Shown: positions 1-64,000 of the stretch, one piece after another
Numbering within the stretch: the stretch's first letter is position 1
How the letters are laid out: every line of letters starts with the position of its first letter
Assembly: GCA_046758325.1 (NCBI GenBank)
Contig: JBHHZZ010000003.1
Location: 12,381 to 76,380 of the forward strand
Direction of reading: 5' to 3'
DNA from: Thermoplasmata archaeon
GTDB taxonomy: Archaea > Thermoplasmatota > Thermoplasmata > RBG-16-68-12 > JAJISG01
DNA length: 64,000 bases
The notes under the pieces: generated by a model
The model's input: the letters and a program-made list of their open reading frames with translations, nothing else
What the model was told of the DNA's origin: nothing
Database searches by the model: none
Translations under genes and position numbers: made by a program

Positions 1-335
1 AAGATGGAAGAATAATCGCTGAGAGCAATGACCCGTACAAGACAGAGGTCCCTGAACATCTGGCATATCACGACCTCAACAGAGAGAGGGGCAGGATGCC
101 AGGGCAGGTAAGGATCAGGGTAAGGTACAAGAAGTACCTCACGCCCTGGTTCGATTATCTCCTCGTCTCGAAGGGAGAAATGGAAAGTATTGTTGGAGGC
201 ACCGGTTGGAAGGTCAGGAGGTTCATCGATTCAGAGGGCTCCCCATACATAGCGGTTATCGGAAAGCCGTAGCGGTCTCGGACTTCAGTCACGCGGCAAG
301 TGTTATCTGAAGCTGCGCCTTGTTCCACCTGAGGC

Positions 336-1100
336 ATGAAGCTGCCCTCACCCGCGTACCGTGACCAGCGACGCTTGTATGACGACCTTGCTTGGCTCTG
401 GCCGATCATAAGCCCCCCAGAAGACTACATCGAGGAGAGCGAGGAGTTCTGCGGGATCATTCGGGAGCACTCCCGGATCGAGGTGAAGACCCTCCTCCAC
501 CTTGGGTGTGGCGGAGGACACAACGACCATACTCTGAAGAGAAACTTCGAGGTCACGGGCATCGATACGAGCGAGGCAATGCTTGCTCTCGCACGGCGGC
601 TCAACCCAGAGGTCACCTATCGCCTTGGAGACATGCGCAACGTGAGACTTGGTGAGATGTTCGATGCAGTGACGGTCCTCGATTCCATCAGTTACATGCT
701 CACAGGCGAAGATCTACGAGCAGTGTTTGAGACGGCTTTCGCGCATCTCAGACCCGGTGGCGTTCTCCTCACGTATGTGGAGGAGAGTCCTGAACGTTTC
801 GAGCAGAACAGGATTCGATGCACAACGCACGCCCAGGGCGGCTCGGAGGTTGTCTTCATCGAGAACGTCTACGACCCGGATCCCTCAGACACCACCTATG
901 AGACGACCTTCGTGTACCTAATCCGGCAAGAGGGTCGGTTGGAGATAGAGACGGACCACCACCTTTGCGGTGTTTTCGGGTTGAAGACATGGCTCGACCT
1001 ATTGCGAGGAGCAGGGTTTGAAGTTGAGGAGACTAGGGTCAGGAATCTGGACTCGGATCGCGAAGAATATCCGGTTCTGGTATGTATCAGATCGCCCTGA
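336..1100 (+). CDS. Class I SAM-dependent methyltransferase
   Basis: Glycine-rich SAM-binding motif I (LHLGCGGG) followed by an acidic motif (GIDTSEAM). Size typical of small-molecule/RNA methyltransferases. Confidence 0.7.
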   Translation: MKLPSPAYRDQRRLYDDLAWLWPIISPPEDYIEESEEFCGIIREHSRIEVKTLLHLGCGGGHNDHTLKRNFEVTGIDTSEAMLALARRLNPEVTYRLGDMRNVRLGEMFDAVTVLDSISYMLTGEDLRAVFETAFAHLRPGGVLLTYVEESPERFEQNRIRCTTHAQGGSEVVFIENVYDPDPSDTTYETTFVYLIRQEGRLEIETDHHLCGVFGLKTWLDLLRGAGFEVEETRVRNLDSDREEYPVLVCIRSP

Positions 1101-1161
1101 GGGTATCGCCGGATTTCACGACGCGTGGCATATGCTGTCCTGCCCGAGGAGGCGGTGAGAG

Positions 1162-1524
1162 ATGAAGGATTGGAGAGGGGCCGTAATTGCCGAGGGATTG
1201 AGCGATCCTACGGTCATCAACAAGCTGTCGGTCTACAAAGCCGTGATTACAGATGATAACATGGCAATCGACTACGAAGGCAATGTCGGAAGATGGCACA
1301 TCTACTACGTGAAATGCTCAAGGGAAGAGATCGATGCCCTGCAGCCCTACGTCTTGCGGGGTTGGTACGCACATTTCTGGAGGGGCAACAAAATCGTAGT
1401 GGTATACGGCGACAGGCAGTTCGAGCTTTTGAAGGACAATAGGGACACGTGGAAGGAAGCCACTGAGCATGGCATAGCCCATGGGATACCAGAAGGGGAA
1501 CTGGACTTTTCGACAGAGGGATGA
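1162..1524 (+). CDS. Hypothetical protein (120 aa), no recognisable family
   Basis: Clean ORF with GC3-rich codon usage, located between the methyltransferase and the bPH_2 protein. No motif recognised. Confidence 0.4.
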   Translation: MKDWRGAVIAEGLSDPTVINKLSVYKAVITDDNMAIDYEGNVGRWHIYYVKCSREEIDALQPYVLRGWYAHFWRGNKIVVVYGDRQFELLKDNRDTWKEATEHGIAHGIPEGELDFSTEG

Positions 1525-1637
1525 GTCTTGCCGGGGTTGGCCTCATTGGCATAGCTCCAGGAACATACAGGGTCGGTGAGGTACTTGATCAAGACCTTGG
1601 TAATCGCGGAGCGATAGTCCCTGCTTGGTGAAAAATC

Positions 1638-2228
1638 CTACGAGGAAGGTCCGGAGGATTGTAGGAAGGACAGTCGCTCGGCTAGCATACTTTCCACTCT
1701 TGCCGGATTTCTTATGGCCTCGAGGACGATGCTGTCCTCACCTGTGTCGATAACGACGTCCCCGATGCCGAAAAGCCGCTTGACGATGGACTGATTCAGC
1801 TCCACCCTTTCCACCTTGTTGTAAGGCATGTACTGGATCCTCTTGCTCAGGATTCCCTCCCGCCTGGCTACTCGGTTCTCGTAGACCATGTATCGCCTGG
1901 TGAGCCTCTTCAGCTCAGCGTAGAAGAAGACTATTAGGGAGAGTACGCCCAGAGACAGGGGAAGCATGACATTAAGGTCGGCCCCCGCTACAATAGGGAG
2001 TCCCAGTGAGAGGATGTCCAGAGACATGGAGGCGCTGAGTCCTGCAAGAATCGCAGTGAGCAGATAGAGGTGAAGGGATATGATGCGGGAAGGCGCAGCC
2101 TTGTAGAGAAGCTTATCGAACTCCCGTTCGCCCACGGGGAGGCATTGGGGAAGGCGGTCATAAATTATTTCCCATACTATTCTCCGTTCCGATAACGGCC
2201 AACTTAGGAGTAGGTGTTCTGCCCTCAA
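1638..2228 (-). CDS. bPH_2 (YdbS/YdbT-like bacterial PH domain) membrane protein
   Basis: Two N-terminal TM helices followed by a bPH_2-like block (YMVYENRVARREGILSKRIQYMPYNKVERVELNQSIVKRLFGIGDVVIDTGEDSI). Confidence 0.6.
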   Translation of the reverse strand: MRAEHLLLSWPLSERRIVWEIIYDRLPQCLPVGEREFDKLLYKAAPSRIISLHLYLLTAILAGLSASMSLDILSLGLPIVAGADLNVMLPLSLGVLSLIVFFYAELKRLTRRYMVYENRVARREGILSKRIQYMPYNKVERVELNQSIVKRLFGIGDVVIDTGEDSIVLEAIRNPARVESMLAERLSFLQSSGPSS

Positions 2229-2490
2229 GACCGTTCTTAAGGCTCTCAGGTGCCGTTATGATTATCTCGTGACGGATTCCCCGAAAGTCGGAGGTCAAAT
2301 CAGTCGTGGGTAGTCGGTTGTCCACGGAAGGGGTAGTCGCGGTAGTGACAACGTTGTCAAGAGCCTCGAGAAGGGCTGCCTCGCCTACCACCCCTGTTCT
2401 GGAAGAGTCGACGAGAAGATCCATTCTTGTCATGCAGCAATATCAAGAGAGACATAAAATACGGGAAGAGCTCCTAGGGGATATTCGAGA

Positions 2491-2706
2491 ATGCAGCCTC
2501 GAAAGTTAAAGAAGAGGACCTACTTGACGCTCATCACCCTCCTCGTGGGCCTGTTTGTTGTAGCCGGATTTCTGTCGATGGTCATGGTTCTGCATAGGCC
2601 ACCGTCAGCTATCGTCACATGGCGAGTAATCCTGATTCTGATTGGGATACTTGTAGCGGGAATCATCCTAGCCAGGCTGACGAACGCGGAACAACACAAG
2701 GACTGA
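2491..2706 (+). CDS. Small two-TM membrane protein (71 aa), putative
   Basis: Two hydrophobic helices (LTLITLLVGLFVVAGFLSMVMVL and VILILIGILVAGIILARL). No homology recognised. Overlaps the long N-terminal extension of the next ORF. Confidence 0.3.
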   Translation: MQPRKLKKRTYLTLITLLVGLFVVAGFLSMVMVLHRPPSAIVTWRVILILIGILVAGIILARLTNAEQHKD

Positions 2707-2843
2707 GAGACGAGCGTTCACAGACCCGGGACAAGGCCATTAGGACGAGGGCAGCAGCTCAGTCGTGCCGACTCCTTCCCATTCACGGGGTTGAGGGGCT
2801 GGACATCCCAGGGTATTTTCACCTCCCCCCAGGAAAAGGCCAT

Positions 2844-3296
2844 ATGATAGGCGACGATGGCCGGACGGTGATGGAGAAAGAGCTCAGGAGGCCTGTCGAG
2901 CACTTCCTCAAGGAGAGCGGGATGGAGGTTCTTCATGAGGTGTCTATCAACGGAAGAATAGCGGATGTCGTGGGAGTGTCGAAGGACCTCATCGCCATTG
3001 AGCTCAAGCTAACCGATTGGAGGAGGGGGCTAAGACAGGCCATGAGCTATCAGCTGGCCTGCGACCGCTCCTACCTATGCTTGCCCTTCCATGAAGCCCT
3101 TCGAATGACGTACAAGGCCCACTACTTCGAGAAGGAAGGTGTGGGAGTACTGGGATGCCTCCTCGACAGTGGAGAGGTCCGAGTGATCATCAGGGCCAGA
3201 CCCTCTCGGAGGCTCCTCCCGTTTCTCGCTGACTTCCTGAGGGATTCTCTTCTGGAGAAAGGCTGCCTGCGTCTAGGGAGCGACTTGAAGGATTAG
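2844..3296 (+). CDS. PD-(D/E)xK nuclease, Holliday junction resolvase Hjc-like
   Basis: The catalytic triad spacing matches archaeal Hjc: EKELRRPVEHFLKESGMEV (Glu), GRIADVVGV (Asp), LIAIELKLTD (Glu-x-Lys). This aligns to Hjc AERELIKLLEKHGF...VDLVA...CIEVK. The start was moved to the internal ATG at 2844 because the long N-extension looks non-coding. Confidence 0.5.
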   Translation: MIGDDGRTVMEKELRRPVEHFLKESGMEVLHEVSINGRIADVVGVSKDLIAIELKLTDWRRGLRQAMSYQLACDRSYLCLPFHEALRMTYKAHYFEKEGVGVLGCLLDSGEVRVIIRARPSRRLLPFLADFLRDSLLEKGCLRLGSDLKD

Positions 3297-3730
3297 ACGT
3301 CCTCGCTTTCCCGCTTGCTCATGTAGTGGATGTCCTCGTGGAGGCGGTATCCGTTGGATTGGAAGAACACGAGGGAGTCCTCGTTCCAGTCCTCCACCAA
3401 GGCGGCAATGATGCGCCTGCCTCGTCTCTGGAGGGCAGATTCCGCTTCTTGAAGAAGCCTGGTCCCGATGCCCCTCCCTCGATAGTCGGGGTCTACGGCC
3501 AGGCGGTTAATCCATCCCTTGCGCCCGTCATCGGTTCCCAGAACAGTGCCAACCAGTTCGCTGTCGATGTAGGCTCCTATCGCGAGGTCCGGATTGCTCC
3601 TCATCTCCTCTCGGAGAGCGGTGGGAAGGTCCCTGCCCTTCGGTCGATGGGGCAGCCTCGCGCTCCGCCACAAGGCGAGAATTCTCTCTGGATTCTCCTT
3701 ACTCAGTGACCGGATCACTACATCTTTCAT
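3293..3730 (-). CDS. GNAT family N-acetyltransferase
   Basis: Acetyl-CoA binding motif (RLAVDPDYRGRGIGTRLLQEAE). Start chosen at MKDVVIRSL on the minus strand (ATG at 3730). Confidence 0.75.
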   Translation of the reverse strand: MKDVVIRSLSKENPERILALWRSARLPHRPKGRDLPTALREEMRSNPDLAIGAYIDSELVGTVLGTDDGRKGWINRLAVDPDYRGRGIGTRLLQEAESALQRRGRRIIAALVEDWNEDSLVFFQSNGYRLHEDIHYMSKRESEDV

Positions 3731-3843
3731 GCTGCTCACCGAGATCTTAAGGGGAACAGTCGTGGGAACAGTGGGGACGCAGCACAAAAAGTCTTGCCCC
3801 TGAGGCTGTTGACGCCCCAGCATATCCCTACCGGAAACTTGCC

Positions 3844-4836
3844 TTGCCAAGTCTGGTCGATAACAGACGATTGATCGACTGGGAAGCATTTTTTAGAGTC
3901 CCCATCTTTGGTGAGGCGGTGAACCGGAAAAAAGCCCTTCTCATGGCTGTCGTCGTCCTTGCTGGCTCAGTAGCGGGGGCAGGGACGTACTTAATCCTCC
4001 AATCGCTCTTCCTAAGGATCGCGCTGCCTTCCTTCCCGGGGGAGCTAGCGCTTTCCTTTCTCCAGCCCGATCCCTACAGTCGCATCATCGTAGAGGTGGA
4101 CTGGGTTTCTGGGCAGGATCCTGACGCGGCTGCCCTCGACACGCTGAAGAATAGGCTGATAACCTACACACATAAGGAGAAGGTTGACATCGTCCTCTCC
4201 GACACCATGGAGGTCGACATCACCCTTTTCAGCCCGAATGACCTCCACAGCGTCGAGACTTCCTACAGAGACTTCGACTCCGGAGGCGACACCCTGGTGT
4301 TATACGTAATGTATCTCCCAGGAAGCCTGGAGGACAGCGACAAGTCTCTGGCTGTGAGCTACCAGGGCGGCTCCTTAGCCGTCTTCAAGGAAGCCGTTGG
4401 GAGGGTGGCCAGGACAACCCGGACCGTGTCCGCGCAGGATGTGGAGACCTCCGCTCTGATACATGAGCTGGGCCATCTCTTCGGACTGGTGAACATCGTT
4501 TACCAGAGTGATCTGGACTACGAGGACCAGGAGCATCCATTCCACAGTACAAACAGGAGCTGCGTCATGTACTGGGCCATAGAGACCGGTCCTTTCCTCA
4601 CGGAGAAGCCACCGACGGATTTTGGGTCGGAGGCAAGCTACGACATCGCTAAGCTCAGGGAGGGAGGATATGAGACTTCCCCCAGTCGGTTGAGAGAGTC
4701 ATCCACGATGGCATCCTTCCTATCCCACGTGGTGGATGTCCGCATGCAGGTCGCCGAAGGGATGAGACCGATATTCTTATGTAGCGCCGGGAATCCTTTA
4801 GAAGGGGATCATGGCAACAGGCTTCGTGCTGATTAG
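3844..4836 (+). CDS. Membrane-anchored HEXXH zinc metalloprotease, archaemetzincin-like but divergent
   Basis: N-terminal TM anchor (LLMAVVVLAGSVAGAG) and an HELGHLFGL zinc-binding motif with a downstream CVMYW. The third metzincin His is replaced (GLVN). The true start may be the internal Met at about 3943. Confidence 0.55.
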   Translation: MPSLVDNRRLIDWEAFFRVPIFGEAVNRKKALLMAVVVLAGSVAGAGTYLILQSLFLRIALPSFPGELALSFLQPDPYSRIIVEVDWVSGQDPDAAALDTLKNRLITYTHKEKVDIVLSDTMEVDITLFSPNDLHSVETSYRDFDSGGDTLVLYVMYLPGSLEDSDKSLAVSYQGGSLAVFKEAVGRVARTTRTVSAQDVETSALIHELGHLFGLVNIVYQSDLDYEDQEHPFHSTNRSCVMYWAIETGPFLTEKPPTDFGSEASYDIAKLREGGYETSPSRLRESSTMASFLSHVVDVRMQVAEGMRPIFLCSAGNPLEGDHGNRLRAD

Positions 4837-5044
4837 CGTTGAACCTGGGACCGAGAGGGAGGTTTTCCAGGAGGTAATCAAGATCGACGAAGTTGTGGAC
4901 GTCCACCTTCTCTTCGGCGAGTACGACCTCATCGCCAGGGTTGAGGCGCAGGACTACGACGTAATCGGCGATATCGTCGTGAACAAGGTGAGGAAGATTC
5001 CCGGGGTTACGTCCACCAAGACCCTGGCAAAGATACAGCTTTAG
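4811..5044 (+). CDS. Stand-alone Lrp/AsnC ligand-binding (RAM) domain protein
   Basis: 77 aa with the beta-alpha-beta-beta-alpha-beta RAM signature (VLISVEPGTEREVFQEVIKIDEVVDVHLLFGEYDLIARVEA). There is no HTH domain. Confidence 0.7.
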   Translation: MATGFVLISVEPGTEREVFQEVIKIDEVVDVHLLFGEYDLIARVEAQDYDVIGDIVVNKVRKIPGVTSTKTLAKIQL

Positions 5045-5109
5045 TCGGCTCCGAGACCAAACCTTCATTCACCACGGGCGCTAGCTGTTACCCGCTTGGA
5101 AGAGGGCAC

Positions 5110-6321
5110 ATGAGGGAAGAGAAGGTTACTGTTGCCGTCCTATCGATTATGGTTTTTCTCATCCTGATGGGCGCGACCCTGCTGGCGCCCGTGCTGCCCT
5201 TCTACGCCAAGACTTTCGGGGCGAGCGAGTTCATGATTGGGCTGCTCATTTCGGGTTACTTTCTGGCCAGGGCTGTGTTTGACATCCCTGCGGGGGTCAT
5301 GGGGGACAGGAAAGGCCAGAAGAGGGTCATGGGCTATGGCCTGCTGCTCATCGCCACCTCCTCGGTCCTGGCGGGCCTCGCCTTCAACTACTGGCTCCTC
5401 CTGGCTGTGCGTGTGGCAGAGGGTGTCGGCTCAGCGATGTACGTGACCTCATCCTTGGCGCTTCTGGCCAAGGTGGCCCCTCAGCAGAAGAGGGGACAGT
5501 ACATGAGCTACTATGTCGCCGCCCTACTGGCTGGGGCGGTGTCGGGTCCGGCAGCGGGAGGGTACATAGCCATCTACCTGGGCCTAAGGGCTCCCTTCTT
5601 CTTCTACGCCTTGGTCGGGACCATTGCCCTCGTCCTGATGAAGGCCTTCCTGCCCGTGGAGGTCTCCAGGGGCGAGAGGATGAGCGTCTCCGTGAAGGAT
5701 GTCGGCCGCGTTCTCCGGAACCCATCCTTCTTGCTGGTCAACCTGGCCACGATGAGCGCCTTTTTCGTGCGTGGGGGCGTCAACCTGGTGATCTTTCCCC
5801 TCTGGTCCGCGGCAAGGTTCGGTTTCGACCCGGGCATCATCGGCCTCCTTCTCACCGTTGCCGCATTGTCGTCCATCGTCACCATGTTCCCTTCAGGGCA
5901 CCTGGCGGACCGCTACGGAAGGAAGGTCCCCTTCATGTCCAGCCTACTCCTGACGGCCGCCGTCCTCCCCTTCATCTTCTACTCAGACAGCTTCTCCACC
6001 CTCACCATGATGATGGTGATGTTCGGCCTGGCGATCGGTCTGCACGGACCGATGGCGGCGTGGGCTGCGGATCTGGCGCCTCCAGACAGCATGGGCATGA
6101 CCATGGGGCTCTACCGGACCCTGGGGGACATGGGGTGGGTGCTGGGCCCCCTCGTCCTGTCGTACGTGTCGGAGACCACGGGCCCCATCGCCACCAACGT
6201 CTGGCCCTTCCTGGTCGCATCCGTATGGGCGGCCTTCTTCGGCCTCCTGCTGATTCCTGCCAAGGACCCCGCCTCGGGAGCCGGACGCAAGGTACCAGTG
6301 CTGCCGGATGGCAAGGGCTAG
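5110..6321 (+). CDS. MFS transporter
   Basis: Twelve predicted TM segments and the MFS signature (GVMGDRKGQKRVM). The second half is duplicated in the same way (GHLADRYGRK). Confidence 0.8.
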   Translation: MREEKVTVAVLSIMVFLILMGATLLAPVLPFYAKTFGASEFMIGLLISGYFLARAVFDIPAGVMGDRKGQKRVMGYGLLLIATSSVLAGLAFNYWLLLAVRVAEGVGSAMYVTSSLALLAKVAPQQKRGQYMSYYVAALLAGAVSGPAAGGYIAIYLGLRAPFFFYALVGTIALVLMKAFLPVEVSRGERMSVSVKDVGRVLRNPSFLLVNLATMSAFFVRGGVNLVIFPLWSAARFGFDPGIIGLLLTVAALSSIVTMFPSGHLADRYGRKVPFMSSLLLTAAVLPFIFYSDSFSTLTMMMVMFGLAIGLHGPMAAWAADLAPPDSMGMTMGLYRTLGDMGWVLGPLVLSYVSETTGPIATNVWPFLVASVWAAFFGLLLIPAKDPASGAGRKVPVLPDGKG

Positions 6322-7337
6322 CTTGTGCTGAGGATGTGCTCCACGTACCCGAGCAGAGGAAGGTCCAGCATGGTCTTCAGACCCGGCTGGGCCCCGAGGA
6401 CCCGTGGGATCGCATTGACCACGGCGGCGATGGTAGCCTCGTCGCCCATGATACCGTCAGGGATCTCGACCTGCAGGCCAGGCTTCCCGTCGATGACGAC
6501 GACGTCCCGGGGCCTCTCGGCCCCCATGTACATCTCCAGCTCGAGGCGGATGACTTCCTTCCCTTTCACGTGAGCCACCCCGATCTGGCGGAGGCCTGCC
6601 ACTCTCCCCTCGGGAACGTTCAGATGTCGACTTGAGACCTCCTCCGGAGCCATCACCGGCTCGATGTCCACCTTCGTGGATGAGAGGTTCCAGCCGAAGG
6701 CCGCGCCTACCATGTCCAACGACTCATAGGTGCCCACGTGTCCCAGCCTTCCCTCCTTGACCATTGCCTCGAACTCCTCCTTCGTCAGGCCTGCTCCCAC
6801 CTTCCTCTGGAGGGGAAGCCTGCGCTTTGCGACGTCGACCACTCGGATGGCCTGGACACTATCCACCCGGGTGCACATGCTGCTCAGGGCAATCACCAGA
6901 GCGTCCATCACGAATCCCGGGTTAACGCCGGTTCCGAGGGCCGTGACCCCCTCCCTCCTAGCCGCCTGGTCGATCTCCTGGGCGAAGTGGCGATGGGACC
7001 TCCAGGGATAGGAGAGTTCCTCGCAGGTGGAGACGACGTTGCACCCGGCCAGGAAAGCCTCCGCCAGCTGAGGATGGGCTTCCCAGATGTAGGAGGTGGT
7101 GCAGTGGAGGAGCACATCTGCGTCTCCTCTCCTCACTGCCTCCCTCAGATCCCTCCTTACGGTTACGCCGACGTTCCCCTGCAAGCCGATGACATCTCCA
7201 ATGTCCCTCCCCACCTTGCCCTCATCGATGTCGACGGCCGCCACGATGTCAAGCCCGCGGGAGATGCACTCCCTGGCTAGCGCGGAGCCGATAGCTCCCA
7301 GACCGTATGCGACAACCCTGACATCCTCCCCCATCAC
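6318..7337 (-). CDS. NAD(P)-dependent amine / amino-acid dehydrogenase, DapB-N fold (2,4-diaminopentanoate dehydrogenase-like)
   Basis: N-terminal Rossmann motif VRVVAYGLGAIGSALA. Length of about 340 aa and overall architecture resemble Ord/AmDH4-type and DapB-like enzymes. Overlaps the upstream aminotransferase by 4 nt, so the two form an operon. Confidence 0.5.
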   Translation of the reverse strand: MMGEDVRVVAYGLGAIGSALARECISRGLDIVAAVDIDEGKVGRDIGDVIGLQGNVGVTVRRDLREAVRRGDADVLLHCTTSYIWEAHPQLAEAFLAGCNVVSTCEELSYPWRSHRHFAQEIDQAARREGVTALGTGVNPGFVMDALVIALSSMCTRVDSVQAIRVVDVAKRRLPLQRKVGAGLTKEEFEAMVKEGRLGHVGTYESLDMVGAAFGWNLSSTKVDIEPVMAPEEVSSRHLNVPEGRVAGLRQIGVAHVKGKEVIRLELEMYMGAERPRDVVVIDGKPGLQVEIPDGIMGDEATIAAVVNAIPRVLGAQPGLKTMLDLPLLGYVEHILSTS

Positions 7338-8698
7338 CGTCCCTCCTGGATGTCCTCGGCGACCTTCCCCATCGCCTTGAAGAGTCTGCTCACATCCTCC
7401 TCCGTGTGGGCGAAGGAGAGGCAGCCGCCGCCGTGCATCGTATACACACCCTCGTTGACGAGCCTAAGCTTGAGTTCCTCATCCCGCCGTCGGTGGTCGG
7501 TTCTGTAGTATACGTCCCTCGCGCTCCTGATCTCGACGCCCTCCTCGAGGGGAAAGTGGACCTGGAATAGGGATTCGATCCCAGTGCATACGACCTCCAC
7601 GCCATGGTTCCGGAAGGCGGCCTGAACCCCTTCGCGGACCCGCTTTCCGAGGCGGCCCAGCCTCTCGTAGCCACCCTCATGCTCCTCCAAATGCCTGAGG
7701 ACGATCGTCCCCGCCCTCATGCTCATGGGATTGCAGGAGAAGGTTCCACCCCCGATGGAGACCTTCAGTCCTTCTCGACCCTTTCCCCTTGGATTGGCGA
7801 GTGACATCGCCTCTTCTCTTCCGGCCACGGCCCCCACGGGCATGCCTCCCCCCAGCACCTTGCCGAGAGTGACCATGTCCGGAACCACGCCGTAGTACTC
7901 CTGGGCCCCGCCTAGACCCAGGCGGAAACCGGTGATGATCTCATCAAAGATTAGGAGGACATCCCTGGATTCCGTCTCTTCCCTCAGAGCCTTAAGGAAC
8001 TCTTCGTCGGCTGGAACGGCGCCCCCGGCCCCTAGGACAGGCTCAACGATGACTCCCGCCAGATCCTTTTCCCGTCGGATGGTATCGAGGGCCCCATCGA
8101 CGTCGTTGAAGGGAAAGGTCTTGACGACCCTCTCCAGGGAAGCGGGCATGCCGAGGGATTCAGGCTTCTCGAAGGGGCCGTGAACGGCCATGAGGAGGTC
8201 CGTGCAGAATCCGTGCCATCCTCCTTCCGCCTTGAGTATGACAGAGCGGCCTGTGTTGCCTCGAGCCAGCCGAACAGCGTACATGGTCGCTTCCGCACCG
8301 GTGTTGCAGAACTTCACGGCGTCGACGCAGGGCACGTGTCCCTGTACCATCTCCGCCAGCTCCACCTCCCACTCGTTCACTATCCCCCAGTGGACTCCTT
8401 CCTTCAGCTGCTCCCTTAGCGCCTCAAGGATGGCAGGATGACCGTGGCCAAGGATCAGGGCGAAATGACCCATCCAGTAGTCGATGTACTCGTTCCCGTC
8501 CACGTCCCAGATCCTGGATCCCCTGGCGGATTTGACGTAGAAGGGATAAGGGGGGAAGTACCGGAGACCGTGACAGACACCCCCAGGAATCACTGCCTCA
8601 CCCCTCTCAAAGAGGGCTTTCGACTTTGAGGTTCGAAGAAGGTATTTCCGATGCAGGTTCTCCAAATCGCCGACCTCCAGCGAGCATACGGAGACCAT
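7334..8698 (-). CDS. Class III (PLP) aminotransferase, glutamate-1-semialdehyde aminomutase-like
   Basis: N-terminal LFERGEAVIPGGV...RYFPPYPFYV...GSRIWDVDGNEYIDY is typical of the HemL/GSA-aminotransferase subgroup, and the PLP-lysine region is present. Confidence 0.75.
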   Translation of the reverse strand: MVSVCSLEVGDLENLHRKYLLRTSKSKALFERGEAVIPGGVCHGLRYFPPYPFYVKSARGSRIWDVDGNEYIDYWMGHFALILGHGHPAILEALREQLKEGVHWGIVNEWEVELAEMVQGHVPCVDAVKFCNTGAEATMYAVRLARGNTGRSVILKAEGGWHGFCTDLLMAVHGPFEKPESLGMPASLERVVKTFPFNDVDGALDTIRREKDLAGVIVEPVLGAGGAVPADEEFLKALREETESRDVLLIFDEIITGFRLGLGGAQEYYGVVPDMVTLGKVLGGGMPVGAVAGREEAMSLANPRGKGREGLKVSIGGGTFSCNPMSMRAGTIVLRHLEEHEGGYERLGRLGKRVREGVQAAFRNHGVEVVCTGIESLFQVHFPLEEGVEIRSARDVYYRTDHRRRDEELKLRLVNEGVYTMHGGGCLSFAHTEEDVSRLFKAMGKVAEDIQEGR

Positions 8699-8843
8699 CC
8701 AGGCCCTTAAATCTTCTTCAACCTCGAGGCGTTGACCGCCTGAGACGGCCAGGAGAAGGCTGAAGCTCTGCGGGAATGCGCTCCACTCCCATCAGCGCCC
8801 GCAGTAGGCTAAAGCTTAAGCTGGATGGAAGTCTCTTCGACTC

Positions 8844-9776
8844 GTGGCCTCCGAGAGGGTACTCGTGACGCCCCTGGATGTCGATGAGAACATCTATCTG
8901 ATCGATGTCATGATGTTCGGAGAACCCAACTTCGGTGGCGTTTACTTCATCGACGATGAGAGGAGGACCATCGTCGAGACGGGGACTTCTCATGACTACC
9001 CGAGGATTCTCTCAGCCTTGAAGCAACTGAACGTTGAGCCCTCGTCCGTACAGAATGTCATCGTCACCCACATACATCTGGACCACGCTGGCGGTGCCGG
9101 ATACCTCCTCGACTACCTGGAGAACGCGAAGGTTTACGTGCATGAGCGCGGGTTCCCTCATTTGGCCAGGCCAGAGCGTCTCCTGGAGAGCGCGTCCCGG
9201 GCCCTGGGAGAGGCTTTCAAGGACTACGGCACTCTGAAGCCCATGCCCGAAACCAGGATGGTCGCCTTGAGAGGTGGGGAGGTCCTGGACCTCGGTGGCA
9301 GGGAGCTGGAGTTCATCTACACTCCGGGCCACGCAAGGCACCACCTCTGCGTCCTGGACAGAAGCACCCGCAGCCTCTTCGCTGGGGATGCAGCCGGCAT
9401 ATACTTCCCCGAGGATGAGAGGTTGATACCAACGACCCCCTTCCCGGAGTTCGACCTTCCCAGGGCCATTGAGACGATGAGGACAGTGGCCAGGCTGAAC
9501 CCCAAGGCGCTGCTGTACACGCACTTCGGTCCCCGGCAGGATGCCCAGAAAGCGTTGAGGAATCAGCAGGCGGAGTACGAGAGGTGGGGGCGCCAGTCGA
9601 AGGAGCTGTTGGATGCGGGCGACTTGGGGGAGGCGGTGAGGACTGTGTATGAGGGGTGGTACGCTGACGTCGGAGGATTCCCGAGGCCCTTTGTAGAGAG
9701 AGTCATCGAGACCAATCTAAGGGGATTCCAGAAGTTCTTCCAGAGAACGAGGGAACATGCTTCCGGAACCCGTTAG
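8844..9776 (+). CDS. MBL-fold metallo-hydrolase
   Basis: HxHxDH motif (VIVTHIHLDHAGGAGYL) plus downstream His/Asp ligands (YTPGHARHH). Confidence 0.8.
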   Translation: MASERVLVTPLDVDENIYLIDVMMFGEPNFGGVYFIDDERRTIVETGTSHDYPRILSALKQLNVEPSSVQNVIVTHIHLDHAGGAGYLLDYLENAKVYVHERGFPHLARPERLLESASRALGEAFKDYGTLKPMPETRMVALRGGEVLDLGGRELEFIYTPGHARHHLCVLDRSTRSLFAGDAAGIYFPEDERLIPTTPFPEFDLPRAIETMRTVARLNPKALLYTHFGPRQDAQKALRNQQAEYERWGRQSKELLDAGDLGEAVRTVYEGWYADVGGFPRPFVERVIETNLRGFQKFFQRTREHASGTR

Positions 9777-10623
9777 GAGACTCGCAGAGGAGATAGCCTC
9801 GGATACGCGATCCGGTGCCCTTCCTCTTGCACAGAAGGCCCTGGAGGCATACAGCCTACTGGGTCAGCTTTCCGGGAACGAAACTTCCGCTCGCGAGCTT
9901 CACGGACTTCTGAGGATGGCCCAACCTTGGATGGCCGCCGTGGTCAACGCAGCGCAGATGGGATGGGAGCTTGCCCGATCTGCGAGATGGGGAGGACTGC
10001 CCGGGCTGAAGGAGCGGTTGGCCGATGCAAGGCAGTTGGTGGCCCGCGAGGCCATCGGTATCCTCACGGAGTGCAAAACGGTGGTGACCGTCAGCTATAG
10101 CAGCGATGTCTTCGAGGCCCTGCGAAGACGTCAGGAAACCGGTTCCGCATTTGAGGTGTATGTCTGCGAATCCAGGCCTCTGAATGAAGGCGTTGCCTTG
10201 GCAAGGGACTTGAAAGATGTGGGTGTCAGGGCGACCCTGGTGGTCGATGCGGCTGGGCCCAGCCTAGTGGCCCGGTCGGATGCCGTCATCACTGGGGTCG
10301 ATTCCCTCCTGCGTGAAGGCAGTCTAATCAACAAGATAGGGACGATGTCCCTAGCACTGACCTGCTCTGAGTTCAGCGTTCCCTTCTATCCCATCATGGA
10401 GGTCCTCAAGGTCGAGGTGGAAGGCCATGAGATATCTCCGGTCGAGAAGTCCAGGGACCCGGGGGAGGTGAGCGAGGACCTGGAGGCGTTAAACTTCTAC
10501 TTCGAGAGGGTGCCGTCGAGACTCGCCACATCTCTGGTGACGGATGCGGGCATCCTGAAGGTGTCGTCCTTACTGAACCGCTTTCGGCGGCCGGAGGACC
10601 TCCTGAGCTTCTACTTGCCATGA
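9757..10623 (+). CDS. IF-2B family protein (eIF-2B alpha/beta/delta-related; ribose-1,5-bisphosphate / methylthioribose-1-phosphate isomerase family)
   Basis: PF01008-like core (VVTVSYSSDVFEALRRRQETGSAFEVYVCESRPLNEGVALARDL...ITGVDSLLREGSLINKIGT). Shorter (288 aa) than characterised isomerases. Overlaps the MBL gene by 20 nt. Confidence 0.6.
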   Translation: MLPEPVRRLAEEIASDTRSGALPLAQKALEAYSLLGQLSGNETSARELHGLLRMAQPWMAAVVNAAQMGWELARSARWGGLPGLKERLADARQLVAREAIGILTECKTVVTVSYSSDVFEALRRRQETGSAFEVYVCESRPLNEGVALARDLKDVGVRATLVVDAAGPSLVARSDAVITGVDSLLREGSLINKIGTMSLALTCSEFSVPFYPIMEVLKVEVEGHEISPVEKSRDPGEVSEDLEALNFYFERVPSRLATSLVTDAGILKVSSLLNRFRRPEDLLSFYLP

Positions 10624-10649
10624 GAGCAAGCTCTCCACATACGTTATCC

Positions 10650-11009
10650 CTACTTGCCGTAGATGGAGATGCGGTTGCCTTCTGTATCCATGAGTTCTGC
10701 CAGCCTCTCCCCAGTGTGAGGGTTTATGACCTCGGGCTCTCGGGTAAGGGTAACCCCCTTGGTCTTGAGCTCCCTGTAAGCCTCTTCCACATCGTCAACC
10801 CTGAAGACCACCCTCATACCTTCATTTTTGCTTCTGTCCTCTGGGGAGAGATTACTCTCGTGCAGGCCGATCCACACCCCCTCAGTGGCTAGCTCTGACC
10901 AGCCCTCGGATTCGAATTTCAGGGGAATGCCGAGGGTCTGCGTGTAGAACTTGATGGCGCGGCTCATATCACTCACGAAGACAACGACGTGGTCAACCTT
11001 CTTGAGCAT
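10650..11009 (-). CDS. VOC / glyoxalase family protein
   Basis: MLKKVDHVVVFVSDMSRAIKFYTQTLGI matches the glyoxalase/bleomycin-resistance fold. 119 aa. Confidence 0.75.
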   Translation of the reverse strand: MLKKVDHVVVFVSDMSRAIKFYTQTLGIPLKFESEGWSELATEGVWIGLHESNLSPEDRSKNEGMRVVFRVDDVEEAYRELKTKGVTLTREPEVINPHTGERLAELMDTEGNRISIYGK

Positions 11010-11068
11010 GTCTACATTAGGTTGGTGGTCCGTTTACCCTTTTGGTAGACGGGGCTCCCCGTGAGACG

Positions 11069-12436
11069 CTAGAACTCTGTTACGCCCGTGAACCTGAAGT
11101 TTTCGATTTTCACAGGAGGTACGGTGGATGCTCCCACACCCAGCCAGCTAGAGTAGCGGTGGGGCTCTCTCTCTTTGCCTATCAGCGTGGCCTCTGCAAA
11201 GGCCTCCATCAGGCCCTGAGTGAACCTCAGGTTCTTGACGGCCCCTCTGATCTCCCCATTCTCTATGAGGAAAGTGCCATCCCTAGTCATGCCGGTTATC
11301 AGGGCCTTCGGGGCATCAATAGGGTTAGTGTAGTGGAACCTGGTGACGTAGATCCCCCGCTTTGTCTCCGCCACCATCTCATCTTCGCTCGAGTCCCCCG
11401 TCTCCAGGAAAGTGTTCATGGCTAGCGGACCAATCGGGTTCGGCGGTAGCAAGGCATGACCCGTTGTCTTCTTGCCCTCTCGCCCCGCTGTGTAGGAGTC
11501 GTAGACGACGCCCCTGGCAACTCCGCTCTCCAAGAGAAGGACCCTCTTCTTGGGTACCCCCTCCCCGTCGAAAGGCACGGGAACGCCCTCTGGTCTCGTC
11601 CCCTCGTCCCAGAGAGTGATGGACTCCCCCGTGACCTTCTGCCCGAGATTGCCACTCACGTAGGACCTCCCCTCCTGGTAGGCAATGGCTCCGAAGGTGA
11701 TAGAGGCTAGGGACTGGACCATGTCGGCGACAGCGTTGCTCTCCAAGACCACGGTGTACTCCCCCGGCTCGATGGCCTTGGCACCGATGGATCCCGCCGC
11801 CTTCTCCGCGGCCCTTTCTGCCATGCGTCGGTGATCAAGCTTCGAGATGTCCACCTTCAGATCCTCGCCCCAACCGTAGCCCTTCTCTCCGTTCGCTTCC
11901 TTGATGGCTGTCACCACCAGATGGCCCAGCGTCAAGCTGTTGTGCGCCCTGATTCCCAGGGAGTTGGACACCGTGATGGAACGCGTGGCCGCCTCCAGGG
12001 CCCCGAAGGCTTTTTCGACCCCCTGAGAGGAAACTATGGAGACGATGTCCTCCACCACCTTCGCCCTCTCCTCGGGCGTGGACCCGTCCGTCTTGGCAGA
12101 GAAGTTGGGGACATCCTCGCTCCCCTCATCTTCCGGGAGGGAGACGAATTCCTTGTTGGGCTTCTGGGCACGCGCCATCTTGCCCGCCCTCTCGATGGAT
12201 TCCTTTATGGAGGCCTCGTCGGTCCTGTTGGTCCTGACGATGCCTATCTGCTTGTCGTAGACCAGTCGGAGTATGAGAACAGTATCGGACGTGGCCACGT
12301 TCTGGTGGATGATGGAATTGGCGTACCTGGTGAGGGAGGTCTTGGTACTCAGGAGGATGGCTTCCGTCTGGTCGGCTGGGCTGAGGTCCAGAACCCTGTC
12401 GACTATGTCGAAGGCCTCTGACCTGGCTGGCGCCAT
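11069..12436 (-). CDS. pmbA: PmbA/TldE-family metalloprotease modulator (pair 1)
   Basis: TldD/PmbA family architecture without the HExxxH. Immediately downstream of, and abutting, the TldD gene. Confidence 0.75.
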   Translation of the reverse strand: MAPARSEAFDIVDRVLDLSPADQTEAILLSTKTSLTRYANSIIHQNVATSDTVLILRLVYDKQIGIVRTNRTDEASIKESIERAGKMARAQKPNKEFVSLPEDEGSEDVPNFSAKTDGSTPEERAKVVEDIVSIVSSQGVEKAFGALEAATRSITVSNSLGIRAHNSLTLGHLVVTAIKEANGEKGYGWGEDLKVDISKLDHRRMAERAAEKAAGSIGAKAIEPGEYTVVLESNAVADMVQSLASITFGAIAYQEGRSYVSGNLGQKVTGESITLWDEGTRPEGVPVPFDGEGVPKKRVLLLESGVARGVVYDSYTAGREGKKTTGHALLPPNPIGPLAMNTFLETGDSSEDEMVAETKRGIYVTRFHYTNPIDAPKALITGMTRDGTFLIENGEIRGAVKNLRFTQGLMEAFAEATLIGKEREPHRYSSWLGVGASTVPPVKIENFRFTGVTEF

Positions 12437-13876
12437 CTAGGCCACCCCCACCCGAACCCCTCTGAACCGAGCTGGGGAGGTGCCGTGGCCGACGCGGGCC
12501 ACCTGACCCGGCTCCCCCTTACCACAGTTGGGGACCCCCCATAGGTGCCAGCGGTCCTCGTCACAGACGGCGTCACAACCCCTCCAGAACTCGTAGGTGA
12601 TGCCCGTGTAGTTCGGGTACTTGATGAGTTCCCCGAGCTCACCGCCCACAATCTCCCAGGCCACCTCCGTCGCAAACTGAAAGTTCAGGCGCAGGTCGTC
12701 GATGGACCAGGACTTGTTCGTCTCCATATATATGCCTTCGTCGGTGTCCTCCACCAGCTCGTCGAGGTCCCAATCCCCCGGGAGGAGGCTGATGTTGGTC
12801 ATCCTGATGAGGGGTATCCTGCCCCAGCCGTCGGCCCGCATATTGCCACTGGTCTCGTGTCCGAACAACTCCGCGGTTTCCCGGGAGTTCTGGTAGCCCA
12901 CGAAGATTCCTTCTCTGACGAGGTCAACCCGCTTTGCGGGAACGCCCTCGTCGTCGTACCCGAAGGTACCCAGGCCGCCTTCCACCATGGAGTCGGCCAC
13001 GATGTTGACCTTTTCAGACCCGTACCTGAAGGAGTCCAGCTTGTCAGGCGTCAGGAAGGAGGTTCCAGCGTAGCTGGCTTCCATTCCCAGGACCCTGTCA
13101 AGCTCCGTCGGGTGGCCGCAGGACTCATGGACCTGCAATGCCAGCTGGTTCGTGCCGATGATGACGTCCCTCTTCCCTGATGGGCACTTCTTCGCGTCTA
13201 GCAGGGCAACGGCCTCCCGGGCCGTCCTCTCCGCATTCCCCACCAGATCCATGGACTCGATGAACTCCCACCCCGCTGTCCTGAAGTTTCCTCCGAAGGG
13301 GGCCGGATAGGACCTCTTGTGTACCTCGCCACTCCGCAGCGCCAGGACTTCTATGCCGGCTCCCGACTGCAGGATGTCCTGCTCGATGTAGGAGCCCTCA
13401 CTGGACGCAAAAGTCTTCCTCTCCCTGAAGGCCTGGAACTGAGCCTTTCGGACCTTTATGGCCTCGTCCTTACTCGGGGTTCTCTGGGCATCCATCAGCA
13501 GCTCCATCTTCTCCTCCAGAGGCACATCCCACGGATCCATCCGGAAGGCGGACCTGTAGCTGCCCTCCTTGGACCCTACCTCCGCGAGGCTTACCTCCTC
13601 CCTCCTCACCCGGGCGGAAGCCCTGGCGATTCGGACGGCCTCCTCGGCGACTCTCCTGATTTCCCCGTTCTCCATCCCCGACGAGGAGGAGAAACCCCAT
13701 GAGCCGTCTGCCAAGGCTCGGACGCCGAAGCCTCCGCTCACGTTCTCCGTCAAGCTCTCCACGTTGTCATTCTTGACGATGATGGCGCTCAGTCGTCTCT
13801 CAACCAGCCTTATGTCGACGTAGCTAGCCCCTGCCTTGAGGGCGGTTTCAATCGCCATGTCGCAGGTCTCCCTCAT
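12437..13876 (-). CDS. tldD: TldD metalloprotease (pair 1)
   Basis: Conserved HESCGHPTELDRVLG zinc-binding motif and GxC motifs. 479 aa. Confidence 0.85.
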   Translation of the reverse strand: MRETCDMAIETALKAGASYVDIRLVERRLSAIIVKNDNVESLTENVSGGFGVRALADGSWGFSSSSGMENGEIRRVAEEAVRIARASARVRREEVSLAEVGSKEGSYRSAFRMDPWDVPLEEKMELLMDAQRTPSKDEAIKVRKAQFQAFRERKTFASSEGSYIEQDILQSGAGIEVLALRSGEVHKRSYPAPFGGNFRTAGWEFIESMDLVGNAERTAREAVALLDAKKCPSGKRDVIIGTNQLALQVHESCGHPTELDRVLGMEASYAGTSFLTPDKLDSFRYGSEKVNIVADSMVEGGLGTFGYDDEGVPAKRVDLVREGIFVGYQNSRETAELFGHETSGNMRADGWGRIPLIRMTNISLLPGDWDLDELVEDTDEGIYMETNKSWSIDDLRLNFQFATEVAWEIVGGELGELIKYPNYTGITYEFWRGCDAVCDEDRWHLWGVPNCGKGEPGQVARVGHGTSPARFRGVRVGVA

Positions 13877-13926
13877 CAGAACCCTCCGATATTCTCCCTT
13901 AGCCGGGAGCCATGATAAACCCTTTC

Positions 13927-14895
13927 CTAGATGTGGACTTCTGTGCCAAAACCCGACTTCCGGGCTATCTCATAGGCCACGGATGCGGTCGCCGCGTCCT
14001 CGAAGGCCATGCCGACAGACCTGAACAGAGTGATGTCGTCCTTGCTCATCCTTCCCGTCTTCATGCCGGCTACCAGCTCCCCCAGCTCGGCATAGATGTC
14101 GTCGGGCGAGAAGGCGCCCCGGTCGATGGCTTCCCCGAGGTCACGGGCCTCGTTCAACACACCCTCCTTGGAGTCCACCACTACCCTCGACCTTCGGTAG
14201 GTCTCAGCATCGAGTTCGCGCACCACGCCCCCTCCTATGGAGTTGACGTGAACACCCGGCTCGAGCCACTCTCCCTGAAGTACCGGGCTCCGGGAGTTGG
14301 TGGCTGTGACCACCACGTCGCTCCCGCGAACGACCTCCTCAGCCCCGTCTGCCACTAGGGCCTCCACATCGAGCGTGTCCACGAGTTCCTTACAGAAGCT
14401 CCTGAGGTTCTCCCGATTTCTGCTGTACGCCTTGACCAGCTGAACGTCGCGGACAGTCCAGAGGCCAAGGATCTGGGTCCGAGCCTGGGTCCCTGTTCCT
14501 ATTATTCCCACGATCTGGGCATCCACTAGTGAGAGGGATCTTGCCGCCAGGGCGCTCGCAGCTCCCGTCCGCATGGCGGTTACGTACCTCCCATCCATCA
14601 AGCATAGGGGGTCACCACTTCCGCTGTCCAGTAGGAGGATTGCACCGGTTATGGAAGGAAGGCCTTTCTCGCGATTCCCGGGAAAATCGGAGACCACTTT
14701 GACCGCTAGAGACCTCATACCCCCGAGGTACGCTGCCATGACGAAGGTATTCCCCTCCTCGCCGATGGGCGTCATGACCCTCATTGGCATGGAGACGGTG
14801 CCCCGGGCGTGCTCTACGAAACCCCGCTCCACCGCGTCGATAACGGTGCGCATGTCCAGAAACTCCTCCAAGTCCCTCTGGCTTAGGACGAGCAT
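13927..14895 (-). CDS. Ornithine cyclodeaminase / mu-crystallin family protein (may be an archaeal alanine dehydrogenase-type enzyme)
   Basis: The OCD_Mu_crystallin fold runs through the whole sequence (MLVLSQRDLEEFLDMRTVIDAVERGF...). Rossmann motif GIIGTGTQA. Start chosen at Met35 of the long ORF. Confidence 0.75.
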   Translation of the reverse strand: MLVLSQRDLEEFLDMRTVIDAVERGFVEHARGTVSMPMRVMTPIGEEGNTFVMAAYLGGMRSLAVKVVSDFPGNREKGLPSITGAILLLDSGSGDPLCLMDGRYVTAMRTGAASALAARSLSLVDAQIVGIIGTGTQARTQILGLWTVRDVQLVKAYSRNRENLRSFCKELVDTLDVEALVADGAEEVVRGSDVVVTATNSRSPVLQGEWLEPGVHVNSIGGGVVRELDAETYRRSRVVVDSKEGVLNEARDLGEAIDRGAFSPDDIYAELGELVAGMKTGRMSKDDITLFRSVGMAFEDAATASVAYEIARKSGFGTEVHI

Positions 14896-14946
14896 GTATC
14901 CCCACGTATATTGGCGCCCCTCAAAAACGCTTGGCCGGCTGACGCA

Positions 14947-14955
14947 CTTATTTAA
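14947..14955 (+). promoter_or_regulatory. Putative TATA box (TTATTTAAG) upstream of mrpA
   Basis: An AT-rich octamer about 45 bp upstream of the GTG start of mrpA, in an otherwise GC-rich intergenic region. Confidence 0.3.
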
Positions 14956-15000
14956 GAGGCTCCGCGATTGTCCTGAAAAGTCCCCAGCAGGTAGCATGGA

Positions 15001-17277
15001 GTGGTGGCGGTGGAGCAGGGAGCCTGGCTGTTACTGGCTTTAGGACTACCCTTTCTGTCCGCGCTTCTCTCGCCCCTCCTTGAGAGGCTGAGGCCCAACC
15101 TGGCCGCGATTTTTGGATCAGCCGTCGGCGCAGTCTCCTTCCTCACTCTTCTCGCGGTTTGGACCGTGGGAGGAGCGGAGAGGGTAGCCTACCCCTGGAT
15201 TCCCTCCGCTGCCATCTCCTTCATCCTTCGGCTCGACGGATTGGCGTTCTTATTCGCCCTCCTCATAACGGGAATCGGATCCCTGATCCTCGCCTACTCC
15301 CACAGCTACATGGCTCAGGAGAAGGGGAAACCCCGTTTCTACGCCTACATGTCCCTCTTCATGGGCTCAATGCTCGGCCTGGTCCTGGCAGGCGACCTCA
15401 TCCTTCTGTTCCTCTTCTGGGAGCTTACTACCCTGAGCTCCTTCCTTCTCATAGGCTTTCGGAGGGAGGAGAGGCGGTCGGTCCTCGCAGCCCTCAAGGC
15501 CCTCCTGATAACCGGGACTGGGGGCCTGGTCCTTCTTCTGTCCTTTCTGATGATGAGGGCCGCCGTGGGTTCCTTTGACCTGGAAGTCGTGCTGCAATCC
15601 GGCGACGTCCTCAGATCCAGCGCCCTGTTCCCTCTCATCCTGATCCTCTTCCTGGTAGCGGTGGCCGCCAAGTCCGCCCAGTTCCCGCTGCACATCTGGC
15701 TCCCCGATGCAATGGTAGCTCCCACGCCGGTGAGCGCGTACCTCCACTCCGCCGCCATGGTGAAGGCTGGCATATTCCTCCTGGCGCGCTTCCTGCCAGG
15801 CCTGATTTCGGTGGAGTGGGAGATGGCGCTCATTCCCCTAGGGACGGCGACCATGATCATAGGGGCGCTCCAGGCAATCCGGTCTGTGGAACTCAAGAGG
15901 ATACTTGCGTACAGCACGATCAGTCAGCTGGGCCTTCTAGCCTCCGTCTTCGGAATGGCCACCCTAACAGGTCAGGAGGCAGGGCTGTTTCACCTGCTGA
16001 ATCACGCTCTCTTCAAGGCCTCCCTCTTCCTGGTGGCCGGGGCGATTACCCTAGCCACGGGCTTCACGAATATCCGAGAGCTGGGCGGGCTCCGCAGGAG
16101 GATGCCTGTCACGGCCATCGCCTGCGGCCTCGCCGCCTTCTCTATGGCTGGCATCCCTCCACTGGGTGGCTTCCTCAGCAAGGAAACTTACTACGAGGCC
16201 GCCCTCCAGAGCGGCTATCTCTGGGCTCCCATCCTGGCGGTCCTAGGAGGGGGCCTCACCTTCGCTTACAGCCTCTACTTCTTCACGAGGATATTCCTAG
16301 GGAAAGGAGGTGGAACCAAGTCCCAGGAGCCCCTTTCTCTCGCGATTCCAGCGCTGATTCTGGCAGCGTTAACCCTCGTCCTCGGTATCATGCCCACCTT
16401 GGCCTCGGGGCTCGTATCCGCCTCTACATCTCCAGAGAACATCTTCGCCCCGGGCCTTCTTCGGGGCCCCATCACCACGGCCCTAATGAGCCTCTCCTCT
16501 GCCGTCGTGGGAATTCTGATCCTCTGGAGGTACGAGGCTGTCGCCTCCTTCCTTGATAGGGTTGCCACCACGCTGGGACGGATAACCCCCGACGCCGTGT
16601 ACGAAGGCTTCATCGGAGCTGCCCGCCGTTCCTGTGCTACCTTCGGTCTCATGGTTCAGAACGGGTCCCTCAGGAGATATACAGCTGTCCTGATCCTCTT
16701 CGTGCTGGCCGCCCTCATGTGGCCCTTATCCCTACCGGTGCTGGAGATTCCCGCCGTAGAGGACACCAGCGGCATCGTCCTTGCCATCATTCTGTCGGCC
16801 ATGGTGGTCTTCTCCTCCCTGGCAGCAGGACTGAAGGACACCCTCCATGCCATCCTCAGCCTCTCGGGCATGGGCTTCCTCCTCGCCATGACCTTCATGC
16901 TCCTCAATGCCCCGGACCTGGCCATGACCCAGATCCTCGTGGAAATGGTCTTCCTGGTGATCTTTCTGATAGTACTCCACAAGATTCCTTTCAAGGCCAT
17001 CCGTCCATCGAGGCCGCGAGGCTCTGTGGACCTTCTCATGGGGATCTTCATGGCCCTGGGGGTCGCCTACCTGGTTGCCCTCTCCATCGCGGCCTTCTCT
17101 CAATCGGTGGCCACATACTACCTGGACCCCAGCCTTCTGGACTTGACAGGCGGGAGGAACGTCGTCAATGTCGTCGTCACCGACTTCAGGGCCTTCGACA
17201 CCCTCGGCGAGATCACCGTCATAGGCCTGGCGTCCTTGGCCGTGTACACCCTCCTCCGGAGGTGGAAGGCTGACTAG
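15001..17277 (+). CDS. mrpA: Mrp antiporter subunit A (MnhA/MrpA, NuoL-like, with fused MrpB-like C-terminal domain)
   Basis: 758 aa polytopic protein with NuoL/ND5 antiporter-like motifs (WLPDAMVAPTPVSAYLHSAAMVKAG). GTG start. First gene of a seven-gene, overlapping mrpA-G array. Confidence 0.85.
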   Translation: MVAVEQGAWLLLALGLPFLSALLSPLLERLRPNLAAIFGSAVGAVSFLTLLAVWTVGGAERVAYPWIPSAAISFILRLDGLAFLFALLITGIGSLILAYSHSYMAQEKGKPRFYAYMSLFMGSMLGLVLAGDLILLFLFWELTTLSSFLLIGFRREERRSVLAALKALLITGTGGLVLLLSFLMMRAAVGSFDLEVVLQSGDVLRSSALFPLILILFLVAVAAKSAQFPLHIWLPDAMVAPTPVSAYLHSAAMVKAGIFLLARFLPGLISVEWEMALIPLGTATMIIGALQAIRSVELKRILAYSTISQLGLLASVFGMATLTGQEAGLFHLLNHALFKASLFLVAGAITLATGFTNIRELGGLRRRMPVTAIACGLAAFSMAGIPPLGGFLSKETYYEAALQSGYLWAPILAVLGGGLTFAYSLYFFTRIFLGKGGGTKSQEPLSLAIPALILAALTLVLGIMPTLASGLVSASTSPENIFAPGLLRGPITTALMSLSSAVVGILILWRYEAVASFLDRVATTLGRITPDAVYEGFIGAARRSCATFGLMVQNGSLRRYTAVLILFVLAALMWPLSLPVLEIPAVEDTSGIVLAIILSAMVVFSSLAAGLKDTLHAILSLSGMGFLLAMTFMLLNAPDLAMTQILVEMVFLVIFLIVLHKIPFKAIRPSRPRGSVDLLMGIFMALGVAYLVALSIAAFSQSVATYYLDPSLLDLTGGRNVVNVVVTDFRAFDTLGEITVIGLASLAVYTLLRRWKAD

Positions 17278-17290
17278 CGCAGTTGCCCGG

Positions 17291-17695
17291 GTGATCACCA
17301 ACATCGTCCTCTACATCGGCATCCTCTTCTCCCTCACCTTGCTCGTGGCAGGGCACAACGAACCCGGCGGTGGCTTCGTGGCCGGAGCTATGACAGCTAG
17401 CGTCTTTGCGCTTCTCTACCTCGTATTCGGGAAGGACTACGTGGAATCCAGGTTCCAGACGGACTACAGGTCCATCACAGCCGCGGGGCTCCTCGTCACG
17501 ATTTTCTTCGCCCTGATGCCCATGGCCCTGGGGGAGCCGGTTCTTTCCAGCATTCTGTTCACGTTGGACGTACCCCTGGTAGGTCAGATTGAGCTCGGCT
17601 CCGCCGTGGGGTTTGACTTCGGGATCTACCTCGTCGTGGTTGGCTCCGTTCTGACCATCCTGAGAAGGAGCGCGGGGGGTGAAGAACCTGGTTAG
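17291..17695 (+). CDS. mrpB: Mrp antiporter subunit B
   Basis: 134 aa, four TM segments, MnhB-like (GHNEPGGGFVAGAM). Its position follows mrpA. Confidence 0.75.
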   Translation: MITNIVLYIGILFSLTLLVAGHNEPGGGFVAGAMTASVFALLYLVFGKDYVESRFQTDYRSITAAGLLVTIFFALMPMALGEPVLSSILFTLDVPLVGQIELGSAVGFDFGIYLVVVGSVLTILRRSAGGEEPG

Positions 17696-18017
17696 TTTCC
17701 TGGCCCTCGTCATCGGCCTCCTCTTCGGAATAGCCGTCTATGCCATACGTCACGGAAACGCCATCAGAATCGTGATTGGCCTAGGCATCCTCTCCAACGC
17801 CGTCAACCTCATGCTCATAGCGGTGGGGTTCAAAGGGGAGACTGCCCCCATCCTCGGGCTGGCTGGCTCCCCATCAGACCCCCTCGTCCAGGCCCTCATC
17901 CTCACCGCCATCGTGATCGGTTTCGGGGTCACTTCCTTCGCCCTCGTCCTGAGCTACGCCCTCATCAGGGAGGAGGGCAGCACCGAGGCCGACGACTTCA
18001 GGAGGCTCAAGGGATGA
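17679..18017 (+). CDS. mrpC: Mrp antiporter subunit C (NuoK-like)
   Basis: 112 aa, three TM segments, MnhC/NuoK-like. GTG start overlapping the end of mrpB. Confidence 0.75.
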   Translation: MKNLVSFLALVIGLLFGIAVYAIRHGNAIRIVIGLGILSNAVNLMLIAVGFKGETAPILGLAGSPSDPLVQALILTAIVIGFGVTSFALVLSYALIREEGSTEADDFRRLKG

Positions 18018-19516
18018 GCCTGCTCGTCGCACTGCCAGTGGTTCTGCCGCTGACCACAGCCGTCGTGCTGCTAGCCCTCTTCCATTGGCCCCGCGTGCAG
18101 AAGGGCATCGCGATAGGGTCCAATGTTCTTCAGCTCTCCCTCTCCTTCGCCCTCCTTGCGCAGGTCCAGAACAGGGGAATCCAGGTCCATCTCCTCTCTG
18201 GCTGGCCACCACCCTACGGGATAATCCTCGTGGCCGACCTGCTGAGTTCCACCCTCCTTACCGTAACGGCCGGCGTCTTCCTGGCCAGTCTTGTCTACAG
18301 CCTGGGATACATGCGAAAGGAGGTCCTCCGGTTCTCCTACCTCCCCCTCTTCTTCTTTCTCATCACGGGAGTGAGCGGTGCCTTCCTCACGGGGGACATC
18401 TTCAACCTCTTCGTCTTCTTCGAGGTCATGCTGCTCTCCACTTATGCGCTGGTGATCTCCTGGGATCCCGAGGGCCTCATCAGCCGGGCAGAGAAGCTGG
18501 AGGCCACCTTCAAATACCTGGTCCTCAACCTCATCGGAGCCTCCGTCATGCTCCTGGCCATCGGTACCCTCTACGGTACCACGGGGACCCTCAACATGGC
18601 GGATCTCTCGGTGAGGATACGGGACCTTCGGGAGAGCGGCGTGGTCCATCTCGACCTCATCGCCTTACTCTTCGTAGCTGTCTTCGGCCTCAAGGCGGCC
18701 GCCGCCCCCTTCCACTTCTGGCTTCCCGACGTGCACCCCTCGGCCCCCACCCCCGTGAGTGCCATCCTCAGTGGAATCCTCATCAAGGTGGGTGCCTACG
18801 GGCTGATCCGCCTGACCACCCTCCTGTTTGTCGGTCTTCAAGGTCTTACGGAGGTCATCCTCATCCTTGGCTTGGTGACCCTCCTCCTTGGTGGGGTGAT
18901 GGCCGTAGGTCAGCTAGACATCAAGAGGCTGCTGGCGTACAGCAGTATCAGTCAGATGGGTTTCCTGCTGTTAGGGGTAGGCCTCGCCACCGGTCAGGCC
19001 ATCGCCGCGGCCCTCTTCTTCCTCATCAATCATGCCATCATCAAGAGCATGCTTTTCCTGGCAGCGGGTGGGGTAATGCACATGACCCGCGAGAGGTCCA
19101 TGCTGCGTATGGGAGGCCTTGCCAGGTCATCCCCCTTCCTCGCCGTATCCTTCCTGATAGGCGTCATGGCCCTGGCTGGGCTCCCGCCCCTCAACGGCTT
19201 CATCAGCAAGCTGCTCATCTTTCAGACCCTCATCGACGCTGGCAGGCTGCCCTATGTCCTAATCGCCCTGATCGGTGCCTTCCTGAGCGTCCTGTACACC
19301 TTCAGGGCCTGGCTCAACATATTCTGGGGTGAGTCGAAGCATGTAGTGGACGGCAGTGCTAGCCTGACCCTCTTGCTCCCGGTAGGGTCCCTGGCAGTCC
19401 TCTGCCTCATCCTGGGCATCTTCCCAGAGCCCTTGGTCAACCTCGTGTCCCAGGCAGGAATACAGGCCGCCTCCCCCGACCTATATGTCGAGGCTGTACT
19501 GGGGGGTGCAGGGTGA
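18014..19516 (+). CDS. mrpD: Mrp antiporter subunit D (NuoN/NuoM-like)
   Basis: 500 aa with antiporter-like subunit motifs (WLPDVHPSAPTPVSAILSGILIKVGAYG). Overlaps mrpC by 4 nt. Confidence 0.85.
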   Translation: MSLLVALPVVLPLTTAVVLLALFHWPRVQKGIAIGSNVLQLSLSFALLAQVQNRGIQVHLLSGWPPPYGIILVADLLSSTLLTVTAGVFLASLVYSLGYMRKEVLRFSYLPLFFFLITGVSGAFLTGDIFNLFVFFEVMLLSTYALVISWDPEGLISRAEKLEATFKYLVLNLIGASVMLLAIGTLYGTTGTLNMADLSVRIRDLRESGVVHLDLIALLFVAVFGLKAAAAPFHFWLPDVHPSAPTPVSAILSGILIKVGAYGLIRLTTLLFVGLQGLTEVILILGLVTLLLGGVMAVGQLDIKRLLAYSSISQMGFLLLGVGLATGQAIAAALFFLINHAIIKSMLFLAAGGVMHMTRERSMLRMGGLARSSPFLAVSFLIGVMALAGLPPLNGFISKLLIFQTLIDAGRLPYVLIALIGAFLSVLYTFRAWLNIFWGESKHVVDGSASLTLLLPVGSLAVLCLILGIFPEPLVNLVSQAGIQAASPDLYVEAVLGGAG

Positions 19517-20004
19517 AGACTTACCCGTACGCCGTACTGGCCATGGCGATTACGTGGATGTTCCTGAAGGGGTCCATCACCATCCTGGCCTTTGTGGAGG
19601 GCCTGTTCTTCGCCCTCCTCACGGTCTTCACCACACGGGCAATCATCAAACCCGAGATCAGGCAGACCTTCCCCCGGGTCCTCAGACGGCTGCCCTCATA
19701 CCTTGCCTACTTCGGCTTCTTCGCGAAGAGCGTCATTCAAGGGAACCTGGATGTCTCATACAGAGCCCTCCACCCGAGGCTACCGGTGTACCCAGGCATC
19801 CTTGCGGTGAACATCGAGGGGAGGAGCGAGCTCGAGGTGGCCATGATGGCCAACACCATTACGCTCACCCCCGGGACACTGACCATGGACGTGGATATGG
19901 ACAAGAAGCTCATGTTCGTCCACACGATCAACGCCAGGGACCTAGAGCGCGTGAGACGGGACATAAAGGAGGTCGAGAGGTACGTCATGAGGGTGCTCAG
20001 ATGA
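19513..20004 (+). CDS. mrpE: Mrp antiporter subunit E
   Basis: 163 aa MnhE-like. Overlaps mrpD by 4 nt. Confidence 0.7.
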   Translation: MKTYPYAVLAMAITWMFLKGSITILAFVEGLFFALLTVFTTRAIIKPEIRQTFPRVLRRLPSYLAYFGFFAKSVIQGNLDVSYRALHPRLPVYPGILAVNIEGRSELEVAMMANTITLTPGTLTMDVDMDKKLMFVHTINARDLERVRRDIKEVERYVMRVLR

Positions 20005-20261
20005 GCTTCGCTTACGCGATGATCGCATTGGGGGGCATCATCCCCATCGTGCTGTACAGGTTCGTGAAGGGGCCGAGCATTCCCGACAGGGTCGTCGCCC
20101 TGGAGGCCATCGTGTCCATGGTGGTCGCCCTACTCGTCCTCAACTCCTATCTCCAGCGGTCATCCCTGTACATGGACGCCGCCCTCGTCCTGTCGATCTT
20201 CGGCTTCATTAGCACGGTGGCAATGGCCAAGTACCTGGAGAGGGGGAATGTGTTTGCTTGA
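20001..20261 (+). CDS. mrpF: Mrp antiporter subunit F
   Basis: 86 aa with three TM segments (MSFAYAMIALGGIIPIVLYRFVKGP), MnhF-like. The ATG at 20001 overlaps the mrpE stop by 4 nt. It is hidden inside a longer ORF in the track. Confidence 0.7.
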   Translation: MSFAYAMIALGGIIPIVLYRFVKGPSIPDRVVALEAIVSMVVALLVLNSYLQRSSLYMDAALVLSIFGFISTVAMAKYLERGNVFA

Positions 20262-20649
20262 GTGGCTCAGGGAACCCGTCGCCACAGCCCTACTGGTCGT
20301 AGGCGTCTTCTTCTACTTCAGCGGGGCCGTGGGCATTCTTCGACTTCCCGACGTGTACAACAGGATCCACGCGTCCACCAAGACCTCCACCATAGGTGTC
20401 GTGAGCATACTCCTCTCGGGCCTGGTCTTGCTGGGCATGGACCCGGTGAGCATCAAGGCCTTGGCCATCGTCCTCTTTCTGATGCTCACCTATCCCGTGG
20501 CGGGCCACCTCCTCGCCAGGGCCGCGTACAGAACGGGGGTCGTACTAACAGACAGGACCCTCCGTGATGAGTATAGGCATGTCCTTGACCTGGGGGAAGG
20601 TGAGGGCGTGGAGGAAGAGGCCGAGGTCCGAGACCGAGAACGCGTCTAG
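20248..20649 (+). CDS. mrpG: Mrp antiporter subunit G
   Basis: 133 aa MnhG-like (FFYFSGAVGILRLPDVYNRIHASTKTSTIG). Confidence 0.75.
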   Translation: MCLLEWLREPVATALLVVGVFFYFSGAVGILRLPDVYNRIHASTKTSTIGVVSILLSGLVLLGMDPVSIKALAIVLFLMLTYPVAGHLLARAAYRTGVVLTDRTLRDEYRHVLDLGEGEGVEEEAEVRDRERV

Positions 20650-21842
20650 GGCCTCAGGACGGTTACGTCTTCAGGAGATGTGAACTTGTAGATTTTGCCC
20701 CGCCATTCGAACTCCCTCATCCGCAGGGCTGTCCGCACGTTGTAGATCATCAGGAAGGGTATCAAGGTGGAAGCGAGGTAGAACCAGAAGCGGAAGCGGG
20801 AAAAGTGACGGCTGAAGGCTGGCATGGCGCGCCTGAAGGCCACTCTTCTCAGAAAGTTCTTCCACAGGCCCAGGTAGACGGGACTTAGGAGGAGTAGGGT
20901 CGGGAGGAGGAAGGTCATGCTCAAGGTCGCGAGGAAGCCGCTGGCAGCGGCGAGAAGGAGGGAGGCAGCGTAGATGACGTAGGGGAGGGTGAGCCTCTTC
21001 ATCGTCGGGGCGTACATCAGCGCGAGGCAGGTCTGGCGATTCGTCCAGCGGAGGACATCCGAGAAGGAATGGTCGGTGTAGTTTGCGACCGTTGCCCTGG
21101 GAGCGAAGGATATCCTGTGACCCTTCTCCTTCAGGGCCTGGGTCATGATCATGTCGTCACTCAAACATCTCTCCCACCTCTCCTCGATGCGGAGCTCCTT
21201 CAGGACCTCCCTCCTGATGGCGTAGGAGCCGCCCCATAGGTATGTCCACCTCTCGCTGAACATCACGTTTCCCGCAGCACTGTTCCACGTGGACTGAAGG
21301 GCCGGTCCCAGTCCTCCCCTTGTGGGGAAATACCACCTGTACCCAGTGGACGCTGCCACCCCTGAATCCTCCAGAGGGGCCACCAGATGGGCCAGCCACT
21401 CGAGGTCCGGCTCGATGTCGCCGTCGGCGAAGACCACGATCTCGTCATCCTCCTCCACATGCTCCAAGCCTGCAAGGAGGGCAGCGATCTTTCCCGAACA
21501 TCTCCTCAGGGGTTTCGACCGGACGATGCTCAGGGGCCTCTTTGCCTCCACTTCCCTCAGGTGCCCCTCCGTCTCATCCCCCTGGTCTACAATGAACACG
21601 AGTCGATATTCGCCATACTGCTGGTTGAGCAGGGCATGAAGGTTTTTTTCGAAAATCGGGTCCAGGCCTCGGACGGGGATGAGGACGACGGCCTTTGGCT
21701 GGAAACTGCTCCTGGACCCAGAGGAGGCGGTAATCCGCCGGAGGAAGGCTACACCGTCCGCTAGAGAGATGATGGCGAAGAGCAAGGACCCTATCCCCAA
21801 GGACAGAAGGGTCCACTGGAGAGCGGCGAGGAGCGAGACCAA
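20646..21842 (-). CDS. Membrane-bound family 2 glycosyltransferase
   Basis: GT-A fold with a DxD-type motif (VVFADGDIEPD), plus an N-terminal TM segment and several C-terminal TM helices. Resembles ceramide-glucosyltransferase/GT21-like enzymes. Confidence 0.7.
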   Translation of the reverse strand: MVSLLAALQWTLLSLGIGSLLFAIISLADGVAFLRRITASSGSRSSFQPKAVVLIPVRGLDPIFEKNLHALLNQQYGEYRLVFIVDQGDETEGHLREVEAKRPLSIVRSKPLRRCSGKIAALLAGLEHVEEDDEIVVFADGDIEPDLEWLAHLVAPLEDSGVAASTGYRWYFPTRGGLGPALQSTWNSAAGNVMFSERWTYLWGGSYAIRREVLKELRIEERWERCLSDDMIMTQALKEKGHRISFAPRATVANYTDHSFSDVLRWTNRQTCLALMYAPTMKRLTLPYVIYAASLLLAAASGFLATLSMTFLLPTLLLLSPVYLGLWKNFLRRVAFRRAMPAFSRHFSRFRFWFYLASTLIPFLMIYNVRTALRMREFEWRGKIYKFTSPEDVTVLRP

Positions 21843-21930
21843 CGGAAGCGTTAGGCAGCCGGGATTCTTAAGGGCTTCACGATTCGGCAGTGTTCAGCTC
21901 TGTCAGGGAGGGAGCCGGGTTTGCATAAGA

Positions 21931-21962
21931 ATTATATATCGCGGAAGTATAACAGCGTTATA
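21931..21962 (+). promoter_or_regulatory. Promoter of the dsrE-like/tusA operon: TATA box (ATTATATAT) plus operator-like palindrome TATAAC-AGC-GTTATA
   Basis: The TATA box at 21931-21939 lies about 32 bp upstream of the ATG at 21971. A perfect 6+6 inverted repeat at 21948-21962 sits between the TATA box and the predicted start site, which is the classic archaeal repressor-operator position. Confidence 0.45.
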
Positions 21963-21970
21963 GTGAGACT

Positions 21971-22348
21971 ATGACGCAAGAACTCCACATCGTACTGCTT
22001 TCCAGCGAACCCTTTCGAGCGTATCCCGCCATTCAGCTAGCCTTGGGCGCGGCCGCGATGGGCACAAAGGCCAAGGTCTATTGCACGTCCGCTGGCCTGG
22101 AACTCGTGAAGAAGGGCGGGGCGGACGAGATCCAGATGCCCGGTTTCCCTCCCCTTGGCCAGCTGCTTAGGGATGCCCTGAGCTCCGGCGTAAAGGTATG
22201 CGCGTGTGCTCCTTCCCCTGAAATCCTCGAGGCCATGGGAATAACTGAGGATACTGTGGAGGAAGGCATAGAACTGGAGGACGTGGTTACCTTCCTGAGC
22301 GAAGCGCTGCCAGCCGCCAAGGAGGGTGGCATAGTCACGTTCATCTAG
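21971..22348 (+). CDS. DsrE/DsrF-like family sulfur-relay protein
   Basis: 125 aa with the N-terminal HIVLLSSEPFRAYPA...AMGTKAKVYCTSAGLEL pattern of DsrE/peroxiredoxin-like small proteins, and a conserved Cys (VCACAPS). Confidence 0.65.
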   Translation: MTQELHIVLLSSEPFRAYPAIQLALGAAAMGTKAKVYCTSAGLELVKKGGADEIQMPGFPPLGQLLRDALSSGVKVCACAPSPEILEAMGITEDTVEEGIELEDVVTFLSEALPAAKEGGIVTFI

Positions 22349-22356
22349 GAGGAATA

Positions 22357-22626
22357 ATGGCCTCCACAGAGGGAGCGGAGATGGACAGCCAGGAGTTCTC
22401 GGAGGATCCAGCTATCAGGCTGAACACCGTCGGCCTCATCTGTCCTTATCCCGCGTTGGAGACCCAGAAGGCCCTTGGACGGATGAAGAAAGGGCAGGTT
22501 CTAGAGATCCTCACCAACAACGAGCCCACCGCCAAGAAGTCCATTCCCCTTCTCTGCGACCAGGCCGGCTCGAAATACAAGATAATCGAGGAAGAGGATC
22601 GCTGGAGAATTCTCATCAGAAAATGA
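22357..22626 (+). CDS. tusA: TusA-like sulfurtransferase
   Basis: CPxP motif (GLICPYPALE) within a roughly 80 aa two-layer alpha/beta fold. The true start may be the Met at 22381. Confidence 0.75.
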   Translation: MASTEGAEMDSQEFSEDPAIRLNTVGLICPYPALETQKALGRMKKGQVLEILTNNEPTAKKSIPLLCDQAGSKYKIIEEEDRWRILIRK

Positions 22627-22639
22627 CCTGATGCCAGCC

Positions 22640-23281
22640 TCACATCCCGGATAGACCTAGGAGGTCTTCCACAGCTTCCACCCGTCTGGCAGTGGAGCTC
22701 ACTGCAACTTTGACCAGCTCTTCATACGCCGCGGATATCTGCCGATCGGGTCCCCAAACCACCCCATCCCCTTCACCTTCCCAGACGCAAAGCACATCAT
22801 AGTGGTTTATCGGGAAAGCCATGGTTAGTGCCTCGCTGATGCGCTGTCCGAGGTACTCCTTCAGGTCGTAGAGATGGATGGTAGGTTCGCCCACGGCTTC
22901 CTCGTCAGTGAAGCACAGAATGGCAGCGCCTTCCCCCGTCATCTCCTCCAGAATCTCCCTGGAGGCTTCCACAGTGTCCGCCAGCTCCCCTGGCAGCCGA
23001 ATGCTCAGGGCCACATCATGCCCAAAAGCCTGCTTGAGGCAGCCGCTCAACGTTCCCCTAAGCCGCTCGCGTAGCAGAAAGGGAGGCACGGATATCTTCA
23101 GGGCAGCGTGCTCCGAACTGACTACCTGTAGGGCGCTCCTCAAATCCTTCAGAGCTGAAAGGGCATCCCGCAACATCTTCACGGGTGGAAAGCGCGCGTA
23201 ATCCTCCCTGGAGACGTGGAGCAGAACGATGAGCTCTCTCCTCAACTCCTCGGCTGTTTCATCCTCCTGAATGGTTAGCAT
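22640..23281 (-). CDS. Hypothetical protein (213 aa)
   Basis: Clean GC3-rich ORF downstream of the DUF835 gene on the same strand. No motif recognised. Confidence 0.4.
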   Translation of the reverse strand: MLTIQEDETAEELRRELIVLLHVSREDYARFPPVKMLRDALSALKDLRSALQVVSSEHAALKISVPPFLLRERLRGTLSGCLKQAFGHDVALSIRLPGELADTVEASREILEEMTGEGAAILCFTDEEAVGEPTIHLYDLKEYLGQRISEALTMAFPINHYDVLCVWEGEGDGVVWGPDRQISAAYEELVKVAVSSTARRVEAVEDLLGLSGM

Positions 23282-23340
23282 CAGCCCCTATGCCCATCGC
23301 TAGCGTCTTGATAGATGTTTGGGATGTCCTTCCTAGTTTC

Positions 23341-23910
23341 TCATCCCTTGAGATATCGATCTATGAGCTGGACAAACTCTTCCACTCTTGCCTTGGATAC
23401 CAGCTTCTCCCCCTCCAGCACCTCGGCATTCCTCTCCAGGAGGGCAAGGTCCTGTTCCTCCAAAGCCTCTGGGTTTATGGGCACCAAGAGGAGGGCCTCG
23501 CTCTGCATGATGAAGTCGTTGAGGTGCTCGAGAAAGAGGAGGGTCTTTGAGAACTCGTTATGCAGGAGGAGGTACTCCAATCCATCGATAAGGACGACGC
23601 CTTGAGGATGTTCGACGAGGAAGTCGTAGACGATCTTGGTCAGGATGCTTAGGGCCTTCGGGTCCACCCGGTCCTTCCCGACGGAGGGCGTGAGCCACTT
23701 GAGCTGGATAGTATCGGGGATACCCCAGTAGCCCTTTGCGACCTCCGGGTGCTTTCTGGTGATGCACAGTCCTGTCCTTCCCTTGCCCCCCAGGCTGCAG
23801 AAGAGGTCGAAAGCCGCCTGGCCCTTCTTCTCTCTGACGAAGTAAGTCGTGCCGCTCCTGAGCTCTTCCAGCATGGCCTCCCCAGGTCCTGCGGACTCTC
23901 CAGAAAGCAC
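23341..23910 (-). CDS. DUF835-like (degenerate KaiC/RecA-like) archaeal protein
   Basis: The pattern TTYFVREKK...GLCITRKHP...LKWLT...VVLIDGLEYLLLHNEF...LFLEHLND resembles the archaeal DUF835 family, a RecA-like fold lacking a canonical Walker A. Confidence 0.5.
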   Translation of the reverse strand: MLSGESAGPGEAMLEELRSGTTYFVREKKGQAAFDLFCSLGGKGRTGLCITRKHPEVAKGYWGIPDTIQLKWLTPSVGKDRVDPKALSILTKIVYDFLVEHPQGVVLIDGLEYLLLHNEFSKTLLFLEHLNDFIMQSEALLLVPINPEALEEQDLALLERNAEVLEGEKLVSKARVEEFVQLIDRYLKG

Positions 23911-23958
23911 AAATTACTAAAGGCCACCGGAACAAAAATCACTTAGTCCAGTGAGGGC

Positions 23959-24432
23959 CTAAACTTCCTCCTTCACGGTGGCAAGCGAGCTGCTGGTAAG
24001 GGTCCTCTCCACACCTTTCATGGACCTGAGCTTATCCAGGACCAACCGCCCCACGTCCTCCAGGGTCCCGGTCCTCACCTTCAGGAGAATGTCCCAATCC
24101 CCCGTTATCAGATGGACCTCAAGGATCTCCGGGAACTTGGCCAGTTCGTTGGCCAGCCGTCTCTGGGAGACCTCTGGATTGGGCTGATAGCGGACGAACA
24201 CGAAGGTCGTCATCCCTTGACCCAGTCTGGAGTAGTCTTTCAGCACCGTGAACTTCCGTATGATGCCCTCCCTTCTCATCCTCTGGATTCGGTAGTTGAC
24301 GGTCGGCCGCGGCAGGCCTAGCTCCCGGGCGATGTGGGCCAGGCTCTTGCTGGAATCCTCAATCAATTTCTCCAGAATCCTCTCATCAGTACTGTCGAGC
24401 TGATACTTCATTGTCGAATGTTTATAGGACAT
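23959..24432 (-). CDS. Lrp/AsnC family transcriptional regulator
   Basis: N-terminal HTH (DERILEKLIEDSSKSLAHIARELGLPRPTVNYRIQRM) plus a C-terminal RAM domain. Confidence 0.85.
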   Translation of the reverse strand: MSYKHSTMKYQLDSTDERILEKLIEDSSKSLAHIARELGLPRPTVNYRIQRMRREGIIRKFTVLKDYSRLGQGMTTFVFVRYQPNPEVSQRRLANELAKFPEILEVHLITGDWDILLKVRTGTLEDVGRLVLDKLRSMKGVERTLTSSSLATVKEEV

Positions 24433-24657
24433 GGCAATACATTAAGGTTTTGATATAGGAGGTGTGAATTCGTTAATGAGTCACGGGGTTGAGGATGCAG
24501 GAAAGGTAGCACACCCGTTCCCATGCGGACTTCGGCCTGCTTCCGAGTTTGTTCTTCCCCTCTGAGGAGTCCCCCGGTCCCATCCCCATCATGGTCGCCG
24601 GCCCGGTCCGCAAAGGCCTTGTAGCTGCAGCCCCTAGCTTGGCGGAGGCGAGGTGGT

Positions 24658-25836
24658 ATGGAACCCGTGATGAAGCTGGCCTCCGGTCACAGAGAGAAGA
24701 TAGTGCAGTGGAGGAGGAGCCTGCACCAGATACCTGAGCTGGCCTACGAGGAGGTGAAGACGAGCGGCCTCATCGCCGATGTCCTGGAGGAGATGGGCCT
24801 AAGAGTGAAGGAGGGAGTTGGTGGAACAGGAGTGTTAGCCCTCATCAAGGGATCGAGACCTGGGAAGGTCGTGGCCCTGCGGGCTGACATGGATGCTTTG
24901 CCGCTGGACGAGAAGACAGGCCTTCCCTTCGCTTCGGTCCACAAAGGCAGGATGCACGCATGCGGTCACGATTCCCATATGGCCATGGTCCTGGGGGCCG
25001 CTCGGGTGCTGAAAGACTTGGAGTCGGAACTCAGCGGCCAGGTGAAGCTTATTTTCCAGCCTGCTGAGGAGCAGGGTCACACCGGTGGTGCAAAGCCTCT
25101 CATCGAGGCCGGTGCCCTGGAGAACCCGAGGGTGGACTACATCTTCGGCATGCACGTATGGTCTGACCTGGAGTCAGGGAAGATCGGCTACAACATGGGA
25201 GCCATGCTCGCCTCCACGGATACCTTCTACATAACCGTGAAAGGGAGGGGTGGCCATGGGGCGAAACCGCACGACGCCGTGGATCCCGTTGTGGCAGCCG
25301 CCCACCTGGTCGTGGCCCTGCAGACAGTCGCCTCCAGGGAGGTGGACCCGCTGGAGCCCTTCGTCCTCACGGTGGGCAAGTTTCAGTCGGGAACGGTCCA
25401 CAACATCATTCCTTCAGAGGCGTACCTGGAAGGTACCATTAGGACGGTTAAGGAAGGAACCAGGAAGAGCCTGAGGGAAAGGCTGGAGAGAATCGTCGCT
25501 GGGGTGACATCCTCCTTCGGGACCGACTATGAGCTGAGGATCGATGAGGGGTATCCGCCGACGGTCAACGATCCACAGGTTACGGGGAAAGCAGCGGAGA
25601 TCCTGCGAGACGCCCTCGGCGCGGATAGCCTCGTGGAAGTGCCACCGGTCATGGGAGGGGAGGACTTTTCCCGCTACCTTGAGAGGATACCAGGCACTTT
25701 CCTCGTCCTGGGCACCAGGAACGAGGCCAAGGGTCTGACTGCATCCATTCACAGCCCCCACTTCCAGGTGGACGAGGACGTACTACCCATGGGCTCTGCT
25801 GCCCTTGCGAAGCTGGCTCTCTCCTTCAGCGCCTGA
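24658..25836 (+). CDS. M20D family amidohydrolase (N-acyl-amino acid / hippurate hydrolase type)
   Basis: Metal ligand motifs HACGHDSH and ALRADMDALP. 392 aa. Confidence 0.8.
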   Translation: MEPVMKLASGHREKIVQWRRSLHQIPELAYEEVKTSGLIADVLEEMGLRVKEGVGGTGVLALIKGSRPGKVVALRADMDALPLDEKTGLPFASVHKGRMHACGHDSHMAMVLGAARVLKDLESELSGQVKLIFQPAEEQGHTGGAKPLIEAGALENPRVDYIFGMHVWSDLESGKIGYNMGAMLASTDTFYITVKGRGGHGAKPHDAVDPVVAAAHLVVALQTVASREVDPLEPFVLTVGKFQSGTVHNIIPSEAYLEGTIRTVKEGTRKSLRERLERIVAGVTSSFGTDYELRIDEGYPPTVNDPQVTGKAAEILRDALGADSLVEVPPVMGGEDFSRYLERIPGTFLVLGTRNEAKGLTASIHSPHFQVDEDVLPMGSAALAKLALSFSA

Positions 25837-25923
25837 AACCTCTCATTTGAAAGAAACCTTCCCGTGGGCTTCCTCATGTCCTACCCCCTGTCATGGTGAA
25901 GGTTCCTGAGGTGTCGCTAGGTC

Positions 25924-26763
25924 TCAGGGTCTAAGGAAGCTGAGGGCATTCTGCATGAGTAACTTCTCCGAAACCCCCTCCTTGAGCCTCGGTTTCAAGG
26001 ATCGATTGAAGTCCTCCCTCCATGAGGAGGGCTTTATCATGGGGTAGTCGCTGCCTACCAGGGTCCTCTCCTTTAGAGGCCCGTTGATCATTGTCACCAT
26101 AGCCTCTGGCAGATATTTTGGCAGCCAACCGGAGATGTCAGTATACAGGTTCGGATTCCTCATGAGGACGGCGAAGCACTCCTCCATCCACGGCCATCCA
26201 AAGTGGGCCAACAGCATTCTGACGTCAGGAAAGGCCTGAGCCACCTCGTCGAAGTAGATGGGGCGGGCGTAGTGGATGAGGCAGCTGCCGAGAGCGGTGG
26301 TCCCGGTATGGTGGATGATGGGCACCTGGAGTTCCTGCGCTTTCCTGTAAATCGGATACATAAGCTGCTTATCGTCGGGCCGAACCTGGATGGCGGACGC
26401 GTGGAACTTGAGGCCGGTAAGTTCCAAGCTGCCGATGGCGTCCCCGAAATAATCCAAAGCCTTCGAACGGCGCGGATCGATACCAGCGAAGCCGACGAAG
26501 AGGTCTGGGTGCTCTCTGACTGCTTCGCCCACCTCTTCATTCCTCACCGTTAGGTTCCGGAGGGCCTCCTGGTCGCTCTCCCCACAGTCCATGGCCAGGA
26601 GGAAAGCCTTCCGCACACTGGCCTCGTGAAGGTCTTCCACCAAGTCATCCAACGTCCTCGGGAGGTCCTCCTCAGAGGCCCGGAAGTATGCCAGAGCTGC
26701 CTGGGCAGACTCGGAAGACCGGACCAGGGACCTGGTCCACAGGTGGACGTGATCGTCGATCAT
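25924..26763 (-). CDS. Amidohydrolase-2 (TIM-barrel metal-dependent hydrolase) family protein
   Basis: N-terminal MIDDHVHLW HxH metal motif, with C-terminal His/Asp ligands. Start chosen at the MIDDHVH Met, because the upstream 58 codons look like read-through. Confidence 0.65.
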   Translation of the reverse strand: MIDDHVHLWTRSLVRSSESAQAALAYFRASEEDLPRTLDDLVEDLHEASVRKAFLLAMDCGESDQEALRNLTVRNEEVGEAVREHPDLFVGFAGIDPRRSKALDYFGDAIGSLELTGLKFHASAIQVRPDDKQLMYPIYRKAQELQVPIIHHTGTTALGSCLIHYARPIYFDEVAQAFPDVRMLLAHFGWPWMEECFAVLMRNPNLYTDISGWLPKYLPEAMVTMINGPLKERTLVGSDYPMIKPSSWREDFNRSLKPRLKEGVSEKLLMQNALSFLRP

Positions 26764-26964
26764 CTCTCTGTCCTCCCCACGCGGCGGAGGATGAGATGGG
26801 ATGGCTAAACACTTTCCCCTGGCCGCGAGGCATCTTCCCGGGGATGAGTGCCGGGCGCTGGCGATTGCATACCAGGGACGAGGAAAAACCCGAGGGAGGC
26901 GTCCCAGGTGCCTGCTTGGGTCCAGGGAAACCCTCACGCCGACGACCAGGCAGAACAGCTCCCA

Positions 26965-28314
26965 CTAGAGAGCTATCGGCTTGCCTACCTCGGGCAGCTC
27001 TACCTTCTCTGCCAGCCCCACGAACAGTTGAGGATGCTCCGTGTGAATCGGAACCACCTTTCGCGGTCTCATCCTCTCCACCATCGTCTCCAGCTCGCTC
27101 CTACTAGCGTGTCCGCTGGCATGCAGCTGATGATGGTGCAATTCGAAGCGCTGGAGCCAAGCCCTGAGCACGGCGTCCTCGATGTCCTCCTCCTCAAAGG
27201 GCTCGCTCTTGGAGTGGATGAAGTGCCCTCCGGGGGTGGGGTCGATGTCCACCAGCTCCGTCAGATGGGTGAAGTCCAGCTGGAGGACAACCTCTCCCTG
27301 ATGCTCATGAATGTAGCGGGCGTCGACGGCCCTGTCACCTAGCTCCTCCTTCAGCTCTTTCTCCCAGCCACTCTCCTTCAACATGTTTCGAAAGTAGGCC
27401 TTCGCATCGTAGTCTCTGAAGACCTTGGGGAAACGGAGCCCCGTGTCGGTTTCCAGGGCCTTGAGGAGGAAGGCAGTCCTAGCCGAAGTAATGAACTGCC
27501 GGCCGACCTCCAGGGATGCCATGTAGAAGGTCCTCATCCTGTCGATGTCCCTTGGATAAGAGGTGGCAACCACCAATCGGCCCTGGGCTCCTCGAATGAC
27601 GTCGACTGCGCCCTCGAAGACCTCCTGCTCGGTGTAGTTCTTCCTCTTTTCCTTCGGAGCCATCCGGGTACCCTCTGTGATGAGGGCCATGGGGTGAGCG
27701 TCGGTCGCCGCCTCGAGAAAGTCGTCGGTCATTTCCCCATGAGGCCCGTGCCAGCGAAGGTCGCCAGTGTACACCACCGTCCCCTCGGAAGTGTGAATGA
27801 GGAAGCCGTAGGCGCCCGGTACGGAGTGGTCCACGTGAATAGGCTCCACTTCTAGACCATGGACGTCGATGGTGTCACCGGTGCGAAAGGTCCTGTAATC
27901 GTGGGGTCCCAGATTCACGCGAATGGCGCTTTCCTCCCAAGCCTTCGTGATGATCCTGGCGGTCTCCCCTAGGTGCACCGGTATGTTTCGGTCGATGAAC
28001 TGAAGATGGAAGATGTGGTCGAAGTGGGGATGGCTGATGAAGATTCCGTCGAAGACGGGCTGCTCCCAGTCCATCCCGGTATCCTCCAGCTTGGCCTCAT
28101 CATAAAGGCCTGGGATTCTGGGCATGAGGTCTAGGGCGAAGTAGTCCCGGAGGCCGAAGCGTTGCCTGGGGAGGAGCCATGGGTCCACAAAGTAGTCCTC
28201 GAGAAAGTCAAATGTCTGACCCATATCTAGGAAGATGCGCGCATCCCCGTCCTCCAAGAGGAACTTGTTTCCGCCAATCCTTGCCACGCCGCCATAGCAG
28301 GTCAACCGAGGCAT
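26965..28314 (-). CDS. Beta-CASP MBL-fold ribonuclease (archaeal RNase J-like)
   Basis: MBL motifs (ISHPHFDHIFH) plus beta-CASP motif C (LHASGHASRSEL) near the C-terminus. 449 aa. Confidence 0.7.
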   Translation of the reverse strand: MPRLTCYGGVARIGGNKFLLEDGDARIFLDMGQTFDFLEDYFVDPWLLPRQRFGLRDYFALDLMPRIPGLYDEAKLEDTGMDWEQPVFDGIFISHPHFDHIFHLQFIDRNIPVHLGETARIITKAWEESAIRVNLGPHDYRTFRTGDTIDVHGLEVEPIHVDHSVPGAYGFLIHTSEGTVVYTGDLRWHGPHGEMTDDFLEAATDAHPMALITEGTRMAPKEKRKNYTEQEVFEGAVDVIRGAQGRLVVATSYPRDIDRMRTFYMASLEVGRQFITSARTAFLLKALETDTGLRFPKVFRDYDAKAYFRNMLKESGWEKELKEELGDRAVDARYIHEHQGEVVLQLDFTHLTELVDIDPTPGGHFIHSKSEPFEEEDIEDAVLRAWLQRFELHHHQLHASGHASRSELETMVERMRPRKVVPIHTEHPQLFVGLAEKVELPEVGKPIAL

Positions 28315-28477
28315 CTGTGTGGGATTGGCCTACTTCCTACATGTGCCTTTTGTCATAATGTCGCACAACTTCCGGGAAGGGCTGAGAGGATGCTCAGTCC
28401 ATCATCCCCACGAGGGTTAGCCTCACCATGCTCGTCTGTGAAAGCTCTCCACGCACGTGGACAGGCCATGGCTTCTC

Positions 28478-29437
28478 TCAGTCGTCTTCCTCCGGTTCCT
28501 CCAACCTGGCTATCCTCCTGTAGCTTTGACGGAGCCTTCCGTATGACTTATCGGCATCGACCATTCTTCGATACGCATTGGAAAGATGGGTCTTCATCGT
28601 CTCCCAGTGGCCATCGAAGCCCTGGAAACGACGCTCCATCCTCTGTAGGCTCTCCTCGATATCCTCGGCTCGCTCTGCGATTTCCTGCGCCCTCACCGCC
28701 AAAGCCAGTATGTTGATGGAGGTGACTAGGGTGCTCGGAGAGACGAGGTTAACGCCCCGAGCCGCCGCATCCCTCATGAGATCCCCCTCTGCTTCTGTCA
28801 GGTACTGATACACCGCCTCCGCAGGGATGAAGCCCAGGGCGAAGGGGGCGCCGCCCTCCTCTGGCTTCACGTAGTCACCGGCAATCTTGTCCACGTGGCG
28901 CTGCACGTCCCTGGCGAACTCCTTGGCGCGTCGCCTCCTCTCCGCTTCGTCCTCAGTCTCCAGCATCCTCCGGTAGTTGTCCAAGGGAAACTTAGCGTCG
29001 ATGCACAGGATCCCCTCCGAGGTCTCGAGATGGGCGTCAGGAGTCCCGAAACCGGGCAGCTTCTGTCGGATGCCCACCTTCCCTGGAGGGAAGATGTCTT
29101 TGAGCAACTCTTCTAGCTGGAACTCGGCAAACTGGGCTCGACCTCTCTTGACCTCAAAGAGAGTCTGCAGACTCTTGGAGGAGCTGAGAATCTGCTGGGC
29201 GGTCGTCTTTATGGCTCCGAGATCCTTGTCCAGGCCAAGTTCCTTCACTGAGGTGGCGAAGGCACCTTTGAGGACCTCCGAGCTCTGGGCAAGGCTGGCA
29301 CGAAGGGCCGCTTCGAGGCTTGCGGTGTCATAGGCTGTCGGACCTCCGGAGAGGCGGAGGGCAATCCAGAGGAGAAGGAGAATGGATATCACTACGCCGA
29401 TAATTATCAAGAGATCAAACAGCTCTACCATCCTCAT
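28478..29437 (-). CDS. rmuC: RmuC family DNA recombination protein
   Basis: N-terminal TM anchor, a coiled-coil region, and a conserved RmuC nuclease-like core (ILCIDAKFPLDNYRRM...GFIPAEAVY...VNLVSPSTL). Confidence 0.75.
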   Translation of the reverse strand: MRMVELFDLLIIIGVVISILLLLWIALRLSGGPTAYDTASLEAALRASLAQSSEVLKGAFATSVKELGLDKDLGAIKTTAQQILSSSKSLQTLFEVKRGRAQFAEFQLEELLKDIFPPGKVGIRQKLPGFGTPDAHLETSEGILCIDAKFPLDNYRRMLETEDEAERRRRAKEFARDVQRHVDKIAGDYVKPEEGGAPFALGFIPAEAVYQYLTEAEGDLMRDAAARGVNLVSPSTLVTSINILALAVRAQEIAERAEDIEESLQRMERRFQGFDGHWETMKTHLSNAYRRMVDADKSYGRLRQSYRRIARLEEPEEDD

Positions 29438-29795
29438 CCTCCAAGGACGCTGTTTTTAGCGATCGAGCATGAAGGCGCTATGGTATGGATAAGCTTTTCC
29501 TGAGAATGGGAGCAAATGAGTAAGAACGTCTGGGCTGTTCTGATACTGTCTCTGACCGAACGAAGCAGTGAGCAGCAGCCCCCAGCCGTCCATCCCCTAC
29601 TGCAGCTGTCCCCGGCTCACGCCCAGCCTCGATGCGTTCCTCGAGCTTGTCTTTGCAATGTACTGTTGACACCCCACCGTTCCTCCTCCCCCATGGCATG
29701 TGGGAACCTCTCGAGCTCGTTCAGAGGATGGATGGAGACCCCATCGATCGGAACCATCGGGAGAAGTGATATACCAACGAGTCGATTCTCGATCC

Positions 29796-30149
29796 ATGAT
29801 ATCGAAGATCATGGATGTGGCAGTGGTTGTGTCAGATGCAAAGAAAGCCGCCGACTGGTACCGCGAGAATCTGGGTTTCGAGGTTGGAGGGGACCCTGAG
29901 GGCCACTGGGTAGTCGTCTATCCTCCGGGAGGGTCGGTGGGAACCCACCTGCACCTCTGCGGAGACTTCTATCCTGGTGAACCTGGGAACACGGGAATAG
30001 GATTGGTCACCGGAAATCTGGAGAAGACCTTCAAGACGCTTCGGGAGAGGGGTGTGGAGTTCACGGTCGATCCGAAGAAGGAGGATTGGGGCAACTACGC
30101 CATGTTCAAGGACATGGACGGGAACGAGTTTTGGCTCGTTGAGGAGTAG
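29796..30149 (+). CDS. VOC / glyoxalase family protein
   Basis: MISKIMDVAVVVSDAKKAADWYRENLGFEV has glyoxalase-fold beta-alpha-beta-beta-beta modules. The ATG at 29796 was chosen over the longer N-terminus. Confidence 0.7.
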   Translation: MISKIMDVAVVVSDAKKAADWYRENLGFEVGGDPEGHWVVVYPPGGSVGTHLHLCGDFYPGEPGNTGIGLVTGNLEKTFKTLRERGVEFTVDPKKEDWGNYAMFKDMDGNEFWLVEE

Positions 30150-30207
30150 GCCTGGCTGGTGCAGATAGAGGCTGCGCCACTTTCCGGGCCGATGTCATGG
30201 AGATGAT

Positions 30208-31260
30208 GTGGTGGAGGAGGTCAAAGTCGCCCTGATAGGGTTTGGAAACGTCGGCCGCGGGTTTTGCGAACTCCTGCGTCTGAAGGAAGAGACCCTTCTG
30301 AAAAGATACGACCTTCGAGTCAGAATCTTGGCAGTCTGCGATTTGAAGGTCGGCTCCGTGTACTCAGAGGATGGCCTCGACCCTTCGCTTCTCCTCAGTC
30401 TAGTCGCTAGAGGGAAATGTCTGGAGTCCTACCCTGCAGGCACCAAGGGCCTCAACGCCTTGGAGACAATCAAGCTTCCCGTGGACATCGTGGTTGAGAC
30501 TACCTGGACCAACCTAGAGACGGGGGAGCCAGGTCTCACCCATGTAAGGGAAGCTCTGAAGGCGGGGAGGGACGTCGTGACCACGAACAAGGGCCCCATT
30601 GCCCTAGCGTATGGGGAGCTTCGTGAGTTGGCGGTCAACATGGGTAGGCAGCTGCGCTTCAAGGGGACGGTGATGAGCGGGACCCCGAGTTTCGACTTGC
30701 CCTTGGAGACTCTGCCCGGCACAGAGGTCAACTCGATTGAGGGCATCCTCAACGGGACATGCAACTTCATCCTCGCTGAGATGACACATGGAAGGTCGTA
30801 TGAGGATGCTTTGCAGGAGGCGCAGGCCCGAGGTTATGCGGAGGCCGAACCTAGCGCTGATGTGGAGGGGTGGGATGCTGCGGCCAAGGCCGTCATCCTG
30901 GGCAACGTCCTGATGGATGGCCATCTGAGGGTCCACGACATTCCCAGGAAGGGCATCGTGGGCCTACGTCTGGAGGACCTGACGGAGGCAGGACGGCGAG
31001 GCTGCACAGTGAAGCTGATCAGCAGGGTCTGGATGGAAGGGGAGGAGGTCAAGGCTTCCGTGGCGCCGGAGGATGTGCCCAAGGACAGCTTATTGGGTAA
31101 CGTGAGTGGATCGCTGAACGGCCTCGTGCTCGACACGGACACCCTGGGCAAGGTAGCCATCGTCGGTCCGGGTGCAGGGGGAAGGGAGACAGGCCAGGCG
31201 GTCCTGTCCGATTTGGTGAGGGTGGCCCTTGACAGAAGGCCGCGTCGTCTGAGAGCCTGA
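30208..31260 (+). CDS. hom: Homoserine dehydrogenase
   Basis: N-terminal Rossmann motif VALIGFGNVGRG and a homoserine-dehydrogenase catalytic domain (NGTCNFIL...). 350 aa. Confidence 0.8.
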   Translation: MVEEVKVALIGFGNVGRGFCELLRLKEETLLKRYDLRVRILAVCDLKVGSVYSEDGLDPSLLLSLVARGKCLESYPAGTKGLNALETIKLPVDIVVETTWTNLETGEPGLTHVREALKAGRDVVTTNKGPIALAYGELRELAVNMGRQLRFKGTVMSGTPSFDLPLETLPGTEVNSIEGILNGTCNFILAEMTHGRSYEDALQEAQARGYAEAEPSADVEGWDAAAKAVILGNVLMDGHLRVHDIPRKGIVGLRLEDLTEAGRRGCTVKLISRVWMEGEEVKASVAPEDVPKDSLLGNVSGSLNGLVLDTDTLGKVAIVGPGAGGRETGQAVLSDLVRVALDRRPRRLRA

Positions 31261-31268
31261 GGGTGCCT

Positions 31269-32555
31269 TCACATGCTGAAGGCGCCGTTGACGAGATCGG
31301 CGATGGCCCCCGGAATGGAGACTGTCTTGGCGGCCTCCTTCAGCAGCACGCACGCCACCTTCTCCTTGGGAAGGCCGTCGATGGTATATATCCTCTCCAT
31401 CAGGTTGCAGAGAAGCTTGGGGTACGAGGAGTACAGCCTGGGGTTCTTGAGGTAGTAGGGAGCCCTTCGGAAGGTCACCAGATCCTCCATCACGGAATGA
31501 GCGCGAAGATTGGACTCGTAGGCCCGAAGGGTGGTGGCGGAGAAGTCTCCTGCTTCGCGGGCGAGCTCATAGGTTTCCGCCGCCGCCATGCCAGACACGA
31601 TGGCCAGGTCGACCCCGCGGAAGGTATACCCGTTATTGAGTAGGAAACCCGCGGCGTCACCCGCTACAAGGATACCGTCCCCGTAGCTTCGGGGCATCAT
31701 CCGGAGGCCCATGTCGGGTATCAGATGGGCCGAGTACTCCACGACCTTTCCACCCTTGACGAGACGCTGGACCACGGGGTGCAGCTTGAAGCTCTCCATC
31801 AGGTCGTGGATTTCGATCTTCCGCAGGCTTACCTCCTCCGCCTTGGCCACGATGCCTAGGGAAAGGGAGGACCTGTTTGTGTAGAGGAAACCACCGCCAG
31901 GGATCCAGTTGGTAGCATAGCCGGCGAAGACGTAGGCGCTCCCTTCCCCCTCTTCCAGGTTAAACCTTTCCTCGATGACCTTTTCAGGCAACTCGACTGT
32001 CTCCTTAACGCCGATGGAGACCTCGCCAGGGAGCATCTCGTCCCTGAGCCCGGCCGACTTGGCCAGGAGGGAGAGAGCACCGTCCGCCACTATCACCAGG
32101 TCGGCCTGAACCCTGTCCTTGCCTGCCACGAGCCCCTTCACGAGGCCGTGCTCCCGCCAGAGGTCGTCCACTTTTATCCCGGTAATCATCATAGCTCCGG
32201 CTTCTTCGGCCCGCTTTGCCAGCCACTTATCGAAGGAGCCTCGAAGGGCTGTGAAGCTGAGTACTGGGGACCCCGCGGTCCTCGGGGAGTCGTACTGGAG
32301 GGTTACCGCCGAATCGTCGTCCAGGAAGACCATGTTCTCCCGCGTGATGAAACGCTCGATGGGGGCCCTGTTCCAATCGTCCCCCAGGAGCTTCCTGAGG
32401 GAGTAGGAATAGATGCGGCCGCCGAACATGTTCTTCTGTCCAGGGATGTTGGCCCTCTCAACCAGGAGGACCTCGTAACCTCGCTTCGCAAGGGAGTAAG
32501 CGGCGGAACTGCCAGCGGGCCCCGCTCCCACCACGGCCGCATCGAACCTCTCCAT
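31269..32555 (-). CDS. Geranylgeranyl reductase family FAD-dependent oxidoreductase
   Basis: FAD motif DAAVVGAGPAGSSAAYSLAKRGYEVLLVER, second motif VAGDAAGF, and FixC/GGR family length. Start chosen at MERFD (32555). The track ORF extends to 32612. Confidence 0.8.
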   Translation of the reverse strand: MERFDAAVVGAGPAGSSAAYSLAKRGYEVLLVERANIPGQKNMFGGRIYSYSLRKLLGDDWNRAPIERFITRENMVFLDDDSAVTLQYDSPRTAGSPVLSFTALRGSFDKWLAKRAEEAGAMMITGIKVDDLWREHGLVKGLVAGKDRVQADLVIVADGALSLLAKSAGLRDEMLPGEVSIGVKETVELPEKVIEERFNLEEGEGSAYVFAGYATNWIPGGGFLYTNRSSLSLGIVAKAEEVSLRKIEIHDLMESFKLHPVVQRLVKGGKVVEYSAHLIPDMGLRMMPRSYGDGILVAGDAAGFLLNNGYTFRGVDLAIVSGMAAAETYELAREAGDFSATTLRAYESNLRAHSVMEDLVTFRRAPYYLKNPRLYSSYPKLLCNLMERIYTIDGLPKEKVACVLLKEAAKTVSIPGAIADLVNGAFSM

Positions 32556-32794
32556 GTGATCACCGGACAAGCGGTTGAAGACCTTCACGGTAAAATAAGT
32601 TGGCAACTTCACGGTTCTGTGGCATAATGGCTGGCGTTCGTCAGCCTAAGGAATCCCCGGAGGAATCTCCTCCGACTGGTAACCGCTGTAATCCGTGATC
32701 AGGGGCCTGAGGATACTGACTAGCGAATTGCCAAGGTTTCGAAATCTGTTGAACAATGCTTAAGAAAGCAGGGGAAGCATGGTGCCCCGATAGC

Positions 32795-33778
32795 ATGAGA
32801 GGCACGACAGCATCTCTGTTGGCGGGAGTGTTGCTCCTGTCCCTCCTGGCTCCTCTGGTTGCAGGCCAAGAGACTTCGGAGGGGGAGGACGGAAGCGATC
32901 AAATGGATGAGGAGTTTGAGAGCGCGTCCCGAAGGGTGGAAGTGGACGAGCTGGAAGGTGAGGTGGAAGTCAGATCCGTAGGTGCTGATGGTGACAGAAT
33001 TAGGATGAGGATCAGGGCCGATGAGGCGGAGTTGAGGCTCGACTTCCGCACGCCCGAGACCAACTTCACGGAGGTGGAGCTGGAGCTGGAGTTCAGGTCC
33101 ATCAGGGAGTACTTGGATGAGAACGGCGACGGGAGATTTGACAAGGGCGAGACGGTGGTTCAGGACTTCAGGGTGGACGACATGCCCTTCAGCGGTCCCG
33201 TTATCGAGGATGTCCCCGACGGGAGCAGGATTGAGCTCACGTATGAGACCTCAGGGTTCACCTTCAGGCTGATATTCTGGGTCTTCGGCAACCAGACCAT
33301 TCTCAACGGCACCCTGGTGAAGCCAACTGAGGTCAAGTTCGACCTCGCCGTACAGGATTTCCCCTTTGAGAGGGAGGACAGCAACCTCGCCGTCATCTTC
33401 AAGCTGGAGACTGAGGTGGAGCCCAGGATGAGTTCCGAGGCCGATCAGGAGATGCTGGAGGCCCTGAGCGGACGGTACGAGGGGTTCTTCCGCTGGTCCA
33501 CTGTGGCCGAGGTCGATGGTAGGACGGTGGACGTCAACTCCACAGTGATCAAGGTCGAGACGGAGATTGGCGGGGAGTTCGAGGTCGAGCGGACCATCGC
33601 TTTGTCCTATCCTCAAGGCTCCAGCGTGGTCCACGATCCAGTGGTCGGGATTGCGATGGCGACGACTGGCATGGAGATGGGGCTCCTTGGACTCATGATC
33701 ATAGTCGTTACTGTGGTCCTGATTTCCGTCGGGGTCGCTATCTGGCTGGCAAGTCGACACAGGGAGGCCAGAAGCTGA
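32795..33778 (+). CDS. Secreted acidic surface protein, paralog 1 (signal peptide, DxDxDG Ca-binding loop, C-terminal TM anchor)
   Basis: Features seen directly: signal peptide MRGTTASLLAGVLLLSLLAPLVAG, EF-hand/dockerin-like loop DENGDGRFDKGE, several N-x-S/T sequons, conserved YPQGSSVVHDPVVG, and a C-terminal TM segment with basic tail (IIVVTVVLISVGVAIWLASRHREARS). About 35-40% identical to the next gene. Confidence 0.7.
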   Translation: MRGTTASLLAGVLLLSLLAPLVAGQETSEGEDGSDQMDEEFESASRRVEVDELEGEVEVRSVGADGDRIRMRIRADEAELRLDFRTPETNFTEVELELEFRSIREYLDENGDGRFDKGETVVQDFRVDDMPFSGPVIEDVPDGSRIELTYETSGFTFRLIFWVFGNQTILNGTLVKPTEVKFDLAVQDFPFEREDSNLAVIFKLETEVEPRMSSEADQEMLEALSGRYEGFFRWSTVAEVDGRTVDVNSTVIKVETEIGGEFEVERTIALSYPQGSSVVHDPVVGIAMATTGMEMGLLGLMIIVVTVVLISVGVAIWLASRHREARS

Positions 33779-33947
33779 ACTGCTCCTCCCTCCACACCAC
33801 ACCGCCCCGGGACGGCGGATCCTCCCCACACCTCCATGGAGATGGCTTCAACAGGATGACGGTCTGGGATGGCCCGCGGGGGTCGCTGCGTTCGAAGGCT
33901 GAGGAAGAAAGCTTAAGAGGGTCCAGGTTCCATGGGGCTCTGGTAGT

Positions 33948-34967
33948 ATGAGAGGAGTCTGCGCCGGAATCCTCGCCACTGTCCTGCTCGTATCCATCCT
34001 CGGGCCCTTGGCGGCTACGGAGTCCTCCGATGACAGGGCGCTGAGCCATGAGGATGAGGAGTTCGAGAGCAGGCCGAGGACCGTGGAGGTAGATGTCGGT
34101 GGCGACAGGGTTGAGTTCAGGTCCATCGGGGCCGAAGGGGACAGGCTCAGGATCGAGTTCAGGGCCCAGGACGGGGAGTTGAGGCTCGACTTCACGGTAC
34201 CAGAGAACAACACCGTGGAGGTCCAGCTCAGGCTGACGGTGGAGGCCCTGATGGAGTACATGGATGGGGACGAATCGGGCAACTTCGACGTTGGGGAGGA
34301 GGTGGTTCAGACCCTCGAGGTTGACGAGATGCCCTTCGAGGTGGGTCTGCTGGAGGCAGTCGACGACGGGTATATAATCGGAGTGGATTACTTCCTGCAG
34401 GAGACGGACCTTCTCTTCGGCCTGACCTTCTGGATATTCGGGAACGACACTCCTCTTGAAGGAGCCATCATCCATCCGACAGAGGTGAAGTTCGATGTGG
34501 GCATCTCTTTCTTCCCCTTCGAGAGAGAGTTGAGCAGCCTGGCCCTGGTGGTGGAGATGCAGACAGAGGTTGAACCCAGGGCCAACTTCACCGGGACAGA
34601 GGTGGAGCTGGAGGCCGTCGGGGACAGGTACGAAGGGTTCTTCCGGTGGAACAAGATGGCGGAAGTCGACGAGACTCCCGCGACAGTAGGGTCAGCCGTC
34701 ATTAAGCGGGAAACGGAGTTTGAAGGCGGCCTGACAGAGCTGGAGGTCGAGAGAACCGTGGTACTGTCATACCCGCATGGCACGACAATCTTCCACGACC
34801 CAGCGGTGGGCGTCGCCGCTGTACCGATTCTGCCACCACCTCCACCGCCGCCCGAGGAACCGACGCCTATTCCACCCCTCAACGTCCTCACCTATGGGAT
34901 TATGCTCGGGTTTTCATCCCTTTTCGTGGTGGCGACCCTCCTTGCACGGCGAAGGAAGAGCGGCTAG
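33948..34967 (+). CDS. Secreted acidic surface protein, paralog 2
   Basis: Signal peptide MRGVCAGILATVLLVSILGPLAA, loop DGDESGNFDVGEE, and conserved block YPHGTTIFHDPAVG. A poly-Pro linker (PPPPPPPEEPTPIPP) precedes the TM segment and RRRKSG tail. Colinear similarity to paralog 1 throughout. Confidence 0.7.
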   Translation: MRGVCAGILATVLLVSILGPLAATESSDDRALSHEDEEFESRPRTVEVDVGGDRVEFRSIGAEGDRLRIEFRAQDGELRLDFTVPENNTVEVQLRLTVEALMEYMDGDESGNFDVGEEVVQTLEVDEMPFEVGLLEAVDDGYIIGVDYFLQETDLLFGLTFWIFGNDTPLEGAIIHPTEVKFDVGISFFPFERELSSLALVVEMQTEVEPRANFTGTEVELEAVGDRYEGFFRWNKMAEVDETPATVGSAVIKRETEFEGGLTELEVERTVVLSYPHGTTIFHDPAVGVAAVPILPPPPPPPEEPTPIPPLNVLTYGIMLGFSSLFVVATLLARRRKSG

Positions 34968-35118
34968 TCGGAGACCGTCGGAACAAGCTCTGGTGCTTTC
35001 GGCCCCCACCTCTATGCCTTATCCTTGGTCACTTGTGTAACCAAAAGCACTGCCCATTTTTCGCACAGCCGCGAACCAGCCTACAAAAGCTATTAGCGAG
35101 ACCCACCATGCGGTCCCC

Positions 35119-35391
35119 ATGGCCCTCCCCGCCGACATCCAAAGCGCGGCCATTGCCTTAGCGACCGTCCTCTCCCTGACCCTGGTGGTAATTGCAGCCC
35201 TCTCCTACTGGCGGGCTAGGGAGGGACGCATCCTCCTGATCTCCGTCGCCTTCGCCTTCTTCTTCGGAAAGAACCTCCTAATGTCATACCTCATCTTCAC
35301 GGAGAACATCGACAACCTCTTCCTCTATTCCGCCCTCTTCGACACCGCCGTCCTGCTTAGCTTCTACCTAGCCCTCTTCCGCAGGAGATAG
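35119..35391 (+). CDS. Small three-TM membrane protein (90 aa)
   Basis: Three hydrophobic helices. Ends 4 nt before the start of the double-wHTH regulator, so the two are probably co-transcribed. Confidence 0.5.
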   Translation: MALPADIQSAAIALATVLSLTLVVIAALSYWRAREGRILLISVAFAFFFGKNLLMSYLIFTENIDNLFLYSALFDTAVLLSFYLALFRRR

Positions 35392-35395
35392 GAGC

Positions 35396-35938
35396 TTGAG
35401 GGAGGTCCTGGATCTCGAGAGTCGCCGAAGAATCTTCGAGTTCCTGCAGCAGTATCCGGGCCTGCACCTGAGGGAGCTGGAGAGGCAGCTCGGCATGGAC
35501 GTGCGGGCCCTGAGGTACCACCTGGAGTTCTTGGAGAAACATGAGGCCATCACTTCCCTGATGCAGGAGGGATACCTCCGCTACTATCCCCGGCAGTGGG
35601 ACGAGGGCTACTTCCGGGAGAGGGTAGGGGCCTTCGAGAAGAGGGTGCTGGGGCTGCTGAGGCAGCGAATGCCCCTACACCTCATCCTTCTTCTCCTCGA
35701 CCAAGGGGAGATGTCCAGCGAGGAGCTCCAGACACATGCGGGGATAGCCCCATCGACCCTGAGCTACCATCTAAAGAAGTTGTCCAAGCTCCAGCTCATC
35801 GAGTCTAGGACTGAGGGCAAGAGGAAGATATACCGGGCAGGAGACCCTCAGGCCGTGGTCCAGATCCTGATGAAGTACAGGCCCACAAGGGACCTCGTAG
35901 AGGACTTCCTGGAACTCTGGGAGAAGATCGGACTATGA
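35396..35938 (+). CDS. Transcriptional regulator with two tandem winged helix-turn-helix domains (ArsR-like)
   Basis: Two repeats of the HTH-wing pattern: RRIFEFLQQYPGLHLRELERQLGMDVRALRYHLEFLEKHEAI, and LHLILLLLDQGEMSSEELQTHAGIAPSTLSYHLKKLSKLQLIESRTEGKRKIY. Confidence 0.6.
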   Translation: MREVLDLESRRRIFEFLQQYPGLHLRELERQLGMDVRALRYHLEFLEKHEAITSLMQEGYLRYYPRQWDEGYFRERVGAFEKRVLGLLRQRMPLHLILLLLDQGEMSSEELQTHAGIAPSTLSYHLKKLSKLQLIESRTEGKRKIYRAGDPQAVVQILMKYRPTRDLVEDFLELWEKIGL

Positions 35939-36376
35939 GTCGTGGGCCTGCGAGAGGCCCTCCACCATTCTCACGTTACTGTCGATACCCGCAATCATCT
36001 CTCGCTTTATCCTTGGCCAAAACAAGGGCAGGAAGGCCTTCAACCATCCCTTCCCCCTCACGTCCCCTAGAACTACGAGCTGCGTTCCCTCCACCACTGA
36101 GGCGAACATGTACTTCAGCCTGACCTGCACTATCTCGCCATAGTATTCGACCCAGTAGGAATCGGGCGGCCTGATCTTCACTCTTCCCTTCAACGTGAAG
36201 CGCCTGTTGAGGTACGCATACTCATCCTCTATCAGGAGCCCCCTTTCCATCCTGAAGGGGATGCGTCGAGAGAGTAGTGGGCCCTCCTCGCTCCCATCTT
36301 CCTCGGAGAAGGAGGTCCACCATCCGTATGCCAGGTCAAGGGGAACGTGGACGACAGTTACGTGGCGGAACCTCAT
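35933..36376 (-). CDS. Hypothetical protein, possibly SRPBCC-fold
   Basis: 147 aa. The weak resemblance to Bet v1/polyketide-cyclase-like folds is a guess. Clean ORF. Confidence 0.3.
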   Translation of the reverse strand: MRFRHVTVVHVPLDLAYGWWTSFSEEDGSEEGPLLSRRIPFRMERGLLIEDEYAYLNRRFTLKGRVKIRPPDSYWVEYYGEIVQVRLKYMFASVVEGTQLVVLGDVRGKGWLKAFLPLFWPRIKREMIAGIDSNVRMVEGLSQAHDS

Positions 36377-36525
36377 GGTCCAGGGAGGAAGGGACGCTCT
36401 TCCTTAAGTAGGGGCTCCTACCACCCCGCACGACTACTGTTCCCTGCGCTGGAGGATTCAGATGACAGTGTCTGCTCTCCCAGGCAAATCCCGGCCGCCA
36501 CGAGGGCAAGAGGCGTCCCTCAACG

Positions 36526-36533
36526 TTTTAATA
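36526..36533 (+). promoter_or_regulatory. TATA box (TTTTAATA) of the fixX-like gene
   Basis: An AT-rich octamer 26 bp upstream of the ATG at 36559, implying a leaderless or short-leader transcript. Confidence 0.45.
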
Positions 36534-36558
36534 GAACCCATTCTACCACTAGATACTG

Positions 36559-36873
36559 ATGGCAGAAGAGGCGGAGCCCACGGCAGAGAACAGACTCAGC
36601 GTGGACGACAGGGTCGGCCTCGATAGCTTCGAATTCGATGAGGAGCCCTTCATAACCGTAGAGACCCAGCTATGCCTCGGATGCGAGCTTAAGCCCTGCC
36701 TTTACGTGTGCCCCAGCAAGGTCTACCGTTGGGAACGTGACGGTCTCGTGTACAACACGGAAGGCTGCATCGAGCTAGGGGCCTGTTTCATCGTGTGTCA
36801 TGAGTTGGGCAACAAGGCTATCCACTGGAGCTACCCTCGTGGCAGCAAAGGCGTCCAGTTCAAGTTCGGGTAG
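36559..36873 (+). CDS. fixX: FixX-type ferredoxin-like protein
   Basis: 104 aa with a CLGCELKPCLYVCP ... CIELGACFIVC cysteine pattern, typical of FixX ferredoxin-like proteins. Confidence 0.65.
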   Translation: MAEEAEPTAENRLSVDDRVGLDSFEFDEEPFITVETQLCLGCELKPCLYVCPSKVYRWERDGLVYNTEGCIELGACFIVCHELGNKAIHWSYPRGSKGVQFKFG

Positions 36874-36966
36874 AGTTCATCTCAACACGATTTGTTGGCG
36901 GGCCACAGCCTCCAAGCCATCGCCTGACTGTCCCGAGCCCTCGCTTTGAAACTGATGGAACAACCT

Positions 36967-36974
36967 CTTTAAAG
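36967..36974 (+). promoter_or_regulatory. TATA box (TCTTTAAA) of the lipA-OADH-lipB operon
   Basis: Lies about 23-30 bp upstream of the lipA ATG at 36997. Confidence 0.4.
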
Positions 36975-36996
36975 GACCTCATCTATCCATCGACAT

Positions 36997-37902
36997 ATGC
37001 TCTCCCAGAGGAAGCCTGAATGGCTGAGGGTACGGCTCCCTGGGGGGGAGACTTATCTCGGCCTCAGGTCATTGCTACGCGACAAGGAACTCCACACCGT
37101 CTGCGAGGAGGCTCACTGTCCCAACGTGGGGGAGTGTTGGGGCGGCGGCACGGCAACTATCATGCTTCTCGGCGATGTGTGCACCCGGGGCTGCCGCTTC
37201 TGTGCGGTCAAGAAGGGAAACCCGAGGGGTCAGGTGGACCTATTCGAGCCGGTGAAGGTGGCTGAGGCTGTTTCCCGCCTCGGGCTGACGTATGTGGTCC
37301 TCACCTCGGTCGACAGGGACGACCTCCCTGATGGCGGCGCATCTCACTTCGCCGCGACCGTCCGCCGCCTCAAGGCCCGGGTCCCAGACATCATGGTGGA
37401 GGCCCTCGTTCCTGACTTCCAGGGGGATCTGGAGGCCGTAAGGACGGTGGTTGGGGCTGGGCCCGAGGTCCTTGCCCAGAATCTGGAGACAGTGGAGCGT
37501 CTGACTCACCCTGTCAGAGACCGGCGGGCCGGCTACCATCAAACCCTTACCGTCCTCCGGGAGGCCAAGGGGATGCGAGCCGACATCTTTACAAAGTCCT
37601 CCCTGATGCTAGGCTTAGGCGAGAAAGAGGAGGAGGTCCTTCAGGCCATGAAGGATCTGAGAAATGCTGGCGTCGATATCCTCACCCTCGGACAGTACTT
37701 GAGGCCTAGTCGAAGGCACGTAGAGGTCGACCGATACGTCCCGCCGGAGGAGTTCGACTACTATCGCGAGCGAGGGGAGGAGATGGGCTTCCTGTACGTC
37801 GCTGCGGGCCCCCTGGTAAGGAGTTCTTATAGAGCTGGCGAATATTTCTTGGAGAAGGTGCTTCATAAGGAGGTTCCTTTGGACGTGCCAGCCGGGAGGT
37901 AG
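36997..37902 (+). CDS. lipA: Lipoyl synthase
   Basis: Radical-SAM CxxxCxxC motif ([10 protein letters not shown]) plus the N-terminal auxiliary-cluster cysteines ([12 protein letters not shown]). Confidence 0.9.
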
Positions 37903-37906
37903 TTGT

Positions 37907-38983
37907 ATGGGAGAACTGCTTCAGATCGTCGGTCTTGACGGAAGCTACGATGAGAAGATGGAGCCGAAGCTGTCGGAGGAGGAGCTGCTCAAGCTTTACC
38001 GCTACATGGTCCTGACCCGCGTTTTGGACGCGAGGGCCATGACCCTCCAGAGGCAGGGCCGCATAGGCTTCTTCGTCCCCAGCCAGGGGGAGGAAGCCGT
38101 GCAGATAGGCAGCAGCTACGCCCTCAAGCCAGAGGACTGGATGATCCCCGCCTACAGGGAGCAGGGGGCGGCGCTGCTGAAGGGCTTCCCCCTCAAGACC
38201 CTTATCGCCCAGCTATACGGCAATCAGGAGGACATCCTCAAGGGCCGGCAGATGCCCAACCACTTCGGCAACAAGTCCATCAACTTCGTGACGCCGTCGA
38301 GCCCGGTGGGCACCCAGATGCCCATCGCCGTAGGCATCGCATGGGCCGCCAAGATCCAGGGACAAAAGGTCGTCTCCTTAGTGTACTTCGGCGATGGGGC
38401 TACTTCCCAGGGGGACTTTCACGTGGCCATGAACTTCGCTGGCGTATTCAAGGCCCCTGTGGTCTTCCTGTGCAAGAACAACCAGTGGGCCATCTCCCTT
38501 CCCTTCACCAGCCAGACCGCCTCGGAGAACATCGCTGTCAAGGCCCGGGCCTACGGCTTCGAAGGTACGAGAGTGGATGGAAACGACGTTCTGTCGGTCT
38601 ACGTGGCCTGCAGGGAGGCCGTGGAGGCCGCCCGGAGGGGGAAGGGACCCACCCTCATCGAGGCCGTCACCTATCGCATGGGCCCCCACTCTACCTCCGA
38701 CGATCCCAAGCGGTACAGGCCCGAAACGGAACTGGAGGAGTGGAAACAGAAGGACCCCATCCTGCGTTTCCAGCTCTACCTGAAGGCCAAGGGGATATGG
38801 AATGAGGAGCTGGAGGCTAGTGTACGTCAGGAAGTGGAGGATCTGGTGTCCGATGCAGTCAAGGCGGCCGAGGAGGTCGGGCCGCCGCCCCCAGAGACCA
38901 TCTTCGAGGATGTCTATGTGGATATGCCTTGGAACCTGGAGGAGCAGATGGACGAGTTCCTCAAGCTCATCAGGAGGTCCTAG
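37907..38983 (+). CDS. 2-oxoacid dehydrogenase E1 component, alpha subunit (TPP-dependent)
   Basis: TPP-binding motif YFGDGATSQGDFHVAMNFAG...FLCKNNQWAIS. Substrate (pyruvate versus branched-chain) not resolvable from sequence. Confidence 0.85.
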   Translation: MGELLQIVGLDGSYDEKMEPKLSEEELLKLYRYMVLTRVLDARAMTLQRQGRIGFFVPSQGEEAVQIGSSYALKPEDWMIPAYREQGAALLKGFPLKTLIAQLYGNQEDILKGRQMPNHFGNKSINFVTPSSPVGTQMPIAVGIAWAAKIQGQKVVSLVYFGDGATSQGDFHVAMNFAGVFKAPVVFLCKNNQWAISLPFTSQTASENIAVKARAYGFEGTRVDGNDVLSVYVACREAVEAARRGKGPTLIEAVTYRMGPHSTSDDPKRYRPETELEEWKQKDPILRFQLYLKAKGIWNEELEASVRQEVEDLVSDAVKAAEEVGPPPPETIFEDVYVDMPWNLEEQMDEFLKLIRRS

Positions 38984-39958
38984 ATGACGACCATGAATAT
39001 CGTTCAGGCCGTCAACGCGGCCCTGAAGGAGGAGATGGAGAGAGACGACCGCGTGGTAATCCTCGGCGAAGACGTGGGCAAGAACGGCGGCGTCTTCAGG
39101 TGCACCGAGGGGCTCTACGATCTCTTCGGCCCCGACAGGGTCATCGACACGCCCCTGGCCGAGTCCGGCATCATCGGGACGGCCATAGGAATGGCCTTGT
39201 ATGGCCTTAGACCGGTGCCGGAGATACAGTTCCTGGACTTCATCTACCCTGCCTTCGACCAGATCGTCAGCGAGGCGGCCAAGTTCAGGTACCGCTCTGG
39301 CGGGGAGTACCCTTGTCCCATCACGATTAGGACGCCATACGGAGGCGGCATCAAAGGAGGTCACTATCACTCCCAGAGCTCCGAGGCGTACTTCGCCCAC
39401 ACGCCAGGTCTCAAGGTGGTCATCCCCTCCAACCCCTACGACACCAAGGGGCTGTTGCTGGCCTCCATCCGCGACCCGGATCCCGTTCTCTTCATGGAGC
39501 CCAAGAAGGCCTACTTCGCCGTTCGGGGGGAGGTGCCGGAGGAGGAGTACACGGTGCCCCTCGGCCAGGCGAAGGTGCTGAGGGAGGGGGATGACGTCTC
39601 CGTCATCGCCTACGGGGCCATGATCCACGTCTGCATGGAGGCCGCCAAGAAGGCAGAGGAGGTGGGCATCGACACCGATGTGGTGGACCTTCGGACCCTC
39701 GTCCCCTTGGATGTGGAACCCGTCCTGAACTCCGTCCGGAAGACCGGCAGGGTTGTCATCGTGTACGAGGCACCGAAGACATGCGGCTACGGCGCTGAGA
39801 TAGCGGCCCTGATCGCGGAGAAGGCCATCGAGCACTTAGAGGCTCCCATCATCCGCGTGGCGGGTTTCGACACGCCCTTCCCTTATGCCTTGGAGGATCT
39901 CTACCTGCCCGACGCTGATCGGGTTCTGGACGCGGTTGAGAGAGCCTACGGCTTCTAG
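38984..39958 (+). CDS. 2-oxoacid dehydrogenase E1 component, beta subunit
   Basis: Transketolase-like pyrimidine-binding and C-terminal domains (VVILGEDVGKNGGVFRCTEGL...). Confidence 0.85.
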   Translation: MTTMNIVQAVNAALKEEMERDDRVVILGEDVGKNGGVFRCTEGLYDLFGPDRVIDTPLAESGIIGTAIGMALYGLRPVPEIQFLDFIYPAFDQIVSEAAKFRYRSGGEYPCPITIRTPYGGGIKGGHYHSQSSEAYFAHTPGLKVVIPSNPYDTKGLLLASIRDPDPVLFMEPKKAYFAVRGEVPEEEYTVPLGQAKVLREGDDVSVIAYGAMIHVCMEAAKKAEEVGIDTDVVDLRTLVPLDVEPVLNSVRKTGRVVIVYEAPKTCGYGAEIAALIAEKAIEHLEAPIIRVAGFDTPFPYALEDLYLPDADRVLDAVERAYGF

Positions 39959-39968
39959 GAGGTTGTAA

Positions 39969-41201
39969 ATGGCGAAGGAGTTCCGATTGCCGGACATAGG
40001 TGAAGGTCTCACGGAGGGGGAGATCGTCAAGTGGTTCGTGAAGGAAGGTCAGGAGGTGAAGGAGAACGACACGCTCGTGGAGGTGATGACGGAGAAGGTC
40101 AACGTGGAGATCCCGAGTCCCTTCACCGGTGTGGTCCTCCGGCTCTTGGCCCAGGAGGGGGAGGTAGTAAACGTGGGCCAGACCATCATCGTCATTGGTG
40201 AGGAGGGGGAGGAGGTTCCCGAGGTCGAAGCCGTGCCGGAGGCAGGGGCCGCGGAGGAGGTCCGAGAAGAGGTCCCGAAGGAGGCCCCTCCGGAGGTCGC
40301 GCCGCCACCGACGGGCAAGGTCCTGGCCACTCCCGCCGTTAGGCGTCTGGCTCGGGAACTGAGGGTGGATCTCGCGCAAGTCGAGGGAACTGGGCCTAGG
40401 GGAAGAGTCACGGAGGAGGACGTGCGAAGGCACTTGGAGGTCTCTGAGGTGAGGCCGGAGGTGGAGGCCGCTCCCCCGCCGGAGGAACTCGTGGAGAGAA
40501 TTCCCATCCGAGGTGTCCGGCGGGCCATCTCCGAGAAGATGCTCCGTTCCAAGAACACCGCCTCCCACTTCACCTACGTGGAGGAGGTGGACGTGACGGA
40601 GCTCGTAGCCCTGCGGGACAGGGCCAGAGCCTGGGCGGAGGAGAGAGGCGTCAAGCTCACCTACCTCCCCTTCATCCTAAAGGCCCTTGGAGCCGCCCTG
40701 AAGGAGCACCCCTCCCTCAACGCCACCGTGGACTGGGAGAAGGGCGAAATCCAAGTCAAGAAGTACTACAACATCGGCGTCGCTACCGCCACCGAGCAGG
40801 GCCTCATGGTTCCGGTTCTGAAGGGGGTGGACAAGAAGACGGTCCTGCAGATTGCCAGGGAGATTGAGGAGCTCTCGGAGAAAGCCAGGGACGGCAAGCT
40901 CTCCCTGAGTGACGTACATGACTCCACCTTCACGGTGACCAGCCTCGGAGCCCAGGGAGGTCTGTTGGCAACGCCTATCATCAACCACCCTGAGCTGGCC
41001 ATCCTGGGAGTTCACAAGATAGCCAAGAGGCCGGTGGTGAGGGACGGACAGATCGTCGTCCGGGAGGTGATGAACGTCAGTCTCTCCTTCGATCACCGAA
41101 TCATCGACGGCCACATCGGTGCTGCCTTCACCCAGACTCTGATCCGCTATCTCGAGGACCCCGGTCTTCTGCTGCTGCACGTGCTGGAGTCGGGGGAGTG
41201 A
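39969..41201 (+). CDS. Dihydrolipoamide acyltransferase (E2) with N-terminal lipoyl domain
   Basis: Lipoyl-lysine motif LVEVMTEKVNVEIPSP, an Ala/Pro/Glu-rich linker, a peripheral-subunit-binding domain, and catalytic DHRIIDG. Confidence 0.9.
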   Translation: MAKEFRLPDIGEGLTEGEIVKWFVKEGQEVKENDTLVEVMTEKVNVEIPSPFTGVVLRLLAQEGEVVNVGQTIIVIGEEGEEVPEVEAVPEAGAAEEVREEVPKEAPPEVAPPPTGKVLATPAVRRLARELRVDLAQVEGTGPRGRVTEEDVRRHLEVSEVRPEVEAAPPPEELVERIPIRGVRRAISEKMLRSKNTASHFTYVEEVDVTELVALRDRARAWAEERGVKLTYLPFILKALGAALKEHPSLNATVDWEKGEIQVKKYYNIGVATATEQGLMVPVLKGVDKKTVLQIAREIEELSEKARDGKLSLSDVHDSTFTVTSLGAQGGLLATPIINHPELAILGVHKIAKRPVVRDGQIVVREVMNVSLSFDHRIIDGHIGAAFTQTLIRYLEDPGLLLLHVLESGE

Positions 41202-42601
41202 TGGCGAGAAAAGTGAGGGCCGCCGTCATCGGGGCCGGTCCCGGGGGCTACGTTGCAGCTATCCGACTGGGACAGCTGGGCGTCGAGACCGTCCTCGTCG
41301 AGAAGGACAGGCTTGGCGGGGAATGCCTCAACTACGGCTGCATACCCTCCAAGGCCCTCATCTCCATCGGCAACCTGGTCCACAAGGTCCGCGGCGCGGA
41401 AGAGATGGGCGTGCACGTCAAGGGGCTGACCGTCGATGGGGAGAAGCTGCAGTCGTGGAAGCGAAAGGTGGTGGACCGCCTCGCCAAGGGTATTGCCGGC
41501 TTATGCAAGGCAGCGGGGGTCGAGGTCCTCTACGGCGACGCCACCTTCCTGTCGCCTCGCCGGCTGGAGGTGTCCTCCGCCGAGGGGATGACGACCCTGG
41601 AGGCGGAGAACTTCATCATCGCCACGGGATCAGAGCCCATACCGTTGAAGGGCTTCGATGTGGACGGCGAGCGAGTCATCTTCCCGAAGCAGTCGCTGGA
41701 GCTAACCAGGATTCCGGAGAGCATGACCATCATCGGCGGCGGCATCACCGGTCTGGAGATCGGGACCATGTACGCCAAGCTGGGTACCCGTGTGGTGGTT
41801 GTCGAGCTGCTAGACCAGCTCCTCCCGGGCATTCCTATGGATATCGTCAAGGTGATAGAGAGGTCTCTCAGGCGTCTCCGAGTGGAGTACCACGTCAAGT
41901 CGAAGGCCCTGGGCCTGGAGAAGAGAGAAGACAGGGTGGTCCTTGAGGTGGAGACCCCGCAGAAGAGGATCAGGATAGAGAGCGAGCTCCTCATGGTCTC
42001 AGTGGGGAGGAGGGCCAGGACCGCGGGGTTGGGCCTGGACAAGGCGGGGGTGAAGCTGAACTCCGAGGGCTTCATACGGGTGGACAAGCGCATGCAGACG
42101 AGCGCGCAGGGCATCTATGCCATCGGCGACGTCATCGGCGTGCCATACCTGGCCCACAAGGCCTCCAAAGAGGGAATCGTGGCGGCGGAGGCCATCGCTG
42201 GTCTCCCAAGTGAGGCGGACTTTAGGGCCATGCCCGCAGCCATCTTCACTGATCCCGAGATCGCCATGGTGGGTCTCTCCGAGGAGCAGGCGGGTGAGCA
42301 GGGCTACGATGTCGCAGTGGGCAAGTTTCCCTTCTCCGCATCGGGCAGGGCCTTAACCACCGGCAAGGCCGATGGGTTTGTCAAGGTCGTCGCCGAGAGG
42401 TCTACTCGAGAGGTCCTGGGGGTGCAGATAGTGGGTCCCGAGGCCTCAGACCTCATCAGCGAGGCGGCCCTGGCCATCGAGATGGGGGCCGTGGCAGATG
42501 ACATAGCCCTCACGGTTCACCCCCATCCCACCCTTCCCGAGAGTTTCATGGAGGCTGCGGAGGACGTCCTAGGAAAGGCGATTCACATACCGAAGCGATG
42601 A
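41198..42601 (+). CDS. lpdA: Dihydrolipoamide dehydrogenase (E3)
   Basis: FAD motif and redox disulfide GGECLNYGCIPSKAL, plus a C-terminal HPHPTLPE dimerisation motif. Confidence 0.9.
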   Translation: MMARKVRAAVIGAGPGGYVAAIRLGQLGVETVLVEKDRLGGECLNYGCIPSKALISIGNLVHKVRGAEEMGVHVKGLTVDGEKLQSWKRKVVDRLAKGIAGLCKAAGVEVLYGDATFLSPRRLEVSSAEGMTTLEAENFIIATGSEPIPLKGFDVDGERVIFPKQSLELTRIPESMTIIGGGITGLEIGTMYAKLGTRVVVVELLDQLLPGIPMDIVKVIERSLRRLRVEYHVKSKALGLEKREDRVVLEVETPQKRIRIESELLMVSVGRRARTAGLGLDKAGVKLNSEGFIRVDKRMQTSAQGIYAIGDVIGVPYLAHKASKEGIVAAEAIAGLPSEADFRAMPAAIFTDPEIAMVGLSEEQAGEQGYDVAVGKFPFSASGRALTTGKADGFVKVVAERSTREVLGVQIVGPEASDLISEAALAIEMGAVADDIALTVHPHPTLPESFMEAAEDVLGKAIHIPKR

Positions 42602-43281
42602 AACGAAGCTGCGTACTGGTGGATTTGGGTCTCGTCGACTATGGCGAAGCGTGGGAACTCCAGAAGCGCCTGGTGGCCGAGCGCCTTGAAGACGCTGTTT
42701 CGGATATCCTCCTTCTCGCGGAGCACATCCCTACCTACACGGTAGGCCGCCGCGGGAGCGCAGACGGGCTGGAGAAGCTGGGACTGCCCGTCTATGAGGT
42801 GGAAAGGGGGGGAGACGTGACGTACCACGGTCCTGGGCAGCTTGTTGGATATCCCATCCTTTCCCTTCCAAGGGGCAAGCTGGATGTGAGGGCGTACGTG
42901 ACTGACTTGGAGGAGGTTCTGATGAGGACCGCGGCGGACTTCGACGTGGAGGGGGGCAAGGGACCGCATGCTGGACTCTGGGTCGGCTCGAGGAAGCTCG
43001 CCTCCATCGGAGTTGCCATAAAGCACTACGTCACCTATCACGGCTTTGCTCTCAACGTGAATCCCGACCTCTCCCCCTTTAGGAGGATCAGACCTTGTGG
43101 GCTGGAGGGAGCTTCGATAACCTCCTTGGAGGAGATCCTCCACCGTCCTCTTGTCATGGAGGAGGTGAAGACGTCCCTGACCAGACACTTCTCAAAGGTC
43201 TTCGGGGTGGATATGCTGCCATCTGGAAAGGTTGCTCGTAAGGACATATCCTTGAGCGGACCCACCGTCTCCAGCGCATGA
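42598..43281 (+). CDS. lipB: Lipoyl(octanoyl) transferase
   Basis: BPL/LPL catalytic domain with motifs RGGDVTYHGPGQLVGYPIL and KHYVTYHGFALNV. Overlaps the E3 stop by 4 nt. Confidence 0.8.
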   Translation: MKRSCVLVDLGLVDYGEAWELQKRLVAERLEDAVSDILLLAEHIPTYTVGRRGSADGLEKLGLPVYEVERGGDVTYHGPGQLVGYPILSLPRGKLDVRAYVTDLEEVLMRTAADFDVEGGKGPHAGLWVGSRKLASIGVAIKHYVTYHGFALNVNPDLSPFRRIRPCGLEGASITSLEEILHRPLVMEEVKTSLTRHFSKVFGVDMLPSGKVARKDISLSGPTVSSA

Positions 43282-43296
43282 ATAAGAGGCATCCAG

Positions 43297-43389
43297 TCAG
43301 GGATCGCTGCAGTCCCTCTCACAGCCGCAGTTCAGGCACCTCAACCTACAGTGGATCTCCACGAGAGGGTGGCCACAGCGGTCACACAT
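43297..43389 (-). CDS. Putative 30-aa Cys-rich zinc-ribbon micro-protein (not in ORF track)
   Basis: Hand translation of the minus strand gives MCDRCGHPLVEIHCRLRCLNCGCERDCSDP. This contains CxxC...CxxC spacing. It lies in the 217-bp gap between lipB and the NAD-kinase-like gene. There is no homology support. Confidence 0.2.
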   Translation of the reverse strand: MCDRCGHPLVEIHCRLRCLNCGCERDCSDP

Positions 43390-43498
43390 CTCGATATCCG
43401 CCGCCTGCCGCAACACACCTCTCTGGTCGGCCTAGGACATAAACGCTCGCAGCAGCCACCAGCGCAGTTTGAAATAAGAGCGCTCTCATGGTGAGCGG

Positions 43499-44638
43499 GT
43501 GAAGAAGGTCGGCTTCTTGGTGAACCCGATTGCTGGCATGGGCGGCAGGGTCGGCCTCAAGGGAACTGACGGCGTCGTGGAGGAGGCCCAGGCCATGGGA
43601 GCCAAGCCTGTGGCTCCTTCAAGGGCGATCCAGGCCCTGCGTCCCTTTCGGGGACTAGATGTTGCTCGGGAGGTCCATTGGCTGACGTGTGGCCCTCCCA
43701 TGGGGGAGACAGAGCTGAAGGCCGTCTCCTTTGAGTCCGATGCCTATGAAGTCCTCTACAGGCCCCGCGCCAAGACCGAAGCGAAGGATACGACGAAGGC
43801 TGCCGACGCTTTTGCGCGAGCCGGGGCCGAGATCCTGCTTTTCTGTGGTGGCGACGGCACGGCACGCGACATCTTCGATTCCATCGATGCGAGGATGCCC
43901 ATCTTGGGCATTCCCTCCGGCGTCAAGATGCACTCAGGGGTCTTCGGCGTCAATCCGGAGGCGACGGCCACCATCTTGGATCGTTTCCTCTCAGGCGAGC
44001 TCTCCACAGGCGAGGCAGAGATCATGGACCTGGATGAGGATCGATACAGGAGGGGCGAATGGTCCATACGGCTGTACGGGCTTGCCATTACTCCCCAGGA
44101 GCCCAACCTGGTGCAAACGGGCAAGCTGATGGTGGAGGAGGTGGCCGACGAGGCCATCAGGGAGGAGATGGCGGATTACATAGAAGAGCTGATGGAGGAG
44201 GAGCCCGACACCATGTACATCTTCGGTCCGGGGGGGACCATCCAAGGCATCTGCCGCCGTCTAGGCCTGGAGGGGACGCTTCTAGGGATCGATGCCGCCA
44301 TTTCCAAGAACCTCGTGGGGAGAGACCTCAATGAAGACGGCCTCCTGAAGCTCCTGGAATCACATCCCAAGGCGAAGCTCGTCCTCAGCCCCATAGGCGC
44401 TCAGGGCTTCATCCTGGGAAGAGGGAACCTGCAGCTCAGCCCGGAGGTCCTCCGGACCATAGGGGCCCACAACATCATCATCGTGGCCACCCCCTCGAAG
44501 CTGAGAGCGACACCCTTCCTGAGGGTGGATACGGGTGATTCGGAGCTCGATGGCTACTTCGCGGAGAAGAACCACCTCCTCGTGGTGATAGGCTACAGGA
44601 CCATGAAGCTGCATCCCATCGGAGGCTTCCAGGACTGA
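43499..44638 (+). CDS. ATP-NAD kinase family protein (COG3199-type predicted polyphosphate/ATP NAD kinase)
   Basis: GGDGT motif (LFCGGDGTARD) in the NAD-kinase/DAG-kinase-like fold. GTG start. Confidence 0.6.
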   Translation: MKKVGFLVNPIAGMGGRVGLKGTDGVVEEAQAMGAKPVAPSRAIQALRPFRGLDVAREVHWLTCGPPMGETELKAVSFESDAYEVLYRPRAKTEAKDTTKAADAFARAGAEILLFCGGDGTARDIFDSIDARMPILGIPSGVKMHSGVFGVNPEATATILDRFLSGELSTGEAEIMDLDEDRYRRGEWSIRLYGLAITPQEPNLVQTGKLMVEEVADEAIREEMADYIEELMEEEPDTMYIFGPGGTIQGICRRLGLEGTLLGIDAAISKNLVGRDLNEDGLLKLLESHPKAKLVLSPIGAQGFILGRGNLQLSPEVLRTIGAHNIIIVATPSKLRATPFLRVDTGDSELDGYFAEKNHLLVVIGYRTMKLHPIGGFQD

Positions 44639-44743
44639 GGCCTTGAAACGCGTGACTGCGGGTATGAGTGGGACTTCCTAGTCTTTACCGCAATTAGATA
44701 AGCCTATTATATGTTCAGCTCTCTCCTCAGCCCGGAGGCCCCC

Positions 44744-45790
44744 ATGACGGAGAAGATGCCTGCGGCGGTGAAGACGAAACCGGCTCCTGAAAGCATCGAG
44801 CTGATGGACGTGCCGAAACCAAAGCCGGCCGCTGGTGAGGTCCTCATCAGGGTCCGCATAGCCTCCATCTGCGGCACGGATGTCCACATCTACAACTGGG
44901 ACGAATGGGCCAGAGCTCGCATCAGGCCGCCTCTGATACAGGGCCACGAGTTCGCGGGAGAGGTGGTGGAGCTGGGCCCGCATGCATCCCTCGTCCAAGT
45001 CGGGGACTACGTGTCCGCTGAGGGCCACATCGCCTGCGGGACCTGCTACCAGTGCAGAACGGGTCAGGCCCACATCTGCCCCAACGTCGAAATCATAGGC
45101 GTCGATCGGGACGGGGCCTTCGCGGAGTACGTGGCGGTTCCCGAGCAGAACGTCATCGTGAATCCCGCGGACCTGCCGTTGGAGATGGCTACCATACAGG
45201 ACCCCTTCGGTAATTCGGTCCAGACGGTCTTCTCCGCCGATGTGCCTGGAAACTACGTGGCGGTCTTCGGCCTCGGTCCCACAGGCCTCATGAGCGTCGC
45301 TCTCTGTCGTGCGGTCGGTGCGGCCAAGATATTCGCCGTGGGCCGCAAGAATGAGTATAGGATTAAGTTGGCGAAGGAACTGGGTGCCGACGTGACACTG
45401 AGGTCCACCGACGCATTGTCCTCCATTATTGATAAGGAAACTGACGGTAGAGGCGTGGACCACGTGTTGGAGATGTCCGGGAGCCCCGAGGCCTTTAACA
45501 TGGGACTGAAGGTCCTCAGGGCTGGGGGCGGCATGCACGTCCTGGGCATCTATCCGGCACCGTTCATGGTGGATGTCTCCTCGGACATCGTCACCAGGGG
45601 TGTCCACCTCCAGGGCATCCACGGCAGGCTCATGTATGAGGACTGGTACAGGATGGCGGGCCTGTTGACCTCAGGAAAGCTCAACCTCAAGCCCATCATA
45701 ACCCACCGCTTTCCCTTCGAGGAGTTCCTGGAGGCCATGGAGGTCATGAGATCGGGAAAGTGCGGCAAAGTGGTCGTCTATATGGAGTAG
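44744..45790 (+). CDS. tdh: L-threonine 3-dehydrogenase (Zn-dependent MDR family)
   Basis: Zn-ADH catalytic motif CGTDVHIY...GHEFAG and structural-zinc cysteines (CGTCYQCRTGQAHIC). Directly followed by a Kbl-type gene. Confidence 0.8.
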   Translation: MTEKMPAAVKTKPAPESIELMDVPKPKPAAGEVLIRVRIASICGTDVHIYNWDEWARARIRPPLIQGHEFAGEVVELGPHASLVQVGDYVSAEGHIACGTCYQCRTGQAHICPNVEIIGVDRDGAFAEYVAVPEQNVIVNPADLPLEMATIQDPFGNSVQTVFSADVPGNYVAVFGLGPTGLMSVALCRAVGAAKIFAVGRKNEYRIKLAKELGADVTLRSTDALSSIIDKETDGRGVDHVLEMSGSPEAFNMGLKVLRAGGGMHVLGIYPAPFMVDVSSDIVTRGVHLQGIHGRLMYEDWYRMAGLLTSGKLNLKPIITHRFPFEEFLEAMEVMRSGKCGKVVVYME

Positions 45791-45800
45791 GAGGCCCGAA

Positions 45801-46985
45801 ATGGTAGGTCCCACGAGTTTCCTTAGGGAGGAGTACGAGAGGCTGGTGAAGAGTAACCTGGATTGGAGGCTCCGGGTGCTCGAGGGGCCATCGGCACCCC
45901 ATAGCGTCGTGGATGGTAGGGAGCTCATCATGCTCTGCTCCAACAACTACCTCAACCTGAGCAACCATCCCAAGGTGAAGGAGGCAGCCAAGAAGGCGGT
46001 GGAGAGGTACGGGGCCGGCTCAGGGTCCGTCAGGGCCATTGCAGGCAACATGGACATTCACGAGGAGTTGGAGCGAAGGATAGCCGAGTTCAAGGGTTGC
46101 GAAGCCGCCCTCGTCTATTCGGCGGGATTCGCGGCCAACTCGGGCCTCATCCCCCAGCTGGTGGACAAGGGAGATGTGGTCATCAGCGACGAGCTGAACC
46201 ACGGCAGCATCATCGATGGAGTGCGCCTGACAAAGGCGGACCGCATGATCTACAAGCACTGCGACGTGGCCGATCTGAGGAGGACCCTTGAAGAGGCAAA
46301 GAGGGCGGGCTATCGCCGAATCCTCATCGCTACGGACGGCGTCTTCAGCATGGACGGTGACGTGGCCCCTGTGGACGAGATCGTGAAACTCGCGGAGGAG
46401 TTCGGCGCCGTCACCTTCGTGGACGACGCCCACGGCGAAGGTGTTCTGGGAGATGGTGGTCGCGGTATCGCCTCCCATTTCCACGTGGAGGGTCGGGTAG
46501 ACATTGAGATGGGCACCTTCTCCAAGGCCTTCGGTGTCATGGGTGGATACGTTGCCGGAAGCGAGGACCTGAGGCTGTATGCCCTGAACAAGTCTAGAAC
46601 CTGGCTGCTCTCGGCCTCACATCCGCCCGCCGTCGTCGCCGCCTGCATAGCGGCCATCGAAGTGCTGGAGACGGAGCCCGAGTGGGTCCGGAAGCTATGG
46701 GACAACACCAAGTACTTCAAGGAAGAGTTAAGGTCGATGGGCTTCGATACCGGGATAAGCGTGACGCCCATAACGCCTGTAATCGTGGGAGAGAGTGCGG
46801 TTGCCAAGAAGCTGAGTGAACGTCTCCTCGAGCTGGGCGTGTTCGCTCTGCCCATCGTGTATCCTATGGTGGCCCGCGACAGAGCCAGGATAAGGACAAT
46901 AATGAACGCTGCCCTCACGCGGGAGGACCTCGACAGCGCCCTCGGCGCCTTCGACAGGGCTGGGAAGGAGCTGGGCATCATCTGA
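45801..46985 (+). CDS. kbl: 2-amino-3-ketobutyrate CoA ligase (glycine C-acetyltransferase)
   Basis: Alpha-oxoamine synthase family (PLP-lysine region TFSKAFG). Operon context with tdh supports Kbl over BioF. Confidence 0.8.
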   Translation: MVGPTSFLREEYERLVKSNLDWRLRVLEGPSAPHSVVDGRELIMLCSNNYLNLSNHPKVKEAAKKAVERYGAGSGSVRAIAGNMDIHEELERRIAEFKGCEAALVYSAGFAANSGLIPQLVDKGDVVISDELNHGSIIDGVRLTKADRMIYKHCDVADLRRTLEEAKRAGYRRILIATDGVFSMDGDVAPVDEIVKLAEEFGAVTFVDDAHGEGVLGDGGRGIASHFHVEGRVDIEMGTFSKAFGVMGGYVAGSEDLRLYALNKSRTWLLSASHPPAVVAACIAAIEVLETEPEWVRKLWDNTKYFKEELRSMGFDTGISVTPITPVIVGESAVAKKLSERLLELGVFALPIVYPMVARDRARIRTIMNAALTREDLDSALGAFDRAGKELGII

Positions 46986-47037
46986 TTTGCGATTTGCTGT
47001 ACATCGTGTCCACTTTCGTCCACCTCCCCCCTTCGAG

Positions 47038-47046
47038 GTTATATAT
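47038..47046 (+). promoter_or_regulatory. TATA box (GTTATATAT) overlapping the first in-frame ATG of the methyltransferase ORF
   Basis: An AT-rich element immediately abutting the ORF-track start at 47049. This implies the real start codon is downstream, for example TTG 47079 or ATG 47172. Confidence 0.35.
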
Positions 47047-47048
47047 GG

Positions 47049-47792
47049 ATGTGTCCACAGGACGGCAGGAGGGATGCGTTGGCGGCCTTGGTCACCACAA
47101 CGGATATCCTAGAGAAGCTCGACCTTGAAACGACGACACTGTGGGACTTCCCTTTCCAAAGTCCCCCTAAGATGCCCTTCGGAGACGCGGCCTTCAACGG
47201 TGTCGCCCCCTCCCGCCTTGTGTGGAATCTGGTTGTTCGTTTCACCCGCAAGGGGGACTGGGTGGTCGACCCAATGGCCGGCAGCGGCACGACGCTCGAT
47301 GTGGCTCGATCCCTGGGTCGAAGGGTACTGGGTTTCGACCTCTCTCCCAGGAGGCGGGACATCCACCGGGCGGACGCCCGGGACCTACCGCTTCCAAGCG
47401 ACTTCGCCCCGCTAGTATTCCTGGACCCGCCCTACGGAGACAACCTCTGCTATTCCAACGACCCGAGGTGCCTAGGAGCCTTGACTTGTGATTCCGACGC
47501 TTTCTACGATGAGCTGTGTGGAGTGGCGTCGGAGGTCAAGAGGATTCTCCGGACCGGGGGAGTCTCCGCATGGCTGATTAGCGACCAGTACAGAGACTCT
47601 AGGTTCACACCTGTTGGGTTCTCCCTCTTCTCTCTCCTACGGAATCTGTTCGAACCCGTGGACATAATCGCAGTGTCTCGGCGTAATGATCGCAGCCTGA
47701 ACCCTCACTGGAGGCACTGGTCTAGGAGGGCAAACTTCTTTCTTCGGGGCTTCAAGTATCTGCTCATCTTCCGAAAAGGAGGGGTTCCATGA
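47049..47792 (+). CDS. DPPY-motif SAM-dependent methyltransferase (N6-adenine/N4-cytosine DNA methyltransferase or m2G RNA methylase class)
   Basis: Motif I VVDPMAGSGTTLDVARSLGRRVLGFDL, followed about 45 aa later by motif IV FLDPPYG. No cognate restriction gene adjacent. The 5' end is uncertain. Confidence 0.65.
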   Translation: MCPQDGRRDALAALVTTTDILEKLDLETTTLWDFPFQSPPKMPFGDAAFNGVAPSRLVWNLVVRFTRKGDWVVDPMAGSGTTLDVARSLGRRVLGFDLSPRRRDIHRADARDLPLPSDFAPLVFLDPPYGDNLCYSNDPRCLGALTCDSDAFYDELCGVASEVKRILRTGGVSAWLISDQYRDSRFTPVGFSLFSLLRNLFEPVDIIAVSRRNDRSLNPHWRHWSRRANFFLRGFKYLLIFRKGGVP

Positions 47793-48202
47793 GGGCTCAG
47801 ACATCCCCTTTGGAGAGAGCAGGGACCGCAGGCTGGAGGCTCTTCGAGGGCCTGCGGGACGATGTCGCGAAAGGGCTGCAAGGCACGAGTGACCGTCTCC
47901 AGGTCCACGTGATGCGTGGTTGGATCTCCTTCAAGTCCGAGAATCTCAAGAGGGTCTTCGCCGAGGTGAGGCCTCATCGGCGCGACGTAGAGGTTTTCAT
48001 CCTGCCTCCTCCGGAGTTCTTGGAGCGAACAAACGGTCTCGCCAGGTCCTCTCCGCCCACCCAGGGGTGGGGTTGGTTTCGGTCCAAGTTCCGCCTTGTC
48101 CGACTGGAGGACGTGAAGTCAGCAAAGGACCTCCTGATGCAGTCATACCAGTATCGGAAGGAGATGAGCCGAAGGAAAAGGAGGGGGAATCGGAAGGACT
48201 GA
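47789..48202 (+). CDS. Basic hypothetical protein, DUF5655-like
   Basis: Start overlaps the methyltransferase stop (ATGA). The core GWISFKSENLKRVFAEVRPHRRDVEVFIL resembles DUF5655-type domains. The C-terminus is Arg/Lys-rich. Confidence 0.4.
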   Translation: MRAQTSPLERAGTAGWRLFEGLRDDVAKGLQGTSDRLQVHVMRGWISFKSENLKRVFAEVRPHRRDVEVFILPPPEFLERTNGLARSSPPTQGWGWFRSKFRLVRLEDVKSAKDLLMQSYQYRKEMSRRKRRGNRKD

Positions 48203-48247
48203 GAGAAACCGGGTATGGTCGTGGTCCCTAAGAAGAGAGGGAAACCC

Positions 48248-48255
48248 CATAAATA
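48248..48255 (+). promoter_or_regulatory. TATA box (CATAAATA) of purS
   Basis: Lies 23 bp upstream of the purS ATG at 48278, implying a leaderless transcript. Confidence 0.4.
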
Positions 48256-48277
48256 CTAACGAGCGGTGGGGTACCTC

Positions 48278-48541
48278 ATGGTCACTGCGAGGGTGGAGGT
48301 CCGCCTCAAGAAGGGTGTGGCGGATCCAGAGGGAGAGAACACCCTCAAGGCCCTCAACTTGCTGGGCTTCAACGAGGTCCAAGGTGTGAGGTCCATCAAG
48401 GTGTTCGAGCTGGACCTTGAGACCGAGGATGAAGGGAAGGCCCGAGAGATGCTGGAGAACATGTGCAGACGGCTCTTGGCGAACCCCGTGATTCACGACT
48501 ACTCTATCCATCTCCTTCAGCAGAGAACAGCTGGACCATAG
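48278..48541 (+). CDS. purS: Phosphoribosylformylglycinamidine synthase subunit PurS
   Basis: About 87 aa ferredoxin-like fold (MVTARVEVRLKKGVADPEGENTLKALNLLGF...), typical of PurS. Confidence 0.8.
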   Translation: MVTARVEVRLKKGVADPEGENTLKALNLLGFNEVQGVRSIKVFELDLETEDEGKAREMLENMCRRLLANPVIHDYSIHLLQQRTAGP

Positions 48542-48787
48542 CGGCATTGGAGCGGCCCCCCTCACCAGTCCTAAGAAAGTTGACTCCACCACTAGGACGG
48601 CCGGAGATCTGCACCCTTTCTCCTTCTCTTTTCTTCAATCCTGATTACCTTGAGGCCACATGCCTCCCGAGGAGAACCAGAATCCTCAAGCGAAAGCCAC
48701 CAAGAGTCCCGGGCAATAGGCTCTCGACATGACCATAGAGGTCCGGAGGGACCCAAGGACTTAACTGTGCAACGAGACGTGCTCCGC

Positions 48788-49294
48788 ATGAACGTGTCTG
48801 ATTTCTCTCAGCTCTTCGCGTATATGGCGGCGTCCCGTCGACAGTTTCTCACCAAGTTCCGAGAGCTGGGGTGGGATGAGGTCACTGAGAACCGAGAAGC
48901 CACCCACCATTCTATGCGCAATATCCTCATTCACATGCTGGACGTGGAGGATTCCTACCTGCAGGAGGTCGTTCTGGGGAACGATATGACGGAATTGGAC
49001 CCTGAGAGCTTCAAGAGCTTCGATGAGACGGAGGTTTACAACAGTGAGGTTACCGAGAGGACGCGGGAATTCTTCGCCACACTATCTCCGGAAGACCTCG
49101 AAAGGAAGGTCTCTGTTCCCTGGTGGAAGGGGAAGGCGAAGTTCCGCGTGGAGCCCATCCTGCTCCACGCTTTCCTAGACGAGATGGCCCACCTGGGGGA
49201 GTTGATCTGCCTGATGTGGCAGATAGGCGTGGAGCCGCCCTTTCGGAGCATGGTGAGGAGCTGGACGAACACCCGCCCTGCACCCTCAGAATGA
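48788..49294 (+). CDS. DinB/YfiT-like (DinB_2) four-helix-bundle metalloprotein
   Basis: His motifs spaced as in DinB_2 (HHSMRNILIHMLDVEDSY...HAFLDEMAHLGE). Start chosen at ATG 48788. Confidence 0.55.
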   Translation: MNVSDFSQLFAYMAASRRQFLTKFRELGWDEVTENREATHHSMRNILIHMLDVEDSYLQEVVLGNDMTELDPESFKSFDETEVYNSEVTERTREFFATLSPEDLERKVSVPWWKGKAKFRVEPILLHAFLDEMAHLGELICLMWQIGVEPPFRSMVRSWTNTRPAPSE

Positions 49295-49570
49295 AAGCTA
49301 CTCCCGCCTCCCGATGCCTAAGGGAGTGCATGTGTCAGGACATTACTTGGGCGGTCCGTTAGGGAGCCACGGCCAACTTTCAAGCCTAACACTGATTGGT
49401 CATGCCGCTAGACCGGCCACGAAGAATCAGTGTGTCAAAGAACTCCTAAGGTTAATTAGGGAGCCCCATTATTGAACTGAGGCATAGGTTTGGCAGAGGT
49501 ATATCGGAAGAAAGAAGTCCCCTTTCCGCTCTACACGGTCGACATTTTGGAAGCTTCTGAGAACGACTTG

Positions 49571-51823
49571 ATGAGGATCAGTAAGGACCTAGGCCTGGCC
49601 CTCAACCTGGAGGAGATGAAGAGGATTCAGGAGTACTTCAGGGGAGTGGGTCGGAAGCCGACGGATGTCGAGCTCCAATCCCTCGGCCAGGCCTGGTCCG
49701 AGCATTGCTGCTACAAGTCCTCCAAGTTCTTCCTTCGGGAGTTTGTCTTCGGCATAGAGGCATCTCAGGTCCTGCTGAAAGGTGACGCGGGCGTGGTGGA
49801 GTTCGACGAGGACCACGCCTATGCCCTCAGGATTGAGAGCCACAATCACCCCAGCGCCATAGAGCCCTACGGTGGTGCTGCCACTGGAATCGGCGGCATC
49901 CTCCGGGATGTCCTCTGCATGGGGGCCAAGCCCATTGCCCTCGTGGACCCCCTCCATTTCGGTCCCCTGGACTACCCCTATGAGAAGCTGTCCAGAGGCG
50001 TGAAGCATCCGTTGTATCTGACGCAAGGAGTGGTGGCTGGCATCCGAGACTACGGCAACAGGGTGGGGGTGCCCACCGTAGCCGGGTCCATCTACTTCAA
50101 CGAGGGCTACCTGGGGAACATCATCGTAAACGTGGGCTGCGTGGGTATTGCTCGCAAGGAACGCATACTCAAAAACGCCGTGAAGAGTCCTCAGGATGTC
50201 TTCATCCTGGCGGGAGGCAGAACGGGTAGGGATGGCATCCACGGTGTGACCTTTGCCTCTCTGGAGCTGACGGATGAGATGTGGGAGGAGTGGAGGGCCG
50301 GCGCCGTCCAGCTGGGAGACCCCATCATGAAGGAGCCCCTGATGCACGCCTGCCTGGAGGCGGCCGGAAAGGACCTCGTTGATGGCATGAAGGACCTGGG
50401 TGGTGGGGGCCTGAGCTGCGTCGTCGGAGAGATGGCCCTCGCCGGAGGCTACGGGGCTGAGGTGTACCTGGACAGGGTCCCTCTCAAGGAGGAGGAACTC
50501 TCGCCCTGGGAGGTCTGGGTGAGCGAGTCCCAGGAACGGATGATGCTAGCGGTCCCCGAGGAGAAGGTGGAAGATGTTCTCAGCATCTTCGAGCTCTACG
50601 ACGTGCCTGCGACGCCCATAGGCCGGGTCATTGAGGACAAGGTGGCCCGAGTCCTCTACAAGGGTCACAAGGTCCTGGAAATGGATCTGGAGTTCTACAC
50701 CAGGGGTCCAGAGTACTGCAGACCCTTCCTCACCGATCTGGAAATGGAGAAGGTGAAGGAGGTGGCGCCTCGCGAGCCTGGGGACTACGGGAAGGTGATC
50801 CTACAGCTCCTGGGAAGCCCCAACATCGCCAGCAAGGAGCTGGTCATCCGTCAATACGATCATGAGGTCAAGGCCTCCACGGTCATCAAACCCCTCCAGG
50901 GGGTCCTGGGCAAGCAATGTCACGGAGATGCAGCCGTCCTCAAACCCCTTGAGGACTCTTGGAGAGGCCTGGCCATCGCAACCGCCTCCACACCACAGTT
51001 TGCCAGACTCCATCCCTTCAGGGGCGGCGCCTCCGCGGTGGATGAGGTATGTAGGAACCTGGTGTCCGTCGGCGCGAGACCCCACGCCCTCAGCGATTGC
51101 CTGAGCTTTGGAAACCCTGAGAGACCCGACCGTCTGGGCTACTTCCGAGAAGCTGTGAGGGGCCTCGGGCATGTGGCATCGGCCATGAAGCTTCCAATCC
51201 CTTCCGGAAATGTGAGCTTCTACAACGAGACCCCGGTATCGCCCGTACCGCCTACGCCAGTACTCCTCGGCACTGGCATCGTTCCAGACATCAGGCATTG
51301 CGTCACTTCCGACCTGAAGGCTGAAGGCTCAAGCCTCTACCTCCTGGGGAGGACCAAGGCCGAGTTGGGAGGAAGTGAGTACTACAGGTTGACGGGCGGC
51401 CAAGGAGGCCAGGTGCCGGATGTGGACGTAGACTTGCTCAAGGCCTCCGTCGAAGGACTCCTGAAGGCCATGGAGAGTGGTCTGGTGCTGGCAAGTCATG
51501 ACCTCTCGCATGGTGGTCTGGCCGTTGCCCTGGCAGAGATGTGCATGGGCGGGGATCTGGGGGTAGAGGCGGAGATCGCTCCCGGGGCCCTCAGGCCAGA
51601 TATCTTTCTCTTCTCGGAGTCCAACACGAGATGGCTCCTGGAGGTGGATACGGCGAAGGAGGACAGTCTGCTGGAGGTCCTCCAGGGGCTTCCCCTGGCG
51701 CATATAGGCCAGGTCAGAGGGTCGGAGCTGAGGCTGAAGGTCGGCAGCAAAACCCTCAGCCTGAGCGTAGAGGGAATGAGGTCCGCCTGGTCTTCGGCCT
51801 TGCCCCGGCTGGTAGGTGGTTGA
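49571..51823 (+). CDS. purL: Phosphoribosylformylglycinamidine synthase II
   Basis: AIR-synthase-related domains in tandem (WSEHCCYKSS..., HNHPSAIEPYGGAATGIGGILRD). The N-terminus may instead begin at 49490. Confidence 0.9.
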   Translation: MRISKDLGLALNLEEMKRIQEYFRGVGRKPTDVELQSLGQAWSEHCCYKSSKFFLREFVFGIEASQVLLKGDAGVVEFDEDHAYALRIESHNHPSAIEPYGGAATGIGGILRDVLCMGAKPIALVDPLHFGPLDYPYEKLSRGVKHPLYLTQGVVAGIRDYGNRVGVPTVAGSIYFNEGYLGNIIVNVGCVGIARKERILKNAVKSPQDVFILAGGRTGRDGIHGVTFASLELTDEMWEEWRAGAVQLGDPIMKEPLMHACLEAAGKDLVDGMKDLGGGGLSCVVGEMALAGGYGAEVYLDRVPLKEEELSPWEVWVSESQERMMLAVPEEKVEDVLSIFELYDVPATPIGRVIEDKVARVLYKGHKVLEMDLEFYTRGPEYCRPFLTDLEMEKVKEVAPREPGDYGKVILQLLGSPNIASKELVIRQYDHEVKASTVIKPLQGVLGKQCHGDAAVLKPLEDSWRGLAIATASTPQFARLHPFRGGASAVDEVCRNLVSVGARPHALSDCLSFGNPERPDRLGYFREAVRGLGHVASAMKLPIPSGNVSFYNETPVSPVPPTPVLLGTGIVPDIRHCVTSDLKAEGSSLYLLGRTKAELGGSEYYRLTGGQGGQVPDVDVDLLKASVEGLLKAMESGLVLASHDLSHGGLAVALAEMCMGGDLGVEAEIAPGALRPDIFLFSESNTRWLLEVDTAKEDSLLEVLQGLPLAHIGQVRGSELRLKVGSKTLSLSVEGMRSAWSSALPRLVGG

Positions 51824-51843
51824 GATGATGGGAGGGTTGTAAC

Positions 51844-52671
51844 GTGAAGAGGGAGGACATAGGGGTGTGCATCCTTCTGATCGAGGGTACCAACTGCGAG
51901 GACGAGACCTTCCATGCCTTCGAGGCCCTGGGTGCCCGACCGGAGAGAGTACACCTGAACCAACTGGTGAGGGATGTTCCCCGGGAGATGAGGAGGAGCC
52001 TGGAGGACTACGGTGTCCTGGTCTTCCCAGGGGGCTTCTCCTCCGGGGACTACGTCAGAGCCGGCGCCATCTGGGCAGCCAGGGTGAAGAGCCGCCTCAT
52101 GCGGGATCTCGTGAGATTCATAGACGAGGGGAAGCTAGTCGTCGGCATATGCAACGGCTACCAGGTGCTGGTGGAGCTGGGCCTCCTCCCTGCTATCGGA
52201 GATGTCAGCGACGTCCCCCAGGCGGCCCTGGCGACCAACGACTCCGCCCGATACGAATGTAGGCCCTCGCTCCTCAGGTTTGAGAACGGCGGCCTATGTA
52301 GCCCCTTGAAAGGCTTCCAGAGGGGACAGGTGATGTTGGCCCCATCAGCCCATACCGAGGGGAAGCTCACATTTCCCAAGGGAGAGGAGAAGAGAATGGT
52401 GGAGGCCCTCCTGGACGGGGACCAGGTGCTCTTCCGATACGTGGACGCTGAGGGGAGGTACGCAGGATATCCGTGGAATCCCAATGGGAGCATCTATAAC
52501 ATCGCGGGCATATGCGACCCCCACGGGAACGTCCTGGGACTGATGCCCCATCCCGAGAGGTCCTTTCATCGATACTTGCATCCGGACTGGACCCGCGGCG
52601 GCAATGGCCTCCACGGAGATGGGAGGCTCTTCTTCGAGTCACTACTGGACCACGCCACTAAGACTTCCTAG
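51844..52671 (+). CDS. purQ: Phosphoribosylformylglycinamidine synthase I (glutaminase subunit)
   Basis: Class I glutamine amidotransferase with catalytic GICNGYQ and C-terminal HPE(R). Confidence 0.85.
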   Translation: MKREDIGVCILLIEGTNCEDETFHAFEALGARPERVHLNQLVRDVPREMRRSLEDYGVLVFPGGFSSGDYVRAGAIWAARVKSRLMRDLVRFIDEGKLVVGICNGYQVLVELGLLPAIGDVSDVPQAALATNDSARYECRPSLLRFENGGLCSPLKGFQRGQVMLAPSAHTEGKLTFPKGEEKRMVEALLDGDQVLFRYVDAEGRYAGYPWNPNGSIYNIAGICDPHGNVLGLMPHPERSFHRYLHPDWTRGGNGLHGDGRLFFESLLDHATKTS

Positions 52672-52672
52672 C

Positions 52673-54487
52673 TCATACCTGGTCGCTGTAGCCACATCGA
52701 ACGCACACGAAGCTCCCCTCCGCAGTACCGAGGACGGCCCCGCAGTCGGGGCAGACGTCCTTCGACTTGCTCCCCTGCAGGCTCAGGGGCTGCTCCCTCT
52801 TGCTGCCCTCCCTGTAGACGGTTATGCCCTTGCATCGTAGCTTCCAGGCCAGCATGAAGGCGGTCTCTACGTCCTCCACGGTGGCGTTCCGGCGGAGATT
52901 TATCGTCTTGGACACGGCGTTGTCTACGTGCTCCTGAAAGGTCGCCTGGACCTTCACGTGCCACTCGGGTGTGACATCGTGGGAGGTGACGAAGATTCTC
53001 CTGGCATGGGGAGGTACCTCCTTCAGGTCCCGGATGGAGTGCCTCCTGGACACCTTCTCCATCAGCGTCTTGGAGAAGAAACCCTCCTCCTCCGCATACC
53101 TGAGAAAGTGGGGGTTGACCGCCTGGAGGGTCTCCCCGTCCTCCACCTTCTTGATGTAGGTGATGGCGTAGAGGGGCTCGATGCCGCTGGAACAGTCCGC
53201 CAGCAGGCTGATGGTCCCCGTGGGGGCGATGGTCGTCCTCGTGGCGTTCCTCATCGGCGCCTTGTAAATGCTCTTGTCTATGTTGGGGAAGGAGCCTCGT
53301 GCCTCTCCTATCTTCCTGGACTCGTCGTCAGCCGTCTTCCTGATGAAGGACATCAACTTCTGGGCCAGATCCAGCGCTTCCTGGGAATCGTAAGGAATGC
53401 GCAGCTGGATGAGGGCATCGGCCCAGCCCATGATGCCCAAACCGATCTTGCGGTTGCCCCTCACCATCTCGCTGATCTCCTCCATGGGGAATCTGCTCAT
53501 GTCGATGACGTTGTCCAGGAAGCGGACCGCCTCGCGGACGACATCCTCCAGCCTATTCCAGTCCACCTCCCGCTGGCCCGAGGGACCCGTGAGCATCTTC
53601 GCCACGTCTATGGATCCGAGGTTGCAGGCCTCGTATGGCAGGAGGGGTTGCTCCCCGCAGGGATTGGTGGCCTCGATGCGTCCCAGGCCGGGCGTGGGAT
53701 TCCCCTCCTCTATGCTGTCCAAGAATATGACGCCCGGGTCCCCCGTGAGCCAGGCCATCTCCGCCATGAGCTTGAAGATTCTTCGCGCGTCCTTCTTACC
53801 GATGACCTCCCCCTTCCTGGCATGGATGATGTCGTACTTCCCCCCGACATCAACCTTCCTCATGAAGCTGTCAGTGACGGCCACGGAGAGGTTGAAGTTG
53901 GAGAAGCGGCCCTCCATCCGCTTACAGGTGATGAACTCCTCTATGTCGGGATGGTCCACCCGCAGGATGCCCATGTTGGCGCCGCGTCTCCTCCCACCCT
54001 GCTTTATGGCCTCGGTGCTGTGATCGAAGACCCTCATGAAGGAGACGGGGCCGCTGGCGACGCCACCAGTGGACTTGACGATGTCCCCCTTTGGCCTCAG
54101 GCGGGAGAAGGAGAAGCCCGTGCCGCCACCGCTCTGGTGGATGAGGGCAGCGGCCTTCAGGGCGCTGTAGATGCTGTCAATGGAGTCCTCCACCGGGAGG
54201 ACGAAGCAGGCAGACAGCTGCTGGATCTCCGTCCCCGCGTTCATGAGGGTGGGGCTGTTGGGAAGGAATTCCAGTCGGGCCATCATGTCGAAGAACTCCT
54301 TCTCTTCGCTGGAGACGGTCCTTCCGTCGTCGTATAGCTCGTTGGCCAGGGCTATGTTGTGGGCCACGCGCTGGAACATCTCCTTCGGCGTCTCCACGAT
54401 TCTGCCCGCTATGTCCTTCCTGAGGTAACGCTTCCTGGCCACCGTCAGGGCATTGTTGCTCAGCACCACCTCTGCCAGCATTTCCAC
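52673..54487 (-). CDS. Adenosylcobalamin-dependent (class II) ribonucleoside reductase
   Basis: RNR catalytic motif NPCGEQPLLPYEACNLGSID, a 604 aa monomeric class II architecture, and a C-terminal zinc ribbon (CPDCG...CVRCG). Confidence 0.85.
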   Translation of the reverse strand: MEMLAEVVLSNNALTVARKRYLRKDIAGRIVETPKEMFQRVAHNIALANELYDDGRTVSSEEKEFFDMMARLEFLPNSPTLMNAGTEIQQLSACFVLPVEDSIDSIYSALKAAALIHQSGGGTGFSFSRLRPKGDIVKSTGGVASGPVSFMRVFDHSTEAIKQGGRRRGANMGILRVDHPDIEEFITCKRMEGRFSNFNLSVAVTDSFMRKVDVGGKYDIIHARKGEVIGKKDARRIFKLMAEMAWLTGDPGVIFLDSIEEGNPTPGLGRIEATNPCGEQPLLPYEACNLGSIDVAKMLTGPSGQREVDWNRLEDVVREAVRFLDNVIDMSRFPMEEISEMVRGNRKIGLGIMGWADALIQLRIPYDSQEALDLAQKLMSFIRKTADDESRKIGEARGSFPNIDKSIYKAPMRNATRTTIAPTGTISLLADCSSGIEPLYAITYIKKVEDGETLQAVNPHFLRYAEEEGFFSKTLMEKVSRRHSIRDLKEVPPHARRIFVTSHDVTPEWHVKVQATFQEHVDNAVSKTINLRRNATVEDVETAFMLAWKLRCKGITVYREGSKREQPLSLQGSKSKDVCPDCGAVLGTAEGSFVCVRCGYSDQV

Positions 54488-54550
54488 ACTCCATATGGTT
54501 GCTTTTTCATAATAATATTCCTAGGGGTCTGCTTCCCGCCTACGATGGCC

Positions 54551-55207
54551 CTAGAGGTTGACGAGGACCTCGACAGGTTCCCCGTCACCAAGGCCCAGTT
54601 TGCGGCGAAGCCGATGCTGGGATATGACCTCGAGGACATCATCGTAGTGGGACCGGAACGGCAGGATGACGGCACAGTCCACCTTGGCAATGGAGGCGAA
54701 GAAGCACTTGGCTCCACCGAAGGTCCTCCTGCCGCTGGTAAAGCCCTCTATCCGGATTCCCTCCGCCCCCCTCAGAACGTCGAGTTTCGTGATTTCCCTC
54801 CCGTCCAGCTTGAGGTTGAGGGTTCCCGGGTAAGGCTCGAAGCCCAGTTTGGCCCGGAACTGCTCCCGATACCCCTCCTGGCTCATGTAGTAGAAGCCCT
54901 CTCCAAGTCCCCGGTCTACTCGACCTCTCACCTTCAGCAGCCCCTCCATCTCGAAGATCTTCTGGTAGGCGGCGTACTCGCTCCTGAGGATCTCCATGGC
55001 CTTATCTGTGAGCTTCATCTGCTGCCGCCGAGCCCCGAGGTTTCTCGTGATGAGACCGGCCTCCAAAAGCTCCAACACACGAACAGAGGCCGACTGCTGG
55101 CTGATGCCCATGAGCCTTCCCAACTGGGATGTGGAAACGGGGACATGCTCGTGTATGGCCCCCAGGAGGGCGAGCTGCTTGAGTGTCTCCACCAGGTTCG
55201 GCTTCAA
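54551..55207 (-). CDS. ribK: RbkR-type fusion: N-terminal wHTH plus CTP-dependent archaeal riboflavin kinase
   Basis: N-terminal HTH (STSQLGRLMGISQQSASVRVLELLEAGLI) fused to the MJ0056-family kinase core (PYPGTLNLKL...GAKCF). Confidence 0.7.
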   Translation of the reverse strand: MKPNLVETLKQLALLGAIHEHVPVSTSQLGRLMGISQQSASVRVLELLEAGLITRNLGARRQQMKLTDKAMEILRSEYAAYQKIFEMEGLLKVRGRVDRGLGEGFYYMSQEGYREQFRAKLGFEPYPGTLNLKLDGREITKLDVLRGAEGIRIEGFTSGRRTFGGAKCFFASIAKVDCAVILPFRSHYDDVLEVISQHRLRRKLGLGDGEPVEVLVNL

Positions 55208-55240
55208 CGATGAGGGATAGCCCTGTAAGGTGTAAAACCT

Positions 55241-55618
55241 TTACCCGATGGGGATTCCCTCAGCTTCTAACCTCCTCTTCTCCCTTAGGAATATGACAGG
55301 TCTGCCCGCCTCTCTAAGGCGCCGTCTGAGACGTCGATCATTAGTCAAAACGACGGCCTCCTCCTCCAGGGCTGCCGTCAGAATTGCGTCGTCTCCTGTG
55401 CCCTCGACTTCCATAGTCCGATAGCGGGCCGCTAGCTTCAGGGCGGCTTTGGCCTTCCTGTCGGACCTCGAGAGCCTGGCGAGTTCCTTCAAGGCGGACG
55501 ACGGAATCACGACTTCATACTCCCCAAGGAGCCGCGTGAGTTCGCCTTCCAGGTCGATGGAGAACTGAAAGGGCATCATGAGAGCGTTGGTGTCTAGGAA
55601 TACGAGGACCTTATTCAC
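55241..55618 (-). CDS. PIN-domain protein
   Basis: 125 aa with N-terminal VFLDTNALM and conserved acidic residues (TNDRRL) of PIN nucleases. Confidence 0.65.
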   Translation of the reverse strand: MNKVLVFLDTNALMMPFQFSIDLEGELTRLLGEYEVVIPSSALKELARLSRSDRKAKAALKLAARYRTMEVEGTGDDAILTAALEEEAVVLTNDRRLRRRLREAGRPVIFLREKRRLEAEGIPIG

Positions 55619-55859
55619 ACGGGAAGATAGATCCGCCTACATATGCCTTTATCGAGAATCCCCACATTGATAGCCATTCTCCTCCTCGATAATGATATGA
55701 CAAGTTTTATTACCGATAGTGAGAACATAGGGACCGCAAGCCGTGAGGAGACCAGGGTTAAAGCGGTTGCCTCTCCAGTCCTCCTGTCGGTATCCCTTTT
55801 TGCCCTGGGACTCCTCACCTTGCCCCTTTATGTCTCCTTCGGTCCCCGCGTCAGCTCTT

Positions 55860-55937
55860 GATTATCACCGCAGATAGGCTCGGTGGCGAAAAATCGCGGA
55901 AGATACGGGGAACCTGCGAAAGCTATCGGTGATAATC
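55860..55937. repeat. Perfect 11-bp inverted repeat (GATTATCACCG ... CGGTGATAATC) separated by 56 bp
   Basis: Seen directly at 55860-55870 and 55927-55937, in the AT-rich 410-bp region upstream of surface-protein gene 3. Could be a MITE-like relic, a structured RNA, or a pair of regulator half-sites. Confidence 0.5.
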
Positions 55938-55949
55938 GTGTAATAAGCT

Positions 55950-56001
55950 TTTTATAGTGAGGTATCATAGCGACGCTATGTCCATAGCGTCCTGATGTAG
56001 A
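55950..56001 (+). promoter_or_regulatory. Promoter/operator of surface-protein gene 3: TATA (CTTTTTATAG), then 9-bp perfect inverted repeat GACGCTATG-TC-CATAGCGTC
   Basis: The TATA box at 55950-55957 is about 72 bp upstream of ATG 56029. The palindrome at 55982-56001 sits at the predicted transcription start, with an extra CATAGCG copy at 55976. Confidence 0.45.
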
Positions 56002-56028
56002 AAGGCTCGCTATGCAAAAGGTGAGAAA

Positions 56029-57327
56029 ATGAAGACAGCCGTGAGTGCCCTGTTGGCCCTCCTCCTCTTGGTCTCCCCCCTGGCAGCCTTTGCCGCTGCC
56101 CAGGAGCCCACGGAGATAGAGAGGGACCTGCAGGTCGACGTAAGCGTCGGTTCGACCGACCGCTTGGGCGGCGGCAACTGGGTCAAGATCGAAGTAGGAA
56201 AGACCATCTTTGCCGTCGTCTATGGAACGGAGAATAACCCGAACAACGTGAAGATGTTCGTAGAGTACGACAGGTACCTCGGAGCCGCGGAGATCTACAG
56301 CAATGAGACGGGCGAGTTGCTCGTAACTAGGCCCATCCCAGTGCGGACAATAATGGTCCAGAGCTTCGACCTCCTGGTGGAGTTCAGGGACGGAGACAAC
56401 GACGGCCTTCTCCACTTCCCGAGAGACTGGAGAGACCTCCTCATGGACACCTATGACTACCCCAGGAAAGTCTTGTCTCTCAAGCAGGCTTGGACTCTCG
56501 AGGGATTGGTCATAGATGACTCAGAGGAGAACGTCACGAAGGTCGACTTCAACCTGACTGCTACCAACCTCGGTTACACCGACCTGCGCCCTGAAGATGA
56601 TCCGGGCGATGGTCTAGACAGGATTACCTTGGCCTTCCACGTCAAGGTGGAGCGCGTCCTGAAGACGGGCGAGGTGAACGTCTACAAGGTAGTCGTCGAT
56701 GAGGACAGAGGCATCGTTTCCACGGAGCTCAACAGGACGGAAACACTGACGGGCCTGACCGTGAATGGCAGCTTCAAGTACGACCACTACATCGAAGGCT
56801 GGGACTGGGGCGGTAACGACTCCCGCCTGGCCATGGCAACCCACGTACTAGTCGGAAACCACGTGCCGCCCGAAGTTCTCCAATGGGCTCGACTACAGTT
56901 CGATCCCCACGCTCGGGCTGGTGACGACGAGTACCACGAGGACGCCATGACGGAGAGGCCTCGCCTGATAACCGTGGACAAGATGGAGTTCGAGGACGAG
57001 TGGACCCGCGTCGGTCGACTCCGGTGGGTCTCCGATGTGGAGGTCGACGGAGAGACCATGGAGATGAGCTTCCAGCTGCACGGGATTGAGCGCATCTTGA
57101 GCTTCGAGCACAACTTCGCGGGACTGCGTTTCCGCGGGGCCTTCATCTACCCCAAAGGCGAGAGGATCTTCCACGATCCGTCCCTCGACGCGAGTGTGTT
57201 CGTACCTGTGAGCATCGAATCTCCGCTGGGCCTGGGCCCCTACTTCATTCAGCTGGGGCTTGCGGGCCTTGCAGTGGTCGGACTGGTTCTCTACCGGACC
57301 CTCCGAAAGAAGCCCAACCCCCCCTAG
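56029..57327 (+). CDS. Secreted acidic surface protein, paralog 3 (larger, 432 aa)
   Basis: Signal peptide MKTAVSALLALLLLVSPLAAFAAA, a DGDNDG loop, many N-x-S/T sequons, conserved IYPKGERIFHDPSLD, and a C-terminal TM segment (LGLAGLAVVGLVLY) with basic tail RTLRKKPNPP. Confidence 0.7.
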   Translation: MKTAVSALLALLLLVSPLAAFAAAQEPTEIERDLQVDVSVGSTDRLGGGNWVKIEVGKTIFAVVYGTENNPNNVKMFVEYDRYLGAAEIYSNETGELLVTRPIPVRTIMVQSFDLLVEFRDGDNDGLLHFPRDWRDLLMDTYDYPRKVLSLKQAWTLEGLVIDDSEENVTKVDFNLTATNLGYTDLRPEDDPGDGLDRITLAFHVKVERVLKTGEVNVYKVVVDEDRGIVSTELNRTETLTGLTVNGSFKYDHYIEGWDWGGNDSRLAMATHVLVGNHVPPEVLQWARLQFDPHARAGDDEYHEDAMTERPRLITVDKMEFEDEWTRVGRLRWVSDVEVDGETMEMSFQLHGIERILSFEHNFAGLRFRGAFIYPKGERIFHDPSLDASVFVPVSIESPLGLGPYFIQLGLAGLAVVGLVLYRTLRKKPNPP

Positions 57328-57338
57328 GTCCCCCCTCC

Positions 57339-57385
57339 CCCCCGGGCCGACCTTTCAAATAGGCCCGGGGGTCTTTCCCCCTTTG
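57339..57385 (+). terminator. Stem-loop (CCCCCGGGCC / GGCCCGGGGG, about 14-nt loop) followed by a T/C-rich tract
   Basis: Perfect 9-10 bp GC stem 12 nt after the surface-protein stop codon, followed by TCTTTCCCCCTTT. Confidence 0.45.
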
Positions 57386-57387
57386 TC

Positions 57388-57735
57388 ATGGCGAGGATCG
57401 CCCCAGAGTGGACAGCAGAACTGAAGAAGGGATCCGTGCAGCTTCTCCTCCTTGCGCTGCTAAGGGATTCACCAAAATACGGTTTCCAAATCATAAGGGA
57501 GCTGAGAGATGTGACGGACGGGTTCTTTGACTTGAAAGAAGGCACCCTCTACCCGGCCCTCCGCAGGCTCGAGTCCAAGGGCTACCTGAAAGGTGAGTGG
57601 CACACCGACGAAGAGGGAGGCCCTCGAAAGTATTATCAGATGACAGATTTAGGTCGAAAGGCATTAAAGGAGGCTACAGAAGTGTGGAAGAGGTTAGCAT
57701 GGAGTTGCCAACGCGTATTGGAGAGGAGGAAATGA
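57388..57735 (+). CDS. PadR family transcriptional regulator
   Basis: PadR wHTH signature (LLLLALLRDSPKYGFQIIRELRDVTDGFFDLKEGTLYPALRRLESKGYLKGEW). Confidence 0.85.
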   Translation: MARIAPEWTAELKKGSVQLLLLALLRDSPKYGFQIIRELRDVTDGFFDLKEGTLYPALRRLESKGYLKGEWHTDEEGGPRKYYQMTDLGRKALKEATEVWKRLAWSCQRVLERRK

Positions 57736-58295
57736 ACTCCCTCGATCGCTACCTCAACCAGGTTTCCAGGCACCTGGTGGGGCTCCCTGCGAAACTTCGA
57801 CAGGATGTCCTGATGGAGCTGAAATCCCACATCCTGTCCCAGGCTGAAGTAGAAGAGGGAGAGGTAAACATCGTCGTGGAAAGGATGGGACCCCCCAAGC
57901 AGACTGCCAGGTCCTACATCCAACTCTACGGCTACGGCCTTGGTCTAAAGGTGTTGGCAGTGGTGGCCGCCGCGGCCCTGGCTTTCCTCACGTTGCCCTT
58001 CTCCATAGGTTCTCCGGCAATCCTAGGATCGGTGTGGATGTCTAACGCCAGCCTCATCGTCCTCATACTCTTCCTGATAGGTGTTGGTGTGAAGGTGGGT
58101 CCCAAGGCCGCCCTGGCCGCTGGGACCAGTGTGGCCGCGGCCCGTTTCTTGGCCTTCGGCGTTGCTCTTGTTTTCTCACTCCCAGGCCTGGTGACACAGC
58201 CGGCGGCGATCCTGGCCTTCATCCTGACGACGATAGCCATCGCCTTCGTGGGATACCTCGCGGCTCCACGGCAGAAGGCCTCCGCGGAAGGCTAG
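57699..58295 (+). CDS. PadR-associated membrane protein (HAAS / DUF1700-like sensor)
   Basis: N-terminal soluble helical segment (LDRYLNQVSRHLVGLPAKLRQDVLMELKSHIL) followed by about four TM helices. The start overlaps the PadR gene, the typical arrangement of PadR-HAAS pairs. Confidence 0.55.
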   Translation: MELPTRIGEEEMNSLDRYLNQVSRHLVGLPAKLRQDVLMELKSHILSQAEVEEGEVNIVVERMGPPKQTARSYIQLYGYGLGLKVLAVVAAAALAFLTLPFSIGSPAILGSVWMSNASLIVLILFLIGVGVKVGPKAALAAGTSVAAARFLAFGVALVFSLPGLVTQPAAILAFILTTIAIAFVGYLAAPRQKASAEG

Positions 58296-58304
58296 GTGCG
58301 GCTG

Positions 58305-59000
58305 CTATCCTGCCCTTCGCTTTATGAACTCTTCCACTATGAGGATGTGGTCGAAACCCATCTCGGGCAGGTCGTCTAGGCTCAGAAGACCAACCTCTGT
58401 GGCGTCGGAGCCAGATACCAGTTCCCCGCCAACTACCTCAAGCTCGAAGGCTAGGGATACCACATGACCTCGAGGGTCCCTGTCAGGGTTTGAGTAGACG
58501 CCAAGCAAGGAAGCCACCTTCGTTTTGAGACCCGTCTCCTCCTCGACCTCCCTCACCACGGCTTCTTCCACCGTCTCACCATACTCCACAATCCCCCCCG
58601 GTAGACAGAAGAGGCCCTGGAAGGGATAGTACCTCCTCTTGATGGCCACGAGCTTGCCCTCATGCAGTACCAGCCCGTCCACGGCGAGCAGAGGCACCTT
58701 GAGACCCGAGGCCAGATGAACCCTCAGAGCCGAACTCCTTTTCTCATAATCCTCAAGATAGCTCTTGCCAGCATCCGACACCACGAGATGGCGACCCTTC
58801 CTCTCCAGGGGATCCGAACCCAAGGCGGCTCGTACCCGCTCCCTCCAGCTACGAACTCTCTCGTATGAAAGGGGACCGGAGGAGAGAGCCGAGCTGAGGG
58901 GCTTCCCCTCCTTCAGCGTTCTCAGAAAGCGGGCTATGGCTTCGTCCACCACGAGAATCCCATTCCACTCTAGGCGTGGTTCCACGGTGAAGTCGAGCAA
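58305..59000 (-). CDS. NUDIX hydrolase with about 90-aa N-terminal extension
   Basis: Nudix box GGIVEYGETVEEAVVREVEEETGL in the C-terminal half. The N-terminal domain is unassigned. Confidence 0.75.
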   Translation of the reverse strand: MLDFTVEPRLEWNGILVVDEAIARFLRTLKEGKPLSSALSSGPLSYERVRSWRERVRAALGSDPLERKGRHLVVSDAGKSYLEDYEKRSSALRVHLASGLKVPLLAVDGLVLHEGKLVAIKRRYYPFQGLFCLPGGIVEYGETVEEAVVREVEEETGLKTKVASLLGVYSNPDRDPRGHVVSLAFELEVVGGELVSGSDATEVGLLSLDDLPEMGFDHILIVEEFIKRRAG

Positions 59001-59136
59001 CTCTATCCCCAGCCCTCAATGGTCTAGGCGCTTGAAATTACTGTGGGTGGCTGTCAAGTATCTCCACAGGAGCAGTCGGAAGGGTTTAAGTGGGGCCTTG
59101 GCATAGACCCGGCATCCCTGGGCTGGAGGACGATAT

Positions 59137-60549
59137 GTGAAGGACCCAGACTTGGCGGATTTTGCTGTGGATCTCGCTCAACGCAGTGGGGCGACCTACG
59201 CGGAGGCCCGTTATGAAGAGCAGACACAGGAGCTCTTCTTCCTGAAGAATGGCATTCTAGACGCCCTCTATGTGGGCAAGAGCCGTGGGATAGGAGTGCG
59301 AGTCCTCTACAAGGGCAGCCTGGGCTTCGCTGCCACGAACGAGATGTCAAGGGCGGCCGTTCGCGGGGTCGTGGGCGAGGCCATCAAGATTGCCCGCACA
59401 GGGCGTCGAAAGGATCCCATAGTCTTCGCGAAGGAACCCTCCGTCGAAACGACCTGGGCGGTCCCCGAGAAGAAGCCTATCTTCGATACCCCGATAGAGG
59501 AGAAGCTTGACGCCATCATGCATGTGGACCGGGAGCTCGGGGCCACGGGTCTGGACATCCCTGCGAGGTTCTTCCAATGGTCAGGCAAGACGATTGAGAA
59601 GTACTTCGTCAACGGCGAGGGGACAAAGATTCGATCCTACTCCCCTCGCAGTCGCCTTCTGTTCTTTCTGACGGTGGCCCACGACGGAGATGCCGAGCAG
59701 GCTCACAGGAACTACGGCTACGGCGGCGGCTGGGAAGCTTATGAAGAGTGGGAGACGCTGAACAGAGTCCTCCGGGAGGCCCGCTCCATGGAGAAAACCC
59801 TGAAGGAGGGGAAGAAGTCCCCTGAGGGGAAGATGGACCTGGTTGCAGGACCCCAGGTCTCAGGCATCGCAAGCCACGAGTCCTGCGGCCACCCCACGGA
59901 GGCAGACCGCGTTCTAGGACGCGAAGCATCTCAGGCTGGCAAGTCTTTCATCACGCCAGAGTCCACTGGCATGCGTGTGGGGAGCGAGGTAGTCAATGTT
60001 GTCGATGATCCTACCGTTCCAAACACGATTGCGCATTACAGGTACGACGATGAAGGCGTTGAGGCCCGCCGCCGCTACCTTTACAGGGAGGGCATCGTCC
60101 ATGAGTTCCTGCAGAACAGGGAGACGGCCGCGGTTATGGGCACCAGGAGCAATGCCGCCTCCCGGGCTGTCAACTACAACGTCGAAGCCATAGTTCGAAT
60201 GGCGAATACCTTCGTGGAGCCTCAGGACTGGTCAGTGGAGGAGATGATTGAGGACGTGAAACAAGGGGTGTACATGAAGTCCTTTATGGAGTGGAACATC
60301 GACGACAGGCGTTACAACGGCAAATACGTGGGCCGGGAGGCGTACCTGATTGAGAACGGGGAGGTCAAGCTCCCCGTGCGGCGGCCGGTTGTGGAGCTGA
60401 CGACGCCCACTTTCTGGTCCGCGGTGGACGCCGTTGGCAAGGACCTGGAGTTCGAGGCGGGCTTCTGTGGGAAATCCGATCCAGAGCAGAGCCTTGATGC
60501 CATGCTGGGAGGTCCGACCATCCGTCTCCGAGACATCTATCTGAGGTGA
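59137..60549 (+). CDS. tldD: TldD metalloprotease (pair 2)
   Basis: HESCGHPTEADRVLGRE motif. 470 aa. Confidence 0.85.
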   Translation: MKDPDLADFAVDLAQRSGATYAEARYEEQTQELFFLKNGILDALYVGKSRGIGVRVLYKGSLGFAATNEMSRAAVRGVVGEAIKIARTGRRKDPIVFAKEPSVETTWAVPEKKPIFDTPIEEKLDAIMHVDRELGATGLDIPARFFQWSGKTIEKYFVNGEGTKIRSYSPRSRLLFFLTVAHDGDAEQAHRNYGYGGGWEAYEEWETLNRVLREARSMEKTLKEGKKSPEGKMDLVAGPQVSGIASHESCGHPTEADRVLGREASQAGKSFITPESTGMRVGSEVVNVVDDPTVPNTIAHYRYDDEGVEARRRYLYREGIVHEFLQNRETAAVMGTRSNAASRAVNYNVEAIVRMANTFVEPQDWSVEEMIEDVKQGVYMKSFMEWNIDDRRYNGKYVGREAYLIENGEVKLPVRRPVVELTTPTFWSAVDAVGKDLEFEAGFCGKSDPEQSLDAMLGGPTIRLRDIYLR

Positions 60550-60553
60550 TTGG

Positions 60554-61876
60554 ATGGAGGACTTCGCGTCTCTGGCAGAGGGGATTGTCATCAGGGCCCT
60601 GGGGGCGGGGGCCCAGGACGTGGTCGCGAACGTCTATGCGAACAACTCCTATCAGATCCGCTTCGCCCAGAACCAACCGGTAATCGGCAATCGATGGCGG
60701 GAGCGTGCAGTCTTCGTGGGCCTCGTGGTGGACAAGCGCGTAGTGGCGACAGAGATCGAGGACTTGACGCGGGTGAATGAGGCCGTGGACGATCTCGTGG
60801 CGCTGGCCAGAAAGTCTCAGGAGAACCCCATCTATGGAGGGATTGCCGAGGGTCCCTTCCAGTACGCCGACGTTTCCGCGGACAAGCAGATCATCGACTT
60901 GGATGGAGGTGGAGACTACGTCGAGGCCGCCATCAACAGCGCCCTTGCTGAGGGGGCCGTTGAGACGGCTGGTAGTTTCTGGAAATACGACTACGAGCAC
61001 TTCCTCCACACTTCCAATGGCGTGGAGGGACATGATCGGCGGGTCAGCGTTTATCTGTCTGTACGAGCCTTCCTGGGGCCTGAGTCGAGCGGTCACGGCA
61101 TTGCCTGCGCTGCCAAGCTCTCTGGGTTCGACCCGGAAGGGGCCGGTCGAAAGGCAGGGCACATCGCTACCATGGCCAAGAACCCCAAGCGTGGTGAACC
61201 AGGCAAGTACGACATCTTGCTCGAGCCCCTCATCCTAGGCACCATGATCTACGAGATCGGCAATCGGGCCTCAGCTTATGCCGTGTTGGCGGGCCTCTCC
61301 CCATTGAAGGACAAGATCGGTGAGAGGGTCGCGTCGTCCGCCGTGACGATTGTTGATGACGGAAGCGCACGTTCCGTGAACCGGCGAAGGTTCGACGACG
61401 AGGGTGTACCCACGAAGCGGAACGTCCTGGTCGACGGCGGCGTGATGAAAACCTATCTGCACAACACCTCCACAGCGAAGTTCTTCAAACAGGAGACGAC
61501 CGCCAACGCCGGTCTCATCCAGCCCTCGCCTCACGCCCTGTTCTGTCAGCCGGGCGATTGGGGCCGAGAGGAGCTCTTGGAGGAGATCAAGGACGGACTG
61601 TGGTTGACCAACGCGTGGTACACCCGCTATCAATCCTATGTGACCGGTGACTTCAGCACGATTCCCCGGGATGGGATCTTCCGCATCAGGAACGGGGAGG
61701 TCGTCGAAGCCTGGAAGGACATAAGGCTGACAGACAACATTCTCAACCTGTGGAAACGGGTCGACGCCCTGGGCAAGGAGACCGAGCAGGTCAAGTGGTG
61801 GTACGAGGTCCCCGTTCCCGTGTTTGCCCCGCCTGCCGTGGCCCGCGACATCGGGATAACCCGATCTGCGATGTAG
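60554..61876 (+). CDS. pmbA: PmbA/TldE-family protein (pair 2)
   Basis: TldD/PmbA fold without the HExxxH motif, immediately downstream of tldD. Confidence 0.75.
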   Translation: MEDFASLAEGIVIRALGAGAQDVVANVYANNSYQIRFAQNQPVIGNRWRERAVFVGLVVDKRVVATEIEDLTRVNEAVDDLVALARKSQENPIYGGIAEGPFQYADVSADKQIIDLDGGGDYVEAAINSALAEGAVETAGSFWKYDYEHFLHTSNGVEGHDRRVSVYLSVRAFLGPESSGHGIACAAKLSGFDPEGAGRKAGHIATMAKNPKRGEPGKYDILLEPLILGTMIYEIGNRASAYAVLAGLSPLKDKIGERVASSAVTIVDDGSARSVNRRRFDDEGVPTKRNVLVDGGVMKTYLHNTSTAKFFKQETTANAGLIQPSPHALFCQPGDWGREELLEEIKDGLWLTNAWYTRYQSYVTGDFSTIPRDGIFRIRNGEVVEAWKDIRLTDNILNLWKRVDALGKETEQVKWWYEVPVPVFAPPAVARDIGITRSAM

Positions 61877-61923
61877 AATCGACCATGGTCCGAGGCGAAG
61901 GGGATTCTTTTACGAGCGATCGG

Positions 61924-63573
61924 CTAGTCGTCCCCTTTCCTCATGGGAATCCGCAGCCCTTTCAGACGGGCGAATCGAATTGCCTCCTCGTACCCAGCAT
62001 CCGCATGTCTCAGGACGCCTAGGCCAGGATCGGCGTTGAACACCCTCTCGATCCGCCGCGCAGCCTCCTCTGTTCCGTCGGCCACCACGGACATGCCGGC
62101 ATGGGTCGAGTAGCCGATGCCGACTCCGCCACCACTGTGGATGGCAACCAGGTCCGCTCCCGAAGCGGCGTTCAACAGAGCGTTGAGGAGGGGCCAGTCC
62201 GCCACGGCGTCGGAGCCGTCTCTCATGCCTTCGGTTTCCCTGGTCGGAGAGGCGACGGAACCGCTGTCCAGATGGTCCCTGGTGATGACTATGGGGGCCT
62301 CGAGTTGCCCCTCGGCCACCATGTGGTTGATTCGCGAGGCGAAGAGGGCCCTCTCCCCATAGCCAAGCCAGCAGACCCTCGCAGGCAGGCCCTCCCATGG
62401 CAGGTGCTTCTCCGCCAGCCTGATCCAGCGGGTCAGCTGCTCGTTCTCCGGAAAGAGCTCGAGGACCACCCTGTCGGTCTCCAGGATGTCCTGAGGGTTC
62501 CCCGATACGGCAACCCATCGGAAGGGTCCCCTCCCCTGGCAGAACATCGGCCGGATGTACAGCTTCACGAAGCCCTCGAAACCGAAGGCTTCCTTCAGCC
62601 CGGCATCCCTCGCCTGACCCCGGATGTTGTTCCCGTACTCAAAGACTACCGCGCCTCTCCTCTGGAAGCTCAGCATGGCCTTCACGTGGTCCACGATGGA
62701 TCTCTTCGACCTCTGGAGGTACTCCTTCGGGTCTGAGGCGCGAAGCTCGGCCGCCTCTTTCACATCGAGACCAGCGGGGATATACCCCTCCAGCGGATCG
62801 TGGGCTGAGGTCTGATCCGTCACGACGTCGGGACGGAATCCCCGTTCAACCAGCTCCGGGTGGACCTCAGAACAGTTGCCCACGAGGCCCACGGATCGCG
62901 ATCGTCCCTCCTCCAGTGCGTTCTTCACTATTTCCAGGGCCTCGTCAACATCATCCGTCATCTCCTCGCAATAGCCGGCCTTGAGCCTGCGGCGGGCTCG
63001 GTCCTCATCCACCTCCACATCAAGGCAGATGCCCTCGTTCATGGTGACGGCCAGAGGCTGGGCCCCTCCCATTCCTCCCAGACCGCCTGTGAGAACTACC
63101 TTACCATCCAGAGACCCGCCGAAGTGTTGCCTGGCACAGGCGGCAAAGGTCTCGTAGGTGCCCTGGATGATGCCCTGAGTGCCGATGTAGGCCCAAGCCC
63201 CAGCAGTCATCTGGCCGAACATGATTAGTCCCAGGTCCTCCAAATGCCAGAAGTGTTCCCATGTCGCCCATCTGGGGACCAGGTTGGCATTGGCCGTCAG
63301 AACCCTGGGCGCCCAGGAATGGGTTCTAAAGATGCCCACGGGCTTGCCCGACTGGATGAGAAGGGTTTCATCCTCCTCGAGGGCCTCGAGGCTCTCCACG
63401 ATCCTGTGAAAAGCCTCCCAGTTCCTGGCGGCCTTTCCCGTCCCACCATAGATGATGAGTTCCTCGGGCTTCTCAGCGTTCTCCAGATTGTTCTCCAGCA
63501 TCCTCAGGAGGGCTTCCTGGCGCCAGCCCTTGCATCGGAGTTTAGTGCCTCTTGCTGCTCTTATCTCAGGCAT
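61924..63573 (-). CDS. hutU: Urocanate hydratase
   Basis: 549 aa with the urocanase NAD-binding glycine-rich region ([17 protein letters not shown]) and conserved catalytic blocks. Confidence 0.9.
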
Positions 63574-63630
63574 GAGCGTACCGGGCCTGATAGGTATCCA
63601 GCCGATAAATGATTTCTGGCACGACTGCTC

Positions 63631-64000
63631 TCAGAGCCTGGTCCGGAGGACCTCCAGGACGAGCGAGTGTATCTCCACCGCCTCCCGTGCCATTGCTTCC
63701 ATCCTCTCCCTCGTCTCAGCCACGTAGTCCGCCGCCTTGATGGAGGAGAGGTTGATGTCTACGTTAAGGAGGGCTCCGTGGAAGGCGGCGAGGGCCAGGT
63801 GGGCAGCGACTCCCGCGTCGGAGAGGGCGTTCGTGTTGCCCTTGCCAGCCACCTCGCGGACTGTGCTGAGGAGATCGAGACATCGCCTCCCGGTTTCCAT
63901 GGGTACCTCGGCCGCGCCCCGTAAGGCTTGCTGAAAGGCCTCCCTACGCTTTTCCTTGGCCTCAGAGGTGGAACGGTCCATCTTCAGAGCCTGGGATACC
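63631..64000 (-). CDS. Formiminotransferase-cyclodeaminase C-domain (FTCD_C / cyclodeaminase-cyclohydrolase) protein, 5' end outside window
   Basis: GNTNALSDAGVAAHLALAAFHGALLNVDINL is the FTCD_C signature. The reading frame stays open upstream of the Met at 63981 to the window edge, so the CDS is partial. Confidence 0.65.
   Translation of the reverse strand, partial: VSQALKMDRSTSEAKEKRREAFQQALRGAAEVPMETGRRCLDLLSTVREVAGKGNTNALSDAGVAAHLALAAFHGALLNVDINLSSIKAADYVAETRERMEAMAREAVEIHSLVLEVLRTRL

Follow-up and report, generated by a model that had tools for sequence, protein, structure and literature searches.

In the window analysed here (a 64,000-nucleotide stretch of a Thermoplasmata archaeon contig), three minus-strand genes encode an Lrp/AsnC-family regulator, a DUF835 protein and an acidic 213-aa protein that we label X213. 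The reading that we favour, tentatively and at somewhat short of even confidence, is that these are real neighbours that are probably transcribed separately: the Lrp would work with a divergently oriented M20 peptidase, the DUF835 protein would be an adaptor, and X213 would be a possible partner of DUF835.

Mechanical ORF calls place Lrp (157 aa) at 23959–24432, DUF835 (189 aa, with a GTG start) at 23341–23910 and X213 at 22640–23281, all on the minus strand, leaving gaps of 48 bp between Lrp and DUF835 and 59 bp between DUF835 and X213. The gene identities, strand, order and gaps given in the first-pass annotation thus agree with the ORF coordinates and with our family searches. We take the three ORFs to be genuine genes and not chance ORFs, because orthologues (38–83% protein identity) occupy the same order in related genomes. 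Two of the starts differ from the mechanical calls. Lrp probably begins at ATG 24411 (150 aa), because the upstream ATG runs into a stop codon in orthologues (L001, L008) and only ∼10 nt separate 24432 from a conserved TATA-like box upstream of it; the Lrp orthologues were called at 150 aa. For DUF835 the most likely start is ATG 23874 (177 aa), which has a Shine-Dalgarno sequence, GGGGAGG, ahead of it at 23883–23877; its orthologues are 176–177 aa long. With this start the Lrp–DUF835 spacer is 84 nt, not 48. No Rfam families or tRNAs were found within the window.

The Lrp has the full architecture of its family, an N-terminal AsnC-type winged HTH followed by a C-terminal RAM (AsnC_trans_reg) domain, as do LysM, LrpA and other archaeal Lrp/AsnC regulators. 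Pfam scores were 64.5 bits for AsnC_trans_reg (cutoff 25; E = 8.5e–18), 49.1 bits for HTH_24 (E = 4e–13) and 45.6 bits for HTH_AsnC-type (cutoff 27; E = 6e–12). All comparisons with named regulators in NCBIfam fell under the equivalog cutoff, the best being LysM (NF040947) at 82.5 bits vs. 180, so the window Lrp differs from LysM in this respect. On the plus strand, divergent from Lrp, a gene at 24658–25836 encodes an M20 carboxypeptidase that scored 496.7 bits against the NCBIfam model for carboxypeptidase CpsA, vs. a 500-bit cutoff, and 406 bits against the TIGR01891 amidohydrolase model. The divergent M20/Lrp arrangement was retained in every genome with Lrp at the locus, and L012 lacks both of these genes but still has DUF835 and X213. 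An alignment of the M20–Lrp intergenic region from eight genomes has two main conserved blocks, both read on the minus strand: TTAACGAATTC (24476–24466), a candidate operator, and the BRE/TATA-like box AAAACCTTAATGTA (24451–24438), a candidate Lrp promoter. The CpsA-type M20 carboxypeptidase is most likely the regulatory partner of the Lrp; the idea that DUF835 and X213 have a ‘dedicated’ regulator is weakened by this divergent pairing and the joint loss in L012. We would describe the Lrp as an ordinary Lrp/AsnC (‘feast/famine’) regulator, divergent, like other archaeal members, from a gene of amino-acid/peptide metabolism; its RAM domain most likely serves to sense an amino acid, and it would control itself together with peptide/amino-acid catabolism.

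Assignment of the second gene to DUF835 (PF05763) held under HMM search, at 108.7 bits vs. a gathering cutoff of 33.1 and spanning model positions 8–134 of 136; all 24 of its orthologue clusters likewise carry PF05763. The protein has a RecA-like alpha/beta core fold of the KaiC/ArlH branch, and its sequence contains no Walker A motif ([AG]xxxxGK[ST]): strand 1 and helix 1, between which the P-loop is expected, are joined by just EKKG. Both halves of the first-pass description, a degenerate RecA/KaiC-like protein without Walker A, are thereby borne out. Because the P-loop is lost, the protein would lack canonical ATP binding and hydrolysis, a putative pseudo-ATPase with, we infer, an adaptor role. 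DUF835 had been called functionally unassigned, which is not wholly so: published work already places it among inactivated KaiC (iKaiC) domains, as an output domain of archaeal signal transduction found in REC-DUF835 response regulators and reported from classes that include Thermoplasmata (Galperin et al. 2018, PMC5847659, citing Makarova et al. 2017). The window protein shares with this family its clear Pfam match, RecA/KaiC-like fold, missing P-loop and Thermoplasmata source; unlike the REC-bearing regulators it stands alone (177 aa), with no REC, PAS or membrane sensor region. One relative (L030) has a 293-aa form with a hydrophobic, apparently transmembrane, N-terminal region. In line with what has been put forward for inactivated KaiC domains in archaeal signalling, the most likely role of the window protein is a non-enzymatic one, mediating protein interactions or serving as an adaptor. 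From ArlH/FlaH, PH0284 and SSO2452 it differs in lacking Walker A and in sequence (8–13% identity); the NCBIfam ArlH model reached 14.7 bits vs. a 215-bit cutoff, and no archaellum genes were present among those examined around the locus. A defence-island or viral origin was considered and rejected: neither DUF835 nor X213 had matches in PADLOC or PHROGs, and the Csa3 and CARF model matches of the Lrp were limited to the shared HTH region.

The Lrp-linked DUF835 proteins form a clade of their own, with identities of 63–100% before a fall to ≤49%, and were monophyletic on a long stem in a neighbour-joining tree. In the sampled contexts from other Thermoplasmata, the stand-alone DUF835 gene lay in an Orc1/Cdc6 neighbourhood on the same strand in six of six cases, directly downstream of Orc1/Cdc6 in five of them (gaps of 17–115 nt) and separated from it by a thioesterase gene in the other (L016). 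There the DUF835 gene is convergent with a RecJ/GAN-like DHH gene, and neither Lrp nor X213 was found at the out-group contexts sampled. Lrp-linked and Cdc6-linked copies occur together in GCA_964347345.1, GCA_964348155.1 and GCA_012974945.1, the last of which, having yielded two different X213 proteins, is apparently a mixed metagenome assembly. The window DUF835 appears to be a paralogue, confined to its lineage, of the Thermoplasmata stand-alone DUF835 of the Orc1/Cdc6 neighbourhood, differing from other stand-alone iKaiC copies in belonging to a narrow clade that follows Lrp and not Orc1/Cdc6. A literature search for a published Cdc6–KaiC link returned nothing relevant.

X213 was described at first pass as acidic and uncharacterised, and it is both, with a pI of 4.70 (37 D+E vs. 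21 K+R) and no Pfam or NCBIfam family match. Searching 14 family members against Pfam at E values up to 10 gave noise only, and an X213 profile run against PDB sequences found only designed (helical) proteins. An exhaustive profile search of 1.84 billion proteins yielded seven representative clusters, all from one Thermoplasmata lineage, and another search yielded 14 clusters from that same single lineage; one further candidate from the profile search (P0046) was rejected as a repetitive 367-aa artefact. On these searches we consider X213 to be a true, lineage-restricted orphan, and it may have originated in the lineage that has the Lrp-linked DUF835, or have diverged there past recognition.

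The confident predicted model of X213 has two tandem beta-alpha-beta-beta-alpha-beta (ferredoxin-like) domains. Its closest fold is SP0830/DUF1697-like, the model matching the two-domain alpha+beta fold of Streptococcus pneumoniae SP0830 (PDB 2HIY), which we take to be a DUF1697 family member. Sequence identity to SP0830 is 8–12%; SP0830 is bacterial and itself uncharacterised, while X213 is archaeal and has no sequence-level match to Pfam or 2HIY. Literature searches for DUF1697, SP0830 and 2HIY returned nothing functional. X213 has neither an ACT sequence signature nor a strong structural match to ACT or tandem-ACT proteins, and aligning its N- and C-terminal halves with hhalign detected no internal repeat (probability 0.3). 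The family does share a cluster of invariant Arg, His, Ser, Asp and Glu residues. X213 is most likely a ligand-binding or weakly enzymatic protein, a reading drawn from just two things, these conserved residues and a fold with one solved, uncharacterised relative. A redox or sulfur-relay role, raised by adjacent TusA and DsrE genes and two conserved Cys, was rejected: some family members have Ala, Ser or Val in place of C123 and C165, and TusA and DsrE are missing from many syntenic loci.

The order Lrp, DUF835, X213 on one strand recurs in ∼13 related genomes, and wherever the contig is long enough (∼13 genomes) X213 follows DUF835 on the same strand, even where the two are 7.2 kb apart across an integrase element. 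A synteny check on these two genes thus came out positive. Nonetheless synteny singles out no three-gene unit, because the whole neighbourhood is collinear in one narrow lineage, from the MBL, amidohydrolase and M20 genes through Lrp, DUF835 and X213 to GT2 and Mrp, and the Mrp genes are as constant at the locus as the DUF835–X213 pair. Both junctions have received insertions: a Ras/Roc GTPase gene (L001) or a methyltransferase gene (L021) stands between Lrp and DUF835, and the DUF835–X213 junction has taken up cupredoxin or SnoaL-like genes on the opposite strand, a zinc-ribbon ORF or an integrase-bearing element of 6–7 kb. No tRNA was found at the insertion sites of L012, L013 and L032. Of the ‘three-gene unit’ proposed at first pass, then, the order stood, kept in ∼13 relatives; the unit itself was weakened by the narrow lineage, the collinearity of all flanking genes, the junction insertions and the promoter-like boxes described below. 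The three genes also evolve at very different rates, with identities to the window proteins of 63–83% for DUF835 and 38–60% for X213, the latter evolving about twice as fast.

In genomes without an insertion the Lrp–DUF835 spacer is a constant 79–84 nt. Aligned across seven genomes, it is unconserved except for a single minus-strand element, CTAAGTGATTTTTGTTCCGGTGGCCTTTAGTAAT (23913–23946), which in the related genomes takes the form CTGATT(T/C)T..CCCGGTGG.CTTTAATA. Within it, a run of five T (23938–23934) resembles an archaeal terminator and a TATA-like box (23922–23913), ∼44 nt upstream of the DUF835 ATG, would be a promoter, both roles being assigned by analogy with known archaeal transcription signals. 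Alternatively, the constant spacing and conserved motif may reflect regulation of DUF835 by Lrp; a loosely similar element, TAAC.GA.TT, lies upstream of Lrp. Ahead of X213, CCCAAACATCTATCAAG (23307–23323, minus strand), ∼30 nt upstream of the ATG, is a candidate for its own promoter. The support is weak and at the level of pattern: a box like it, AAAG..CT(A/T)TC, occurred 30–40 nt upstream of X213 in eight genomes, including where an opposite-strand gene parts X213 from DUF835. Because such opposite-strand genes lie between the two, X213 must be expressed independently in several genomes; in the window, co-transcription of DUF835 and X213 is possible, because the 59-nt spacer has no T-run. The putative promoter words occurred too sparsely across the window for a general consensus to be drawn. 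On the strength of the T-run and TATA-like box before DUF835 and the recurrent box before X213, we consider separate promoters for Lrp, DUF835 and X213 likely.

Shared strand and short gaps in the window are what one would look for in an operon, yet they are set against the T-run and TATA-like box, the X213 box, the insertions at both junctions and the general collinearity. A true three-gene module, in which a metabolite-sensing Lrp controls the DUF835–X213 pair and all three proteins share a pathway, seems improbable to us. It would account for the constancy of order and strand in ∼13 genomes, and the conserved element by the DUF835 TATA-like box, in a spacer held at 79–84 nt, could include an operator; a loosely similar TAAC.GA.TT stands upstream of Lrp itself. 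But unrelated genes separate Lrp from DUF835 in L001 and L021, L012 retains DUF835 and X213 without Lrp, Lrp and X213 were both missing from the DUF835 loci sampled outside the lineage, and collinearity reaches many unrelated flanking genes; the divergent CpsA-like peptidase, moreover, is an obvious alternative target for Lrp. Much of the same evidence would suit the view, which we find doubtful though less so, that the three genes have no functional relationship and are independent genes, neighbours only because a young lineage has inherited their order: collinearity covers the whole neighbourhood, both junctions repeatedly serve as insertion sites, each gene has its own promoter-like box, and the evolutionary rates diverge. 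Against this, a DUF835 duplicate and the orphan X213 stand side by side and were never apart in the sampled data, and a stand-alone DUF835, itself lacking both input and output domains, would need a partner. If there is a functional pair in the trio, it would be DUF835 and X213, lineage-specific novelties that are always together, with X213 supplying the missing input or output. Two points count against even this pairing: the constant co-occurrence could be plain inherited synteny, the Mrp genes being equally constant, and the roughly two-fold rate of X213 does not suggest a tightly co-evolving interface.

A further alternative looks beyond the lineage and proposes that stand-alone DUF835 proteins serve winged-helix DNA-binding proteins as accessory subunits, with Orc1/Cdc6 as partner at the widespread locus, a duplicate recruited to Lrp here, and X213 added. 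We regard it as a long shot. The Orc1/Cdc6 neighbourhood of all six out-group DUF835 genes, five directly after Orc1/Cdc6, fits it, as does the position of the window-lineage DUF835 ∼80 nt after the winged-helix Lrp. This support is purely positional, however; the Cdc6-linked copies in close relatives likewise come with a conserved promoter-like box and a Shine-Dalgarno sequence of their own, and two such neighbours could be coincidence, because winged-helix genes are very common in archaea. Slighter still is the chance of its bolder form, that DUF835 pseudo-ATPases are dedicated partners of Orc1/Cdc6 or Lrp and X213 is a newly evolved ligand sensor feeding a metabolite signal to the Lrp–DUF835 pair.

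On our preferred reading of separately transcribed neighbours, the locus is a modest addition: one more stand-alone DUF835/iKaiC member beside a routine Lrp, plus an orphan found in this lineage only. X213 constitutes a small new sequence family whose confident model and clear invariant residues open it to mutagenesis. We consider the Cdc6 link a better lead than the three-gene unit, and the locus offers a natural comparison, with two DUF835 paralogues within one genome. Were the partner-subunit reading with an X213 sensor true, it would represent undescribed modulation of replication initiators or transcription factors by a dead KaiC-like protein. If the Cdc6 association is general, it would give stand-alone DUF835 its first concrete functional context, DNA replication.

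Three consecutive minus-strand ORFs were recovered where the first-pass annotation had placed them, with its gaps of 48 and 59 bp between the mechanical ORFs: an Lrp regulator (23959-24432, 157 aa), a DUF835 protein (23341-23910, 189 aa from a GTG start) and X213, an uncharacterised protein (22640-23281, 213 aa). The Lrp/AsnC identity held, this being a complete regulator with AsnC-type HTH, HTH_24 and AsnC_trans_reg/RAM domains, which reached no equivalog cutoff in NCBIfam (top model LysM, 82.5 bits vs. 180). HMM search likewise bore out the DUF835 assignment (108.7 bits against PF05763, gathering score 33.1), and X213, described as acidic, has a pI of 4.70 and zero matches in Pfam and NCBIfam. 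For comparison, loci around X213 and DUF835 homologues (L-numbered, as are coordinates within them) were taken from NCBI MAGs, Logan assemblies and JGI metagenomes, and the window proteins were placed on them by tblastn. Because DUF835 orthologues are 176-177 aa long and GGGGAGG precedes an ATG at 23874, the true DUF835 length is probably 177 aa, and the Lrp-DUF835 spacer is then 84 nt. Lrp probably starts at the ATG at 24411, since its orthologues are for the most part called at 150 aa, the upstream ATG hits a stop codon in L001 and L008, and a conserved TATA-like box lies merely ~10 nt upstream of 24432.

The DUF835 protein had been called a degenerate RecA/KaiC-like protein without Walker A, correctly so, because a sequence scan found no [AG]xxxxGK[ST] motif in it and EKKG alone fills the loop expected to hold the P-loop. 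In the comparison table for this protein, PH0284 stands at 14.9, FlaH/ArlH at 14.4 and 14.3, KaiC at 13.8 and SSO2452 at 13.0. It retains a Walker-B-like strand (VVLID97G), and its invariant polar residues are densely set (E15, R40, H42, D97, E100, H105, N106, E116, N119, D120, R148, N149). The proposal of a KaiC-based archaeal signalling network reportedly has its primary source in Makarova et al. 2017. The claim that DUF835 is functionally unassigned is not entirely right: under the name iKaiC it is listed as an output domain that resembles KaiC but is inactivated, occurs in response regulators of the REC-DUF835 and REC-PAS-PAS-DUF835 types from Methanomicrobia and Thermoplasmata, and is assigned to that proposed network (Galperin et al. 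2018, PMC5847659).

Close homologues of the window DUF835 fall into 24 clusters that group tightly (63-100% identity), and beyond the group identity is at most 49%. The group, which is Lrp-linked, was monophyletic with a long stem in a neighbour-joining tree. A DUF835 profile search found 359 proteins; among the 120 matches listed, nearly all are stand-alone (162-216 aa), and all source names given are Thermoplasmata. Six contexts of the other DUF835 group were sampled (40-47% identity to the window protein; L033:3593-5552, L034:3762-5555, L035:3814-5588, L036:3857-5537, L037:3790-5519 and L016:1-1652), and all six place DUF835 in the neighbourhood of Orc1/Cdc6, with both genes on one strand. 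It is directly downstream of Orc1/Cdc6, with gaps of 17-115 nt, in five (L033-L037, where Orc1/Cdc6 was recognised by AAA_16/AAA_22, Cdc6_lid and WHD_Cdc6); the exception is L016, with a 4HBT thioesterase gene between the two. A DHH/DHHA1 (RecJ/GAN-like) gene is convergent with DUF835 in 6/6, directly or past one small ORF, and ribosomal protein S15 (rpS15) and fibrillarin genes come next in L033-L037. A few kb further, L033, L034 and L036 carry a Metallophos and SMC_N/AAA_23 gene pair that we read as Mre11 and Rad50; the gene at the Metallophos position in L036 had no Pfam match. A small ORF after the Cdc6-linked DUF835 in L033:5572-5967 and L036:5687-5971 has a weak, sub-threshold OB-fold (tRNA_anti-codon) match.

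The Cdc6-type loci held no homologue of Lrp or X213, and the window no Cdc6 and no second DUF835. Both locus types occur together in three assemblies (GCA_964347345.1, GCA_964348155.1 and GCA_012974945.1, the last of which yielded two different X213 proteins and so is apparently a mixed metagenome assembly). On this evidence the window DUF835 seems to be a lineage-specific paralogue of the widespread Cdc6-linked DUF835. A more distant DUF835 (L030, 38% identity over the aligned region) stands in an unrelated context and, unlike the window copy, forms the C-terminal domain of a longer protein (293 aa) whose hydrophobic N-terminal region apparently spans the membrane. No mention of a DUF835-Cdc6 association was found in the literature searched.

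Among 5.8 billion proteins, a word-indexed search placed X213 homologues in 14 clusters, each of 210-219 aa, the sole source-named one being a hypothetical protein of a Thermoplasmata archaeon. An exhaustive HMM search with an X213 profile found 7 clusters among 1.84 billion representatives, so that X213 is a genuinely lineage-restricted family; one further match was dismissed as a repetitive artefact. The AlphaFold2 model, of very high confidence (pLDDT 90.8 and pTM 0.87, despite a shallow alignment), consists of two tandem beta-alpha-beta-beta-alpha-beta units, and fold comparison found SP0830 (2HIY) nearest, Foldseek concurring (probability 0.99, TM-scores 0.52 and 0.59). We take SP0830 to be an uncharacterised member of DUF1697; the literature searched yielded no functional account of SP0830, DUF1697 or 2HIY. 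Pfam models and a PDB sequence profile search gave no sequence-level link, and hhalign of the N- vs. C-terminal half detected no internal repeat. Polar residues invariant in 21 family members are R14, H22, R73, R75, S93, R95, E99, D126, E127 and D162, an Arg/His/Ser and acidic set that may mark a ligand or metal site more than a surface with a purely structural role. Of the conserved residues, the two cysteines are substituted in some family members and so are not essential.

Divergent from Lrp is the M20 gene (24658-25836, plus), encoding a CpsA-like carboxypeptidase (496.7 bits against NCBIfam CpsA, cutoff 500). The region is rich in genes of peptide and amino-acid metabolism (TldD/PmbA, ornithine cyclodeaminase, homoserine dehydrogenase). 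Upstream (11069-20649) are two TldD/PmbA-type metallopeptidase genes, an ornithine cyclodeaminase gene and a multi-gene Mrp-type antiporter cluster; the opposite flank (28478-31260) holds genes for RmuC and homoserine dehydrogenase. This content fits a Thermoplasmata archaeon that uses peptides and amino acids. Convergent with X213 are two paired sulfur-carrier genes, DsrE-like and TusA-like (21971-22626, plus). Only a part of the syntenic genomes have this pair; the others have a 115-121 aa unannotated gene on the X213 strand in its place, or nothing. The whole 64 kb window yielded no tRNA genes or Rfam families.

Upstream of Lrp, two minus-strand blocks are conserved, namely TTAACGAATTC (24476-24466) and, ~15 nt downstream of it, the BRE/TATA-like AAAACCTTAATGTA (24451-24438); the former has in relatives a partly palindromic core, CGAATTCG. 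AAAACCTTAATGTA is a possible Lrp promoter and TTAACGAATTC a putative operator, a candidate for Lrp autoregulation, and we read the transcript as near-leaderless from 24411. The Lrp-DUF835 spacer is always 79-84 nt in insertion-free loci. Alignment of 7 genomes gave a conserved block in it, CTAAGTGATTTTTGTTCCGGTGGCCTTTAGTAAT in the window (23946-23913, minus) and CTGATT(T/C)T..CCCGGTGG.CTTTAATA in relatives (alternatively rendered CTGATTTTTG.CCCGGTGG.CTTTAATA), the remaining spacer having diverged. A T-run is the usual intrinsic termination signal in archaea. From general knowledge of archaeal promoters, the block may be read as a terminator T-run and then a TATA-like box ~44 nt upstream of the DUF835 ATG, which would leave a DUF835 leader of 18-20 nt with GGGGAGG as Shine-Dalgarno; alternatively, a regulator binding site could be present. 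A weaker box, AAAG..CT(A/T)TC, lies 30-40 nt ahead of the X213 ATG in eight genomes, among them some where DUF835-X213 co-transcription is impossible; in the window, read-through is possible because the 59-nt spacer has no T-run. Taken together, these signals favour three promoters, plus optional DUF835-X213 co-transcription.

Some 13 distinct genomes (named "uncultured Methanomassiliicoccales archaeon" or "Thermoplasmata archaeon") share the order Lrp>DUF835>X213, as a true three-gene module under Lrp control would have it, but we consider such a module improbable. The common order is MBL/RMMBL hydrolase, Amidohydro_2, (M29), M20 <> Lrp, DUF835, X213 <> (TusA, DsrE), GT2, Mrp antiporter; the entire neighbourhood is collinear, and conservation of the trio is therefore indistinguishable from general synteny. 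That the adjacency is purely a positional coincidence we judge rather unlikely. Insertions occur at both junctions. Between Lrp and DUF835, one species has a gene for a 189-aa Ras/Roc-type small GTPase (L001:4696-5265, also L007, L019 and L022; TIGR00231, 50 bits) and another, at the same position, a Methyltransf_24 gene (L021:3371-4138). Between DUF835 and X213 lie an opposite-strand cupredoxin gene (L013), an opposite-strand SnoaL/ketosteroid-isomerase-like gene (L012), a zinc-ribbon ORF (L009) or, in one genome, a block of 6-7 kb made up of small ORFs that match no family (L032:7810-13805), at whose end an HTH protein and a tyrosine (phage-type) integrase are encoded; no tRNA gene was found at the insertion site. 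This block is probably an integrated element, and X213 is still downstream of DUF835, 7.2 kb away. L012 keeps DUF835 and X213 while Lrp, M20 and M29 are missing from the locus, which ties Lrp to the peptidase genes, not to DUF835. Evolutionary rates are unequal across the trio, identity to the window proteins being 38-60% for X213, 63-83% for DUF835 and 62-77% for Lrp (66-81% for M20). In one MAG, Lrp is truncated (L002:4716-5093 and L010; 125 aa called, residues 8-111 alone aligning); it is intact in L003, a contig of a different assembly with the same X213 protein, and the truncation reflects either a frameshift in the assembly or a pseudogene of recent origin.

The first-pass observation of a co-directional trio was thus confirmed, and its interpretation as a unit supported in part. 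Gene identities, folds, the missing P-loop, the phyletic restriction, the gene order and the insertions are established; the roles that follow are inferred. The composite reading that we prefer, tentatively and at slightly under an even chance, divides the trio. Lrp would be a metabolite-responsive regulator of the 'feast/famine' kind, with itself and the divergent CpsA-type carboxypeptidase as its targets; DUF835 would be a nucleotide-dead adaptor, and X213 would supply a ligand-binding or effector function. DUF835 and X213 would make the more plausible functional pair because both are novelties confined to one lineage and never found apart. A broader reading, that stand-alone DUF835 proteins partner winged-helix DNA-binding proteins, such as the WHD_Cdc6-bearing neighbours of the Cdc6-linked copies, strikes us as a long shot. 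These four readings overlap in part, so the weights that we attach to them need not total one. The trio gives no evidence of a novel mechanism: Lrp and a stand-alone iKaiC/DUF835 are known kinds, alongside a small orphan family that is uncharacterised yet has a known fold, as modelled. The better lead lies outside the window, in the Orc1/Cdc6-DUF835-RecJ/GAN arrangement of Thermoplasmata.

Follow-up and report, generated by a model that had tools for sequence, protein, structure and literature searches.

Lipoylation genes of archaea have been described before. The combination of LipB, LipA and E2 was catalogued in 2014 with LipB from Ferroplasma (Thermoplasmata) as the query, and all nine LipB-bearing archaeal species of that survey had LipA and E2 (Borziak et al., PMC3904984). 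It was catalogued again in 2023 (Tanabe et al., PMC10332631). The octanoyl donor in archaea lacking ACP was noted as still open (PMC3904984, PMC10332631). The locus described here lies in a 64,000-nucleotide stretch of DNA (the window) from an uncultured Thermoplasmata archaeon and joins a 2-oxoacid dehydrogenase complex (OADHC) with LipA and LipB. A preliminary description of this DNA had set LipA and LipB with an E2 apart from the characterized archaeal complexes, which use scavenging LplA; the same set had already been published (PMC3904984, PMC10332631), and the arrangement is an ordinary, documented one. Like the surveyed systems, the window has LipB, LipA and a lipoylatable E2 within one genome. 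It differs in that its lineage is not named in the surveys and in that its lipoylation genes are physically joined into the OADHC operon.

The complex of Thermoplasma acidophilum, also from class Thermoplasmata, has four components with a heterotetrameric E1 (E1alpha-E1beta-E2-E3 operon), and its E2 has a single lipoyl domain with a VMT(D/E)KV lipoyl-lysine context. The window shares these features. Its E2 lipoyl domain matches 2L5T and its catalytic domain matches 3RQC/4OFS, although the catalytic domain is nearer to Geobacillus pyruvate dehydrogenase (PDH) E2 (1B5S, 242 bits) than to Thermoplasma (181 bits). The T. acidophilum complex is lipoylated by a scavenging, bipartite LplA, whereas lipA and lipB bracket the operon in the window, suggesting that the cofactor is made endogenously here rather than scavenged. 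No LplA was found in the window plus 6.6 kb of extra flank.

Thermotoga maritima EtfABCX (7KOE) is the closest described system for the ferredoxin of the locus. EtfX is a structural subunit required for holoenzyme assembly, and its clusters belong to the high-potential electron path that leads to quinone (PMC10734219). The window ferredoxin aligns end to end with chain D of this complex and a flavoprotein of the window aligns with chain C, while relatives of the window encode bifurcating-type EtfAB beside FixC. Compared to Fix(ABCX)/EtfABCX systems, the window is without etfAB, and fixX is outside any fixC operon.

Gene Content and Transcription Units

Seven co-directional open reading frames on the forward strand (36559-43281) encode a FixX-type ferredoxin, LipA, E1alpha, E1beta, E2, E3, and LipB, and the genomes nearest to this locus are Thermoplasmatota MAGs. 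A LipA identical to that of the window is annotated as coming from a Thermoplasmata archaeon MAG, which agrees with an archaeal host. Catalytic motifs were checked across the locus, and all are intact. The FixX/EtfX-type ferredoxin-like protein (36559-36873) has 104 amino acids and was assigned from its match to 7KOE_D, a family alignment, and gene neighborhoods in 80 genomes. LipA (36997-37902), a radical SAM lipoyl synthase, leads the six-gene operon; it scores 408.6 bits against TIGR00510 (cutoff 310) and has the motifs C36x4C41x5C47, C62x3C66x2C69, and RSSY275. E1alpha (37907-38983), the TPP-dependent 2-oxoacid decarboxylase alpha subunit, matches PF00676 (1.4e-103) and has the GDG..NN TPP motif at 162, and E1beta (38984-39958) has Transket_pyr and Transketolase_C domains. 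The E2 dihydrolipoyl acyltransferase (39969-41201; PF00364, PF02817, PF00198) consists of one lipoyl domain (K43), a peripheral-subunit-binding (E3-binding) domain, and a catalytic domain (DHRIIDG375). The E3 dihydrolipoyl dehydrogenase (41198-42601; TIGR01350, 538 bits, cutoff 409) has C43LNYGC48 and H441..E448. The LipB octanoyltransferase (42598-43281; TIGR00214, 158 bits, cutoff 84; NF010925, 189 bits), which closes the operon, has RGGDVTYHGPGQ70, K133, and C167. An NAD-kinase-like gene comes after lipB. The preliminary description had listed a complete E1alpha/E1beta/E2/E3 complex with LipA and LipB, and the family assignments and checked motifs bear this out; it had also raised the question of a functional E2 lipoyl domain, in which the lipoyl-lysine K43 is intact.

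The junctions from fixX to lipB are, in order, 123, 4, 0, 10, -4, and -4 nt, and GGAGGT precedes E1alpha, E1beta, and E2. A TATA box had been proposed for the ferredoxin gene, and it is real: the TATA-like element TTTTAATAG (36526-36534, forward strand) is 33 nt ahead of the ATG, and its TTTTAA is invariant across five relatives. No Shine-Dalgarno sequence was found before fixX, so the fixX transcript is probably leaderless. The proposal of one seven-gene operon did not hold, as it overlooked a separate conserved promoter-like element at lipA. This gene carries its own TATA hexamer CTTTAAAGG, 29 nt before the ATG, and a BRE/TATA-like block ATGGAACAACCTCTTTAAAGG (36956-36976, forward strand) lies 22-41 nt upstream of the ATG. 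The block is identical in the window and two relatives while the remaining spacer has diverged, which is a phylogenetic footprint. TATA-like elements at -38 to -18 were found before fixX in 40 of 52 related loci and before lipA in 32 of 40, compared to 4 of 2000 random coding positions, a control that was drawn from coding sequence and understates the intergenic rate. Counting both strands (128 kb), the whole window holds just 10 strict TATA hexamers, including the one 33 nt before fixX and the one 29 nt before lipA. No strong terminator was found after fixX, so some read-through into lipA may occur. As part of the joint explanation given below, which we consider probable, the locus would form two adjacent transcription units, fixX alone and lipA-E1alpha-E1beta-E2-E3-lipB.

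The six-gene unit (36997-43281) would probably be transcribed as a leaderless mRNA from the element before lipA, with internal genes that are Shine-Dalgarno-led or overlapping. Family membership and intact motifs suggest that LipB transfers an octanoyl group onto the one lipoyl domain of E2, at Lys43, and that LipA inserts two sulfurs. E1 would decarboxylate a 2-oxoacid, E2 would form the acyl-CoA, and E3 would hand electrons to NAD+.

Substrate of the Complex

Based on sequence comparison, the complex is of the heterotetrameric-E1 type and belongs to the branched-chain/pyruvate family. Thermus thermophilus branched-chain 2-oxoacid dehydrogenase (BCKDH) E1 (1UM9) and Geobacillus stearothermophilus PDH (1W85, 3DUF) have the same domain order as the window proteins. 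Similarity assigns no substrate because E1alpha favors the branched-chain enzyme and E2 favors the pyruvate enzyme. The best PDB match of E1alpha is the Thermus BCKDH-type E1 1UM9 (337 bits), and human BCKDH (300 bits) is ahead of Geobacillus PDH (289 bits) and human PDH (160 bits), which argues against a strict PDH. The E2 (best PDB match Geobacillus PDH E2 3DUF_I, 363 bits) points toward a strict PDH, as do E1alpha and E1beta, which exceed the cutoffs of TIGR03181 “PDH E1 alpha” (442 vs 411 bits) and NF006667 “PDH E1 beta” (346 vs 321 bits), respectively. An acetoin dehydrogenase would be consistent with the gene behind lipB, which we take to resemble AcoX of acetoin operons, but the acetoin-type E2 model NF011457 gives 77 bits (cutoff 307) from a match confined to the lipoyl region, and the catalytic domain is a canonical 2-oxoacid_dh. 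Linkage with ETF/FixCX in relatives fits branched-chain catabolism yielding acyl-CoA, and the characterized Thermoplasma complex reportedly takes both branched-chain 2-oxoacids and pyruvate. It appears unlikely to us that the complex is specific for pyruvate alone or acts on acetoin, as opposed to having branched-chain or broad specificity for 2-oxoacids.

FixX, FixC, and Lipoyl Synthase

The best solved structure for the ferredoxin is 7KOE_D, with residues 14-104 aligning to 2-92 of T. maritima EtfX (E 1e-17). The match to the E. coli-type FixX model NF011993 is weak (45.5 bits, under the cutoff of 166). In the family alignment, archaeal FixX proteins have seven invariant Cys compared to eight in T. 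maritima EtfX; a Leu takes the place of T. maritima Cys64, which ligates the proximal [4Fe-4S] cluster. The C-terminal motif W-x-YPRG-xx-GV-x-F-x-x-G is also invariant. An intact fixC gene is located 4 kb upstream of fixX on the opposite strand (31269-32612). It encodes a FixC/EtfC-type ETF:quinone oxidoreductase flavoprotein with full-length matches to NF007450 (412.6 bits) and NF007542 (FixC; 394.5 bits) and the PF26311 ETF-QO_FixC_C domain, and among solved structures it matches 7KOE_C best (E 1.5e-74). Neither etfA nor etfB was found in the window or in a further 6.6 kb of flanking sequence, which leaves a complete EtfABCX putative for this organism. The ferredoxin gene most likely belongs with the neighboring FixC and not with lipoate synthase.

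The neighbors of fixX were read in 80 genomes, of which 49 species-level genomes were readable on both sides and 64 were readable downstream. Among the 49, both FixC and LipA were neighbors in 26, FixC only in 10, LipA only in two, and neither in 11; overall, fixX neighbors fixC in 36 and lipA in 28. Adjacency of fixX and lipA is genuinely conserved: 38 of 64 genomes have lipA directly downstream of fixX in the same orientation, often with a gap of just 56-68 nt. However, pairing of fixX with fixC occurs more widely among archaea. In the more distant Nitrososphaeria-type and Asgard loci, fixC and fixX share an operon, abutting or 29 nt apart beside etfAB, without lipA. Most Thermoplasmata relatives (about 26 species-level genomes) have a supercluster of E1-E2-E3-lipB, etfA-etfB-fixC on the opposite strand, and fixX-lipA-E1alpha'.

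The conserved adjacency would also be expected if FixX were a dedicated ferredoxin giving LipA electrons for reductive SAM cleavage, as the preliminary description had suggested; the adjacency itself was confirmed, but the reductant role is the weaker reading, and we consider it improbable. Some observations count for it and against our main reading. In the window lineage, fixX stays 114-123 nt directly upstream of lipA, even though fixC is five unrelated genes away and etfAB is gone from the neighborhood. Relatives L066 and L067 retain fixX-lipA, and L066 is without fixC in 10 kb of readable upstream sequence. Ferredoxins physiologically reduce LipA/LIAS elsewhere, as reported for human FDX1 (PMC10470009). 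Against this, the protein is homologous over its full length to EtfX, which is stoichiometric in EtfABCX and has its clusters on the high-potential branch (PMC10734219). Its C-terminal FixX motif is invariant, an intact FixC is encoded nearby, 10 genomes have fixC beside fixX but no lipA there, and lipA has its own conserved promoter-like element. The fixX-lipA spacer also ranges from 49 to 1178 nt across relatives and may hold another ORF, and our search found no literature link between FixX and lipoyl synthase.

A bifurcating EtfABCX could couple these genes differently, with NADH from the complex's E3 sending one electron via FixX and FixC to quinone and the other to a low-potential ferredoxin and on to LipA. 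Ferredoxin reduction by EtfABCX with NADH and menaquinone has been documented (PMC10734219). In relatives, the scores of EtfA and EtfB against bifurcating ETFs (5OL2, 4KPU, 6FAH, 7KOE) are roughly double those against non-bifurcating human/Paracoccus ETF (159-188 vs 83-93 bits for EtfB). Such coupling would account for the joint occurrence of OADHC, lipA/lipB, and etfABCX genes in the conserved supercluster. However, it rests on gene context, the window is without etfAB, and a simpler pathway fits the same synteny, in which acyl-CoA from the complex passes to acyl-CoA dehydrogenases (ACADs) and then to ETF and FixCX. ACAD genes flanking etfAB in four relatives support this simpler pathway. LipA requires only catalytic amounts of reductant, which any cellular ferredoxin could supply. 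We regard bifurcation coupling as doubtful at best.

The explanation we favor, and consider likely, is a six-gene OADHC/lipoylation operon and a separate fixX whose product partners FixC, with the proximity of fixX and lipA inherited as part of the Thermoplasmata supercluster. FixX as the iron-sulfur subunit and FixC would together be the part of an ETF/FixABCX-type system that reduces quinone. As far as gene order and sequence indicate, the synteny is not a sign of a dedicated FixX-LipA redox couple. The supercluster would instead tie 2-oxoacid oxidation, cofactor supply, and electron delivery to quinone together at the pathway or regulon level.

2-Oxoacid dehydrogenase and lipoylation genes

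The locus comprises fixX (36559-36873) followed by lipA, E1alpha, E1beta, E2, E3 and lipB (36997-43281), all on the plus strand. The coordinates of these seven open reading frames (ORFs) in the preliminary description are exact, and profile searches bear out each identity. LipA scores 408.6 bits against TIGR00510 (cutoff 310), and its auxiliary-cluster motif C36x4C41x5C47 (CX4CX5C type), radical-SAM motif C62x3C66x2C69 (CX3CX2C type) and C-terminal RSSY275 are intact. LipB scores 158 bits against TIGR00214 (cutoff 84); its RGGxxTxHGPGQ-type motif is present as RGGDVTYHGPGQ at residue 70, together with the catalytic Lys/Cys dyad (K133 and C167, the latter in PCG). E1alpha matches PF00676 (1.4e-103) and TIGR03181 (442 bits, cutoff 411) and has the TPP-binding motif GDG..NN (GDG-x(22-30)-NN type) at residue 162, while E1beta matches NF006667 (346 bits, cutoff 321) and carries the transketolase-like pyrimidine-binding and C-terminal domains PF02779 and PF02780. 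E2 has lipoyl (PF00364), peripheral-subunit-binding (E3-binding; PF02817) and catalytic (PF00198) domains, with the catalytic motif DHRIIDG (DHRxxDG type) at 375. Absence of a functional lipoyl domain had been considered, but the domain is not degenerate, and the lipoyl-lysine K43 is intact in a VMTEKV context. E3 scores 538 bits against TIGR01350 (cutoff 409) and retains the redox-active disulfide CxxxxC (CLNYGC at 43) and the C-terminal His-Glu dyad (HPHPTLPE at 441). Because every catalytic signature checked is intact, the locus encodes a functional-looking, complete 2-oxoacid dehydrogenase complex (OADHC) with a LipB/LipA route, as originally proposed. No lplA was found among the scanned ORFs of the window or in 6.6 kb of additional left flank, and no ACP gene was found among the scanned ORFs of the window. 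Scans of the 64-kb window for tRNA and Rfam families gave no match.

The complex is a member of the BCKDH/Gram-positive-PDH superfamily. Among solved structures, E1alpha is most similar to the branched-chain E1 of Thermus thermophilus (1UM9, 337 bits), followed by human BCKDH (300 bits), Geobacillus PDH (289 bits) and human PDH (160 bits). E2 is most similar to Geobacillus PDH E2 (363 bits) and matches the Thermoplasma E2 core with 181 bits. Structure similarity is therefore split, with E1alpha toward the branched-chain and E2 toward the pyruvate enzyme. E1alpha and E1beta pass NCBIfam PDH cutoffs, and E2 passes no equivalog cutoff. The characterised Thermoplasma enzyme accepts branched-chain 2-oxoacids as well as pyruvate, and by analogy this complex may do so too. 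An acetoin dehydrogenase was rejected because the E2 catalytic domain is the canonical PF00198 domain, not the AcoC-type alpha/beta-hydrolase fold; the match of E2 to NF011457 (77 bits, cutoff 307) covers the lipoyl region only.

Downstream of lipB by 217 nt is a 379-aa ATP-NAD-kinase-family gene (43499-44638, plus strand) with PF01513 and PF20143 domains and no NCBIfam match. It holds the same position in two related loci (L013 and L077), and its product resembles AcoX of bacterial acetoin-dehydrogenase operons. Tdh (L-threonine 3-dehydrogenase) and Kbl (glycine C-acetyltransferase), which convert threonine to glycine and acetyl-CoA, are encoded 10 nt apart directly downstream of the OADHC cluster (44711-46985, plus strand), and this arrangement is syntenic in L077. 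At the end of the window, a urocanate hydratase gene (HutU, 901 bits) adjoins an FTCD_C-domain gene (61924-63573, minus strand), as it does in L092. This pairing indicates histidine catabolism and is consistent with an amino-acid-degrading lifestyle. Other features of the window are two separate TldD/PmbA metalloprotease gene pairs (11069-13876, minus strand; 59137-61876, plus strand) and a Mrp/Mbh-type multisubunit cation/proton antiporter-like cluster (15001-20261, plus strand) with two Proton_antipo_M domains and MbhD/MbhE and MrpF domains.

FixX, FixC and transcription units

FixX (104 aa) had been called a FixX-type ferredoxin, and the call holds. Among solved structures, it is most similar to EtfX, the "ferredoxin-like protein" in EtfABCX from Thermotoga maritima (7KOE chain D; E 1e-17). 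Residues 14-104 align with residues 2-92 of EtfX, an end-to-end match that takes in the C-terminal tail W-x-YPRG-xx-GV-x-F-x-x-G, which is invariant in the 23 family members aligned. NF011993 (FixX) is the best NCBIfam match, at a weak 45.5 bits (below the cutoff of 166) to a narrow model built on enterobacterial (E. coli-type) FixX. A generic 2x[4Fe-4S] ferredoxin was rejected in favor of EtfX/FixX on the full-length match to 7KOE chain D and the gene context. T. maritima EtfX has eight cysteines for two [4Fe-4S] clusters, whereas the archaeal family has seven invariant cysteines (alignment A1, 23 homologues); family-wide, Leu73 occupies the position of T. maritima EtfX Cys64, a proximal [4Fe-4S] cluster ligand. 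Given this replacement, the second cluster of archaeal FixX may be of the [3Fe-4S] type or may use a ligand other than Cys. T. maritima EtfX contributes to the ET-FAD pocket, and its Cys mutants are blocked in holoenzyme assembly (PMC10734219).

An intact gene for the FixC/EtfC flavoprotein (ETF:quinone oxidoreductase) lies 4 kb upstream of fixX on the opposite strand (31269-32612), outside the region of the preliminary description. FixC matches NF007450 (412.6 bits) and the FixC model NF007542 (394.5 bits) at full length, carries a precomputed ETF-QO_FixC_C domain, and has 7KOE chain C as its best structure match (E 1.5e-74). With FixX and FixC matching 7KOE chains D and C, the window encodes both quinone-reducing EtfCX subunits. 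The scanned window ORFs and the additional 6.6 kb of left flank contain neither etfA nor etfB, and a complete EtfABCX/FixABCX gene set was not found there; in most related Thermoplasmata, EtfA and EtfB adjoin FixC. Several genes are inserted between fixC and fixX. Two encode paralogous, acidic proteins of about 340 aa (32756-33778 and 33948-34967, plus strand) with an N-terminal signal/anchor, a C-terminal transmembrane segment and no Pfam or NCBIfam match. The others encode a membrane protein of 90 aa (DUF7471), an HTH regulator of the ArsR/HVO_0163 type (35396-35938) and, on the minus strand, a 147-aa product without family (35933-36376).

The genes from lipA to lipB are tightly packed (junctions of 4, 0, 10, -4 and -4 nt), with GGAGGT preceding E1alpha, E1beta and E2, and the spacer between fixX and lipA is 123 nt. 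The TATA box noted earlier ahead of fixX was confirmed as TTTTAATAG, 33 nt before the ATG. An overlooked TATA-like element, CTTTAAAGG, lies 29 nt before the lipA ATG. Strict TATA-like hexamers occur just 10 times in 128 kb (both strands of the window), and fixX and lipA are the only two of 50 gene starts with one at -40 to -22. In an alignment to the closest relatives, only the block ATGGAACAACCTCTTTAAAGG of the otherwise diverged fixX-lipA spacer is conserved, with the same sequence in the window as in L077 and L012. Across related loci, a TATA-like A/T-rich pentamer is found at -38 to -18 of lipA in 32 of 40 and of fixX in 40 of 52, compared with 4 of 2000 random coding positions, a background that understates the intergenic rate. 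The elements ahead of fixX and lipA are thus not due to chance. Because each start has such a conserved element, we conclude that fixX and lipA-E1alpha-E1beta-E2-E3-lipB form separate transcription units, which are probably leaderless. A single seven-gene operon, as first proposed, was rejected since the conserved TATA/BRE-like footprint of lipA separates fixX from the other six genes. No strong terminator was found after fixX, so transcriptional read-through into lipA may occur.

Gene context in related genomes and the partner of FixX

The host was assumed to be an uncultured Thermoplasmata archaeon, and database records agree: record P0066, titled "MAG: lipoyl synthase [Thermoplasmata archaeon]", has the identical LipA sequence, and FixX is 84-88% identical in the nearest species-level genomes, which are MAGs of uncultured Thermoplasmatota (some of them labelled Methanomassiliicoccales). 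Logan assemblies of SRR29324601 and SRR29324603 carry exact copies of the locus. In a LipA homologue search aimed at out-of-clade relatives or a recent bacterial transfer, the best 120 matches were all at least 70% identical, and every labelled one was a Thermoplasmata/Thermoplasmatota-type MAG; these matches bear on residence in the clade, not on deeper origin. By tblastn of related loci, synteny is kept down to 59% FixX identity. Together these results argue against the recent bacterial transfer of LipA/LipB that had been considered, and the lipoylation genes are long-resident in the Thermoplasmata clade, whatever their deeper origin.

We scanned one genome per species (80 loci) and located FixC, EtfA, EtfB, LipA, LipB and E1-E3 around each FixX match by tblastn. 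Most related Thermoplasmata have a three-part supercluster: E1alpha-E1beta-E2-(x)-E3-LipB on one strand; EtfA-EtfB-FixC on the opposite strand, usually followed by a V4R-domain gene; and FixX-LipA-E1alpha'(-GNAT) back on the first strand (L016, L019, L024, L025, L028, L036, L041-L045, L049, L055, L057-L060, and L003 and L006). E1alpha', right after lipA, is a second and apparently orphan copy with no adjoining E1beta. At 31 loci the V4R-domain gene separates fixC from fixX, and at 23 the GNAT gene follows E1alpha'. Of the 64 loci that extend 1.5 kb or more downstream of fixX, 38 have LipA on that side; of the 58 that extend 2.5 kb or more upstream, 41 have FixC there at a distance of up to 4.5 kb. 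Both are present at 26 of the 49 loci readable on both sides; 10 have FixC only, two have LipA only, and 11 have neither. Spacers between fixX and lipA measure 49 to 1178 nt; the one in L006 holds a 188-aa ORF.

The loci with neither gene belong to Nitrososphaeria and Sysuiplasma-type genomes, where fixX lies amid unrelated genes. Lone FixX homologues in such genomes (L069-L087; for example, L070 9980-10291, L074 9995-10324 and L082 9998-10306) are 51-62% identical, and FixC, EtfAB and LipA are all absent from the 10 kb around them. Their neighbours include RadA with ribosomal protein S19e, and EMG1 methyltransferase with GNAT. In other Nitrososphaeria-type loci (L009-L011) and in Asgard loci (L088, L091), fixC and fixX abut or are 29 nt apart beside etfAB, with no nearby lipA. 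In the sub-lineage of the window (L012-L015, L077), etfAB is gone from the neighbourhood, and fixX is still just upstream of lipA; fixC and fixX are direct divergent neighbours in L015 but lie up to about 5.5 kb apart in L014. A neighbour-joining tree of E1alpha asked whether the window copy is the operon-first or the post-lipA orthologue; in this tree, E1alpha of the window lineage groups with L066 and L067 in a separate clade.

FixX is probably the partner of FixC. Its homology to EtfX, a stoichiometric subunit of EtfABCX, the intact fixC nearby, the wider phylogenetic spread of the fixC-fixX pairing and the separate promoters of fixX and lipA all favor this partnership, and the biochemistry of T. 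maritima EtfX agrees (PMC10734219). These same features weigh against the reductant idea of the preliminary description, in which FixX would be dedicated to electron supply for LipA. The adjacency on which that idea was built is conserved, as described, and it persists in the window lineage although fixC has drifted away; L066 and L067 also retain fixX-lipA, and L066, readable for 10 kb upstream, is without fixC there. A dedicated LipA role is nevertheless quite unlikely beside the FixC partnership, and a search of the literature gave no paper naming both FixX and lipoyl synthase.

Support of LipA could also arise at the system level, with EtfABCX of this clade bifurcating NADH electrons to quinone and to a ferredoxin that could feed LipA; the NADH may come from the OADHC. 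Bifurcation is suggested by EtfA and EtfB of the relatives, which score about twice as high against bifurcating ETFs (5OL2, 4KPU, 6FAH, 7KOE) as against human/Paracoccus ETF. A simpler pathway-level route accounts for the synteny as well: the OADHC would yield acyl-CoA, and electrons would pass from it through acyl-CoA dehydrogenase, ETF and FixCX to quinone. ACAD genes flank etfAB in L009, L051, L054 and L064. We consider the system-level explanation improbable. It is likewise very doubtful that FixX has been recruited to lipoyl synthase in a large clade of Thermoplasmata, uncultured and probably aerobic, whether by itself or as the electron output of a bifurcating EtfABCX. If it were so, the conserved fixX-lipA pair would mark low-potential electron delivery dedicated to an archaeal radical-SAM enzyme, the seven-Cys FixX, minus one proximal-cluster ligand, would be adapted to LipA, and a Fix/Etf subunit would have a new role.

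Predicted endogenous lipoate synthesis in Thermoplasmata

The contrast drawn earlier with LplA-dependent Thermoplasma acidophilum is correct, but the locus is not unusual in combining LipB, LipA and E2. With Ferroplasma LipB as query, nine archaeal species were found to have LipB, all with LipA and E2 (Borziak et al., 2014, PMC3904984), and both LipB/LipA and LipM/LipA combinations occur in archaeal genomes (Tanabe et al., 2023, PMC10332631). The octanoyl donor in archaea is unknown because ACP is generally absent (Tanabe et al., 2023, PMC10332631). A literature search found no description of an OADHC-Etf/Fix-LipA supercluster in Thermoplasmata, and this synteny is a modest new observation.

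The locus represents one more archaeal lineage making lipoate endogenously for an OADHC, which is consistent with an aerobic lifestyle of amino-acid or 2-oxoacid oxidation in these uncultured Thermoplasmata. The supercluster of OADHC, lipA/lipB and bifurcating-type EtfAB-FixCX genes is conserved in dozens of species-level Thermoplasmata genomes. These genomes are a natural place to seek the octanoyl donor of LipB in archaea that lack ACP and the physiological reductant of archaeal LipA.

Follow-up and report, generated by a model that had tools for sequence, protein, structure and literature searches.

The AT-rich spacer between a PIN-domain gene and a surface-protein gene (positions 55619-56028 of the 64-kb stretch analysed here, which we call the window) is not a single control region; it contains a probable, so far unannotated gene for an extremely conserved hairpin RNA of approximately 90 nt, followed by a repressor-type promoter. 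The reading that we favor, with reasonable though not high confidence, is that of two tandem transcription units on the + strand beside the divergent PIN_9 promoter, the first a small-RNA gene and the second the surface-gene promoter with its operator.

The original prediction described an AT-rich, divergent intergenic region, and on both counts it was correct. The spacer has a GC content of 0.49 (window mean 0.595), the lowest of all 410-bp stretches in the 64 kb. It is also uneven: positions 55736-55823 reach 0.59, while the flanks have 0.43 and 0.48. On the - strand lies a gene of the PIN_9 family (55241-55618; Pfam PF18477, E-value 3e-28), whose gene order is shared with relatives and which is followed on that strand by an RbkR-type MarR/riboflavin-kinase gene (54551-55207; PF01982 plus MarR). 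On the + strand are the genes for the surface protein (56029-57327; NCBI locus tag ACE5HJ_01790; signal peptide and C-terminal membrane anchor in the translation), a PadR regulator (57388-57735; PF03551, E-value 7e-26) and a HAAS membrane sensor (within ORF 57597-58295; PF22564, E-value 2e-10). The order of these three genes is repeated in relatives. The label "paralog 3" of the original prediction is not borne out by tblastn, which finds no paralog of the surface protein in the 64-kb window. The window contains no tRNA or tmRNA genes according to ARAGORN, and the four matches of a sigma-70 promoter scan are irrelevant for an archaeon. The known RbkR operators of Thermoplasmata have the form TTAC-N10-GTAA (PMC5397151). 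With an RbkR-type gene in the divergent PIN_9 operon, an autoregulatory site of this kind could be expected; however, there is none in the spacer, nor anywhere in 55200-56100 even with one mismatch allowed, and the one match in the window is at 36702.

The first unit is built around a segment of approximately 88 nt (55736-55823, + strand) that we interpret as a noncoding hairpin RNA from its fold stability, its conservation and the strand signal of its wobble pairs. Its outer helix is GCAAG/CUUGC, followed inward by GUGAGGAG/CUCCUCAC, CCAGGG/CCCUGG and an upper stem; the apical region UCUCCAGUCCUCCUGUC contains the C/U-rich motifs CUCC and CCUCC. The minimum free energy is -44.6 kcal/mol (z-score -6.59; none of 200 shuffles is equally stable), and this structure makes up 52% of the ensemble. 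The segment first appeared in blastn as a block approximately 90% identical in genomes whose PIN proteins are only 48-65% identical. Among relatives in the clade its nucleotide identity is 91-99%, compared with 64-77% for the flanking coding sequences. In an alignment of 14 distinct hairpins, 65 of the 92 columns are invariant, and the longest fully invariant run is GGTTGCCTCTCCAGTCCTCCTGTCGGT (27 nt, 55765-55791). The wider core (55763-55801) has only two single-base variants, a C to T change in locus L004 and an A to G change in L070/L071, the latter converting a U-A pair into U-G.

The upper half of the hairpin is almost invariant, stems included, while the lower stems drift yet keep their pairing, with register-shifted compensations in L025 and L050. 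Pairing is found in 97.8% of the cells in the alignment; sliding the partner columns lowers this to 40-60%. Covariation is not significant (both partners have changed in a single pair only, and values as high as those observed occur in 60-93 of 500 shuffles), so the fold rests on its stability and on the retention of pairs. This lack of significant covariation, and the equal invariance of paired and unpaired positions in the upper half, would also suit an element that acts as DNA, such as a large protein-binding site, a cruciform, or a site of recombination or replication. We consider such an element improbable. One-sided stem changes are all compatible with G-U or U-G pairs on the + strand only; on the other strand, or in DNA, they would be A-C mismatches. 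In addition, the lower-stem sequences vary between subgroups yet still pair, a canonical TATA box stands at the correct distance, and 65 invariant columns out of 92 are far more than known operator sites need. The block is single-copy in the window and has neither an integrase nor an Orc1/Cdc6 context; its single copy and the missing orc1/cdc6 context also led us to reject a replication-origin box.

The hairpin RNA is noncoding. Both of the small ORFs that overlap it (55615-55818 on the - strand, encoding 67 amino acids, and 55643-55861 on the + strand) are indeed present, and the original prediction had rightly judged them unlike real genes: neither has a Pfam match or a conserved start, and in relatives the frame is broken by single-base indels between conserved blocks. 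For the - strand ORF we also discarded a reading as a VapB antitoxin, there being no family match and the PIN protein being of the PIN_9/Fcf1-like type. It is barely credible that the conserved block instead encodes a small hydrophobic peptide in the frame ...AVASPVLLSVSLFALGLLTLPLY..., even though this frame is open in the window (55643-55861) and in L004 and its translation resembles a membrane helix. There is no conserved start codon, the segment before GCAAG varies in length, and single-base indels shift the frame in or after the core in L003, L046-48, L050 and L025. Moreover, the 27-nt run is without any synonymous change, while the neighboring proteins are 55-76% identical.

Upstream of the hairpin we find the elements of a putative archaeal promoter. 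TATA1, TTTTATTA (55705-55712, + strand; TATAAATA in the L001-L004 subgroup), recurs in every relative with its spacing to the hairpin unchanged. Here it lies near -30 if 55736 is counted as the start, and because this geometry fits that of archaeal promoters it is the predicted promoter of the RNA. Seventeen nucleotides further upstream is a GATAAT element (55688-55693, + strand), kept as GATAAY in all relatives. It is matched by TGATAAT at 55930-55936, which is 19 nt upstream of TATA2, the TATA box of the surface gene; the related elements stand at about -48 of both promoters and may be an upstream regulatory site common to the two. Between TATA1 and the predicted 5′ end of the RNA lies a near-invariant block, ACCGATAGTGAGAACAT (55712-55728, + strand), which may be an operator, or may indicate that the RNA starts earlier than predicted. 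This block holds one copy of ATAGTGAG, a motif that had been proposed as an element shared with the promoter of a dsrE-like gene. The motif occurs three times in the window, at 55716, 55954 and 21960 (corrected from 55722, 55963 and 21962), where 1.14 matches would be expected, and as many are also seen in 12 of 100 shuffles; its recurrence is at chance level.

In the proposed first unit (55688-55831), TATA1 would drive transcription of the hairpin that begins approximately 30 nt downstream, with both transcript ends being predictions from sequence. The conserved tail CCCCTTTAT (55823-55831, + strand) directly follows the closing helix and is possibly a weak oligo-T terminator. The hairpin ends in CCCCUUUAU, and the T-run after it is short (TTT, and only TT in L045, L050 and L068), so the RNA might belong to a longer transcript. 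Shortly downstream is another conserved block, CCTTCGGTC (55836-55844, + strand), in which CTTCG is invariant and around which the alignments of relatives show no conserved stem.

Could the hairpin be the 5′ domain of a long leader of the surface-protein mRNA (55736 to 56028), acting in cis as a riboswitch-like sensor, an attenuator or a stabilizing structure? We think this unlikely, although some observations point that way. The hairpin has the orientation of the surface gene and always lies 200-300 nt upstream of it. It also keeps its place with that gene where PIN_9 is no longer adjacent, as in L002, in which an inserted GNAT-like ORF separates PIN_9 from the RNA; the RNA therefore travels with the surface-protein cluster. 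The terminator is weak (TTT or TT), no strong T-run is reached before TATA2, and read-through from TATA1 into the surface gene is possible. The invariant positions inside the hairpin are reminiscent of the core of an aptamer, and in some relatives there is collinear complementarity to the region of the translation start.

Several observations weigh against a leader. A strongly conserved TATA2 with its purine-rich stretch lies between the hairpin and the gene (55949-56), so that the hairpin is not placed inside a 5′ UTR as a riboswitch or leader would be, and in homologs without the RNA this TATA box is the only promoter to serve the gene. The interval of 100-140 nt between hairpin and TATA2 is free to vary in length and sequence and has no conserved fold. 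Nor is there an Rfam riboswitch match: no Rfam 15 family reaches its gathering threshold in the window, L001, L046 or L058, and at E-values up to 10 only spurious matches appear, e.g., mir-662, which scores 21 bits where 88 are required. Compared with shuffles, the complementarity between the RNA core and the downstream translation start has z-scores between -1.2 and -4.2 in seven relatives, six of which are at -1.9 or below. When ranked against all real 50-nt windows of each locus, however, it comes only within the top 0.3-9%, and in L025, L001-4 and the window itself its rank is intermediate. We therefore did not accept that the invariant core pairs in antisense with the start of translation: the complementarity does not exceed genomic background, and in the window it is absent.

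We therefore return to a hairpin with a promoter of its own, which we infer to be an independently transcribed regulatory or protein-binding RNA. It does not belong to the common classes of archaeal guide RNAs. For an H/ACA sRNA, it has CCCCUUUAU instead of ACA 3′ of the hairpin, and its internal loops are of 1x2 nt or single bulges, without tandem G-A pairs; for a C/D box sRNA, neither RUGAUGA nor CUGA occurs in 55736-55831. Our best guess is that it is a small RNA with a regulatory role, whose loops are rich in C and U. Archaeal trans-acting sRNAs mask ribosome-binding sites with such loops, as do sRNA41 and sRNA162 of Methanosarcina mazei. The hairpin resembles these in being a short, structured intergenic RNA with its own predicted promoter and with apical CUCC and CCUCC motifs, and the most likely guess at a mechanism is that this exposed apical region would pair with purine-rich ribosome-binding sites of target mRNAs. 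It differs from them in having no sequence or Rfam relationship to them, and our searches gave no target: blastn-short of the hairpin RNA (55736-55831) against the 64-kb window returned only chance matches of 10-11 nt, and a comparison of the hairpin loop with the starts of neighboring genes found nothing specific. Unlike seed-type antisense RNAs, the hairpin is conserved in its stems as well as its loops, and it occurs in one clade of uncultured Thermoplasmata only. The near-invariance of its paired positions speaks more for an RNA that binds a protein or a ligand than for a simple antisense RNA.

The poorly conserved stretch between the two units contains an inverted-repeat unit of 78 bp (55860-55937), with arms GATTATCACCG (55860-55870) and CGGTGATAATC (55927-55937). 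The repeat is exactly as originally reported, a perfect match of 11 bp across a spacer of 56 nt, and a repeat of this length arises in 0.3% of dinucleotide shuffles. It had been suggested that the unit is a small MITE-like insertion or a structured small RNA, and such ends (p about 0.003) on a short unit in an AT-rich intergenic region are indeed reminiscent of MITEs. The 88-nt segment around it folds in the window with z-scores of -2.1 on the + strand and -3.7 on the - strand, and in L046-48 the arms extend to approximately 15 bp with different flanking bases. In contrast to a MITE, however, the unit is at an orthologous, fixed site. All relatives have it in the same place, with interiors that bear no relation to one another and vary widely in length, and no target-site duplication is seen (the flanks CTCTT | ... 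| GTGTA are not duplicated). With one mismatch allowed, the 64-kb window contains no arm copies other than those at 55860 and 55927, apart from one unrelated one-mismatch match. The perfect 11-bp arms are found only in the window; relatives keep an 8-bp core per arm, GATTATCA/TGATWWTC (conserved as GATTATCA/TGATAATC), often with one mismatch, and even in the closest relative, L068, the match covers 8 bp only. The segment has no conserved fold, with z-scores near 0 in 9 of the 12 loci folded. We thus regard both a mobile element and a folded RNA as very improbable; the prediction of a structured noncoding RNA holds for the spacer but was misplaced, the conserved structure being at 55736-55823. 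The core GATWATC is itself palindromic, as would be expected of a protein site. The repeat is probably a protein-binding site, or else the remnant of an insertion that brought in the first unit.

The second unit (55930-56028) would be the promoter of the surface gene and probably also of the downstream PadR and HAAS genes. The symmetric elements listed for this region all exist, some of them displaced by 1-10 nt from where they had been placed. TATA2, TTTTTATA, is at 55949-55956 (previously 55950-55957), within CTTTTTATAG at 55948-55957, on the + strand and preceded by a purine-rich stretch; its TTTTATA is invariant in all relatives. The 9-bp palindrome GACGCTATG-tc-CATAGCGTC is at 55972-55991 rather than 55982-56001, with the extra CATAGCG half-site at 55966-72. 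Short-gap palindromes of at least 9 bp arise in 1.3% of shuffles, so this element too is above chance. Its center (55981/82) coincides with the transcription start predicted from TATA2. Read as an array, the half-sites are CATAG (55966)-N5-CTATG (55976)-N2-CATAGCG (55983), together covering 55966-55991 or approximately -14 to +12 of the predicted start, with half-sites 1 and 2 upstream of it. A fourth half-site, CGCTATG (56008-56014), lies in the 5′ UTR and is conserved as CGCTAYG. Close to the gene is a Shine-Dalgarno sequence, GGTGAG (56020-56025, + strand), 3 nt before the ATG at 56029, where GAGGTGA or GGAGG is conserved.

Comparison of relatives supports the earlier suggestion of a tightly regulated promoter: a TATA box and a palindrome array precede every member of the family, including homologs of 36-38% identity. 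CATAG-N5-CTATG begins 9-10 nt after TATA2 in all relatives and in distant homologs. In L068 the half-sites have changed symmetrically, to CATCG...CGATG. The pattern is found only in front of this gene family among 1.1 Mb of fetched loci, and in L058-60 a second copy precedes a tandem paralog. We also considered whether the half-sites form alternative RNA hairpins (1:2, 2:3 or 3:4) and rejected this. Their flanking bases do not covary, the 3:4 pairing does not survive the mutations of L045, L050 and L025, and changes in half-site 4 are unaccompanied by changes in half-site 3, which argues against an RNA hairpin. The arrangement is that of an archaeal BRE/TATA promoter with an overlapping repressor operator, its start site being predicted.

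The likely repressor is the PadR protein, because the PadR and HAAS genes co-occur with the operator. They accompany it in the window, L007 and L055, and are confirmed in two of the three lineages that have the operator and lack the RNA; in L057, a homolog without adjoining PadR-HAAS genes, no such operator is present. PadR would bind the half-sites that straddle the start and block recruitment of RNA polymerase, and an envelope signal sensed by the membrane-bound HAAS partner would release it. It has been proposed that HAAS and PadR form a dyad that transduces envelope signals (PMC11237479), and as in that dyad, the PadR and HAAS proteins here are encoded together, after the surface-protein gene. 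As in PadR-type repression of adjacent genes, the dyad site overlaps the core promoter, and it travels with the cluster across distant lineages. The characterized bacterial PadR dyad is ATGT-N8-ACAT. The candidate operator here is different, an array of three to four half-sites, CATAG-N5-CTATG-N2-CATAG...CTATG, and it belongs to a BRE/TATA promoter of an archaeon.

The two units differ in their distribution. The hairpin is present wherever a locus of the clade encodes a surface protein of 53% identity or more (24 loci were fetched, with 14 distinct hairpins among them), and it appears to be specific to this one clade of uncultured Thermoplasmata archaea. More distant homologs (L055/56, 37% identical; L073, 38%; L007, 36%) have no RNA and keep the half-site array, with the TATA box at the same position in L055, L073 and L007. 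TATA2 and the array thus look like the ancestral promoter and operator of the surface-protein family. In sister lineages the ancestral spacer is 100-170 bp long and free of the RNA, so that the insertion of the RNA module beside the promoter can be dated. As to where the module came from, we rejected a duplication of the second promoter and the 5′ end of the gene. Local alignment gave p-values of 0.007-0.6 across loci (median approximately 0.17; 0.05 in the window) and was suggestive only for ATAGTGAG..CATAGsGAC in the window. We also rejected a viral or mobile origin, the 20-mer core of the hairpin having no copy in viral contigs. The metagenome search for the RNA consisted of one exact 20-mer scan, and its matches in L049, L053 and L054 are unrelated chance matches. 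We put forward, tentatively and as one possibility only, an undescribed class of structured archaeal RNA of which this hairpin would be the first member. In one Thermoplasmata clade, a module of approximately 240 bp would have been inserted ahead of the ancestral promoter, on its PIN_9 side, and the RNA would have been kept virtually unchanged through its work with the HAAS-PadR cluster, where it could bind a protein or ligand and modulate the surface protein or its regulator, rather than act as a simple antisense RNA.

The promoter part of this spacer is already ordinary, and if the RNA should prove to be only a leader hairpin, the result as a whole would be ordinary too. To our knowledge, very few regulatory RNAs have been described from uncultured Thermoplasmata and none has been tied to a HAAS-PadR dyad, which has itself hardly been studied in archaea. 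The comparatively defined operator CATAG-N5-CTATG-N2-CATAG makes the PadR-HAAS hypothesis directly testable, and the hairpin offers a candidate new RNA family, with a covariance model (R1), testable boundaries and a conservation far above that of the neighboring genes.

The spacer (55619-56028) separates a PIN_9 gene (55241-55618, - strand; Pfam PF18477, E 3e-28) from a surface-protein gene (56029-57327, + strand), whose product of 432 amino acids carries a signal peptide and is anchored in the membrane at its C-terminus. As originally predicted, it is AT-rich: its GC content is 0.49 versus 0.595 for the window, the lowest among all 410-bp stretches of the 64 kb. The four kinds of symmetric element proposed for it are all present, at corrected coordinates: an inverted repeat with 11-bp arms (55860-70 and 55927-37), the TATA-box sequence CTTTTTATAG (55948-57), the palindrome GACGCTATG-tc-CATAGCGTC (55972-91, 10 nt to the left of its reported place) with further half-sites CATAGCG (55966-72) and CGCTATG (56008-14), and the motif ATAGTGAG (55716, 55954, 21960). 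Of 300 dinucleotide shuffles, 0.3% contain an 11-bp inverted repeat and 1.3% a short-gap palindrome of at least 9 bp. The three matches of ATAGTGAG, versus 1.14 expected, are reached by 12 of 100 shuffles, and its supposed tie to the dsrE-like promoter (21960) is thus at chance level.

When the spacer was compared by blastn with fetched loci, positions 55711-55845 were approximately 90% identical to five relatives whose PIN proteins are just 48-65% identical. Scanning metagenome contigs once for an exact 20-mer, and adding contigs that encode surface-protein homologues, brought the total to 24 loci and 14 distinct hairpin sequences. Of the 92 alignment columns 65 are invariant, including a 27-nt run. 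The hairpin is 91-99% identical to the window copy. In the best blastn segments from these loci, the coding sequences for PIN, the surface protein and PadR are 64-77% identical, apart from two short PIN fragments (83-86 nt) at approximately 80%. Three metagenome contigs (L049, L053, L054), nearly identical to one another, match the 20-mer CTCTCCAGTCCTCCTGTCGG exactly but in unrelated surroundings; they have no covariance-model match and were taken as chance matches. The element was not found in viral contigs.

Positions 55736-55831 fold as a single long hairpin of -44.6 kcal/mol (z-score -6.59), a stability matched by none of 200 shuffles, and the minimum free energy structure makes up 52% of the ensemble. 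The GC content of the hairpin, 0.59, equals the genome average and lies within AT-rich flanks. The invariant G-U pair, the commonest U-G pair and each one-sided substitution (U-A to U-G, C-G to U-G, A-U to G-U) are tolerated on the + strand only, which argues that this is the RNA strand. In two relatives (L025, L050) the lower stems are written differently yet still paired, and 97.8% of cells are paired versus 40-60% with slid partners. Covariation is statistically weak because the hairpin has almost no variation: one pair alone changes on both sides, and the observed scores are reached by 60-93 of 500 shuffles. The outer helix opens with GCAAG (first base 55736), about 30 nt downstream of a conserved TATA box that reads TTTTATTA at 55705-12 and, in the L001-L004 subgroup, TATAAATA. 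It closes at CUUGC (55819-23), after which comes CCCCTTTAT. Could the segment be coding? It is not: relatives share no start codon, several of them have lost the frame to single-base indels, and the core has no synonymous change. The hairpin has no match in Rfam 15, is not a tRNA, and lacks ACA, C/D or K-turn features. Thirteen nt past it, the block CCTTCGGTC (55836-55844) is kept in all relatives (CTTCG is invariant), with no conserved stem around it.

The predicted RNA is present in every locus with a surface protein at least 53% identical to that of the window. The gene order at these loci is RNR, RbkR-type riboflavin kinase and PIN_9 leftward, RNA, surface protein, PadR and HAAS rightward, then NUDIX. 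The RNA is absent from the distant homologues L007 (36%), L055/56 (37%) and L073 (38%), where spacers are approximately 100-170 bp, which makes the RNA module (about 240 bp) a clade-specific addition before an older promoter. In L002, a 158-aa GNAT-acetyltransferase-like ORF (3429-3905, - strand; called from sequence alone) is inserted between PIN_9 and the RNA; the insertion parts the two, so the RNA is linked to the surface-protein cluster, not to PIN_9. Among one-genome-per-species contigs, the PIN protein has relatives only in uncultured Thermoplasmata or related MAGs, at no more than 65% identity.

The 78-bp inverted-repeat unit (55860-55937), for which a MITE-like insertion or a structured ncRNA had been proposed, is not a MITE, and not a conserved RNA either. 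No second copy was found in the 64-kb window, there is no target-site duplication, and the interior is wholly different between relatives and widely variable in length. Conservation is limited to GATTATCA and TGATWWTC, usually with one mismatch, and in the closest relative the repeat arm matches across 8 bp only. The segment from the hairpin to the second TATA box, folded in 12 loci, gives z-scores of -2.1 to +0.7, mostly near 0; the conserved structured element of this spacer is instead the separate hairpin at 55736-55823. The arm core GATWATC is itself palindromic, and GATAAT lies 17 nt upstream of the first TATA box and TGATAAT 19 nt upstream of the second. This pair may mark a protein site common to both promoters, or may be scars that the insertion left as direct repeats.

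The promoter reading of the surface gene proved sound. The core TTTTATA of its TATA box (55949-56) is invariant in all relatives, followed after 8-10 nt by CATAG-N5-CTATG-N2-CATAG(C/T)G, approximately 17 nt, CGCTAYG, a Shine-Dalgarno sequence and ATG. Lineages without the RNA keep the TATA box and array before the surface gene (ACATAGCATCACTATGTATATAGCGAC in L055, ACATAGCGTCGCTATGTaagTAGCGA in L073, ACATAGTGACGCTATGTATATAGCG in L007). A regular-expression scan of both strands of 1.1 Mb of fetched DNA found the array solely at promoters of this gene family; in L058-60 a second copy precedes a tandem paralogue (45% identical) of the surface gene. The closest relative, L068, has the symmetric variant CATCG-N5-CGATG. 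The bases beside the 5-bp half-site cores show no co-variation, and changes in half-site 4 go uncompensated, so a protein operator fits better than RNA hairpins. Given the TATA box, the start site should lie near 55976-84, on the dyad centre; archaeal repressor sites classically sit at the start site. Downstream of the surface gene, the window, L007 and L055 encode PadR (PF03551, E 7e-26) and a HAAS membrane protein (PF22564); L057 has neither PadR/HAAS genes beside its homologue nor the operator. We infer that PadR is the repressor at the array. A role as an alternative two-component system for envelope signals has been proposed for the HAAS-PadR dyad (PMC11237479). Promoter and operator are an ordinary kind of system. 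The PadR start (ATG 57388) has no Shine-Dalgarno sequence, and the TATA-like TTTCAAATAGG lies about 30 nt upstream (within 57328-57390), so PadR-HAAS may have a separate leaderless transcript as well.

NCBI lists the surface protein, which comes from a Thermoplasmata MAG, as a "hypothetical protein"; its family comprises only 33 clusters and lacks any Pfam domain. Its label as "paralog 3" is unsupported at the sensitivity of tblastn, which, with an E cutoff of 1e-3, found no paralogue in the window. An AlphaFold2 model (23 homologues; mean pLDDT 78.7) shows an all-beta ectodomain and a C-terminal membrane helix; among PDB structures it best matches the luminal domain of GLMP, a eukaryotic lysosomal membrane glycoprotein (8r8q_B, 6nyq_C; Foldseek E 2e-5 to 5e-5, TM-scores just 0.31-0.39). 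In a lower-GC lineage (L055, 298-2865; L056), the 37%-identical homologue, PadR and HAAS directly follow a 54-aa YHS-domain gene and a divergent HMA/E1-E2 (copper-type) P-type ATPase, a hint that the family may act in a metal or envelope-stress setting.

What might the RNA do? A MarR-type winged helix fused to a CTP-dependent riboflavin kinase (54551-55207, - strand), the RbkR regulator/kinase architecture (PMC5397151), is co-directional with PIN_9 and adjoins it in all relatives; the Thermoplasmata RbkR operator TTAC-N10-GTAA (PMC5397151) is absent from the spacer. Pairing energies of the invariant RNA core with the downstream translation start beat shuffles in seven relatives, yet are ordinary against real genomic windows (mid-rank among the window's own), and no other complementarity stands out. 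The idea that the RNA unit duplicates the second promoter and gene 5' end gives only a marginal signal. The RNA is a promoter-equipped, very stable hairpin whose upper half is frozen in sequence, stems included, and whose apical region exposes CUCC and CCUCC motifs. With low confidence, we favour a regulatory small RNA whose targets would be purine-rich ribosome-binding sites; that it binds a protein or ligand is nearly as likely, and action as a cis-leader is the main rival. The hairpin, overlooked by the original prediction, is the most interesting content of the spacer and a candidate new RNA family.
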